DNA of 64,000 nt. Source: Tubulanus polymorphus (Eukaryota > Animalia > Nemertea). The DNA lies in NCBI RefSeq assembly GCF_964204645.1, contig NC_134035.1, positions 2,790,001-2,854,000 on the forward strand. Direction: 5' to 3'. The notes beneath the pieces are model-generated. The model was not told the DNA's origin, did not search any database, and worked only from the letters and a program-made list of their open reading frames with translations. Below are positions 1 through 64,000 of this stretch, one piece after another. A program made the position numbers and the translations under genes. How positions within the stretch are numbered: position 1 is the first letter of the stretch; each line of letters starts with the position of its first letter.

Positions 1-1129
1 TTCGACGAAACTTCGTACAGTTTACTGTATAACGGTTTCACTGTTAAACCGCCATCGCTGCTTTGTAGCTATTATTGAATTATGAGTTCGACACTTTTGT
101 CGTCGGAAGAAGTTTGGCATTTAAGTGTTTACTACAACACTTCCAGAAGTAATAGTTCATTCGGTCTAAGCTGCGGTCGTTAAAAACCATTCGACGCAGA
201 CCGTCTTTCGATGGCAGTTGAGAGATAGAGAAAACTCCGGCGGTTCGCACAAAAGTGATTAGTTAGCGCTGAGACGGGGGATCACTGTTAATTCCAAACG
301 AATGAATGAATAGTAAGAGACCGACATTCGGGACCGCGAACGACTGCGCATTCGTTCTGATATAAAACGCAGCCGAAATCGAGTGAGGAGATATAAACAA
401 GATTTTTAGACAGTCTGATATGTTAGTGGTTCTAAAACCGTTTGATGACCGTACGGGAAGAGCATGGCAGCTAATTCTCTCGAATTATGGTTGTTCTAAT
501 GAAAACAGTTCTGGCGAAAATGATAGATATGGAAAGACGTGACTAGGTAGAATGCCCACTGTCTATGATATCATGAACTGCATACAGTTAAGACTTTGGC
601 CGTTACACTATATAACTTACAGTTCTCCAAATCTGACGATACGAAACATGATGAGACAGTTGCAGATAGTTAAGCCCTGTACTAAGCGGAACCCGCACTT
701 CGTATTCCGCCCAGGCCTCGGAAGCCTATTTACGTACGACTAGAAATGCTTCGATACGATGCAAATGAACTTCAATGATGATTGATAGGTGCATTTTCCT
801 CTTCAATTACCAAAAAATGTCGGGTAAAAAATGTCGAAAAAATAGACAAATCCGCACGGGCCTAATACCGAGAGAGCATGGAAGGCAATACTGGTACCCG
901 TAGAATGTGGATAATTGTCTAAACTAGCATAGAACATCATAAATATGTACATGCGTGCAGTAAATAATGCAATTCTATGCAGGCCAAGCAAAGCCCAAAG
1001 GCTGCGTAGCGCTGGTACCCCGAGAAAAGAAAACTAACAAGCCACCAGACGACGGCCTCGAGCTCAGACTCGAACTCCAAAATTAGCATGCGTTAGTTCC
1101 CATTGCCTTATCTAGTGCCAATAGTTAAG

Positions 1130-1460
1130 TTTTGTAACTTTTTGAATTTCGACCCATTCCAGAGTTATCCGTGGTCATCTTCAAGGTCAAGGTGCTGGAA
1201 AATAGTTTTTGACGCCTAGTTTTGCCGCTAGGTGAAGCACTGCACAACACTAGACCCCTATACTAACATTGTACCCAAGTTCCATCAAGATCGACCCAGT
1301 ATTATTGAAGCTAAGTAGCTGAAAGCCATACACACAGACCGACGGACACACACGGATAGACACGAACGATACAAAATGGTGATACGGATATGTACTTAGA
1401 GATAAAGAAGACTTGAGTCTACTATAGCCTACTAGAGTGCTAGCTAGCCTACTTGTTTTC
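1130..1460. mobile_element. Probable non-autonomous Helentron/DINE-1-like element
   Basis: caaggtcaagg and caagttccatcaagatc motifs, a degenerate GACA/GACG microsatellite and a terminal acttgtt. This layout is typical of lophotrochozoan HINE elements. Confidence 0.45.
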
Positions 1461-4400
1461 AAGGTAGTCCAATTAACTGACTACACGGCCACTAAACCCT
1501 AAAGCCCCGCCGTTCAGGTTCAGTTCGATGTATTTTGTATTCATTAAAGATACGACAAGTCGGAATTGATTTCTAAACGACGATGACAAATCTTTCATCG
1601 CAGTCCCTGATTTCATGCACTTTATTCGATAGGCTACGAGTTTACAGACGACCGATAAATCATAGCTTCGAATGTTCATCAGGGGAAATGGCGTAAACGA
1701 AAGCCGTAATTTAATAAACGGAACGATACCACCTTGAGGAAAAGACAACGGCGAATTCATAACGCCTCGAATTTGTCATTTCTATGAAAGTCATCGTGAA
1801 ATAGTTTTTTAGTTCGTCGGAAAAGCTTGCATTTCGTACAACGGTCGAATGGCCCGTTGTATGATAACATCATCGAGACCATGGAAAGTATGGCGTTATA
1901 ACGAATTTGACGAATTTGAAGAATGGTTTGTTCATTTTGGTGTGTTTGTTCTCAGAAGCTCCTCGATGTTAAGCGAATATACGCGCTGGCATTATAAAAA
2001 AGCCACAAATACAAAAAACGAATCCGCAAAAGTTTCGAAAAGCGTCAGTGGCAGAGGGGCATATGATCCAATCGTTAAAGTCTCAACAAAATGTTCATAG
2101 TCAACCTTTCGAGTCCACTGAAATGACGAGACTTGTCTCCCATTCTCTATATAAACATACACTTTTTGACCTTTAGATTATTAAGAATATATACTTAAAG
2201 TCGGTTGAAGTTTTTTAACACCGTCGTCTATAGATAAACACCGAGTACTTAAGACGTCTTAAAGCTTCGTCTTTGCAGACGCAGCAGACGAATCGACCGC
2301 GCCTTTGAGAAAATGAATCGAGAGAGGATATACATTTATGGGTGTTGTCGCCGCCACTTAGGCTGAATTTCGATCGAAATCCGAGGCTTAATATCCATAT
2401 ATTCGAGACAAAATAGTAAATCCTCGCTAAATATAACGTCTTGCACGAGACAAGTGCCGCGATCACACGGAGACGTAAGCATGTAAGCTGGGTGAAACTT
2501 ATCCGAACCAGACCAACGGAGTCAAATTTGGCATATGCTCAATTAGAGAGCGCGTTGACCACGTAAACCACTTACTCGTTAGTAGAATTACTGTGGCCAG
2601 TGAGGGTCTGGTCCAACGTTGATGGGCGGGCAAAATGTCGCAAACAGGCACGGACCCATTTGGCATCAGAGTAAAACGGTTGGTGCGGGTCAAAACACTC
2701 GCGCTACAAGCGTTATACCCGGGTCGTCGCTTGTCATAATTTTTCATCTGATTTAGAAAATACCATTCTCACAAAAGAAATCGGAGTCCGAAAATGTTTC
2801 CTATGATAACATCGTTACCTCGCGGGATAAAGAGTGTTCACCAAGTTATACGTGTACACGCTGTATATTTCGGCTATATTTCTGTAAGCGCCTTTTGATT
2901 GCGGTACTCCCCGTGAAAAAAATGAAACAGATTTAGACGTAAATCCTTTTGGACGCGTGAATCCCTCGTCTTACGTTACGCACGCGTTAAGAGGTGTTAA
3001 GTAAACGTACGTGTATTGTGTGACCATAAAGATAAATAACCGTACAAATTGAGACTGACAAATTATTCCACGTTGATGGCCACAGCGGAACAATACCGAC
3101 GTAAATTGGTTTATTTTTCATCGTTGCGCTGGTAAAGTGGCCTTTCTTAATGAGGTGGCCTATTGTTAGGCGAGGAGGCGCGATGGGACCGGGAATAAAC
3201 GAGGTGTCGGGCTACAGGACCATTCGTTAGTGCGGGGAAGGTGATAACATTCCGTCGCGGAAGGCTTCTGTAATACGTGTTATAGTTGATAACTTGATAT
3301 TCAAAATTGTATCCGACGCGCATATTGGGAAAAAAGCGAGATAAATTGCCCTTGACCGCCAGCGTAGTTTTTCGGATGATTGATTTTAGCTCCGGTGAAG
3401 TATTCGCTGTTATTGAAACGCAACTCATGGACTGAAGGTGTCGCTAAAACTTTGCAGGACTTTTCCGATTTGAGAATCAAACCGCCTGTTTCGCTTCCGG
3501 CAGGTGTAGCGGGTTTGTAAGGGACTCCAAATCAAAAGGAAAATCAGAAGAAATCTACCAATCGAATAATTAACAGGGTCATCCCTATTTTAAGATTTAA
3601 AAAAAGCTTTTCAAGACTAAAAACTATACAAAACTTTTCAAGACTCAATTAAGATTGCGAATTAATTCCAAAAAATATTCAAATCATAAGACTGATCTTT
3701 TTCAGTTGTTTTTGTTAGCTATAGATGCAAGTTGGGTCTGGACATCTCTGTAATCGAATTATAGAAGTGTTTACAGCACGGATGTCACCAAGCCCACGCT
3801 ATATCCTTTTATACTATTATACACACTTTGAAAGCTTCCGAGATGTGGACGTAACTTCGATGGTATCTGTACGGCCCTGAGAAGAAGACGATGATGACGT
3901 CACGCGGTTAAGATAAATTATGTCCTATGGGAATCGGACGCCGAGTCCGGAGTTCACGGATTGGTAAATGACATCGGTCTATACGAGAGCTACGACGATG
4001 ATGCAGATAGCACGGAGTGATATATCACTGCCGCGATGTCTTAATATTCGACAGTCAAGAATGAATACCGCTTTCATCTTTCCTCAATGTACGTTATTAC
4101 AGCTTTCTCGCTAATGAATATCGGTTAGGACGTGTTAGTACCGAATTATGAGATAATTAATTGCGAAAAAGAAAGTATTTATCAAAAGTCCTTATAACGC
4201 CACTGCTGGGACCGATGGAAGATATGGAGTTAAAGGGGGGTTTGGCGTTATATAGAATAGTATCTTCGTTGAATTTTAGTTGGATTGAGCAAATATGTTC
4301 TCCGAAAAATGTTGGCATTCCGAGAGAAGTATCGAAAAGGATTGCAGCGTTATAACGGACGGTAAAGCGAACCCTATGAATTTATGTGAATTTATTCTGA

Positions 4401-5344
4401 GGTTTCGAGGTTTTGAATAAACTTCATCTTCAGAGAAACCACGTGAATGAATAATATGTCATTGAAAAAATTATCAATTTCGAAAACTGAGGTCGCATCA
4501 GTCTAGCATTCGAGTGTATTACTAGATACTCATCTTGATATTCTGAACGAATTTTTCTTATTATGAGTATTATGATTATCATGATTATGATGTATCAGTA
4601 CCATCGAGCGTTAAAAACAAAAGCTATTTAAGGCTATACACTTGATCTTTAACCCGGACTAGCGATGTCTGAAAGTCCGAGAATTCGGAAAATACGTTTG
4701 GAAATCGGATAACTTCATTTCTCTTTTTTCCGAGTCATATCTGATATCGGCGAGGATATCTGTAAATACATTAGATCATCATTTACGCCGACATTACGTA
4801 CAATACATATGTACGTAATTTCACATTTCGACCGAACCCGCTCGGTCTGGAAAGTGGAAAAAAATGTCAGAAATACAAGCCGTAAGTTGACTTTAGCGTG
4901 ACTGAGCATATCGACTAACGGCGGTCGGAGAACGAAAACAATCCCGGCTAAGATCGCCGGGTTGCATGCTTAGCTTAGACTTCAATAATTAGTCGAATTG
5001 CTAGAGAACGTCGGCTTCAACCGAAGAAGAAAACGAATCGAAACAGCACGCTGAATATTCGACGTTCATACCGTTTTTAATTTGACAACGATCCCCTCGA
5101 GGTAGACAACTCGACGGAAGCCTATTCAAGTATTCCAGTTCAAAACGGCTGAGTTTCGAAATTAAAAGAAACGTCGACGCGATCAGAGCCACCGCCAGAA
5201 AACGCTGCTACACACAGAGAAAGATGGAAAGTGACCAGGGGCTAATTTTCTTCACCGCGGTATAATCCGCGATCAATTCTCTTTGAGGTTTCGGCTGATC
5301 TGCTGCTGCGCGCGTCTGAAGTGAATTATGTCTATTAATCGTTG

Positions 5345-5527
5345 TGAGAATTGCCCCAACATTATCGTTATCGACAACGCGCTACTGCCGTTAATACTTA
5401 AAGATCAGCTATTTTTTTCCGACGGCGCATTTTTGTCGTTCTCCTCACAATATTGAGCCAGAAACTCTTTCTCTCTTTCTCTTTCTGCCGGGTCATGATT
5501 AAGGTGATCTATCTTTGTGCATTAAAT
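5345..5527. repeat. Diverged ~185-bp direct repeat, copy 1 (copy 2 at 11335-11528)
   Basis: Collinear shared blocks tgagaattgccccaacatt, tatcgacaa, ttttccgayggcgcatttttg, atattgarccagaa, tctctcttt, catgatt, gtgcaytaaat. Confidence 0.85.
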
Positions 5528-7688
5528 GCGTAATTGCTTTGATATGGAGGAGACCCGAGTGTACGTATATACAAGCGAACGATGCCTTAGAACATCGGAA
5601 CGAATAGAAAGATGTCGATTTTTCCATCTGGCCTCAAAGTAAGAAATCTTGTATATAGGAATCTACAGAAATCATACGATCTGCTGCTTGAGATCTAACG
5701 GATCATTCAGAAAAAGGGAATTGTAATTTGAAATCTGAGATTGTCCGGATGGGATCGATCTAGAAAGGCCCTCAGGTCACCACCGACGCGGCACTGATGG
5801 CCATTTGCTGACCGCGCCCAGGAACTAAAAGCAACCACCAGCAACGTATTCAAACGTTCAAGTCCAATCCGTTTTTCGACAGTGCCGCGGCCCCGGGGCA
5901 TGTTCCGATTGGAGAGAGGCCTATTCTTGACAAACACTACCACCTGGCGGGTTGACTGGCTGAAGAAAAAATAACCAATTGCTGAGTCGGCTTCTAGTCG
6001 AATTCTCGAATGGTCGATGCTATTTTAGATATGTCAATTAAAAAACTACTTCAAAAATATAGAATTGAATCTTGTTGTATTTGACAAATGATTCGAAAGC
6101 AAAACAACCAGTGTCGCAGGTAATTTTGTTCTACCATAATGTGCCCAGTTCAACAGTTCCTCTTTACTTTACTTTACTTGTTAAAGTTGGACTTAATCAA
6201 ATTGAAAATAGATTAATTCAGTCAAATCAATTATAATCAAATTATTAGAGTCAAATCACGCCGAGACTACGGAACCGGACCCAGGCCAGGACATCTACTG
6301 ACGTCGCGGTGTCCGGACATTTTTTTCGACCGCGGTGTATTGTCTTTCTCGACGCGTTTAGCAATACGTTTAATATGTATGCGCTGTGTGGCTATCGTCT
6401 GCCGAGTGAACAATCCGAAGCTCTTTTGGGAGAGAAATGATGATGAATTCTCGATGCGATGTCAACGCCGGCGCCGAATTTGCATATTTGCGTCGACTAA
6501 ACCGGGCAACCCTTCCTGGTTAAATATACTCGCGACTTTAGTCTGAGAGAGAACGCAGGAAACGCTTTCTCGAGCATCAGTCGGTTGTTCAGTCAACTAT
6601 TTCCATAATTTGTGGTCAAATAGAGGAGAACTTCTTTGAGGAGTTCATTCGCTTTTCAGACGACATTACTGTCTTATTAAGACGTAAACAAAAACAGAGC
6701 AAATATCTTTAACGTCTTCAAAGATTTATCCATTCGAGTTTACATTGGAAATAAACGAAATTCTCGTTGTCACGATTCACGATGTTATCTTTTAAATTTC
6801 GTTCGAAATTACGGATATTTTGGAACCTGTTTTGTCGATTTAGTCGAACTTAAAAATTAGAATGAAATTTAGTTTTTCGCTTCACGATGTTTTTTCACTT
6901 TCCAAATTTCATATCACAATTTACGGATATTTTCACAAAGTATTTTGTCGGTTTCCTGAAATTAGTTCAACGATTCATGAGTCGAGTTTATCATAGTTTA
7001 GCCTGAAGTTTACAACATTCCGATGTGCGTATATATCAAATTCAGAATCGACGAATCGATATCGATACCTTGGCCTTGAATGAATAAATACATATTCCGG
7101 ATTAACATTTGCGATAATTCTGAAGACTTTGAAAATTGATACCGCAGAATGCGATATTGATTCAGCTAAAATATTCGCATTAACAAGAAGTAATAGTTAA
7201 CCGGATTGGATTTCTATTCAGAATTAGGAAAATCAGATAACGGAACGATTCAAAAATTGATATTTAGCAATGGACTATTGTCTATATATATCTTTGTATA
7301 AAATTGAACTTGCGTTGCCTGTTAGTCAATACGATTATGATATAGATTTGTACAGAAAAAGGAATTTTCATCCAGAAAAAAAAACGGTTTCAGGGAGCAT
7401 TGGATAGATTTCATCGATCGATAGGAGATATAAACATCTTTGTAGAACTGAATCTTTTAACATATCGGGTAAGAGTCGATTTATATTCATTCTGTATTGG
7501 ATTGCCTCCCTGCTGGTGGTCTGAATTCGAGCTCAATTAAAATCTAATAGATTTCAATTAAAAGTTCTTCCAGTAATTTGCAAGTCAACAAAGATCAGAA
7601 AGGTGGTTATGTCGTTAGCCAGAGTTGACTAAGTGACTTAAGAATTTGATTTCAGCTTATTGCCGCAGTTTAATCCAGTCTGTAAGTC

Positions 7689-8648
7689 ATGACCGCACTG
7701 ACAACAAACTCGACCTTACAACTGAAGATCGGTCTACCTTACTCATCGACGATATTACTACAGTCGATATCAAGACTAACCGACGAACGCCTGCGGCTTT
7801 TCGTCGTGATATTTCAACCGATCGTGTTTCTGTTCGGATGCGTGGGCAACCTGGCCAGCCTGTGCGTAATGACCAGCGCTAAATTCAGACACCTGTCCTA
7901 CGCGAACTACGTCGCCGCGTTGGCCGTGTCCGATTTCGTGTCGGCGATTTTCTTCGCCGCGCCGGTGCTGTACCACTTCAGTCCGTTCCCGCAAATGACG
8001 CTGACCGCGTGCAGATTCTACGAGTACCTCTACAAACACGCGACCACTGTCAGCGTCTATACGATTATGGCGATTACCGTCGAGCGATTTCTACTGGTTC
8101 TTTACCCGTTGAAGGCGCGGTTATTTTGCACGGGTAGATTCGCTCGGCTGGTTATCGCCGGCCTGGTCGTGCTGACGTCGGTCGCCTCCGTGTACTTCTC
8201 GACGACGTTGCGCTACGACACGGCCGGTAAACTCGGTTGTTACTACACGCGCCGCGATCAGCGATTGTCCTTCACGGTCATGGTCGTCTACAAGTATACG
8301 GTGCCGTTTTCGACGGTCGCCACGCTCAACGCGGTTACCGTCGTCAACTTGTGCAAGCAGCGCGATTTCGGGGCCGGTGATAGTAAATCGGCCCGCGCTC
8401 GGCGCACCACGCTGATGCTGGTCAGCGTCAGCGCAACGTTCTTGGTGACCACGTTACCGTCGACGATCCGCGCCGTCACTGCCATCAACCCGATAAAATT
8501 CGGCAGTCCGTTTGGCGATGAGATTTGGGCAGCGGCGACGGCTTTACTTCTCAGTTGCAACTTTTCGCTGAATTTCTACATTTACCTACTGACGGGCACG
8601 GAAATCAGAAACTTTGTCTGGGTTAGAATCAAATGCGCACATACTTAA
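7689..8648 (+). CDS. Intronless class A (rhodopsin-like) GPCR, FMRFamide-receptor/sex-peptide-receptor-like orphan group, 319 aa
   Basis: Seven hydrophobic segments: TM1 GCVGN, TM2 LAVSD, TM3 Cys (TACRF) and ERF (DRY variant), ICL2 YPLKARLFCT, ECL2 Cys (LGCYY), TM5 VPF, TM6 FLVTTLP, TM7 NFSLNFYIY (NPxxY variant). N-terminal NST sequon. In-frame TAA at 7683-7685 just before the ATG. Splice acceptor (ttgatttcag) ending 7655 suggests a 5'UTR intron. AATAAA near 9136. Confidence 0.93.
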   Translation: MTALTTNSTLQLKIGLPYSSTILLQSISRLTDERLRLFVVIFQPIVFLFGCVGNLASLCVMTSAKFRHLSYANYVAALAVSDFVSAIFFAAPVLYHFSPFPQMTLTACRFYEYLYKHATTVSVYTIMAITVERFLLVLYPLKARLFCTGRFARLVIAGLVVLTSVASVYFSTTLRYDTAGKLGCYYTRRDQRLSFTVMVVYKYTVPFSTVATLNAVTVVNLCKQRDFGAGDSKSARARRTTLMLVSVSATFLVTTLPSTIRAVTAINPIKFGSPFGDEIWAAATALLLSCNFSLNFYIYLLTGTEIRNFVWVRIKCAHT

Positions 8649-11334
8649 GCGTTTCGTATAGTAGCCACTATAGCATATATTCATATACATGTTTATTGGT
8701 ACTGTTCAAACTTAATCAAACAGTGCGCTGGATTTTCTAACAATCCAATTTTCCAAATCGTCATGAAGAGAAGAAAAAGAAAAAACAAAAGAGCTTAGCT
8801 AACAAATCTACAGCATCTTAAAACGACAATTTTGTTTAATTAATACCGGACGTGTGTGTGTGTATCATCACTGTTTAAACAACACTAAACTGGATTCTCT
8901 GATAATTTTCACAAATTCACATTCATTTCTATGAAAAGAGAAAAACGAAAGGAACTAAGCCATATCTTGAACCGACGATTTGTTCGATAAGTATGAATGG
9001 ACATTTAATCTTTTTGTGAATTAAAAGGCCCGAACGTCCCCGTTCTAACATCAGAATGTAGGTTTGCATTACTTTTGCATCCAGTATTTCAACACCATCA
9101 CTGTATAAATAAGAGGTGGAAATATGCATAGTTTGAATAAATTGGTTTAAACGCGTCTCTTTACGTAACACACACAATATATAGTTGCTGCTTTGAGACT
9201 TCTTCGTCGCTGCGTCGTCAAAAAGACATTTTCTTTTAGATCTTTGTAACTATGCTATAGATGTGCTATCTAAACATACGAGATTCAATTATTTCATTAT
9301 AAAGCGACTCTGTAAGTCTAAGGCTCGGTTACCATATTCGTAATTCATATGCAATGTATATGTCACTATATACAATATAATAAAGAAATAGAAATGTAAT
9401 GACATAAAGGTTTATTCAAACATTTGGGAAGATATACGTATCTCGTAGTTCAGCAAACAAAGACGCAGATGAAGGCGCGTTAAATGGGATGAAAAGCTTT
9501 TGCGACGCGAATACACGTAATGGATGCCTACATTCGTGATTAATTTGATTCGGTTTGGACCAATTTTCCGTTCGTTTTATGACTTTGAAATAACGAGAAA
9601 GCGGCAACGTTTTATAATCTAAACGAAAACGAAGATTTTTGCGCATGAATTTTCGCGTCATTTCATATTACGACAGAGTTAACAACATAGAGACAACGGC
9701 AAAACTGCGAGTCGATTGCAATAAATACATTTACAATGAAGATTCATTCCTTCCTTGTTTCCGCACTTATTCAAAGTCTGGAAATGCGAACCTAATCGTA
9801 AGGTCGATATCTTGTCTTTATGGACGAACAGTGTTCCGGTATATTCGGGTAACGTTTCGATAATCAGACTCGCAGGAATTCGGACTTATTTCGGTTCGTT
9901 GTATATAGGCCTAATACATATATACCAGTGGGTCAAGGGAACCGATGCTGCTCGCTCGGCCGAAGAAGAAGCAATGGACTTAACGAAAGGCTCGGAGATC
10001 GTGACAATTAGTATTGTATATTCTTACAGCCAATATGAAACCGGAAAGAAATTATAAATCACGAGACTAAGGAACCGCAGACGATGGAACGAGAATCAGA
10101 TATCACTGTTTACGTCAGAGGAGTTCTGAAATCAGTATATACACAGAGGCAGATTTAGGGGACGGTCTCGGGGGTCCGGACCCTTGCCTTCCCATTGAGG
10201 GTGCCCTTTCCGCCAAGAAAAAGATCGTTAAACCTGCAAATTTGACACGCATCCTCTTTAGGATATTGCATATTATTTTCCAATACATTCTTTTAGAAAA
10301 TAACCAATACCGAGTGGGACCCCACTAGTAGCCTATATATGACATGGCTGCTTTAACTGAAAAATGTCTCTTCTTTTTTCCTCGACTGAATAATCAGTAC
10401 AACTCATAAACTAGAGCGATAAAAAGGAAAACAATAACGGGGGCTATTGAATATAAAACCAATCACTAAAATTGTAACCAATATCGCTAGTGTAATAGAA
10501 GGAACTCGGCTTTCGAAACTGAATTTGTGAAATTTTCAAGATCAAAGAAAGCGCCTACGTATCTTCCCAACAAAATTATGGCGATAGTATATAACGGCCT
10601 TGACCTAAGCCAATGAGAATATCATCAAATCATAAATCAGCTAGATAATAATTTTTTGCGTATCAAAATGTTCACCCCTGGCTGAGGCTGTACCACAGAG
10701 ATCTCCGTCGCTCTACGATCCTATAGTGCGGTATATCAGACACTAAGGTTCTTGGGGAAAAATGCCACTTTCTGAGTTGAACGTGCTAATTTTTCTGCCT
10801 TTCTCTTTTTTTCATTACGCGCATTTAAGGTGTATTTTATTTAGGCTCGGCGTAAATTTCTACTTGTCGATATCGATATATTCAATGAATCAATCGCTAA
10901 TATACGGTGTAATTGAACAGTGCGTTCAAATTTACCAATAACCGATCAAAGAACGAAACGCGCTTTGGTTGAAACATTTATGGTTGATTATTTCAAAGGT
11001 TAAAACTATCGATGATTATAGGAAACCCGAACACTGCGCGGTGTTGGTGGTGTTCTTCGATCACAGATCAATCGATCGTTGAAAGGAGAACGACCGAAAA
11101 CAAAAACGTTTGAAAATGATCCCACACAAAGAATCTATTCCGATAACGCGTCATGGATGATTACGTTTCTGCTGAAAACTCGTCTAAAACTTTAAAACCC
11201 TTGCGTGGAATGAAAACAGTTTCAATAAAATTGCGACCTTTGTTTACGAAGATTTTTTTAAGTATCCAATAACTGTAACTATTGCGCAGTGCCCTTGTGT
11301 CCTTAATCTATGTGTTACACATTTTGTTTTGTCT

Positions 11335-11528
11335 GAGAATTGCCCCAACATTGGGCTGATCTCTATCGACAAACTCTGCTCCCTTTATACTTCACGATCT
11401 ACAACTTTTTCCGATGGCGCATTTTTGCCTCATTAGCTAAGATATTGAACCAGAACCCCCTCTCTCTTTTCCTCTTATGCACAAGGCCATGATTGGCGCA
11501 ATGGATTATCCGTCTTCGTGCACTAAAT
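11335..11528. repeat. Diverged ~185-bp direct repeat, copy 2
   Basis: Same blocks in the same order as 5345-5527. Confidence 0.85.
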
Positions 11529-13964
11529 CAGTAAATTGTTTGGATATATTTTACAGTTTACTTACGTATATCTAGGTATGATGACGGGTCTTCTACTACA
11601 GGGTCCGCCTGGCTTGCCGATCTACAGCGTTCAGACCATCGCCGGATCGTTATATATACTTCCTTCTCTTCTTTGCCCCAGGGTCTCGAGTTCTTGGCCA
11701 GAAGATGTCTTGTTGCTTTCATCCACGACAGTTCAGTGTTGCGCATAGTACTAACACAATGACGGTATGCAACGCCCTGAACTCGATTTCATGGTCATCG
11801 GTCGTAACGGAGATACACGTACTATGCAGTCGGTTCCATCATGCTGGACACTGTTTTAGATTCCATGGTTCCATCGATGATTGCTTTCGGGGCTAATTTC
11901 ACGCAGAGGTGACTGGCATAAATACCTATAGTAATATCAAAAACTTCGAATTAATTCAAAAAATGACAAATCTCCCTGCACGCAAACTATATACGTATTT
12001 GGAGTTTCTTCTTCAAGGAATAAAGTCTCAAGCCTATATCGCATCGTCCGTACCCTAATGCACGGACGTCACGTGATATTGCCTGGCAAGGCCGTCTTTT
12101 AAATTCAATTTGCTCGCATTTGACTTCACTGGCGTAACCTCTATACCAGGACAGTTCTGCAATTCACGTAGAATAATACGACAAATCTACGGAACACATC
12201 GTCGACGACTCGTATTCGTATATTGTATTAATACAGCTTCAATATTGCGTTCATTTTTCGCTCGCCGGATAAGTGAGTACTCTTTACTCGCGGTGGTAAT
12301 CTGTTTAACCGCGGCTGTCGACCTTCGTTTACCACTAAACGAACGACCAAGTACCATCCACTCACACGCCGCCGATAATCCGATTATAGTAAAATGTTAC
12401 GTAGGTTTTTTTTTCAGCGAGATTTACTATATCGCGATTCCCATACGAGTACTCTAAACGAGGAAACTGACGAATACATCCGCCCTATACACAATTTTCA
12501 TTCCCAAAAGCAATAAACCATTTTTACGGTGACCAGCCGCCATTTTCAGGGTGCTTTTTACCTAGTTTGCCTCGATTGTTCTCTTTCTATGAAAACTATT
12601 TTCGATGCGTATCTTGTATTACATAGAAACCGATGTCGTGATGGAATTTTACATATATATGATCACGCTCAAGGAATCCAGTCGAATCGTCAATTTCTTT
12701 CTTTAGATTGACCGCGTTATCGTCGGTATTTTTCGATAATGGATAGTTATAATGATATGATAACTCATTATCTTATAAAGCGCATTGCTAATTGAATTTA
12801 ATCAAGGCGCTTTACCAAGTCTAAAAAAACATAAGAATCATTAAGATACGATGACACATTGAGAAATTAAGTCGATACAAAATGATAATCACACTTCAAA
12901 TGTTCTTTAAAAGGGTAAGTTTTAAGATAACGCTTAGCAGCATCAATTGAAGGCTTTTCTCGAGAGTTTTAGGAAGGTGAGTTGCTGACATCTTAAAGGC
13001 TCGATGCTTCCATAATTTCGTATTGGTGCAATTCTTTTAGAAAACGTCAAATACGTTCGCATAGTTTTTCCTTCGCCTACGAAAAAGGAACACGTGTTAT
13101 AAGCTATGATCGAATAGCTTCTAGAATAATCGAACGGAGTGATCGAACGTCTTCGAGATTAAATGGGCGGTAACCGGAATGAAAATCAAAACAATTCATG
13201 CAAGATGAAATCAATTTTGATTTCATTTTCTAAAAAAGCAATGATGGCGGCTAATAAGCGCACAGCGAGCGCCGAAGGCGCGAGCTGGAAGCTCCCTAAG
13301 TTAATCGCGCGTGTGAGGCAAATTCAAATTTTCTATATTTCTCCATACCGTCCTTCTCAAAAAGTGTAGTTTACATCCGGGACACATGGGCATTGGCTAA
13401 ATCGTGGCAACGAAAATGACGGTCACGGATGGACTTTCGTCGAAACTTGCGGGCCGCGTCGCGCGGGTAGTTTAAATACGTGAATGAAGGATAACAAAAT
13501 TATTAGGTGTAATTTTCAGAATATTTACAAAGAATATTCACAAAATAATGTCAAAAAATGTTATTTTTAGTTCGTATTTCTCCGTAGAAACCGATTGCAA
13601 GACTGGATTCGAATCCCACAAAAACAGTCCCTTAGCAACGGGTCGAATGTTTACAGAATAACAAGCGCGCCGGTTTCACAGCATCACTAAGGGTCGAGTC
13701 CCGGAGAATAACGCGCGCACGCGGTCCGCGTGTTACAAAATGAACGCCCCGCTCCACACAAGTACTGAATAATTGACTCAAAATTTTGCCAATCCCTGGG
13801 AGTAAAATGCGGCACGTTTTTAACATATCGTATCTTTATGTGTTTTTTACTCCCGTTTTTCAAACGTTATTCCCCTTTTCCGTTTCGAGTAAAATTCGCT
13901 ATAATCCGTATTTAATATACCGTTGTTCCATTAATTCCGTACCCATGCAACCCGTTGTAATACT

Positions 13965-14506
13965 TAGGAACAAATCTTTAGTGTAAAACATATAAAACTA
14001 TTGAAGCCATGAGATTTAATGTAGAAATCTGACGTTTTTTAACTACAGAAAAATTTATTCTCGTGTAATCGATAAAACAATAGGCTCTCAATATGTGATC
14101 AACATTCCCAAACTTCCACGTTATTTTTCGCAGAAAATGATTTTCTTTTCTTTTTTGATCACGGGTCCCTTAATTCGCTCGAGTCATATGTTGGGTGATT
14201 TTTTTTTTGGTCACGCCACCGGGTGCCTTCCTTCAGCAAAACCTACATTCTTTACAATGTAGAACTTGGAAACAAATTTCTTGTGTAAAACATAACTGTG
14301 AAAGCCATTCGTAGAAGATATCTGACGATACAGAAAGATTTATTCTCGTATGAAAGATAAAACAAACAAGGCTTTCAATTGTAATCAATACTCTCAAAGC
14401 ATGTTTTTTTCGCAAAAAGGAATTCCTTTTCTATACATGTATTTGATCACGGCGAATCTTCGCTCGAATAGATCTTCGACATTTTGGGTGATTTTCTTTG
14501 GCCACG
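13965..14506. repeat. Diverged tandem duplication, ~295-bp unit x2
   Basis: Collinear blocks aagccat, atctgacg, tacagaaa.atttattctcgt, gataaaacaa, ttgatcacgg, ttcgctcga, ttgggtgattttt in 13965-14215 and 14270-14506. Confidence 0.8.
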
Positions 14507-15258
14507 GACCATACCGAACACGTGCCCCCGCAAAACCTATGTTTTTTTTACAACGCAGCATTCTATATAAGTTGCCGAAAGGGCACTCGCCTCTATTTAA
14601 ATCAATAAAACTCTGGCTGTGCGCTTCACCAAGTTTCGACTTTGACATATTATTTCGGAATTTATATCATTATATTCATGCTGCATTTCGCCTGGAAATA
14701 TGGAAACCCGACACCGCACCTTCGGCATCGCCATCGACAATCTGTATGAATTGTTAATTAAGCGGATAAAAGCGTTCGACTTCGACGACAGACGCCCGAA
14801 ACAAAAATCAAAAATATAAAGACGGCGAACCGACGAAATCTGATAAGACAATCGGCGAGTTCATCAGTAAAATCGACCGTCGTATCCGACTTTTGACGAC
14901 ACTGGTAACGATAGAACGCATTCCGTCTTCGATAGATCGGAACTGCGGGCGCTTTTTTTCCTAATGCGTTCCGTTTTATCGCTAATTTCGACGCATTGAT
15001 TTCGCGCATAATAACACGACTGATTTACGGAGAAAAAGCTTCGTCGTCGTATATCGCCATCAGCGTTGGAACTACGGTTGTTTAAAACGTGCGTCCTCTC
15101 TATAATAAGGGGCTCGTGTTTGTAAATAAGCCCGCGGCTGCTTTCGACAATTTCAAGATATGTTTTTGTGTGTATATAATGATTTAGAAGACGTTGTAAG
15201 AACTTAAAGCATATAAATATATGCATTCACCCTAGGTATAATAAGAAGTTAAGAACTT

Positions 15259-15398
15259 GGGGCCGGTTGCATAGTCATGACTTAGATTTAAGACCAGCTT
15301 AAGACCAACTTAGTTCTATAGCCAATCTAACAACTTAAGACCAGTTTTAACATTTAAGACCACTTTTGGACTTAAGTCACGACTGTGCAACTGGCCCC
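15259..15398. mobile_element. MITE family A (TIR GGGGCCRGTTGCAYAGTC; PIF/Harbinger-like)
   Basis: ggggccggttgcatagtcatgactta ... taagtcacgactgtgcaactggcccc. Relatives at 15676-15981, ~27135-27201, ~37141-37366, ~53835-54020. Confidence 0.8.
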
Positions 15399-15675
15399 TG
15401 AAGTATAGGCTTTATACATTCCCCGAGATATCAGAATTTCAGTAAAAAAATCCAATTCTTATCATTCCGATCATTTCTATTTTATTTTCTATACGAAAAG
15501 CTTTTCGAGAGTATCGTTTTAAGAGGACAACGTAATCAAAAATTTTTAAAACCTCCATCCTATTTCATTTTAAACCTCTGACTGTCGGAAGTTTTCTTAC
15601 GCCTTTTTGTTGTTCGCATTTAATTGCCGCTTTGTGCCGAAAATAGACTGCGAAACAATACAACGATCTGATTCG

Positions 15676-15981
15676 GGGACCGGTTGCACAGACACGGCTT
15701 TCATTTAGATCAGTCTTAGGCTATATCTAAGTTCTATGGCCAATCTAACAACTAACTAAGCTCATTTTGGGTTCTATAGCCAATCTAACAACCTAAGACC
15801 AGTCTAAGCTCATTGTGGTTCTACAGCCAATCTAACATCTGAAGACCAGGCTAAGCTCATTTTAGTTCTATAGCCAATCTAACAACCTAAGACCAGTCTA
15901 ATCACATTTTGGGTTCTGTAACCAATCTATCAACTGAAGACCAGTCTCAAGATTCAAGACCACACATTTACAACTGGTCCC
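15676..15981. mobile_element. MITE family A copy with an internal ~47-bp tandem array (5 units)
   Basis: TIR ggggaccggttgcacag / caactggtccc. Internal gttctatagccaatctaacaacctaagaccagtctaagctcatttt repeats. Confidence 0.8.
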
Positions 15982-17796
15982 AGCAGATCTTTATACCGTT
16001 AAGAATGCTGCGAGATTTCTTTCACCAAAATCGTTAAATTTGGTTTCGTTAACTTTCATTCGTATATCAACATGTCATATTTTGCTTAACACACCCTCGT
16101 TAAAGGATCGAATCACGTGGTGTATAGAGGCTGATTTAAACGTTGAAGTTAAGGGTTTGAAAAGCCATCGAACGAAAGCACCGACGAAACCTGATCCGCG
16201 CGAGACCTTACGACGAAAATTCTATGATGTAATGGTACTTTATATTTACGAGATTCGACTCATGTTTCCCACTCGATTTTGATCTTTAACGCCCGTTTAG
16301 ACTTCGCAGCGGAATTGACGTTGTATGCCAGTCGTCGACAGAGTAGTATCGATAAGAGAGGTTTAATAGATCCGTACCGGAACACAATGCGTAATGCACT
16401 GTATATTAAGTATTCGAGCGATATTTTTCAAATAACACATCATTCGCTTTTCAGCTTAAACGATACATCATAGTGGAGTAATGCGCTCACAAATTGGTTT
16501 AAGCGTTGACCATCGAATTACCGCGATGACGAATTGAGAAAAAAACTGCATCGTTACGATGGCTGGCTAAGTCTAACAAACCCCCGAACAACATTCTGTA
16601 TTCGACATTTCGATCCCCAAGCCACACTTCTTAAATTAAATTGATAAGTTATGTCGGGGGTCTACGCCTTTCTTTGGCTTCTTCGCTGACTGAGAAGCCG
16701 AATCCGGAGACTAAGAGTGGAGCTAATCGACACTGAGCTCACGTTATACGCGGCATATTCAAAACAAGCATTCGTTTTGAGTGGATAAGTGAAAACACAC
16801 ATTAAGCCCATGTCAGTGTCATCTCAACGACATCGCTGCCTACCGTAACGTCTGCAGTGAACTTATTTAAATCAGATAGAACGAACAGGTGCGCGTGTTG
16901 ACGGTTATGCAAATTAGGTAGCGGGGTCGTGTTTTTTTCATATCTCGTTCAGTCACATTGGCCGGGACAAGTCAATGTGAAACCAACAGATATAGTCGAA
17001 ATCAGAATGCATACGTGCTCATAGTGCGTTCATACCTCTATATCGCGCATAAGTTTTCTTTACAAAAAGTTCTATATTTCTATGCACTTTATCTTACTTT
17101 TTGATCTACTTAATTTTGATTGAACATATATTGGTTTTACTCATTAACTCTAAAATGCTGAGATTGATATTGGTCTAAATCAGTCACATGAATAGATCGT
17201 TGAATATTGACATATGTGTGAGTACAGAGTTTTCGGAGATCATGTGAAAAGCCTCATAATTCTACCAAAAATACACAAATTACTTATAATTTCTAGTTTG
17301 CATTTATGATTCGTTAAAAAAGTTGCTATTTACGATGATGATATGTTTTGATCAACAAGATCCGTCGTAAGTAGATACGCGATAATGAACAGGCCCGAGC
17401 TTTACGACGTGCTAACTGACAATTATCGGGGTCATAACAGTTTCATATTGAACTCAGCGGGGTATTAATTAGCCCCAGGCGCGATAAATAACTTGAGATA
17501 AATAACTTAAAGATTCTCATTGCGTTCTTCAAATATGAAATCAATTTTACCAAGGACAGATCTTTCTTCATACATAACAAATAGTTCATAGAAGTTATTA
17601 CGTATACCTTATCGTTTTGAGAGCCTGTGGATGTATATAAGCATTTTTGGTAACGGTTTTGAATAGTAAGGCGTCTATCGACGACCCGGCTACGATGTCA
17701 TAATAATAATAATATACACCACTCTTAATCAACACGGTTATTCAACAGCAGATACGCGCTCATTAACACATTTTCGGGCAGGGCGTGGAGCTGCGG

Positions 17797-17870
17797 TATA
17801 AATAACCCCTCAGCTTGATTCGAATTTATCATTCGCCGCACAGTGTTCTACGACCACGAAGGTTAGTCAG
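17797..17870 (+). promoter_or_regulatory. Putative core promoter and non-coding first exon of the DH31 gene
   Basis: TATAAATA 17797-17804, Inr-like TCATTC 17829-17834, then two strong donors (AAG|GTTAGT 17862, CAG|GTATGT 17871). Further candidate 5'UTR exon 18823-18902, and an acceptor at 19111-19112 upstream of the ATG. Confidence 0.6.
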
Positions 17871-18217
17871 GTATGTCGGGGGTATTTTTGTGAAAAGTAA
17901 ATTTACACAACGTCGCTTGTTGTTTGGGCGAAGGATAATTTTATAAGAACACGATGAAATATATAGATGGCTTTCACGCCATTTTTTAAGGTTGGTCGTT
18001 ACATTTTTATTTTTGATAATCCGAATACTCTTAACTAATCAAAACATTCTTGATCTAAATATCTTTCTAAATGATCTTTTACTCAAATCACTGTTATCAT
18101 TATCAATTACATCATTATCAATTATATAGTATTATTATCATTATCATTTTGCTACATTATCAGAGCTGCCTGCTGTTCCTGATTTTCAGTATTAGCGATT
18201 GATTTGTGTGATGCGTG

Positions 18218-18665
18218 CAGAAATATGAAAGATGTTACTGAGGGTCTTACTGTTGATTACTGATTAATTTGTACAGAAATATGAAAGATGTTACTGAGGG
18301 TCTTACTGTTGATTACTGATTAATTTGAACAGAAATATGAAAGATGTTACTGAGGGTCTTACTGTTGATTACTGGTTAATTTGTACAGAAATATGAAAGA
18401 TGTTACTGAGGGTCTTACTGTTGATTACTGGTTAATTTGTACAGAAATATGAAAGATGTTACTGAGGGTCTTACTGTTGATTACTGGTTAATTTGAACAG
18501 AAATATGAAAGATGTTACCGAGTGTCTTACTGTTGATTACTGATCAATTAGAACAGAAATATGAAAGATGTTACGGAGGGTCTTACTGTTGATTACTGAT
18601 AATTTGAACAGAAGTATGAAAGATGTTACTGAGGGCTTTACCATTGATTACTGATTAATATGAAC
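18218..18665. repeat. 56-bp minisatellite, 8 copies, in the DH31 5'UTR intron
   Basis: Unit cagaaatatgaaagatgttactgagggtcttactgttgattactgattaatttgta, starting at 18218, 18274, 18330, 18386, 18442, 18498, 18554, 18609. Confidence 0.97.
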
Positions 18666-19179
18666 ATTTTCTTTCATATTTCAATGAAACGTTATTGAAA
18701 AAATTCAATTTATTGCTGATAGTACTTTACAAAGGTTGGCGGCCCTGCGTTTGTATTATACCTAGTTATAGTAGTTAAGATGAGGATACTCAATTTTCTA
18801 TCGCTTAGATGTTCGTTTTCAGAGAGTTCTAGAAAGTTCGTTTTTATCTGACAAATTAAGCTACAGTGTTGAGACGCAGTACTCACTGGGAGGCTTTACT
18901 CGGTAAAGCTTTCCATATCGGCAAATTTTAATAAATCGCTTCAGAAAAAAATCTCTACTACCCTCATTCGTAACTCAGGATAATATTTACAATTTCAACG
19001 CTATCGAGTACGGTGGAGTTGTATATTTACTTGAGTATTCATTCCACAAATGATAACTAACAGATTTTTATACGTGATTAACATGTACACGAGTATGCTT
19101 GTTTATTTTCAGACCTAAATTCGCAGCAAATTCAATTACATACGCGAGACAAACCGACTCAAAAAACCAAACAACAATC

Positions 19180-20706
19180 ATGAAACAGTTAATAAGCGTA
19201 TGTTTTCTCGCCCTGGTTATACCGACGTTAGTTTTCACAGCCCCTGCAGATTCAGCTCAGAAAAAAAGGTTAGTGAGAATTCGTTGTACATGTCGCCAGA
19301 TAGTAGCTCTTCGAAATTATCTGTTTGAGAAAAAGATGTATGTTACATAAATCGACAGAGCGTCTCGTAATCTATGAATGAATTTTTTATGGGTCGAGAT
19401 ATGTCATGCATACTCATCTTATCATCGTGTCATAATATTGACGGTGGGACGGGGAAATGAGTTGGTCACGTTAACTACTCTTAAATCCACGGCACTCGCG
19501 GTCGGCAAACACGGCATACATGACCAGGAATATGCATGGAATATCCTAGGAGTCCTCACATTTCTAATTTCTGATAAAAAACCACCCCCGAGAAATAGCA
19601 TTTTAAGAATCTTAGTGACGTTATTGTGTTTCAGCGATTTCTACCCGTCTCGTTGGTGGGTATTTTCTGCTAGAAAAGTTATGCTTTCTTCGCTAGTTTC
19701 AAAGAAATGTTAACTGATTTCTAAGCTAATTTGCTTTAAAGATAGCGTATAGTATAGAATTGATGGCAGTGAAATCTGGTTTGAACCGGTCAAACATTCG
19801 TAATTCGGGCTTTTACTTCATCAGATCCTACAAATTAATATGTGAGCTAATTCATACTGATGAATACCATAGGTTAGCTAGTCTCAACCATTAATTTATC
19901 ACTAAATCTGCTTTAAAACTAACCTTCAAGAAGTCACTTGATTATTCATTTTTTAAGTGTTTTTCTAAGAAATGCGCATTTTTTTGTTTTTCTTAAAATG
20001 TACTTATGAAAACTGCATAAATCCTTGTATTTTTCTGCTGTGAGCAATCGTATTTTCTTAACGCAATTAACATCTCGATTCTAATTCTAATGCGAATATT
20101 TCCTAATTTCTGAAATGATTGCAGATCGGCTGTACGACTCTCTAATCCAGCATTGACCGCCGCTGTGTTACGGGAACTGATGGAGTATATAGTTGACACG
20201 CACGGATTAGACAAGTAAGATATACGCTGAAGAACACCATCAGATTTCGGCGAGGCTTCGATCTAACAATGCGGTTTTCTACTCTTTTTTTCCAGGGCAA
20301 AACGTGATTTCGACGGTGGGTACGGTTCAAGATTCGCGTCCGCCTCAAATTACGGAAATAAACTTATGGGTGAGTGGCGCAAACATACACCTCTTGATCC
20401 GGAATACTTCAGAGGTTATCTGCTAATTCGCTGGCCTAAATTTCCGAAATCGAGAATGATTCGGTTCGTCGTGTCTAGGTCGATATGAAAGACTGAAATT
20501 TCCGTACAAGTTTTGTTTAAAATCTAGCGAAAATCTAGAAAAGATCTAAATCTATTTCAAGTAGAATTTATAATTAGAGAAAAGCAACGATGATTACGAA
20601 CGAAATAACCGGAATGATCGTTTTATTCTTATTTTCAATTTTAGCCCTTCAAGCGGCAACCGACTGGCAAGGTCCGGGACGAAAAAGACGAGGCGCTCAG
20701 TCATAG
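19180..20706 (+). CDS. Dh31: DH31-type (calcitonin-family) neuropeptide precursor, 104 aa, 4 coding exons
   Basis: Exons 19180-19268, 20125-20214, 20296-20369, 20645-20706. All introns GT-AG with matching phases (2,2,1); total 315 nt. Protein: MKQLISVCFLALVIPTLVFTAPADSAQKKR-SAVRLSNPALTAAVLRELMEYIVDTHGLDKAKR-DFDGGYGSRFASASNYGNKLMALQAATDWQGP-GRKRR-GAQS*. It has a signal peptide, dibasic sites and a 32-aa Cys-free peptide ending GP + GRKRR amidation signal, typical of DH31. Confidence 0.92.
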
Positions 20707-21333
20707 GAACCCACCCAGTCCATCCCCGCGGACCTAGCAGACGAACTAACCGGAGTTGGTCTATACCATCATTTCACCGCTCGCACCATCTATTACTGAT
20801 ATTTCAAACAAACAAAAATCGATTCGTTTAATTTACCTAAAAAGGTTTGTTTTACGATGTTAGCACTATTTGATTATATGAATATATTCGACCTTGCATT
20901 CAAAGCCCATATGCAAGCAAAATATACGAAATATGTTGGATAGTAGAAAAAAAGGATCAACTATGTTATTATGCAAGACTAGAACACTAAATATGATAAC
21001 AATATGTCAGCGAGATGTAACACTGACGAACTGGATTTCCTATAACAAAATAAACTTACGTATCAATTTCTTTCTTCGATTGCTTCGAAAACTCTGGAAA
21101 TGCGAATCAATTCGTTTATACACATATATAGGGGCCTACTTTATAAGCGCACAAACGGAAAATTAACCTTTTTGGCATTTCGTACAGATCTAAATTAATG
21201 GTGAATTTCCCCTATGTAATTGTGTCGTGAAAATGTGTGGCCAAAAAAGAACGTTGTTAAAAAAGATCTTATATAATTAAAACTGTGTACGCTCTGATTC
21301 AAATCGGGTTTTATCTGAGATGTCTTGACGAAT

Positions 21334-21339
21334 AATAAA
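21334..21339 (+). terminator. Candidate polyadenylation signal of the DH31 gene
   Basis: AATAAA about 630 nt after the stop, followed by GT-rich sequence (tgtttggttgttgc). Confidence 0.5.
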
Positions 21340-21738
21340 ATACATATCTAAAAATGTTTGGTTGTTGCAAATTCTAAGCGTTGTAAAAATTATTTCGGAT
21401 TCTAGATGTGAAAATTGATTTCAACTTACATCAATACGTTATGGATCCTTTATCAATGCACTCCTACCGCCGAACAACCAAGGTCTGACCCGGTATCGGG
21501 TGACGCTTTGGTTTCATATTCATGATACGGTCAATGGAGATCTGTGTCAATGTGAAATGAATAGGGGAGTTCTTAGAGTCCGTGATGGAACCGATGAATG
21601 CCAAAGAACACGTAGAGCTGTATCCCTCTATTCAGAAAATTGAATTGTGAATCATCAGGTCACTCGACTTCACAGCAGTACAGTTTCTGAATAAATCAGT
21701 CCGATTACTGACTAACCCACCATCCAGTTACTGAACCA

Positions 21739-22360
21739 AACCACAGGGTGGATGCCGACTTAACCACAGAGTGGATGCTATCTAAACCACAGGGTGGATG
21801 CCGGCTAAACCAGAGGGTGGATGCCGACTTAACCACAGGGTGGATGCTATCTAAACCACAGGGTGGATGCGGGCTAAACCAGAGGGTGGATGCCGACTTA
21901 ACCAGAGGGTGGATGCTATCTAAACCACAGGGTGGATGCCGGCTAAACCACAGGGTGGATGCTATCTAAACCAGAGGGTGGATGCCGGCTAATTCACAGG
22001 GTGGATGCTATCTAAACCAGAGGGTGGATGCCGGCTAAACCAGAGGGTGGATACTGGCTAAACCAGAGGGTGGATGCCGACTTAACCAGAGGGTGGATGC
22101 TATCTAAACCACAGGGTGGATGCCGGCTAAACCACAGGGTGGATGCTATCTAAACCAGAGGGTGGATGCCGGCTAATTCACAGGGTGGATGCTATCTAAA
22201 CCAGAGGGTGGATGCCGGCTAAACCAGAGGGTGGATACTGGCTAAACCAGAGGGTGGATGCCGACTTAACCACAGTGTGGATGATGACTAAACTGCAGTG
22301 TGGATGCTGTCTTAACCACAGGGCTGATGCTGTCTGAATTGCAGTGTGGATGCTGACTCA
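21739..22360. repeat. 23-bp minisatellite (about 27 units) with a 184-bp higher-order repeat
   Basis: Unit aaccaSagggtggatgc(cgactt/tatcta/cggcta). Rare variants aattcac (21991, 22175) and atactggc (22051, 22235) recur 184 bp apart. Confidence 0.97.
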
Positions 22361-22469
22361 ATCTCAGTCCAGTTACTGACTAGGGGTGCACGACTCCTCA
22401 AACGCCACATTCTCAGTATCTTTTCTGCCGAACAAATAACAAACGACGACAACTCAGTTTATAAAATAC

Positions 22470-22677
22470 TTTAATCAATGCATTTCATCATGATGTACAT
22501 TATTGTCATACAATATAATAATATACTCTGCCTGCTTTTAATACAAACATAAATACCGTTAGGCACTTCAGTAAATATGACAGCATCATCAGTTCGATGG
22601 GTTTTGGAAGTATTTAGGAAACAGGCCGGCAAAAAATTAATGATAATAATATTGTAACAATATCAGGAGTCTTTATT
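22470..22677 (-). terminator. Candidate liprin-beta polyadenylation signals
   Basis: Minus-strand AATAAA (22672-22677) and ATTAAA (22470-22475), the latter followed by a GU-rich tract. Implies a 3'UTR of about 1.5-1.7 kb. Confidence 0.45.
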
Positions 22678-23355
22678 CATGGAAGTACGGTACGTATCAA
22701 CTCAACGCGTTCTTATCTAAATGGAAGGAAAGTTCTTGATTGCGAATGCTCTAATATCCGTTAAGCTAGGTGAGAATCTTAGGCGATAGTTGACAGTACT
22801 TTTACAAATAAAAGATCTTGAAAAAGGGGCGCTATTTGTATACGTCGACAAGCCGAATAGCGGAGGCTCGACACAAAAGGGTTCCTAATCGAGAAATCCT
22901 AAAAATCGAGGTCATATTCGGTGCATTACGACTGACAACTTAAAGCTGATTTGCATTGAAAGTTGCTGCGTATTTTGTCCAACACGGCAAAAACTCGTTA
23001 AATCCGGACACTGCCAACGTTATTTCTGAAAACGTTTTCCTGTTAATAGAGGGAATTTCTTTGCGATAGAATACAACAGTATAAAAGAGAGCTAATTGAG
23101 CAATGTAGTATAGAAAAGCTTCCAACAAAAAAACGATATTCGAATACGGCTCGAAAAACCCCTTAACCGGTTAACTTTTTACAGCGAGTGACTGTTTTTG
23201 CGGTGTTTTCATTAATTTCTTCACACTTAGATCCACGGTTCTCGGCGAAGATTTTACTTTCTATTTGTCCGATTTCGATGAGAAATATGGATCTGGATTC
23301 GAGTTCAGGAGTTATAGTCGCATTTCACGATTAGCCTGATTATCAATTAGATCTA

Positions 23356-23525
23356 CAGCGGAACCTCGTTACAGCGAACTTCACGGGACCAGAAAATCAG
23401 TTCGTTATAACCGATAGTTCGTTATATCCAATATGAAATTAATCAAATTGTCTTAGGACGAAATTCTATATTTGTTATATCCAATAAATCATTGTATCCG
23501 AGTTCGTTATAAGGAGGTTCCACTG
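23356..23525. mobile_element. Tc1/mariner (pogo/Tigger-like) MITE in the liprin-beta 3'UTR
   Basis: TA|cagcggaacctcgtta ... ttataaggaggttccactg, with internal agttcgttata repeats. Degenerate relatives at ~30349-30444 and ~56882-57160. Confidence 0.75.
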
Positions 23526-24160
23526 AATTAATTCGTAGAATCAAAATCTTAACTGACAGCCGTTGGAACCGAGTCCAGGGCATCAATTATCACTATACAC
23601 TGCCCCTAAATATTCATAAACATGATAACATAATATACATATGTATGTATTAAATATATATTACACAAGTTTCAATATACAATCGTAGAAAAGAAATGTT
23701 ATTGCTTTTCTTACGTCACAACTAAACCGTTTATAGTGTATATATTCAAACGCCGGCATCAAACTTGATTATCAACAGTGAAACTCAAAAACGATATCGC
23801 GATCGGCGATCTACAAGTCGTTCATCTAAATTGCATTCGTTCGATTTCAGTCTGATTGCCGCGCCGCAAAAAAAAAAACCCGGCACTGATCATTATCGAC
23901 GTATCTCCTGAAAGCTCTGATTGGTCCTTAACATAAACACAAGTTCAACGCGCGTCTGATTTTCCGCTATTGAAGTGTCACTACCACTGTTAACACCCGC
24001 GCGAAATATTTCCATTTTTATCATAAAATCCACGGATATTCGATCGGTACTCGCCGATCGGACGACGATCTTCCGTCGCTTGTTTATCACAGACGCGACT
24101 TATATTTGAGCGATTCGGACGCGACCACGACACAGACGGACGCACGGCGCACGCGTATCG

Positions 24161-27100
24161 CTACACGTTCGATGACGGGATATTCTCGTCGTCCAAGAAC
24201 TGTTCTCTCGCCAACATATCCTGAAATTCAAACAGATTTCTTTTAAAATTCAAATTCCAACAGGATTATAAGGCATCAGTTATAGTAATACATAATGCTT
24301 CTATTAACAATATTCAAACTTATGAATTGATCATTCTATCAAGGTATTTCGAAGTGGACCTTCTCGAAAAATGGACTTCATCGGTCTCTTTTGAATTTCT
24401 TACTCCACTTCGGTTATTAAAAGATCAAAACCATTGGCCACTTCTCCAAAACCAGCAAAATTTCACGAATGAATTACGCATGAGCCCACAGACAATAACT
24501 TTCATATCGACATCATAATTATTCCAGGTAAATTTTGATTTTACGCTTTAATTACGAATTAATAATTTGTCCCAGATAAATGCAAAAGTCCGATACAATG
24601 CGTAGCTACAGTAGACCTCTCGTGACTTAGTACTTAGGAAACCGCTACAGCAAATTTTACTACCAGATTCCCAACTCGGTGAAATATCAACAGTACTTTA
24701 TACTTACAGTTAACGTATTTATCTCCTGGGAGAAAGCACCAATTTCTTTAGCAGTTTTTTCTTCTCTCTGTCAAGAAAATTGTATAAATCAAACATGAAG
24801 AAAGTGACAATCAATCGATATAACACAGTCAAACTCACTTAAGTCATTGCCATATAAGTCGTCACTTCACTTTACCCCCTTAACCCTAGAGCACTGAACG
24901 TAGAAAATCGACGACAAAAATGACAGCCGATTAGGATAGATGGCGTATGGGTGAAGACTGCTGGCGCCGGTTTTACAGGCAGGTATTACCTTTAACCCTG
25001 GGGCTAACTTAATTCATTTTCAATTACGTTAGCCCCCGGGTTAAAGGTGATACCTGTCTATAAAACCGGATCCTGCTATCTAATACAATACTTGAACAGT
25101 ATAATACACACACGTTTTTATCGATAAGAACAGGTTTGAAACAATTGGAATCTTTTGAGTTTAGGTCGTCTCTACTTGTAAATCGAAATTTGTATGTCCA
25201 AATCTATCTACTGAGTGTAAGTCATCAATTGGATGAGTGAGTTTGACTGTATTGACATAATGTTAAGCGAGTTTGACAGTAGTGACACACATACAGACAC
25301 GTACATCTTTCTGAACCTTCTTCATCGACGAATCCATTCCGGTGTCTTCCTCGTAGTGAGCTTTACCATTTGGAATTCCGCCTCTGTTCGCGGCGCCCTG
25401 GATATCCATCGGACAGATATAGCCGTCGTAATCGCTTCCATCGGCTCGAATCCGTTTACTGAACAAACCGAATTTCTTAAACTGAAATATAAAGAAAGGA
25501 ATAGCGTGTTGAAAACAGTGAGGACCCGACGCGGAACCTTCAAAGAGGATCCCCGAGGTTTAAACCGGTAAAAACTTCGGTCTTCCACGCTTCAATTTCT
25601 TATACATAAACCGTGCTCTTAACGCTGGTGGGTCGGGACAGTAGATCGATACCCGCTAAAAAAGCTCACCTTAATTTTCATGTTCGGCGTCAGTGGCATG
25701 TATCCGGGACTCGCTTCCAATTCGCGTTTCAATTGTTGCGTATCGTTGCCGACCAACGACACGAAATGCGTTTTCAGATGTCGCCGTAGCAATGTCTTAT
25801 TGCTCGGTATCGACAGCAAGGCGGCCAACAGCTCGGCTCCGAAAGCTTCTTCCAATACCTGTAAATCACGAAATTCACATGAATATAGCTGATGATAATG
25901 GTTTCCATGGACAAGTGACCCGCGCAAGCGTCTCGATGAAGATTCACCAGGTGTCGCTAGTCGTAGCTCGGTCGTTCGAACTTCAATGTCTTCTACATTT
26001 GAATTAAAATCCAATCAACTTTTTAAATTACTAAATACATCTTCACCAAGAACTCTACCAAAAAGTTAGTAGAAAAATACCGGTTCCTGGTTTTACAGAC
26101 TGGTATTACCTTTAACCCTCGGGCTAACTCAATTCATTTTCAATTAAGTTAGCCCCCAGATAAAAGGTAATACAGGTCAATAAATCTGGATTTTTCCTTT
26201 ATACAAATATGAAATACGCACCATTAAAGCACCGTGTACTCCACTACCGCGTAAGTTGGGGGCGTATTCCGAGAGGTCGATAGTTCGCAACCATTCCATC
26301 ACGCGGTGATTCGACCAAGTCATCACTTCATTCGGGCAATTCAACAACATTCCCTGAAAATACGCATTAGAAACGTCACGTGTGTTTACACTATCAGTCA
26401 GAGGTAAGTTGCTCAAAGGGTGGTTAAAGATAACTGGTGGATGAATACCATAGTAACTAAGGACTTTTAATTATCACCATGTCAACTATCCAAAGGTTAG
26501 CTATAACCAACTTTTGACCAGAGTCATCTAATTTGGTCTGGAGACTAACCTCTTCAGGGGCAGCTCTGCGTTTCAGACAGGTTGGATTGAAATTGTGCAG
26601 CCGTAGAACTTGTATGCCTCGTTTAATACTAAGATGATGCAGCGTACTGGTTACTTTCATGAATAACAAATCATCCTAAGATAAAGATAGAAATAATTGA
26701 AGCATAAAAGAATCAAGCACAAAACGTATGAATTGTTTTCCCGATTGAAAACTTGAATTAACAAATATCAACCGGAGTTGAACTTCAGGTCCACAAGTTT
26801 CTGTACATATGCTACTTACAACAGTCATATAATGCAACATTCTTCCGTCGACCTTTGCGTCAATGAACTGGTCTTTATACTGAGGAAGCCCGATATCGTC
26901 CAACCATCCTATTGAATCAAAAATGATTTAAAATAGTCATTAACGATACATTTATTACAGCAGGGCTGCCTACTCATATAAGTCTGTATGGACTGAATGT
27001 TCAGTATTTTGCCATTGAATTCTTTGATCGCTGAGCCATTGTTCCCTTGTTCACAAAGTAAAATTTCCGGTTCGTGGCCAGCCCTAGTGTCATGTCTAAC

Positions 27101-30100
27101 TCTCAAAATCAATGTAACCAGTAATGTTTGTTAATGAATCTAACAAATTAAGACCAGTCTTATGATTTAAGACCAGTTTTGGATGACTGTACAACTGGGC
27201 CTATTACTTACTGGTGACCCAATGATGATCCAATTCGCCGAACTTCTCTATATGACCCGAGCCGATAGCCTGCAGCGCTAGTTGCACTTTCTTCCTGTGC
27301 AAGTGGTGCTTGATGCCGAGCTCCTTTTCGAGGTCGTGTGGAGATGCTTTCAGCAGTTGTTCACCATTTTTCACCCACTGTTTGCAGTTGCCGACGTACA
27401 TGCTCAATCCCATCTCGTGCAGCCACGCCGCGACGCGGTCGCCGTCCCACCGAGCGAAAGGCATATTCAAGTCGCTGAAATAGAGGAAGGTTATTAGGGC
27501 ATAGTATCCATGTATGCAGTCTCTGCGCGTGGGGCAGTTCATTTATGATAATGGAAGTTTGCCCCCGTATATAAACACGAAGTCTTACTCTTTAAGGTCA
27601 CATGACCAGCCGAGTCGAGGTCCGGTTGTTGATCTGACTCCGCCGCGTTTGAATTCACTGTTTAAGGCACCGTTTCCGTTCGCACCGGGGTCGACCATCT
27701 CTTGCGAATTGCTGCGTTTTAACCTGCAAACAATTCTTGAACTTTCAGCACAGATCAGAGCGAGGTAGGGAGAGTGCTTGGCTTAGAAGTAGCGAATTTT
27801 TCAGCAGCTCTGTTTAACAGTTTTGACTTGAAACCGTGTAAAGCACAATACTGCTCAAGGGTATGGCTCTAATCCACAACCTCTCTCTACCCAGAAGAAT
27901 TTGTCAACTAGATCAGATGGTTCATGAGAGAGGGAAGATGATGGACTATAGCCACAATTACACGGAGACAATTTGGCAGGAAGCAGGCTCCAGTCAAATT
28001 TTATCCCTGCCTAATTAAAGCGTTAACACACGCACACCACTCACTCAATACTAAACAATACTAGCGAAGTGAGTCACTTAAGGAACCAGTTTCAATTCAC
28101 ACGCTATAATTTGACCAGTGCTTAAATTTGGCTCCGGTCTGGTCCGACGTTCTGGGTTGGGCCAAACAAGCACGGGCCCATTTTGTGCCCGTGAGAACAG
28201 TTTTTCAGCCCTAATGCTTGTGCGATCTCATTATTATTGCCATGAATGACAAATGAAGTATTCAGTACTCACTTTGACTTAGACCCGCCGAACAACTTCT
28301 TCAGTCCTTTTTTCTTCTTGTGGGCGTCGTTCAGGTTTTGGATGGCTTTGTATTGTTGAGCGCGTTCGTCTTTCAGGCGTTGCATTTCTTGATTTTCTTC
28401 TTCATTTTCGGCTTCGCCTGAAAAAATCATCCGATAAAACCCCGGTTGTTACTATTTGCTGGTGGAAACTTGAACCAAACGACCATAAACTACTGGATCG
28501 AGTTCCAAATGCGAGTTAGAGTTAAAATTAGTTCTTTTTCGAGTCAAATTTCAAACTCTTAAATGTGGAACAGGATCCCGTTAATCGACAAAAATGCTAT
28601 TGATACTATTGTAAAGTATAACTCAAAAGAAACGCTATTAATTCATCCTATTTAGGGAAAAACGATGCTTTTGGCAAATTGACGAATTCGAAAAAGCAAA
28701 TAATTCAAATCTCGAGAAAACGAATGGGAAAATAATGAAATAAAGAATACAAAACATTTCCAAGAACGGAAAATGCTTGTTTGCGAGTGAAATCTTACAA
28801 ATTTCTTGGTAGTTTATCGCGGAAGCCGCATGCACAATGATCGCATTAACGAAGTGTAAATCGATATTCAGTTCAACAGATATTTGCTATGGTTTCATTT
28901 TATTCATGTGTGAATTGCGTGAAAATTGAAAGTTTTGCGATGCGGCTCTAACACCGACAACGATCTTAACGTTCACAGAGAGATCCTACATTTACCGTAC
29001 CCGGGGATATCCCGAGATGACCTTGAATGATATGACCGGGGGGCCGGGGATTAGGGGTGGATCTAGGGAAATTGTGGAGTCAGAAAGAAAAGCGAGGGCA
29101 TATTCCTCGTGTGAAACAGAGCTTGCAACAGGTGCGAGGCATTTGACGATACATAGAAGACGCAATCTCCGAGAGGATGAGTGTAAAATTTGCAGGTATC
29201 AGACCCCAAAGATCTGCACCTGATATAAGACTTCTTGGTACGTGCTTCACTGCCATTTGAGAAAACCTGATGTATTAGCAGTTCATTGATCGAAAAAGAC
29301 AACGTCTTTTGCCGTCGTTTAAAATTTCAAATGATAGCGAAACAATGAAAGAACACCGCATCCCGAAAACCGAAATAACCAGAGATAGAAAAAGAGGAAA
29401 AATTCTCAGCCCGAAAAGGTGTGCGAAGGAGCACAGAGACAGCCAATGCGCCGCGAAATATAGGAAATGCTAGCTAGAAAATATAGAAATCCTACACTGA
29501 GAATGAAAAATGAAGTCGGAAATATTTCTACTACGCTAGTAGTTTATTCAACATTCCGACTACGTATATCCAAATGGTCATCTTCAGGAATACTGGGATT
29601 ATACATAAATTATGAGGCATATACACAATCCGGAACGAAGTGAAAGATTAAGCAATAAGATGCTGGCAATATGTCGTATATTACCCCTTACATTTTATCA
29701 AATCTTATTTCCCAATAAGTCTCTTCGTTCGGTACTGTATATGGATCTAAAAATTTTGTTATAACGCTATTATTTCAAAAGACGAATATCAGGATATATT
29801 CGAAATGCCGAATAAACGACTAGCTCAAGGAAACATTTTCGGGCTTCATTTTTCTTTCAGAGTGGAGTTTTTATGTCATCTTAACGACAGTAGTTTTATC
29901 AATGGTTATAATGCTAGCTATAGTCTCAATGGATCATCGATTCATCGGTAGGAGGAATCCGTCTGCCGACGAACGAGCAGCTCGCGAAGCAGACGCACGA
30001 TTTAACGTTACCTGATAGTTGTTGATGATTGTTACACACGCGACACGGAGGATAACCATCCGACGATATATGACAGCGTACGAACGACGACGCAGTCCCG

Positions 30101-33100
30101 GGTCCTTTTATTTTTAGTTTTTTGTTTTTGAAAATGAAATCAAATATAGAATGAGGATGATGTCGTCAAGAAATAAAGGAAGAGAAATGAACTGGCAGTT
30201 TTTCATCTGAGATTTTAAGCGCAAAGGAATTTTCAGGTTGTTTTCTTTTGTTGAAATCTTTAAAATGGAGAAGAATTTCCTGAAGTATGGCTTTTTTTTG
30301 ATAATCAAACGCAACTAATTCTATTAAATACGATTATATCTTTAAGTACAGTTGACTCCGCTTATGTTGAATTTGAGGAACTCAAAGAGATAACCGGTTA
30401 AATGAAACGTTTGTGGAAATATCCGACTTGAGCAGAATTGACTGTCTCGGATTTTTTTCTTAAGTCAGACAAATTTTCATGATTGAAAAAGATGCCAAGT
30501 GGAGCGGAGTCTGCCATACATGATTTAACATCAAACGCCTACTCATTTACTAGGTACTCATATAGAATACATATACAGAGTCATGATAAGAAAAACGTAA
30601 ACCCTTTTCATCCACCCTCGACGAGTTGGCAAGCGAAGTTTTTTCCTAACGTAACACATTGGGACAACAATGACGACAACATTTATAGTGGAAAGCGAGG
30701 TTGGGATGGAAGCCGGGATTTTCAGAGATCATATATTTAGGCTGAATGTATCTTATTGGGCGGGGGTGTTCCTATAGAAGGTCCTGAAAAACATTTGGAG
30801 CAGTTTTTGTGGTGAGACGACACAAAATACAACATCTAACATTTCTCATCCTACCTGCCTTACTAGCTGCTGCTGCAGTTGCTGTGGCTGATAAGAGGAG
30901 TTAAATCCTCGAAGAGCAACTGTTTACAATACGAAACACTAAGATCAAACAGATAATGTATAGAAATAGGCCTGGGCCAGCCCCAATTTTCATTATTAAA
31001 TGACCTAATGGAAGTCCATCCCAGAGAATCCCTTCTAGTCACTTCAAATAGTTCACAGCTAAGTATCAATATTTATGAGATACATGCATTTTAAAGGCTT
31101 TCTTTGTATTAGTATATGAGTTGGTCCCATACTGGAAGAGTATTCCTGGTTTGGTCCCCAATTAAACCCCTGCCTAAACTTTCTAAAAGTATCACGTTTG
31201 TCCACTTGTTATCACTTTCGAATCAAACTTAATTTCAATGGCGGCTTTTTTGTACTTTGCTCTTTTCGCCGAACTTGTTCGGAATGAAATAACGATGAGG
31301 GCAAAACTGAAGACAACTGAATACATACATGTACTCTATTTACGTTTAGTTTCGGAAATACCTGATGGACAACCACCAGCACGTGAACAGCAGTGTTCAC
31401 GATTGAACACTGGTACGTGAACACCAGAGCCTGAACACCGGTTCACACAAACAACGGCACACGAACAAAAAGAAAATGGGAAAGCTCATGCAAATTGAAC
31501 CTATAAAATCACAGCATTATCAAAAATTTACCAATCATTACGATTTCACCTATAATTAGTCACTGATTTCTGTTCGAAATACGTAAGGAATATTCTACGA
31601 ATCAATTGAAAAAAATTGTGCGGGAATAATGATGATAATAAAGTGCGATAAGGATGGTGTGCTCATGCTAACAATCTACTAGCCTCCACCTAGGTTGGGT
31701 GCTGATGTACTCCGCTTGCTACTCGTTGTTCGTTTAAACCACCCTTTACCGAACGAACTAAAGCCTTTACTTTTTCGGCGCGGCATCGTCGTCGACGCTT
31801 CCTGCGTATTTGCATAGGTCGCCGGATTCTCGGCGGTTCGTTTCTTCTTCTCGGGCGGAGTCTGAAAAAACGAGAATCGACGATATTTGTGTACGTCGGA
31901 AGATTTAACCGAAAATATGATGAAGTTTTTATGCGAGGTTGGTCACAACATCGTCCAATCTTGGGAGAGCAAGTTTACAGTACCTACTAGAAACATGTAG
32001 GTAGATTTACACCTCAGGATTCTTAACCGATCAACCAGCAAGAACAACAAAGACACCAAAAATTCAATTTCAAAGATTGTTCAATGATTTTCCTTGACCC
32101 TTGACTAAAAATTACCCATTTAAATTATATCATATCTTCAGTGGGGGCCGTTTCGTATTAAGAAGTTCCTTGTGCCGTCACCAGCAAGAACGACAAGATA
32201 CCAAAAATTCCTACTCCAGACAATCTCCCTGATTTTCCAGGAAATAAGTCAGACTTCCCAAATTTTTTTCCTGCATGAAAAGCATATCAGTAATTCCCTG
32301 ACTTTACCTGATCTGTAAGAACCCAACACACCTCCCCACGTACACGAGGTACATAGAAAATGACAAATTTTCGAATGCTCTCGCTCTAGGTGTACAATTT
32401 CAAGTATCAAGTACGTAGGAAGTGGTACCTTATAGCAAGTATAACATATTAAATGAATAACAAACCTTTGGTTGTTGATATGGGTTGATATCTTCAGCGC
32501 TACCGGCGTGACTGGGTCCAGATGATGACGATTTATGAGGTGTCGGTGAAGATGCTATCGTGGACGGAGGCGACTGCTGCTGCTGCTGTTGCTGCATACC
32601 GTTACCGTTTCCAAACTGAAACGTGCGCGCTTCTGAAACATCGAGCACAGATGTGTAAGTAGGGATAGCGTACGTATTTTTAGTTGCACAAAGCAGGCGT
32701 AATGTAGATTCTGCTTGCTCGACTAATCGTTATAACGATGAATTGGAGTAAGAATATATCTCAAATATTGTACACGCCAGGTAATAATCCAAGGCAATCA
32801 ACACAGCGATCTACTGTATTTTCTTTATTGGCTTTTCACAGAGGCACACATACGCAGGGCCTACAATCTTTGCATCAAAGTTTTCTCTGAGAGTTTCACT
32901 TATTAGAGCCCGAATCTGGGCATGAAAATGCCCTAGAACTCGTGCCTGCATCGCGCAAATGCAGCCAGGAGCAATTGGAAACCTAGACAGATAGACGACT
33001 CCAAAACTCTGGGTAATACAGTTTAGACACCGTGGCCCGTTTTTTAGACTTGTGTTACCTTGAAGGGGCTTAATCAATTGATAATGAATTGATTAAACCT

Positions 33101-36100
33101 TCGTGTTAAAGGCAATACCGGTCTATAAAACAGGGTATTATTTCTTCCAAAGAAGAAAGACAACTGATACACAGAGATATAGACTAGTCTAACTGGTTAT
33201 AGTGCCACATATAACATTTTGATATGTTGACACTTAAAATAAGATACTCTCAAAAACATATCTTTGAGTGGACAAGTAATTCATGCTATCTTGTGGACTT
33301 ACCGGTACCTGGTGTACTTGTAGCCGTAGGTGTGGTCAATAATAGCTCTCTTCTTATCTCATTTCCATTTCCATTTGCGACCTGCAAATACAAAGATACA
33401 GTTAGTATCTATCCAAAGTTTAAACTTTACTTTCAAGCAAAACTTGAGTAACCCTTGATTCTCATTGATTGTGGTTATGCAGGTATCGATTTACAGCCCA
33501 AAACCACCCTTCAGATATTCAACAGTAGTTTAGTGTGAAGTTTTTAGTTGATCACATTGTGAATATAAGGGGATAAAATATCTAATGTCTACTGTTTCTA
33601 GTTCATTTATGGCAGGTATCAATTGAACGTATTCCGATTCCAGAACAGCCATTGGTCAGAATTCCAGAATCGGTAGAGACCAATCAAATCCTGCCTAAGA
33701 ATGTCAAGTCAAGAGTGAACTCCTGAACACGCGTGATGCCTTGAAAATTAGAAATTGGAAGAATGGTGATAAAGCATGAAATGTCTGAAGGGGTCAGACT
33801 CATTAGCAACATTGACATAGTTTCACTCACAGGTGTATGATGTCCTTTTCCGGCGTAGTTCGGGGTCATAATCGGACTAGTACTGCTGTCACTGTGCGGA
33901 TCACTCGATTCATCTAATGCTTGTAAAAACTCCATCCCTGAAACAACGAGACGATGAGAGAAATGCCAAAGAACCAGGGCCCACTCCTACGCACAAAAAA
34001 GACTAGGATTTAGGGCCAGTCGAATACCATTTCAGTGCTACAGCCAATCCAATGAATCAGTCTTTACGCTGGAGATAATTTGGACAGAGTTGTGAATACG
34101 TAACAGGCCCAATTTTTGAAGCAACAACTAGCAGCCTGGAATTTTGAGTGATAGACAATAGAAGTGGATTGTTAAATCAATTAACTCTCAACGATTCCGA
34201 ATCATTGAATTCTATGCTCAGAACATGAATTACATATTCCTTTGACGAAATCCATGAAATTCTAAAATCAACTTTTTCTTCATTCAAAAAAAGTATTCAA
34301 CATGAAAATTATATTTTGTGAGTTTTTCTTGTTATTTTCACAACCGCTGTTGAAAGTTTTGCCAAATGGTTTGAGATTCAAAATTTGTCATTTTCTCGAC
34401 CAATCAAATCGATAATCTTGCCAGCATATATCATAAATACCTTTCTTCGAACGAATGAGATCTTCCAATCTTTGGAACCGTTTCAACGTGATCGTCAAGT
34501 CGTGAATTTTATTATCCTGAAAATTGAAATAATAGGGTCAGATTAATGAACTCGGATATCTTTAAGAACAAAACATGTTTTCACATTGAGATACAATAAC
34601 ATAAGCGGTTATTGATCACAATCTGGTAACATTGAAATGAAATTCCTTAAAACTTTAAGAAATTACTTTAGGAAGACTTAAGGAAATCAAAATATTCTTA
34701 CAGATATTTAGAAAAAAAAGTTTACACACATTTCCAGATTTTTCACACATTCTTTTTTAAGCAGATGTTAATCTATAATACTTTTGACATCAATTAGACC
34801 ACAGCAGGTCTGATGGCTGCTTTTCATCTGAGCTCCAAAGTTTCCTTTGATTAAGTTTTGAAAGAAATGTACTGAACAATTTAAATCTTTTCAGATGACT
34901 TTGATTCATTTTCATAAACAAATGTACTTATTGACTACGCTTTTTGAAATATAATCAAGGTAATTTGCTCGGAGTTCAGAGCTGCCAGCATTCTTTGAGT
35001 AAACGCACCTTCTCTCTATTAGCACCCATCAAAGATTCGACGGCTTTCTTCAGTTTCTCGACTTCGATATCTGTGAAACAGAAAAACCACACGTTATAAA
35101 CTAACGATCAAACGGAAATAAAGACCTTTTTCAAAAACTACGTCGGTCGATCGCGTCGAAAGCAGAACTGTGAAATGTATGCAGTGTTTTTGTCGCCTGA
35201 TTTTGCGCTAAAACTTTGTATCTGAAGTGAAAAGCAGATGATTAAAGCCTAACTCGCGTACAGCAAGGAAAACACATCGAAACAACGAATAGATTTTGTG
35301 TTTACGCCATGTTTCGAGGTTTTGTTCGCCTTTTATCGCGCGCAGCGAAACAAGAAACATGGAAACAAACCAACAGCTCCTACTAGCGATTAGAAAAGTA
35401 GCAATTGTCACATATCAAAATGGCGGCAATTTTTATTAGTCATGTGATCCGTTCGTTGTGACTGTTATTTGTTATTGCGTACCCGGGGTTTCTTGTTCAG
35501 ATATTCCGAAATTGCACACAGCAATAAAATCAACTAAACTTTCGCTAATCAATGTTTCTTGTTTAAGAGCTACGCATAAAGCAATGAAACGAGTGAAAAC
35601 AAGTACTGGACTGACGCTACAATTTCAGGTCGATTTTTTCCTACGATTCATACTAAATCAAATTGAATTTCATTTCATTTGTTGCATAAAATGAAATTAT
35701 ATTCGATTTTTTTGTTGGGGTGAATGAAATTGAATTGAATTTACTGGACTGCCGCTTCAAGATTTTAATCTAATTAATTCCAATATTTATATCTCACAAA
35801 AGTATTTGAAACTCAAGCCGTACCAACTAGAGCATGCAATTTAATTACTACGTTGCCTATGCTAAAATTAGTTATTGCTTTGTAAGTATTGCACTGCGCA
35901 TGCTAGGCTCAGGCGCCGGCGGATACCGGGAGCCTTACAATACTTCCGTAGGGCCCTAAAATTATGAGTACCCTTTTAATAGAGGCACTTTATATCAGTT
36001 CCAAACAAATTTCAAAAGCGTACTTTCTGTTTTAGTTTAACTAAGGCACAATTTTGTCGAAGATTCTAGAAAACACTATTTTTCCTGTCAAAAGTAAACC

Positions 36101-39100
36101 GTCAGAATAAGAATAAAAAAGCCCTTTTTTATTACTTTGCACTTGGAAGACCTTCAGATCTTTCCTCCCCAAGGCTTTAATGACGGAATAATATCATCGT
36201 ATGAAATACAAATTTCAAAGCACCTCTAAACATCAACGTTTCGCCTCGCGTAGCGAAGTAGAAACAATCGGCTCAGTGATGATGACGGTAATCTTGCGCA
36301 ATTTCATACGAAATATGCTCCGTCTGCCCGTGGCGGAGACGTTGAGACTTACAGCCGCGACAGATGCAAGTCGTCGAAATCAAAGTCATTAACGAAATAT
36401 CTCCGAAAAGAAAAACAAAACCCAACGCAATCCATCACACCGAGGGAGATGATGAAATTGAATCATGAACGCTTCCACGCGAACTGTGTTTTATAAAGTG
36501 GATGTGACATTTATTAAGGTTATGATTTGATGGATCAGAGTGGTATTTGATCTCGCAAAACACATCAGTATCCATTAATACGCATTCTCCGTAATTCGTT
36601 CATCCTATCAGGGATCGTCGATGTTGATATATACGGTCGGCGGTGAGCGCATGAAACCGCTGTTCAAAAAAAAGAAACAAACCCCGATATGAAAGAAAGA
36701 CTACGCGATTAGAAGACGTTTCAACTTTGTTCTTTGAGCCACTTTCATATACACGAGCATGTCGAATCTGCTTATTTCGGTGCCCTGGTGCTTAAAGCCA
36801 AATTCACAATTCTAAAACCTAAGCGCATCTTGGTACTGCAATGATCAATCCAACAATTTCATACCATTCTAAGCGCCTTTTGGATCTACAATGATCGAAC
36901 CAACAATTTCAGACGATTTTTAGTATCATGGATTACATTGATTTCAGTGGCACACGTGCGCCATCTATATTGAAATTTGCCAGGTTTTTGAACGCGCCAA
37001 AAAAACACACTTATACTAATGACTGGACAAGACAAGGTAAGGTAAAATCAAACTGATAGGAAATAATCAATTTAGAGGTTTAGAAATGGCGACACACAAC
37101 AGGTTAAACAACTTAAGAAGAGTAGTAATCAATGGAAGAGGACCTAGTTGCGCAGTCGAAGACCTTCAGATCTCCACCCTTTAAGACCAATCTTAATCAT
37201 AAACCCATCTTTATTCTATATACAAAACTTTGAGCCCCAGTCTAAGCTGATTTTGGTCCTACAGTCGATCTTACAATTGAAGACCAGTCCAAGCTCATTT
37301 GGTTCTATAATAAGTTTTACGATTTAAGATAATTTCTGGGCTCGAGGCATGACTACGCAACTGGACCACAATGATTCTTGAAAAAAAAAAGTAACAATCA
37401 ACACAAAGTTATGACAGGAGTTAAAATAACGGAAAATAGCAAACATTTTTTTACGTATGGCAAATTCGTCAATAAGGATGTAATAAAGAATAGAATGATA
37501 CACGAAGAAGGAAAGCAACGCAAACAGGATCACAGAATAACTCCATGCTGAAATATAATAGCTTCACTCATAGTCGATTATACAAATAGGGATTGACCCT
37601 ACTATTTATTTGATAGGTAGATTTTGTTTGATTTTTATGATATGGTGTTGCTTACAAACCAACAACTTCTGCCGGGAGTGAAACAGGGGGTTTAAACAAC
37701 TTTCAACCATTGTTTTAAACTAAATTTTGATTTTCAATTCGAGTTCAAAATGGCCGTAGATATCTTGCCAGTTGTTCACAAGCTGAACCAGTGCGGTATT
37801 TGTTAGACAAACTATCGAGTGTCGGGACTCCGTAACGATTTATCAGATATCCCGAAATTTGTTTATTTTTCATAATTGATACAACAAAACCGATAGTCAG
37901 GTCTCCTGAAGTTCATTGTACCACTGTAATATCGAAAGGACATTTCACGTAGGGCCTACATAAACAGGGTGGCCACTTTCCACCCATCTACGAACGCCCT
38001 GAGTTTCCCCTGACCAGTTTTCCAATTCCCTTTGAGTGAATCAGAGAATTTACTAGTTTTAAAATGTTACAATTCATTCATTGTTCATCGAATCACGTAT
38101 TGATAAAGAACCACGTGGTCAATAGCATTATCCGAATTCCCTGAGTTTTCCAGGTTTTTGCTAAAATTTGTCAAATTCCGTAAATTTCACCTGAATAATT
38201 CTCGATTATTCCGATTCCCGGAGTTTTCCCGGTTTGTGGCCACCCCGATACGGAATTTCGGTTAAAACATTCGGAAAAACAGCAATCGGGACCGAGTTCT
38301 AGGGTAGGGAGCGCGACGACAGAAGAAACAGGACCCGTGTGGTTATTATCATTATTAAAGTTAGCATGCGTTCAATAAGAGTTAGAGGTAACAGATGTAA
38401 CGATGCAGTCGGTCATTTGCATGAAAACACACGAAATAGTAGTTAATATTTATATGATACGATATTGTCTCAGTTCGGAGGAGGTCGTTGTTATGGAGTG
38501 CACACAATCGCGGCGTACACCGCGCGGTCTCTTACGTTTGCGTTTAAGACGTTCGATCGTGCGGTCCCGTTCCAATGTCCGCTGTAACTCTGCAATCAAA
38601 TTCAAATATCGGGGATTTTTTCATCATTAAAAATCGTTTCGTTGAAGACAAAAAAGAAAAACATTGTAGCGCCGAATTTCTGAAAATTACAGCTCACATC
38701 GATAATAAATGAAGATAAAGAACTCAATGACGAACAACATTACGTTTCTGTTTTCATATAAATGAAGATCAGCGAATCCTACACAGACGATAAACTCACC
38801 TTGAGCGGCGTTGATCGCTGGCATCGATCCCGTTTTTGCGAGTTCGATTTTCAGATCCATTATCTCGCTCTCCCGTTCGTTCAATCGCGAAGTCAAGTCG
38901 TTTATTTGTTGCTGAAATGAAAAAATAAATAAGTAAATAGATAAACAATGTTGAAATAAGATGTATTCACTGCTGACTAATTAATACCCGAAAGTGCTGG
39001 AGATAATTTGAAAATTTATAAAAATTACACCCCAGCGTCTTGAATAACGGGCAGTACCGTTAATTTGCATCTATACCACAGCGCGGTGTATCTTTACCCT

Positions 39101-42100
39101 ACTAATGTTTGGCACCACAGTGCGGAGTATGAATCGGTGATGGACTTTGAAGGTACACCGCAGTGCGATGTATTAACTAATGTTGGACTTCATATCGACA
39201 TTATCAGTAATTAGCTATCATCTCTACCGAAAGATGGCAGCACCTGTCAAAACATAGTGAAATATTAGTAACTAACGATACACCGCACTCTAGTGTAGAC
39301 ACACTAAAGCAGTATGCCTATTATTCAATACACTGGATATGGATTTTCTTAAGGACTTCAAATTATCTTCAGCACGTTTGGGAAGTAACTAGTCAACATT
39401 GAAAGGGTTTAGAAGTTTAAACCATCCACATTCGTAAATCAAGGATTGACTTTTAATAACTGGTATAATTATGATATATTCAATAGCGAACGGATCATGA
39501 TTTTTTCCGATATTCGAGTCGAGCTCCGTGGAATATCAATCCCGACTATATTTCATCTGCGGTAAACGGTATCGTGTCGTAGTTGATTTATGGACAATAC
39601 GTTAATTACGAGAATTACGACGACGACCGTACAAGTCGGGATCGACTGCCGACGGAAAGTATTAAATCATAAATTCTGAAGAAGAATTTTTTCGACGACT
39701 TATCGACGTTAAAAAATGAGCTTATGATATTCTCGGAACGGAGGCGCTCCCCGAAACTCAACAACGAAGCGTAATGGATTTTGTTAGTATTCCAAATTAG
39801 GCTTTTTTTAAATTACTTGCAGTACGGATCCGATCAATTATTTCCTTAATATTCATTTTCCATCTGAATTTTCGATAAAAAAATGCATTAAGTTAGTTTT
39901 CTCATCCCATCATTCGAATTATATCCAACACTTTTTTCCCGATCCTTCCAAAATTTTTCTGGAAAGTATTCGAATGATTAGAAATAGGTATCGGCGTATA
40001 CGAAAATTATTGCAACGCTTTTTACGGTATAAAAAAAGTATATTTATGAATTTGTAATTGTTATGTTTAAACGCCAATATCGATGACATAGTGCACATCG
40101 ACTCGCACGGAACCCCTTATATAATGCATACTAGACTTTGTCATCCGTTTCAAGACTGAGAAACGTATCTTATCTGATAAACATAGAGCTAGGAAGGTAT
40201 AGGAACCTACCAGCGGAAGAGAGACTATGCCCTTCTTGTCCTGAGCGAGTAGTTGAGACAGAAATTCACTTTTTGTGTGAATGTCTAGCATATAGTGATT
40301 GCCGTATTACATTGTTCGCTAAAATCAAGGAACCCTTAGACATTGATATGGATATTTTATCCACTACGGACCAATTGTCCTTGATTCTAGCGAGTGATCA
40401 CATTATTAATCGCGTCTGTAAGTTTGTAAATGAGGCGTCCATTCTTCGTAATGCACCGCCATAATGCATTTAACCAACAGAACTCCTTTTTGTCTTGTAA
40501 GCCTATATAGGCTGGCTTTTAAGTATGTATAAAAGATGATAATAAACTACTAGGTATCAATGTAAAAAAGATTATTGTTATTGTAACGGTTTTTACAGCG
40601 TCGAAAAAGAAATATTTCGAATGTACACATATACATGAAATAAACGCCGACTGGGCAGACGGAATCTTATGATTTCCGGTGAATACGCATCGGAAAGAGA
40701 TGATGAAATAAACCCATCATGATTATTAGGAAACTACTCCCAATATATCGGGACTAGATACAACACGTAGGCAGCACTTCTACAATTCCGCGAAAGCCAA
40801 TCTGCATCAGTCCGATTCGTACGCGGGGAAAAAACGTCTCGAGTCGATGTCGTCGTCGTCGGCACGAAGGGCGGGTTTCTATTCGACGAAACGGAAACCT
40901 TAGCAATACGCCCTCGCGATATATAACTTGATCTTTGACGTCGGGAGAAAATTGGAACGTAACTTCGCAAGATTCTCATTCGAAATGGATATTAGTTGCT
41001 CAGCCTAGCGTTTTTATAAGCTGCAATCACACGAACGTTTCCGGCCCGGTGCCAAATGGGCTCGTGCCAAAAACGTCGGACCAGGCCCAAGCAGAGTTTC
41101 TAGCATCATGTGCCTATACGATTGAAAGCTTCCCCTTCCTACCCATATTGTTTGGAAAGCGCAACTGCATATGCATATATTATGCATTTACATATTACAT
41201 ATTACACTTATACTTCCTTGAAAATCATTCAATGGCGCCATCTATACGTTTCTGTACGTAAACATTTATATCTGGCACCATCTATCTATACCCAAACCCT
41301 GAAGAGAGGTAACCAGACAGCGCGTCCACACCTGCCAATTCTAGCCAGTTCAACAATAGCGCAGTACAGCGACCGAAAAATGTCAGTCGGCGCTAATTAG
41401 GTTTATAGTTTAACAACAACCGGAATTTCAGCACTCGAGTGGTTAATGTCTTACTGTGTGCCCTACACTACATACATAGTTTCGCATAATCAGAAAGGTA
41501 GAAGCCTTCTCTGGATAAACCCTACCCAATCCTCATCGAAACAATGTAGCATACACGACGACGATCTATCTGCCATTTTTAGGGTTTTCCGGTCGTTCCG
41601 CAAAAAACCCTATTGTTATTCTTAATAAAGCATGTATCATGAATCGTGGTTTGTTCTACCAGTTATGGATAGATGGCAGATCAATTCCACAGTGTATGAC
41701 CGGGCTACGGACTAAGATTTCGACACATCAATTCGATAAGGACTTATTGCTTGCGAGTAACCATTAACGCAGAAAACCCGTTATCGCTGCTAAGCAGGGC
41801 TGTATTCAACGTTGAATTCAACGAAGGCTTTCCGCGCAGTCCTAGAAAATATTTCCAATCAAGGATCGGTATGATACCCGAAAGCTATTAGATAGCGCGC
41901 GTGCTTCCTGACCACGCGGCTACTCTACATCGCACCGAAGAAAAGCTCATTACGTTATAAAACATAGCCGATAGCTAATAATATAAGAATGCTCATAAAA
42001 ACGCGACGTCAACACCTGATCTCTATATACGCATAGCGCGTGTGTATATAGAACGACAATACCTCCGATGTGATCGCGCGATACGACTCTCGAGGAACCT

Positions 42101-45100
42101 TGAATAACCCGTACGTCATCATCTCTCTCGAGAAGAAGATCGTATTTTAACTTCAACGAGATTATTTGAAGCCGCTGATAACAATGAGAGGGGGATCGCG
42201 AGAGAGCGAGCGAGCGCTCATAAAAATGATAAGATAATAATGAGATTTTTTGCGAGTCGACTATTTTCTGATTCAGTCAATATTCAGGAATCTTCAGTAT
42301 TCATGAATATGATTATTAGATCATAGCGCATAATAACAATACAGTAACATTCGCGACTATTAAAATATAGTGCAAAATAACAATACTTTATCATACGATG
42401 CACATAAATGTAAGATATCTTTTAGAATCAGTAGCTGTAAAGTATATCATGTTTTTTTTTTTTTCAAAATGTCAAACGTTCTCCGCGTGGATCATGTTCG
42501 CGTTGACAACCGACAGTTGAAACCAGTACTACATTCAATTTCTAAGTAAATCTCCTTCATCTACGGTGTTCTAACGTGATCAGATGAGATTTAGAGACCG
42601 ACGCAAGACCGTAAGCGGCACCAAAAAATTACGTTCTACGTCACTAATCTTGATAAGCGATGTCGTACAGCGATTTTACGGGGTGGCCATATTTTTCATA
42701 ACGGCCTATAGATCATTTCTATTAATCGTCCCATTGATAAGCACGTCATCTAGCGGGATAGCTGGTGCATCATGGTGTCCTGATTCATTAGCACAGAACG
42801 CTGCTGTATGCCCCACAGAGAACTACGCTAGCTACAGAAGGGTTAGGCACGTAATTCTATGTTCGAGGTTGAGCCGTAATAAAACATCCTCGCGACCTAC
42901 CTGCGACTGAGTGAGCTTTTCCTCGTTGTCCTGACGATCGCGTTCCGACGACGTCAGCCGAATTTTCAAATTCGATATTTCGGCCATCAGGTCGAGTTTG
43001 TGCGTTTCGAGAGACGTTCGAGACAGCAACTCCTGTAAAATACAAAACCATCGAATAGCGTTAAGACAGCGTTTAGAATTTGAATTTGTCTCGGGTTTCA
43101 GTGAGTAGACTACATGAGTTGGATGAGCGCTGAAAACCATACATCTATCATAATTCCATGCATTATGACTATAAAAAATTAATGCTGGATACTCGCCGTA
43201 GAAATGAACAAAAGATAATCAGAAGACTTCGAGGCTCTGTCATGTAAATCAGTCATCGTAGTTAAGTCGAAAAAGCATATAGCCGCAAGGGCTATATACG
43301 TAATAGAACACAGAGCTGCAAAACAGGGCTCTCGGTTTTATAGACTGAGTATCTAAGTTACCCTAGGGGTTAATCCTCAATCTGGGTAACAACCACCATA
43401 GTAACAATGAGAAACCATGGGCCGGTTTTATAGACCGGTATTACCTTTAACCCGGGGGCTAACTCAACTCATTTTCAATTGAGTTAGCCCGCGGGTTAAA
43501 GGTAATACCGGTCTATAAAACAGGCCTCATGGTTATAACAACTGACAAATTTCAAAATGTTTGCAGGGATTATTTTGCTTCCATGTCTATGAAACCCAGC
43601 CCAGGGGTCTCGTTCATAAAACCGCTAATGCCCTGTTTAATACAGTTCCATTGCATAATGCAATCATTGTGACTGCACTCGGGAAAAACATTTTATTGTT
43701 TTAGACAACTAAGAGTTAAGATGGTTGCTGGAGTTCATCAGATTTGAGTTCATCAGATTTGATTTGAGCGGTGTCTACTGAGTAGCATTCATCAGAATGA
43801 AAGATCAGAGGGTTGAGGGGTCCAAAATAATGCCTGGGAACGCCATAGAATCGGTCAGTTATTACCGTCTCAACAATACGTAGTGTTTGTCAGTCGTGTC
43901 GAGATGATTTACGCCGAAGGGATAACCCTGATATACCCACGTCTAAAAATGTAATAAAAACTTTATCGACCCGTAATGCATAGATTTACATTCTAGGGAT
44001 AAGCACGATAAAGATACGGCAAATACAGAACAAGAAATAACGGTTAGATACATTCCGATACAAATTTCGCTAACTTAGGCAAAATGGCGGAGTACAAGGT
44101 GTCATCATTGAAGATATTGAATCTGATTGAAATGTAATTACAGGTAGAGGTTTTTTTGTTCGGTATAAATTTACAATGAAACCGGGCCCAGCTTTTTGAA
44201 GGAGAGATGCCCTTTCGGAGATGAATCAGTAAATGAACAGTCCGATTTCCCGACTAATAACCGAGCGTAACGAACTGATTGCGAATATTGATGAAGCGAA
44301 TGACGACGTATCACGCGGACGCCGACGGATATAATATCGTTCGGTGACGATCATTTTCAGAAACAAAATAGTCAATTGTCTCGTCATCGTCAGTGATCGT
44401 CGCCGGTGAGCTCTCCTCGTAATAAACTCGATATCGGTGTTCATCGCGATGAAATTATTCACATGAATACGACAATAACGATGCTCAGGTTTTGTTTTAT
44501 CAGTATTTCTATGATCATATATATTCAGTCGCATTCACGCTATCATTCGTTCGTCCATTCTTATCTATCATTATGTATAAATAGAAAATGTAGAACAGTT
44601 CACAGTTCTGAAGAATTCATTCAAACTTAATCATATTCCATATATAGAGATGTATGATATGAGGTTTCCTTACGATACATTACGTCAACTAGTTGCCAGA
44701 GATACAAGTGCGTAAATAATATCAGGAAGGTTCTTTCACAACATCAGGAAGGTTCTCTCTCAGCATTAGGGAGGAACCTCCCACCATCTGGGAGATTGCC
44801 TCTACCATCAGGAAGTTTCCTTCCCATTATCAAGGAGGTTCCCTCCAAGCATCAGGAAGGTTCTCTCCTAAAAACAGGAAGGTTCCTTCCCATTATCAAG
44901 GAGGTTCCCTCCAAGCATCAGGAGGGTTCTCTCCTACCAACAGGAAGGTTCCTTCCCATTATCAAGGAGGTTCCCTCTATGCATCAGGAAGGCTCTCTCC
45001 CAGCATCAGGAAGGTTCCCTCCAAGCATCAGGAAGGTTCTCACGTATCTCCCGAATAATACGTAGCAAAAATGATCTAAACGTTTGATGATGGGTTCAGT

Positions 45101-48100
45101 TTTTTAGCTCAGATGTTTGATACTGGTGTAATGTGCGTGCGTCAATGAGCCGGTACTCACCCGGATCGTTCAAACAGTTAGTCGTCTGCAGCTATCAGTC
45201 GACTGCAGGTTCAATTAATTGTCGTTCAATATTTAACGAGTTGATACAACTATACGTCGCACCTCCGGGGCTTGTTGTGTCGATGTGTATTTTACGCGCG
45301 ATGATTTTCTGATTGAAAGTTCTACCGGACAACTGAAAAGGCTGCTGCAGTGGCCGGTCACGCGTGCAACTATTCACATAATGTCATTAACTGTAACCGT
45401 GTAACCAGACTCGTGAAGTGGTCCGGACCGGCGTAAACGGTTGGGGCCGATCCAAGGGGATACACACTGAGAAAAGTATCGAAGCATAAAGATAATAGAC
45501 TCTGGACAGGCTAGAGTAAGAGAATAGGGGGCCAGCAGCAGCAGCAACGTCTTTCCAAAGGAAGATCTCTAGATGTGTCCCTTTTGCCACTCGACACCCT
45601 GAATTGACTGACCATACCGATTACACCACTGCGCCAAGTGAGAATCAGATGGTGAACCTGATTCCAAATTCCCTATCTGAAAAATAGGCAACTGCTTGCC
45701 GATGCCTTATGACCCGACAATCGGGTCAGATCTTATCAAGAGCAATTTTAGGGGTGGACTGGCCCAGATAAGAGCCAGAAAAACCTTTTTTGAGTGAAAG
45801 TTTCTGTGTGAGGACCACGAGAGCCCCCACCAATATTTCACATGCAGCCCTGGAATTGCCAAATCTGCCCTTCTCTATTTAAATTCTCGTTCCAGTTTTC
45901 AGGTTCACCCCTTCGACTCCAAAATTTGCCCTGGCGACACCAGGTCAACCGAGCTGTTACCGCTATTGGAAATATATGAGATAGCTTAGTGTCAATTGAG
46001 AAATAGATAGAGAGAGAGACCCGAGATATACGACTAACCTGCAGCTGACTATACTCCGGACTCTGTAGTAGTAATACACACGCATAGATCGGTAATATAT
46101 TCACAATGGGAACTCTGTGCACGGAATAATAATAACAACGATATATAATTGCTTCGATCACAGTAGTGACCTACATAAATAACTGATGATGAAAAATGTC
46201 TCGTTCATGAAAAACAAGAGTCGCAAAAAATTGCGCAAGCAAAATAACGTGATTTTCACGAGAAAAAAGGTGCCTATTGATGCAGATATCTAACACAATT
46301 TCGTGCGCACACACACACAAAAAACATGAACTCTGTCCTATAACTAAAACAAGATCATATGGAAATATACCATATATGTATAAAACCATCGAATGAGAAG
46401 GCAATTACAGCTCGCTTACGAATTTCCTTGCAAAAACGGTTTGATGATATATTATCCACAGGAATGAAAGCCTAACCTAACTTCGACACTATTCAAGTCG
46501 TTCTGAGTAACTTTTCATACCTGGAAATATAAAAAACCCGATAAAAGAGCAACTTGGAAATTTTATCGGGAGGTCCGGACCCGCCTCTTAAATCCACCAC
46601 TAGCTGCTAGGAGATATTATGCGGTGATTACGTTGTGAAGTAATAAATATCTATTTACCGGTGCTAATAGTCGTTTATAGCGTCCTTCTCCTATCTGTAT
46701 GCATTACTGAATATATCCTACTATAACGCGCGCATGCTCTCTCCGTGTAATGTATATTTATTACGCTTTAATCGCTTTAATTCATTATCCCGGTTTACGA
46801 TTTACAACCGACGACCGTGGCAGAAATAAACGAGAAATCATCGAATCCGCGTCGTCGAATCGGTATTTACAGCGCTTTTTAGTTAAACGTCGTGTATTAT
46901 TAGTGAATGTAGGCACTGCGATATTGTCACCCAGTACGACTACGACCACGACGTAACAGGTGCTTTGACTGTTTTATAGACAGTTCCACGCAGTACTGCG
47001 CCAGCTAGTTCTATATCGAAATACTATATAATCACGAGTCTGATTTCGATCCTTTATACAATATCTGGCCTTGACAGGAGTTCGAACCTGATGAGACTTG
47101 CCATAGTACAAAACCTTGCTGCAATCATCCTCCCACAACAGGGATTCAAACCTGATTTGAGATTGAGACTTGCCACGGTATGGAACCCTGCTCCAATCAC
47201 CCTCCCCGGCAGGGATAAGCCTGATGAGACTTCTCGCACTACAAAACCCTGCTCCAATCATCCTCCCTTGACTTGTGGCAAGCAAGGATTCACCAGGTGT
47301 CGCTAGCGCGCTGTAAGACATCAACTACTGCGGCAATACAGATTCCACATGTGGCAAGTGAGGATCCAACAGGTTCGCAAGTATAGCTATACTCGGTCCG
47401 CATCTCCTTGATATTGAAACTGTCTGAAGTAGGCTTTAATAATATTCATCCCATGGAGCGTATAAAGTTGATAGCCATCGTCGTTGAACTGAAATAGCTG
47501 AATTACAGGGCAAAGTGCTCTTTTGAGTGTTGCCATTACTTGGATGAGTCTCCGGTTAATAGGTACGAAATCTATTTAACCATCGTATACCAGCTCTTAG
47601 AAACTAATGGCCGTCAAATGTGCACTCCTGATTTTGCCCTGAATATAGGATTCGTGAAATCCAGAATTTTCAAATCCTCTCAATCGAATTTCAAAATACC
47701 AGAATATTTCAAATTTTTCATGTAAATTTTTCCAGATTTCTCAAAATTTTTCGCATGAAAATACAATAATGTAAGCGCTTACTGATCACAATCTGGCGAG
47801 GGATTAAAATGAAATCTCTTAAACAACTAAGCTGCGCGGACAGACGGTATACAAAATAAAGAGGGGATTAAAACATTTTGACACACATTTCTCTTGAATT
47901 TTTCATAGATTTTCAGGATTCTTCAAATTGTTCATATTTTTCTCCACATTTTCCCCATTTTCCTGATTTTTAAACCTTTTCAGTGCATCTATACACCGTA
48001 GTGCGGTGTATAAATCAGTGATTGACTTTGCTTGTACACCGCATCACGGGGTATTGATGTTATGGACTTGGCTTAAGTAATTAGTTTTTATCTCTATTGA

Positions 48101-51100
48101 AAGATGGCAACCTGTCAAACATAGTGAAATATAAGTTACTAATAATACATTGCACCGTGGTGTAGACGCGCTATAGCGGTATACCTGTTATTTAACACAC
48201 TGGGGCGAAATCTTGAAAATTCTCAAATCATCGCCAGCACTTAAGGGTATCGATTAGTCAGCAGAGATGAGGTCAAGACATCAATCTTTCAAATCAGTCA
48301 GACTCCTCTAAACATGCTGCGACTCAGAATCCGCGCCCGTTGAATGGTTATCGAATGACACCGATATTGTAAATCATATTTGACTACGTTGACTTGTTAT
48401 CATGATATATACCCTATAACCATGTCCGGTATGATAACTGTATGGATTATCGGGAGAGTGTGCGCGTTCGCGGAGTCAGAAATCGGAACGGCTTCATCCT
48501 ATCTCCGACATAAGACATGCAATTGTAATTAATTAAACCGTTGTTAATAGTTGACCTTCCGTCGTCGTCGTCGTCATCGTTGATGTTGTGTACGTCGCTC
48601 GCACGTAGAGGGAGAGAGTTACAATACATCGTATGAACATCGATAAGACTGCTGAATAATTAGCCGTGTTCACACACGCAGACACTGCACGGATCGGACC
48701 TGAGTCGAATTTGGCCCGTGCCTAATTAGAGAGCGTGTTCGCACGTAAACCAGGCACTCGATATTAAATAATGCTTAATCAAAGTGAAGCGAGTCCTTTC
48801 CGGAATCGGTAGCGAGTCAAATACTAAAATTTGGCTCGGGCCTGGTGTGACGTTTTAGGCACAGGTCAAATTTGGCCTGGGCCAAAAGTGCTTATGTGAT
48901 CGCAGCTTAAGTCGTAACTTTGTTCACTTGTGGTTCAAGCCCATTATACACTGATATAGGTAAATATTGGCTTAGCTTGTGCTCATTGCAAGCCTAGACC
49001 GTGGCATGTCAACCGCAACCTCCCCACCACCCCCCAGAAAGCCAGCAAATTACTAACACTCATCGCCCATCCCATCGCATACAATTCGAGTTCAAATTTT
49101 ATTTGCTACGTAATCGAGTCGTTTCGTTATTCAATTAAACGAGGTTGATTCGGTACTTTCACGCGGGAAGCAAAAATAAACAAGAGATTTCGCTATGAAA
49201 AATTCATTCGTCGCGGGAGATTCGTCTATCGATTCGTTTTCGATTCATTTCAGCGATGTTGTTGCCGCCGACGATATTACTTCTCCGCATTCGACGGCCA
49301 ATTAACCAAGAAAACAGTGCTATATCGAATTAACGACTAATTACCTCGACGAGTACAAGCACCTGCTTGTCGTTCGCGTGTAAGTTAATAAAGGCACTAA
49401 TAACCGAACGAAAATCGTCGCTACGCGGCACCAATTACGAGACGAAATTCGCTAATTACGGCCGCGGATGCCGTTATCGCCGGTGTCTGGCGTTTGCCGG
49501 CGAAGTCGGTCGCTCCGCGCGGTGCGCAGGGCTATAAACGTTAGATCAAGGACGTCGTCTGAAGTGGAATATAAGAATTTGCAGACAAGAGGTTCATAGC
49601 GTCCAAGACCAATGTTATCTAATGACTTTCAAGGACTTCTTAACTTTGATTCCAGGACTTATAATATATATATATAGGCATCACGCTTAATCAAGCTAGG
49701 AACCTTGAAATCTAAATTTTACATGCATTCTTATAATCAGTAGTTTTGAAGAGCTGTAACAGTGAACTTGGATCTTGGATCTTTAGATAATAACTAATGA
49801 CTGATAACTAATGACTGATGCCATTCGAGGACCGTGACAACGATTCAAGGATTTCAGAGCCTATTCCACAATACTCAAGGCCTTGAATTTCAAAACTGTT
49901 AAGGACCTTCGAAGACTGCTATGAACCCTGTGAGTGTTTTGAGAAGGCTGCACACAAGTAGCGGGTTTCCCAAATAGTGCTAGAAACTATTCCAAGAAAT
50001 GTACACCTGAGATGTTATCTGTGCCGGAGATGATGAATATCAAATGTACAGGTTTCCGGTTCAGCGCAATATAAAGGGCAGACCCCTAAGAATAAGCTCC
50101 TTACTGGTTCCCTGAGACAACACGTCTCATAATTACCCAGTTCCTGTTACATACCACATACAGATTTCAGGGGTGGCTAAATGCAATACCACAGGGCCGG
50201 GTGGCATAGAAAAACCATTGGCGATCACTACAAAGTTAGAAAATATTGGCAAAAGCCATAGGAAAGGGTACAGTACTCGACGGAAATACTATAATCCAGC
50301 TATGCCACAAGGTGCCCGCAGCTTGGGTTTTTACCTAGCGAAAATGCGTTATTTTCAATTGTCTGATCTCAGAAACCATTGTTTCCTGCAGGGAAATGCT
50401 CGGAATTTCCTGTTTCGATGTTGTCCAGCATCGTGCGCGTTGGGCTTCGATGAATCTCATCGCGGCCCTTCCCCAGGATGACCTTCAGATGCACGATCGC
50501 CGACAGACCGTCGGGTCTCCGGTGGGAAAAATCACGTCAAATCGGAAATCGCTCAATAAAACGACTCGCGATCGCGAAATTCCCTTTTAATGAGAGAAAA
50601 AAAAACCGACCTCATTTCGCGGATGCGACATGATTTCTTGCGCGAGTATAAAAATCGACGGCAGACGACGGCAGACGACGGCAGAAAGGATTGTCGTGTA
50701 GAACACCGGTTCGTCGAGATCAAATGTCGTGCGAAATCTTTTTTCGCCGTTCTACCTGAATTCCCGGGATAGAGAGATCGATGATTCTAACCAGGGATAT
50801 AGAATCGATGGATACCGAACACTAACGCGATACCCTCCCAATTCCCACTCCTGATACTGATGATTTTATGACGAAAATTTGCCGTTGCTATCGTTAAGCC
50901 GCCTATCGCACGCGGGAGATGATGACGTCTAGGTCAAACTGGTCCTGACCAGCCCAGGTTAATTTGTCCCGTGCTTAATTAGGGCACTTTCACACAAATC
51001 ACTCACTCCTCATTAAAATGCACAGGTTTCGAAAATTTTTACCAGGGGAATTTTTATGTAAGGGATCTTTACCAGGGGATTTTGACCTATAACTGCTGTG

Positions 51101-54100
51101 GCAAGTGGAGTTAAACACTTCCAGAATCAGTTAGCATTCACGCGCAATAATTTGACCAGTCCTGAAATTCGATACGGGCCACCTCGGTCGTCGGGTCAAA
51201 GTTTCTTTTGGGAATCGACTAAATCCCATCATCAATACTCGGGACTAGCACATAAAAACCCCAGTCTCGGTCTTGTCTCTATTGATTTCGACTCCCTGGA
51301 CTAGTTCTGTATTCAGTTCGACAGTTCTGAGTAGAGAGTTTATGATTTGAGCTGATTTTCAATGAGTTAACTCCTTATCGAATCTCAACTCATAACTATG
51401 GATCGAGAATAAGACCTACAATGAGTTGATTTTCAATGAATTAACTCTTTATCGAATCTCAACTTGAATCTCAATTAGACTTGAGATTAGTCCATTTTCG
51501 ATGAGTTAACTCTCTAGCGTCAAACTTTAGCTGGTCCTGTCGAATTATATACAGGTATTCAAAGAATAATTTTAAGAAACGTACCTTGTGTTTTTTCGAC
51601 AACATTTTGTTGTTTTTCGGAACGTAATCCATATCGAAATAAACAAATATATATATATATATATATATATGCATATAAAACAAACAATAGCGCTTTATAG
51701 TTATCACACGCGTTATTCGTCCTGATGAACGTGCAGCGCGTCTGCCGAAGTCAACGCGTTCGTCCGTACGTCAGACGTCAACACCGTCGTCGCCGCGAGT
51801 CAAACCCGACGATTGTCTTACATCGATATCAAAATATCGTCGTCGTCATCATCGTCGCATCATCAACCGTTTCGAGAATAAGACGCAGACACGCGGGAGG
51901 GAACGAGATATCTCGGCGCTCCGATCTCGCTCGCGCGATAACGCGTTGTATATAATCCCGTCGAGTTAATCTCGGGGCTTTCCGTCGTCGTCGAGCTTAA
52001 ACACGCTCGGCGATGATCCGCGCACGGCTCGCGAATTTTCAATCTATATCCACTAAAGGGGGCTACGTGTATACGTATATACTGTCCTTGCAGTGCTGAA
52101 CAGCTCTTCTGACTATAGTACGGTTCTACCTGGGACAATGACAATATAAATACTAAATACTAACCAAAGAATCAACAGAGACTATTGTTTCTTTGATTAG
52201 TATCAATTAATAGGTGTAACAACAAAGGCCGTCCGTAACTGAGACAAAGAGACAAGACACGTGGCTAAAAACTGTTGGAATACGTATTAGTAGGATAGCC
52301 ACACTTTAAACCCACTATGTACAAAATCTAAAAGATTAAAAGCGAATTTCGTTGATTAAAAAAATGAAATCTCGAAACCTTTCGAACTATCACAAAGAGA
52401 CAAAAGATACATGGCTAAGAACTGTTCAAACGCCTACAAGTAGAATAGTCGCACTCAAAGGACGTTTCGAATTCTCACTTTAGATGAAAGATGATCAGGT
52501 GTGACTAACATGTACTGTTCTATATACACTGGAAACAATGACGAAATACTAAGTATTCAGCAGAAATGGAAAACGTTTCTTTGATAGGTACTAATTAAAA
52601 GGTGTTATGACGAAGGCTGTTGGCTGTTAACTGCTCTATATAACACAGAGACAAAGACACGTGCCCTGAAAACTGTTTAATGTGTAAATGGTGCGTTGAC
52701 TTGACTTGTATATCGAAAAATTTCGAACGTGCGCAGTTAAAATTATTTATTCAAGAGGCCATAAAATAACGACGACACGAAACAAATTGCTCGAAAGCAG
52801 GTTTATGATATCGGCTCGTTATAGGAAAATGACTCACGCGCAATTTAAGGGCTAGAATGACGATTTCTTGAAAATCTAACCTAAAAATATTACAGGGTGG
52901 CGCCACTTTTATTTGACTCGCTTTCACCTGACTATTGCCTGACATGTATATTGTTTTCCCTGACTTTATCTGCTAAGAATCCAATCAATTAACACAGTCA
53001 AATACATAAGACATAGCTGGAAACTGTTTGATGGTTACACACGATCTATCAATCACAACAAATTTCCCTCAATTTTCCTAATGTTTAGCTTCTTTTTTTT
53101 TTTTACAAAATTTCCCGACTATTCCCTGACTTTTTTAAAAAGAAAAAAAAATTTCCCTGATTTCCAGGTAAGTGGCCACCCTACCTTCTATGCACGCAAG
53201 TTTTTAGAATGTTCCATTAGGAGTTGAAACTGGAAGCAGTGCTTAACATTTAAGGTTTAAGGTAGGTGGATATATTAGACGTGATATCTAAAACTTCCGG
53301 TTCTATTTCTGTAGATGGAGAAATAGGATTTCAGTTCGTCGAAAAGGTCGTTTTCATCTTATTACAACGTCACACTCTGATTCAAGACAAATTCACGTGA
53401 TGCCAGGGCACGTGATGCCCGGGATGTGCCTGGGCCGTGATGACTGTACCTCTCAGTCTTAAACTCATAGCTAACAAAATCGTTCACAAATAATTACTAA
53501 ATTGATGATCAAATTAATTAGTCCGTAATTGACAGAACAATTTACCAATTTGCGAAATCAGTCGAATTATGCGCTGATTTAACAGTCACCAGGCTGGTTT
53601 TATATATAGGCTTGTCATCGGCCGGTTTGATAGGCTTGTTTTGATGATCATGGAGGTAAAAATCTAGTTTAAACGTTCATGGGATTATCTAATACCGGTA
53701 ACTTGTAAGATATTATATCACTTTTAGATACTATTGATCAATCTAGGGATCCGGGGACCACTTTTCTTGGTTCTAGCTAATCTGACAAAACAGTTTAAGA
53801 CTTGGACTAGCAACTCAAGCAATGGGCTCTAGACACGGCAGTTGCACCTACAGGGGTGCACAAAGACGAGTCTAATTCAGTTCAACTTCAACTTAAGACC
53901 AGTTTGAGACCCTTATGGTGTTCTATAGCCAACCTCGCAACTTAAGTCAGGTCATGGATCATTTGGTTCTACAACCAATCCGACAAATCAAGCCCGGCCT
54001 AAGGTAATTTTGGTTCAGCAGCAAAGACCTGCGTTACGATTGAAAACCACTTTCAGACACAAGCCACTATTGAACCAATTGGTCTTTCATGTAGAGTCTT

Positions 54101-57100
54101 GATAGCGAAGGAGCTCGGCGCAGATCTTAACGTTTTCTATAGCAAAATATCATCAGAGACCTCAGGGCAAAATACAACAATTCCTATGATCATAGAAATA
54201 ATTGTATATGTCGGCATACGTTGTGATTTTCGTTCCATTAGGAATCACCCACGCCGTAACAAATCAGGAGTATCAATGTTTTAAAGATATAGCCCCATTT
54301 GATCTCAAAAATAGCAGTTTGATAGAAACTAAACTAGATATTATCATTCGGATTTTTAAAATTACTTTCGGTAATTAATGAGCCAATCAAAGGGAAGAGA
54401 CTACCCGAAATTTATCGAATGAAATGAAAAACTTTTGTCTGTGTCAATTGTAGATAAACAAAGCGCCTAGGATCTTCAGGAAGATCTGAATATCTATCAA
54501 AAAGAAAACCACTACGTTAGTCAACAGCCATCATTCTACCTGATCACAGCTGTGGTTTTATTTCAATAAATTTTCAAAATTCTAAGAACATAAAAATCTA
54601 TCTAATCTGTCTATTCTATCTACTTCACAGTATATTTATTTACTCCTTAGTCACAGTTGTCGGGTCCACTACCCGAGCCTACATGATACACACATAATTT
54701 AACTCAGGGCAAATCTGTTATTCGCATATTATACAATACAGCGTCTCAACATTTCCGAAATTAATTAACGAACCCGATATTAGAACGTGTCGAATGATAA
54801 ATAATTCACAAGCGACTGACGACTGACTGTACATTGACATATACTATTACAATCACAGTGTATAAACAGCTACATATTATATCTAAACAAAGTCTTCGAC
54901 GCGATTTCTACAGAAAAAAGAACTTCGATTCTCTTTCGCTCTTGAATAACGAATGACCTAATGATTTCCTTCCGACTATTGAACCTATAACGATTTCACA
55001 GACATAAGCCGTTATTTACATGACGGTCTATCAAATTTGGACCGTTCCAATTTAGAAGCGTTCGCACTCGCGAAAAAGTCCATTCCAAATTGGTCCAGAC
55101 CAACCTAAAAGGCCAATCGAGGTCAGTTTTACATTTTGAAATATTGAATGTAAGATACTCAATAACGCAGTATCTTGGGGACCACTGATAACCTATCTGT
55201 AGCCAATTCAACAACCTGTGTGTCCATTAGGCCTGCTCTAAAATTTCCTCATTCCAGGTACACATCAAATTTCTTTAGGGACAGATCTAGAGGCCAATTT
55301 TGAAGGCCTAGGCACACCCCAAATGGACACTTCAATGTCCAGAGAGGTAATATAGTGTACCCCTGCAATGCAATGCACCAATTATCTTTGTTAACAAAAT
55401 GGAATAGGGCGCCCAAAAAGTTTGATGGACTTGTACAAGTCGCACAAGTCACCTTGGATCTGCCCTTGAATTAAGCACACTATAACTAGGACCTATACCA
55501 GTGGTCGTTTAAACACGGCTATAACTGCAGTCAAGAATTCCTTTCCTAAAAGCTTTATATACCGGTATATAAAGTATACCTAGCCACCTACCTAATATAG
55601 CCATCAAATATGAAGGGGCTTATTAACAATTCCCCGGCTAAGTGCCATCGTATATAATTACCCGTAATCTGGTATATAGAGAATAACATAAATCTACTTG
55701 AGAAAATAATCCCGTCGACCCAATCTGCGCGATCTAATCTACCCACTTTCAAGTCGAGCGATAATGCTCGAGGTGGACCTACGGTATTTCCGATATATAA
55801 AATCAAGAATTTCTTTTTTAAAATATTCCACGACTTGGCCGATAGATGTAGAAATTAATCCTCGAAATGAAACCGGCATTGACGCGCACGCGCGATCCTT
55901 CAGTAACATCAAATCGTCGGTATTCCTGTGACCAGTCGGTATTCCTTACTCTGCTAGAAAAGTGAAAATCTCGCTAATGCAAAACTTTCTCTCCTACTCC
56001 AATAGTACTATTACCTATGTATGCGCGAAGTACACACCTAAATATACGTGCGCAGGGGGAATGTGCCTGAGAGCAAAACACAAGTGATGACGCGTAGTTG
56101 ACAAAAGCTCTGAATGAAAAGAAGCCTGGCCTGCTTCGATTCTTTTGTTCTCCTACGAGCGTTGAAAGAATTCCGTGAAGATTTCGACCGGATCTAGTAC
56201 GCTTAAAGTGTCGGCGTTCATTGTAGTCGTATTGTCAAAACGGAATAAGAGACATCATTGTCGGAATGTTTTCGAAACCGCACGAAGAATGCGGGTGTAG
56301 CTAATTCTGACGATTGAAATGAAAACTGACATAGAATCGTAGACAATTGGCGTCGATAAATGATCTCGAGATGACTCTTATAACAGAAAAAGGGCAAACG
56401 ACTTTCAAATTTGCACCTTTGATGATAATCTTTTGGGCCCATTTAACATGCCTGGAATTTGACACTCCATAATAGCAATGGGAAACTGTGTAGTATATAA
56501 TCCTTGAATAAGTCAGTAAATGATGCGATAAAACAAAAAATAAATTCTTGTGGTTTTGTTTGAAAAGAAATCATCATTGTTTAATTGATCTGAGCGTCTC
56601 ACCAACGAATCGCTTATGAATTAGTTCTGAAAGATACAACGGGGTGACAGCACTGTACTAGCACAGCCGTGTCAGGCAGCGTCTGCTATCAACGGAGAAG
56701 CCTCACAGCAGATACTCATCTGGCGGATAAAACTAATCGACCTGAATGAGAAAATACGATGAATTCGATACCAAATTTAAGCACTTTCAGATGCGCCCCG
56801 AAGCTGACTCTGAAGTTATCATATTTCTCTTCCACCAGCTCGTTCCAGATTTCTTAGGGAACCAAATGTAAAGTTGAATTACAGTCGAAGTCCATTATAT
56901 CACCATTCTTTTTTTCAGAGAAGTGTTGACAATCAGTTTTTGAACGTGCACTCATAAGATCATCATCTAATATCTGGTGTATGAACAGTCAAAGTCTGTC
57001 ATAACGCTGCGATCATTCTTAATACCAGATTAATTTCCCGGAACAAATTTGCTCAATCAAATTTTCTCTTAATCAAATAAATATGCCATTCTTTATGACG

Positions 57101-60100
57101 CCAAATTCGTTAATAAAGCCATGTCTTTTATTGGTTCCAACCACAGCAATATACAGGACTGCAGTTCAATTTGGATAAGAAGAGTTGTATTTGAGCCGTG
57201 TTATTTTGTCCTGGATATTGACACATATACCTGATGGGTGCTTTTTTTGTACTGCTGGACAAAGCTCGTAATTTCTGATAAAATCAGTTAACCAACAAGT
57301 ACTACCTGTTTTTCAGTCCAGCATTGAAGTTGAAGTCCTATTGAGTTAACTGTTTAGTGTCAAATCTTCATTCGCTTTAACGTAATGTAACTCTAATCAC
57401 TTGTCAAGTTAACTAAACTCCAGCGAAAAACGGATCAGGAACATAACTCCAAAGAAAATAGATCAGTTACTTAAATTCAGAGAAAATGGATGGATGGGGC
57501 ATACGCAGTGAACATAGAAACAGAGCAATAATCAATGATATAAGGTGAATATAACTTACATCTTGAAGCATGCTTTCAGTGTTGGTCAGTTTATCGGCGC
57601 TGCTGTCGATGTCGGTTTCGAGTTCGCGTATTTTTTCTCGCTGCGCCTCGACCTGCTCGCGTAGCACGCTGACCTGCAGCACGAGATTGTCGCGGTCGCT
57701 GTCGGCGTGTAGCGCGTCGTGCTCCGACTCGGAACTCGAGAACTCGTTGGTCGTCGTCGATGACGGAGATAATCCATTAGCCTGCAATTATACAAAATAA
57801 CAAAAGAGTTAATACTAGGCATAATATGCAAAGGAAAGATTGGTAATAAAGGAATGTGCCTACAGACAAGAGAGGGTCTAAGGGTGTAGAACAATTATCT
57901 ACTTCTTGAATTATGCGTTTTCAGTCCTGCACATTTTTTCTCATGCGTTTTCTTGTTGGTATTGGACAATATTTGTTTTGTTTGTATTGAGGACACGTTT
58001 GGTCTTGTTTGCATGGACATATCTTTGTCCGGAGAACATGCACTTTTTATCCTGTTTGCAAACACAAGAGATTTTTTGCATGGACCTTTTTGTCCCATAA
58101 GCATGGGCATCTTTGTCCTATGCTTGGACATTTTTTGTCCTGTGTGCTGCAAGTACTGACATTTTTTGTCCTGTATGCTTGGACATTTTTTGTCCTGTGT
58201 GCTGCAAGTACCGACCTTTTTTGTCCTGCATGCTTGGACAAATTTTGTCCTATGTGTTACAAGTACAGACATTTTTTGTCCTGTATGCTTGGACATTTTT
58301 TGTCATATGTGCTGCAAGTACAGACCTTTTTTGTCCAGCATGCTTGGACATATTTTGTTCTATGTGCTACAAGACATTTTTTGTCCTGCATGCTTGGACA
58401 TCTTTTGTCCTGTGTGCTAAAAGTACAGACATTTTTTGTCTTGCATGCTTGGACATCTTTGTCCTATGTGCTGCAAACAAAGATATTTTTTTGTCCTGTA
58501 TGCTTGGACATCTTTTGTCTTATGTGCTACAAGCACAGACATTAATGTCCTATATGCTGCGTTCATTTCTTGTCCAGCAATTTCGTGGTGTTGTGAACTG
58601 TATTCGCCCCCACTTGCCTGCCATCCACTCCTCAGCGTTTCAATGTAAACTCCTCCCAGCTCTCCTTGGTCGCGAAATATTCTTCGAAACCCACAATATC
58701 AATGAAAACCTCATTCTTTGCAGAATCGTAATTCAATTTAATTACGATAAGCCTCTCGTGAAACTGGACTCCGACGAGCCCGGTTTTCCGAAAACATCTC
58801 ATCCATCATCTAAAAAACCGACGACCGCACCGGCTACATCAGCAGCTACATCAGAGGACAAAACATCACACGATTACGTTTGTCTCTTCATTTAACATTT
58901 AATTAATTTGAAAGCTTTACCAGACGGTTCTCGATGGCAGGCATTGCATCGCGGGCAACTTAACAACCATCCGCCCATCCGCCAGTCGTCGTTTAAAAAC
59001 GCAAGAGTGCTTGTTACATAATGTTGATAATTTCCGGGTAGTCAGTAGATACATGCCGCCGTGCTATAAATATAACCTGACTAAAAAACGAAACCGTGGC
59101 TTAATTTAGACTTTCGACACAACGAGTCGTCATTGAACGTACCGTGTCGCAGACGGCGACGCTATATCTGCGTACTCCGATTTCCGATTTCAAAATCGAA
59201 CCCCGATTTCAACATCGAACCCCCCGTTATGTTCATTCACTTCAACGTAACTTTAATCAGTTGTCAAGCTTAGACAGTTACTTAACTCCAGAAAAAACGA
59301 ATCAGTTACATACCGGTAACTTCAGAAATAATGGATCAGTTACTTAAGTTTCCGGCAGGTGTTGTGGGATAGTAAGGGATCCAAAATACCAATCAAATCA
59401 AATCGATGAAATAATTGTATTAAGCATGGCCCTTATTGTTCTCAGTAGTAGCTCAGTAGTAGCGTAGGCTAGATTTGACTCCAGGTTGTCTAGTTGGGGC
59501 AATGTGATTGCGGCTCGTGTGCGCGAGTGTTTATCGTAGGGATCGTGCCGCTAAATATAAGACATTAATCCGGTGCTTACACAAGCGTCTTCTCCTGAAC
59601 ACACCTTCACAAACAGATAATGACAATAATAAGCATAAAAAACAACGACATTTATCATCGCTTCAGAACCCTTAAGGTCGCGTGGAGATAGTTATTCATA
59701 GGTGTATAAATCAAGCATCTTACAGAGAGTCATAAGACTGTAGCCAGGCATGTGTTAGGGGGGGCAGGTTCGATTTTCAGGAAAAGGGGATTTTCTCAAA
59801 AATGCATGCAACAAAGGGGCAATGTTCTAATCGGGGGACTTGGAAGTGCTACCACAGATAATTTAAATAATCAGATCCAAATCAGGAGCAATTTCACGGT
59901 TTCTGGCAAAGTGAGATGAAAACAGAATGTTTTGCTTCGTTTTCCTGCTATTTCGCCTTGAATCAAGAAAATTCAAAAGTATTCTGCTCATATTCTGAAC
60001 GCGAACTAACGAACAAGTGTCAACAATGAGCGTATATTTGAAAATCGATGCTCAGACTTTCTTTCTTTAGGCTGACGTCGATGCAGCCCTTCGTTGATGA

Positions 60101-62478
60101 GTGGAGTTCATTCGAATCCCTGTCTGAGCCTGATCCGATTCTCCACAGTCGCATCGGTATCCATCCCCTCGTAGCTCAGAACTATCGGCAAGTCAGTCTC
60201 GGCGGAGTTGCGCTGCAGCTCGACATAAGCTAGGATTACGACTTGGAAGTGATGACTGTTAGGGCTGGCATAGGGTCGAATCACAACTGTTTGCGATGCG
60301 ATCATGTGCAACTGGTGTGGACGCGATGCGATCATGTGCAACTGGTGTGGACGCGATGCGGTCATGTGCAACTGGTGAGGCCGACAGATTTTGCGTAACG
60401 CGATCATCGGCGGAGATCGTAGAAGATCGGTCATAAGGCCACCAACCTCCGGCTTATCAAAACTGGGACTGACTCGAATCGATAGATCTACAAATCTCAC
60501 ATCGCGGTATATGTAATTGTTTGGACCTCATGTAAAATATCGATTTCAGTCCTGATTAATCGTTTATGATTAAACGACCAGACTCGACGAACAATCCGTA
60601 CATCGATAGCTCATCGTCGTCGGTACGAATGACGAAAATTGACCACATCCATCAAACGGCAAAACATTTATGAGGTTTCGCGTTCGCCGTGGTGGAGAGA
60701 TAGAGAGGAGGGGGACACGCAAGAGAAACAATCCGTACAAGCAGGTAGAAATTGCAAGCCTCAGTACAGGCGTCTGAAACAAGAACTGATCAAAAACTTT
60801 AACTCTTTCAGTGCTGACTAGATAAAACCCTTAAACGCTGGAGCTAATTTTCAAATTTTTTAGAATTCCACCCCAGCATGTTGAATAACCAGCAAACCCC
60901 ATAAGTGTCTACATCGCGGTGCGGTTTATCGTTAGTTACTGATACTTCACTATGTTTGACAGGCACTGCCATCTTTTGTTAGAGACAAAACCTAATTACT
61001 AATAACATTATACACCATGGTGCCGCGTATTAGCAAAGTCCTTCACCGATGCCTACACACCGCACTGTGGTGTAGATGCACTGAAAGGGTAATTTGGTGA
61101 AGAATGGATGGTTGGATGGTCCGATGTACTGCGTCGAGTGAGTCCCTTATGAACAGACTTCGAAGCGATGAAAGTGAACCGTTGATCTTGGCGTTGATTT
61201 CACTGGCGCGCCAATCGGCGCCGGACGATCGATCATCGTCGAACGCGCCACGCTCCATCGAACGACGTCAATACGCTCGCCTTACGATAATATAATAATA
61301 ACGGCTTAACGACGACAGACGGACGGACGGACGAACGGACGATCGATTTTAAACCGTAACCAAACGCGCAATCCGTTGACTTCATTAAATACCGTTTCAC
61401 TCCCAGATTCGTTATTGATTCATTAAGCTAATTAATTACATATTTCAGTCGATTCGAGATTATATGGGAATCGATAGTAAAAGCAAAGGTTACGGACGGA
61501 TTTACGTCGGAACGACGGTGAAACCGATTTAGGAATCGTTGTCCGTTATTGCGCGGTTCGTTAGATTAACTGTTTCCTCCGCGTCGTCGTAAACTCACGA
61601 GTTGAATCCGGTACAGCCATCGTACTTTACCAAGTGATGCGCCACTCACGCAAGGTCGCAGGACGGCCATCTTGCGTCCGATCGGCCCAAATTTTTCTCG
61701 GACTCGACGGACCGTGAGGGATACGACCATATATAAAAAGATTGAGATACTTCATTGAAGCACGTTCAAAATTTCTGGTGAAAACTTCAAAAATGTGTAA
61801 AAAAGGTGCTGATTTCGGCGAACAACTATGGCCACCAGTCGGCCATCTTGATTCTCATCAGGCCAGTTTTTGGGCTGTTGAAGCTAGCTGTGTCTCTCTC
61901 ATCTGCATAAACCAAATACCAAGAAAATCCTTTAAAGTGTCTTCTAAACATCACAAAATGACTTGATTCAGGCAAACAAACAAACAAACCGGGTAAATGG
62001 TGGGTAGATAACGGATGAAAAGTGAACGCGATAGCTTTGAAGTGAATACTTTCAGCAATTTCAGGATCAGGATTTTACCTAAAAAGTAAGCAGTTGGACC
62101 TATCCCAAATTTTTTCAAAAATAAAAACCACTTTTCCGATTTTAATGTCAGTCAGACTTGCTACAAACGCCGTGTAATCTACCGACCCACTAGAGACCTA
62201 CGTCGCTTCGTGATCTTTCCGTACCACCGCATTTCCGACTGCGAAAAACACAATCTTTTCCGCGCGGAGAGAATCCGCGTATAAATACTTACCATCAGTC
62301 GAACGCTGCTGGTCGTCGACTTACTGCGCACGGGCGTCGACTTGCACGACCTGGCGACCTCGTTCAACGACAGAACGACCGACAATCGCAACTGACGTCC
62401 GGTGAGATCCTTCAACGATCCGAGCGTTTTCGACACGCGAATTACTTCGGTCAGATCACCGTCGCCGGCATCATTCAT
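24161..62478 (-). CDS. PPFIBP: Liprin-beta (PTPRF-interacting protein binding protein), about 914 aa, 21 coding exons; the 5' end may extend beyond the window
   Basis: Minus-strand exons: 62478-62293, 57781-57560, 43032-42901, 38911-38800, 38589-38536, 35070-35009, 34516-34441, 33937-33831, 33381-33303, 32632-32466, 31861-31690, 28417-28273, 27723-27589, 27474-27212, 26908-26820, 26675-26550, 26353-26222, 25858-25670, 25481-25305, 24767-24708, 24220-24161. All GT-AG, phases consistent, 2745 nt. Liprin-beta motifs: LVLQVSVLREQVEAQREKIR, ELLSRTSLETHKLDLMAEISNLK, KKAVESLMGANREK, KRSTSAPNL, EFKRGGVRSTTGPRLGWS, 3 SAM domains, YICPMD, IGAFSQEINTLT, C-terminal SNV. Confidence 0.93.
24961..25075. mobile_element. 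Palindromic (hairpin) MITE family B
   Basis: ccggttttacaggcaggtattacctttaaccctggggctaac...gttagcccccgggttaaaggtgatacctgtctataaaaccgg. Other copies at 26086-26178, 43419-43526 and a degenerate one at ~33055-33135. Confidence 0.88.
25670..27474 (-). CDS. PPFIBP: Liprin-beta exons encoding the triple SAM (liprin homology) region
   Basis: SAM1 DLNMPFARWDGDRVAAWLHEMGL...ELGIKHHLHRKKVQLAL; SAM2 RWLDDIGLPQYKDQFIDAKVDGRMLHYMTV...LHHLSIKRGIQVLR; SAM3 WSNHRVMEWLRTIDLSEYAPNLRGSGVHGALM...KTLLRRHL. Confidence 0.96.
26086..26178. mobile_element. Palindromic MITE family B copy
   Basis: Closely similar to 24967-25069. Confidence 0.85.
37965..38247. mobile_element. MITE family E (TIR CAGGGTGGCCAC, hAT-like)
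   Basis: cagggtggccac ... gtggccaccccg, with internal ttccctga repeats. Copies at 52893-53182 and 62773-63034 are similar to each other along their length. Confidence 0.7.
38965..39407. mobile_element. piggyBac-like MITE family C copy
   Basis: ttcactgctgactaattaatacc ... tagtcaacattgaaaggg. Internal inverted arms shared with the 47975 and 60803 copies. Confidence 0.65.
40138..40550 (+). mobile_element. 5'-truncated LINE remnant (ORF2 C-terminal zinc-knuckle and 3'UTR; RTE-X-like), antisense in a liprin-beta intron
   Basis: Peptide LINIELGRY...EERLCPSC...VETEIHFLCECLAY matches the C-x2-C...H-x4-C C-terminus of non-LTR ORF2. AATAAA near 40542. No RT domain. Confidence 0.8.
42901..43032 (-). 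CDS. PPFIBP: Liprin-beta coiled-coil exon
   Basis: ttacag|GAG...CAG|gtaggt. Encodes ELLSRTSLETHKLDLMAEISNLKIRLTSSERDRQDNEEKLTQSQ. Confidence 0.94.
43325..43602. mobile_element. Nested MITEs: family B hairpin (43419-43526) inside a related-TIR element
   Basis: Outer ends gggctctcggttttatagac / gtctatgaaacccagccc. Inner near-perfect hairpin ggccggttttatagaccggtattacctttaaccc...gggttaaaggtaataccggtctataaaacaggcc. Confidence 0.75.
44720..45040. repeat. About 22-bp minisatellite organised as 66-bp trimers
   Basis: Repeated catcaggaaggttc core. ORF 44796-45065 shows a 22-aa period (GRFLPIIKEVPSKHQEGSLL..). Confidence 0.9.
47072..47267 (-). repeat. Three tandem ~62-72-bp units carrying a tRNA B-box-like motif
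   Basis: Minus-strand unit gggaggatgattggagcagggtt...gtctcatcaggttcgaatccctg. Confidence 0.6.
47975..48272. mobile_element. piggyBac-like MITE family C copy (inverted relative to the 60803 copy)
   Basis: taaa|ccttttcagtgcatctatacaccg ... gattagtcagcagagatgagg|tcaa. Confidence 0.68.
48663..48906. mobile_element. MITE family D (PIF/Harbinger-like, TTA target duplication)
   Basis: TTA|gccgtgttcaca ... tgtgatcgcagc|TTA. The internal caaatttggcccgtgcctaattagagagcg motif recurs at ~2500-2695, ~28000-28200, ~50930-51200 and ~63770-63990. Confidence 0.7.
52113..52678. repeat. Degenerate tandem duplication (~390-bp spacing)
   Basis: acaatgac, aaatactaa, gtttctttgat, aattaa.aggtgt, gagacaa.gacacgtg..aaaactgtt in both 52113-52278 and 52505-52678, with a partial third copy at 52391-52427. 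Confidence 0.7.
52893..53182. mobile_element. MITE family E copy
   Basis: cagggtggcgccac ... ttccaggtaagtggccaccct. Shares atctgctaagaatccaatcaat..acacagtc with 62773-63034. Confidence 0.7.
57560..57781 (-). CDS. PPFIBP: Liprin-beta N-terminal coiled-coil exon
   Basis: ttgcag|GCT...GAT|gtaagt, phase 0-0. Encodes DRDNLVLQVSVLREQVEAQREKIRELE...LTNTESMLQD. Confidence 0.93.
57960..58560. repeat. 55-bp minisatellite (about 8 good copies plus degenerate ones), built from two subunits
   Basis: tgcttggaca at 58121, 58176, 58231, 58286, 58341, 58391, 58446, 58501. Each unit has two gacattttttgtcc subunits. Confidence 0.95.
60292..60380. repeat. 30-bp tandem repeat x3
   Basis: gcgatgcgatcatgtgcaactggtgtggac, three times. 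Confidence 0.9.
60803..61089. mobile_element. piggyBac-like MITE family C
   Basis: TTAA|ctctttcagtgc ... gcactgaaaggg|TAAT. Relatives at 47975-48272 and ~38965-39407 share the tacaccgcactgtggtgtaga and aagatggcag...ctgtcaaacatagtgaa cores. Confidence 0.72.
61625..62012. mobile_element. Probable Helentron/HINE-like element
   Basis: Two core repeats (cggccatcttg at ~61664 and ~61840), a (CAAA)n microsatellite at 61973-61989 and a short terminal segment. Confidence 0.45.
62293..62478 (-). CDS. PPFIBP: Putative first (or alternative first) coding exon of liprin-beta
   Basis: AAAATG start with an upstream in-frame TGA. Ends ATG|gtaagt in phase 0, matching the next exon. Sequence similarity to known liprin-beta N-termini is weak. 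Confidence 0.55.
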
Positions 62479-62772
62479 TTTACGCGTCGACTTTCACGCG
62501 TTGGTCCCAAATATGATGATGATAGTTATTTTGCGTTAATTTTGCGATAGATAACATCACTACAGTACTAGGAGTCGTTTGTCGACGGACGTTCCTTCTT
62601 CCGACCAGTTATGACCCGTAATGAGCCTTTCAGATTTATAGTAGCTTATCGCGTTTACCTGTAGTCGACATTTTACAGTAAGAAAAAATTGAGTAAGGTT
62701 CTTTTTAAAATTTACGAAATATCTTCAGACGGGCTCAGGTCGGGCTTGCGAACGCCAATGATATGTTCTAAA

Positions 62773-63034
62773 AGGGTGGCCACATTTAACTATTTTCCTG
62801 ACATGTTCGTTGTTTTCCCCAATTCGATCTGCTAAGAATCCAATCAATCAACACAGTCTAATACGTAAAACATAGACGGAAAACGTTTGATTTTACGCAT
62901 GATCTCAGCAAATTTCCTTGACTTTTCCCCGATTTTCAGCTTTTTTAACAACATTCCCTGAATATTCTCATACTTTTTTAAAGAAAAAAAAAATTCCTCA
63001 ACTTTTAACTGATTTCCAGGTAAGTGGCAACCTT
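62773..63034. mobile_element. MITE family E copy
   Basis: agggtggccaca ... ttccaggtaagtggcaaccttg. Confidence 0.7.
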
Positions 63035-64000
63035 GCTTAATAATTACTAAGGAAAACTCCTGAGCAATAGGAAAATACATAGATTCTATCGCTGAATAGC
63101 TTAATCGACAGTGATGTCATTTCAATAGAATACAATGATTTGGGCAGAGGCATTTTGACGCTGGATAATTCATCATCAAACTCATGTACTGAAGTTGAAT
63201 TCAAGCGAGAGAATAAGAAAAAAAACATCGCGGAAGAAACATTTCAACTGCCGGAAACCGACTTACTTACGAAGAGGTTTGTGCGGGGCTTGAGGGAAGA
63301 GGAATAATGATTAAAACTAATCGAAGTCCCTCATCGCGCCGAGAAAGGCTGAAATCTGACGTATTCATACGATACCCAATTACGGCGAGTTATTTAAGGA
63401 TGACTTGGGGACCTTAGGGGGGCGGGGGGATAGTTCATTAGAGCCATCTACGTACGCACATGTATACACAGGGGCAGATCGTATCGAAAAGGACTAATTT
63501 TGTAGAAGTATTTTACAGCATTTCCAAGTAGAAAAGTGTCCTTATCCCGCCAATTATTGTTTGAAGATCCCACATAACAGTTAACAGTTAAAGACTTCAT
63601 TCAGAGAAAGCATTTCAGGGTCCTTTGCCAAAAGAAGCCCTGGATTTGTGCTGGATATAATAAGACAAAAGTGAAATTCTTTGAAATGAAACGTCCAAAT
63701 GTTCTGTTTTCACTATAGAGACCTTCACCTTCACCACAACTTTAGGCATGATCACACAGAGACGTTTTCACACGGAGTCAAATTTGACCCGCGTCTCATT
63801 AGAAAGCACGTTCACACTCGTTAGTAAAATACTATCAAAATGATGCTGTGGCAAGTGAGGTCAATAACTTCCAGAACCATTTAGCATTAACATACAATAA
63901 TTCGACCTATGCTCAAATTTGGTACATGCCTGGTCCAACGATTTTGGTCCGCCCATATTTGCCCTGTACCAAAAACCCTCGTGCGCGGCTAGATACGACA

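Follow-up and report, generated by a model that had tools for sequence, protein, structure and literature searches.

We conclude that a locus in the genome of the palaeonemertean Tubulanus polymorphus is a single neuropeptide gene of the diuretic hormone 31 (DH31) family, also called 'diuretic hormone class 2', and we put the probability of this reading at about 95%. The DH31 gene of T. polymorphus consists of five exons spread over about 46 kb, four of which are short and coding, and its coding part lies in the 64,000-nucleotide stretch of genomic DNA analyzed here (referred to as the window, the positions of which are used throughout unless a genome coordinate beginning with G000 is given). 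A genome search with the exon 4 peptide and with the complete product matched only the exons of the gene itself, indicating that the locus is single-copy.

The coding segments 19180-19268, 20125-20214, 20296-20369, and 20645-20706, when joined by script, have lengths of 89, 90, 74, and 62 nt and yield 315 nt in frame, i.e. 104 codons followed by a TAG stop codon. The three introns between them (856, 81, and 275 nt) all have GT..AG borders and a pyrimidine-rich tract ahead of the acceptor, and the GC content of the exons (42-60%) compares with 35-42% in the introns. The same four coding exons were reproduced by a separate exact spliced mapping of a database protein, P0001, which is described below. 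The initial annotation, which was made from the letters of the window, had proposed that four short exons join in phase into a 104-amino acid prepropeptide that could not be recovered from the track of open reading frames (ORFs). The scripted join, the mapping of P0001, and a transcript contig all reproduce this structure, and the six-frame ORF list indeed holds only fragments of the product: segment 19180-19268 falls in an 83-amino acid ORF, segment 20645-20706 falls in a 38-amino acid ORF, and segment 20296-20369 is absent from the list in its own frame. The features of the gene are collected in Table 1.

Table 1. Features of the T. polymorphus DH31 gene, in positions of the window unless a G000 coordinate is given
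Feature	Position	Strand	Basis or remark
Intron 1, 3' part	1..19112	+	Whole intron 43,442 nt; starts outside the window at G000:C11:2765671
Exon 2: 5'UTR (19113-19179), ATG at 19180, signal peptide, first basic site	19113..19268	+	X2 contig piece 19106-19266; ends at a phase-2 intron
Predicted signal peptide, ~20 residues	19180..19239	+	Hydropathy; cleavage site predicted
Exon 3: conserved spacer propeptide, P0001:31-59	20125..20214	+	X2 joint 19266/20123; 856 nt skipped, GT..AG, cut +2
Exon 4: KAKR site and mature residues 1-21 (mature coding from 20306)	20296..20369	+	X2 joint 20214/20296; 81 nt skipped, GT..AG
Exon 5: mature residues 22-32 (to 20676), 3'UTR to at least 21332	20645..21332	+	X2 records 9 and 10 over 20644-21332; X2 joint 20368/20644; 275 nt skipped, GT..AG, cut +1
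Glycine amide donor (exon 5)	20677..20679	+	
RKRR (exon 5)	20680..20691	+	
Stop codon (exon 5)	20704..20706	+	
Putative AATAAA polyadenylation signal	21334..21339	+	Sequence read; transcript contigs end at 21332

Evidence that this structure is transcribed came from two sequencing runs of one 2024 study, X1 and X2, neither of which is recorded as RNA and which we compared over positions 18700-21700, a region picked between two tandem arrays. In run X1, exons and introns were covered alike at a depth of about 21-25, and this run thus behaves as DNA. In run X2, only the exons were covered, and a 906-nt contig (record 9, depth about 281) aligned with the window in four blocks, 19106-19266, 20123-20214, 20296-20368, and 20644-21086. 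The stretches skipped by this contig measure 856, 81, and 275 nt, each with GT..AG borders, and, given an ambiguity of 1-2 nt in where the cut is placed, they equal the predicted introns, so that all three junctions at which the initial annotation had called for spliced reads are crossed. Because the X2 contigs are without introns, we infer that run X2 is RNA, and because no exon-exon joints were present in run X1 over 18700-21700, the spliced arrangement does not stem from genomic DNA. With a second X2 contig, the 3'UTR reaches 21332, and the poly(A) site is predicted to lie just past 21339. The X2 haplotype differs from the assembly at three coding positions (20176, 20194, and 20658), all of which are synonymous third-position differences. 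We also note that, in run X1, two alternative contigs were found at each of 18984-19125 and 19923-20033, one identical to the assembly and the other carrying SNPs and small indels, which indicates that introns 1 and 2 of the DH31 gene were heterozygous in the sampled animal.

The 906-nt X2 contig further contains 137 letters upstream of 19106. The last 30 nt of this upstream stretch are absent from the window and have one match in the genome, at G000:C11:2765634-2765663 on the + strand. The donor at the end of this upstream exon reads TTTTAAG/GTAGGC, and the acceptor in the window reads ttattttcag/ACC at 19112/19113; the X2 alignment overran the start of exon 2 by 7 nt because the end of exon 1, TTTTAAG, resembles the genomic TTTTCAG. 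From this donor and acceptor it follows that exon 1, which is non-coding and at least 144 nt long, lies outside the window 43.4 kb upstream, and that intron 1 measures 43,442 nt. A TATA box, TATTTATA, is located 25-32 nt upstream of the 5' end of the X2 contig, and transcription is predicted to start near G000:C11:2765527. Within the 5'UTR of 211 nt there is no upstream ATG, and an A stands at position -3 of the start codon.

A search with residues 1-40 of the stop-free frame window:20267-20485:+ found one protein, P0001, which agrees letter for letter with the 104-amino acid model and is RefSeq XP_074660369.1, 'uncharacterized protein LOC141912852 [Tubulanus polymorphus]'. The RefSeq automated annotation therefore already has the coding sequence, which it found and left without a functional name. 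The earlier suggestion of a probably uncharacterized gene, of a kind that automated annotation often misses, thus needs correction: the identical 104-amino acid product was already in RefSeq, although unnamed.

The record of P0001 carries Pfam PF27927, named 'DH2-like', which stands for diuretic hormone class 2 and thus for DH31. An exhaustive phmmer search of 1.84 billion representatives returned 15 relatives at E <= 0.001, among them a protein of the nemertean Lineus longissimus (1.6e-19), 'DH31 [Urechis unicinctus]' (9.3e-6), 'diuretic hormone class 2' of the spiders Caerostris (7.8e-6) and Uloborus (2.3e-4) and of the shrimp Penaeus japonicus (9.4e-4), and proteins of Ridgeia piscesae and Owenia fusiformis. 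In our alignment (A1), Lys-62, Arg-63, Gly-68, Arg-72, Leu-83, Ala-89, Pro-95, and the amide donor Gly-96 are invariant, and Arg-97 and Arg-100 are nearly so; the consensus reads D.GYGSR..AAS..GSKLMAL..A.DWNGP-GRKRR. The pattern that the initial annotation had given as the annelid-type form of DH31 does match the annelid and nemertean consensus of this alignment, although the animal is a nemertean and not an annelid. A language-model feature search likewise placed P0001 nearest to three clusters that are all DH31 or diuretic hormone class 2 (0.93-0.94, with 169-178 shared features). The architecture of the precursor, with a signal peptide, a spacer, KR, one peptide of about 31 residues, Gly, RKRR, and a short tail, also matches that of DH31. 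Several other searches were uninformative: Pfam returned nothing for three exon pieces of 24-29 amino acids and no match at E <= 1 for P0001 (the library searched was without PF27927), a word-indexed full-length search with P0001 found only P0001 itself, and a structure search with an Atlas model (pLDDT 0.5) gave only meaningless matches to bacterial membrane proteins. On these sequence comparisons, we regard membership of the DH31 family as firm, and the original proposal of a lophotrochozoan gene of the DH31/calcitonin family is borne out by the transcript junctions together with the significant similarity to DH31 precursors.

We next consider how the precursor is predicted to be processed. 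The translation contains a hydrophobic N terminus, the basic sites QKKR and KAKR, and a Cys-free 32-mer (P0001:64-95) followed by G-RKRR, in agreement with the initial reading (KKR and KR sites, and a 32-mer followed by GRKRR). Kyte-Doolittle means over 7 residues range from 2 to 3.3 across residues 4-19, and this hydrophobic segment aligns with those of all relatives in A1. The sole cysteine of the precursor lies within the signal peptide, and the mature 32-mer contains none; in this it differs from the Cys-type calcitonins, which annelids, nemerteans, and brachiopods possess alongside DH31 (PMC3890597; PMC8557429). The mature 32-mer is followed by the amidation signal P-G-RKRR, and the genome encodes PHM-type copper monooxygenase and proprotein-convertase P domains. 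Judging from these motifs, the signal peptide would be removed by cleavage near residue 20, prohormone convertases would cleave at QKKR, KAKR, and RKRR, the basic residues would be trimmed by a carboxypeptidase, and a peptidylglycine alpha-amidating monooxygenase would turn the exposed Gly-96 into a C-terminal Pro-amide at Pro-95. The expected product is a Cys-free amidated 32-mer with a monoisotopic mass of 3393.547 Da and calculated ions at 1132.190 for [M+3H]3+ and 849.394 for [M+4H]4+. By analogy with the DH31 peptides of Platynereis and of arthropods, it may act on a class B G protein-coupled receptor (GPCR) of the calcitonin/DH31 type and raise cAMP.

The best database relative of P0001 is the Lineus longissimus protein XP_064634716.1 (P0002, 'uncharacterized protein LOC135492282'; 49% identity), which also has PF27927 'DH2-like' on record and the gene of which has three coding introns at identical positions and in identical phases. 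It differs from P0001 in having 112 amino acids, in sharing only 19 of the 32 mature residues, and in ending in SDSSSP, and its gene has longer introns (4372, 276, and 650 nt). Annelid DH31 precursors (Platynereis dumerilii, PMC3890597; Urechis unicinctus, QUP52009.1; Owenia; and Ridgeia) have in common with P0001 the series GYGSR ... SKLMAL ... DW.GP-amide followed by GRKRR, but they belong to another phylum, are identical to P0001 at 13-20 of the 32 mature residues, and mostly end in ADWNGP. The arthropod peptides named DH31 or diuretic hormone class 2 are placed in the same family both by HMMER (7.8e-6 to 9.4e-4) and by the feature search; they are likewise single Cys-free peptides of about 31 residues with a GP-amide and RKRR end, and differ in that only 12-13 of the 32 mature residues are identical to those of P0001. 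To our knowledge, a diuretic role of DH31 has been established in arthropods only, and 'diuretic' is used here as a family name that says nothing on nemertean physiology. Three Logan/ENA proteins of 247-321 amino acids (P0009, P0010, and P0011) each contain three tandem DH31-like peptides (GYGSR ... GPG followed by basic residues) and are multi-copy relatives of the single-copy DH31 of nemerteans, annelids, and arthropods.

The P0001, Lineus, Owenia, and Uloborus proteins were mapped exactly onto their own genomic loci so that the introns of the four genes could be compared. A phase-2 intron just ahead of the first basic site and another phase-2 intron 2-4 residues ahead of the KR that precedes the hormone are common to all four genes. 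The phase-1 intron within the mature peptide occurs in the two nemerteans and Owenia (KLM/A, KLM/A, and ALI/G, respectively) and is missing from the spider gene, which has only the first two coding introns in common with the others. Thus, T. polymorphus, Lineus, and Owenia have coding introns of phases 2, 2, and 1 at homologous positions, all three positions in Owenia being those of T. polymorphus. The shared positions and phases lend independent support to orthology.

DH31 of nemerteans has already been published (PMC8557429), and DH31 precursors are printed for Platynereis, three nemerteans, brachiopods, and a chiton in the supplements of PMC3890597 and PMC8557429. By eye, the mature region P0001:64-95 is identical to the published sequence 'TubulanusPolymorphus.42223' at 26 of 32 positions, to that of Cephalothrix at 24 of 32, to that of Cerebratulus at 20 of 32, and to that of Platynereis at about 17 of 31; the T. 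polymorphus DH31 described here is an ordinary member of a family known from ribbon worms. The sequence published under the same species name (Thiel et al. 2021, PMC8557429, supplementary files 2 and 26) has the same architecture as P0001 (105 compared with 104 amino acids), about 65% overall identity by eye, and 25 consecutive residues identical to P0001:65-89, also by eye; the IPTL core of the signal peptide, KKRS, the spacer motif LSNP.LT.AVLR.L, and GRKRR are common to the two. However, its last six mature residues are NSYDSP, giving a Ser-Pro-amide, whereas those of P0001 are TDWQGP, giving a Gly-Pro-amide. A search of this genome with a 33-place degenerate pattern found no match to an NSYDSP-type C terminus. 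It may be that the published transcriptome stems from another lineage that bears this species name, or that the assembly lacks the corresponding gene. The difference between a Gly-Pro-amide and a Ser-Pro-amide points to cryptic species or to rapid change of the amidated C-terminal end within one genus.

Some of the same observations allow other readings of the gene. The spacer encoded by exon 3 (P0001:31-59, 29 residues) could be a second bioactive peptide, in which case the gene would be a true DH31 precursor that codes for two hormones. In line with this, the spacer is bounded by the basic sites QKKR and KAKR, is encoded by its own exon with conserved phase-2 borders on both sides, and contains a motif, P..T..VL..L, that nemerteans and annelids share with spiders and shrimp, with Leu-45 nearly invariant. 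However, conserved acidic or amphipathic spacers of prohormones commonly serve in sorting or processing, and we found no report of spacer activity in the literature and know of no receptor candidate. We therefore consider a second hormone unlikely; were it real, a peptide so far unrecognized would be co-released with DH31 across protostomes.

It is very improbable that the 32-mer belongs to another family of amidated peptides, the Cys-type calcitonins or the pigment-dispersing factors (PDF), instead of DH31. DH31 and the calcitonin/CGRP peptides of vertebrates and lophotrochozoans (Pfam PF00214) are paralogous, share an amidated Pro end and class B calcitonin-type receptors (PMC3890597; PMC8557429), and a pigment-dispersing-hormone cluster appeared at rank 4 of the feature search (0.92, 149 shared features). 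Calcitonins, in contrast, carry an N-terminal disulfide ring, and the two-Cys ring of the calcitonin/CGRP/IAPP family is absent from and impossible in a mature peptide without cysteine. P0001 has no Pfam match to calcitonin or to PDF (PF06324), PDF is not among the phmmer relatives, every named HMMER relative is DH31 or diuretic hormone class 2, and the top three feature matches are DH31. Even less credible, to the point of being negligible, is that the locus is a relic, still transcribed yet without function, or an artifact of assembly or annotation: the ORF is intact with canonical splice sites throughout, the X2 contig has a depth of about 281 against about 22-25 in the DNA-like run X1, the allelic coding differences are synonymous only, with all family-invariant residues kept, and the gene is single-copy with a conserved structure. 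A single DH31 gene encoding one mature hormone thus remains our preferred reading.

A candidate receptor for this DH31 peptide was sought among the GPCR sequences of the genome. We obtained 103 exon hits to 7tm_2, mostly intronless ORFs of 750-950 amino acids of adhesion-like appearance. Among the multi-exon class B genes, one exon, covering transmembrane segments 3-4 at C10:12142278-12142439 on the - strand, is closest among solved proteins to the calcitonin receptor (2.5e-10), with CLR and CRF1R ranking lower, and its 51 amino acids are identical to those of Platynereis DH31 receptor 1 at about 36 of 51 positions as counted by eye. On that strand, 10 kb upstream of this exon, there is an HRM exon (C10:12152386-12152496, -). 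The region G000:C10:12142278-12152496 (-) is, on sequence, a candidate gene for a class B receptor of the calcitonin/DH31 type. Other sequences were considered as DH31 receptors and dropped: L004, together with the numerous intronless 7tm_2 ORFs in the range of 750-950 amino acids, for their adhesion-type look, the class B exon L033 for its likeness to CRF/DH44 receptors, and a rhodopsin-type GPCR nested in the DH31 gene because it has no tie to the Platynereis DH31 receptor 2 group. The latter is an intronless 319-amino acid ORF (7689-8648, +) inside DH31 intron 1 and on the same strand, with a Pfam 7tm_1 match at 5.3e-18; in it, ERF replaces DRY and NFYIY replaces NPxxY, and it is weakly similar to the solved peptide receptors NMU-R1 and NPFF-R1 (about 1e-8). 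As for the intronless frames of 750-950 amino acids, dozens contain a full 7tm_2 domain and many are tightly clustered (C4 at about 21.3-23.5 Mb, C6, C9 at about 3.6-5.2 Mb, and C1 at about 28.19-28.20 Mb), which suggests that adhesion-like class B GPCRs have expanded in this lineage.

Several further features of the window surround the gene. Three tandem arrays were seen, at 15756-15947 (47/94 nt, 4 copies), at 18218-18666 (56 nt, 8 copies, 94% matches), which lies in intron 1 just upstream of exon 2, and at 21738-22353 (23/46 nt, 27 copies), which begins about 400 nt beyond the polyadenylation signal. Three exon-sized ORFs with SAM domains (SAM_1, 5.3e-13; SAM_2, 7.5e-10) occupy 26180-27542 on the - strand, possibly from about 25619.

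Overall, what this analysis adds is modest: the gene receives a functional name, its 5' exon and 43-kb first intron are placed, its intron pattern is seen to be conserved, a receptor is put forward as a candidate, and a mismatch with the published 'T. polymorphus' DH31 comes to light. LOC141912852 gains a name and a full gene model, in which a TATA promoter is followed by five exons, the first intron being 43 kb long, and by a polyadenylation signal, and no concept is altered by the T. polymorphus DH31 gene. T. polymorphus has been reported to possess DH31 and calcitonin together with both types of receptor, and nanomolar amounts of P. dumerilii DH31 activate a DH31 receptor of the secretin type (PMC8557429, and cited therein, respectively). 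T. polymorphus is one of the species proposed for tests of ligand-receptor pairing, which a genome-anchored ligand and a receptor candidate make easier. Further, the DH31 gene structure is common to nemerteans and annelids and is in part found in arthropods, and this lends support to the published view of a protostome ancestor that already possessed DH31.
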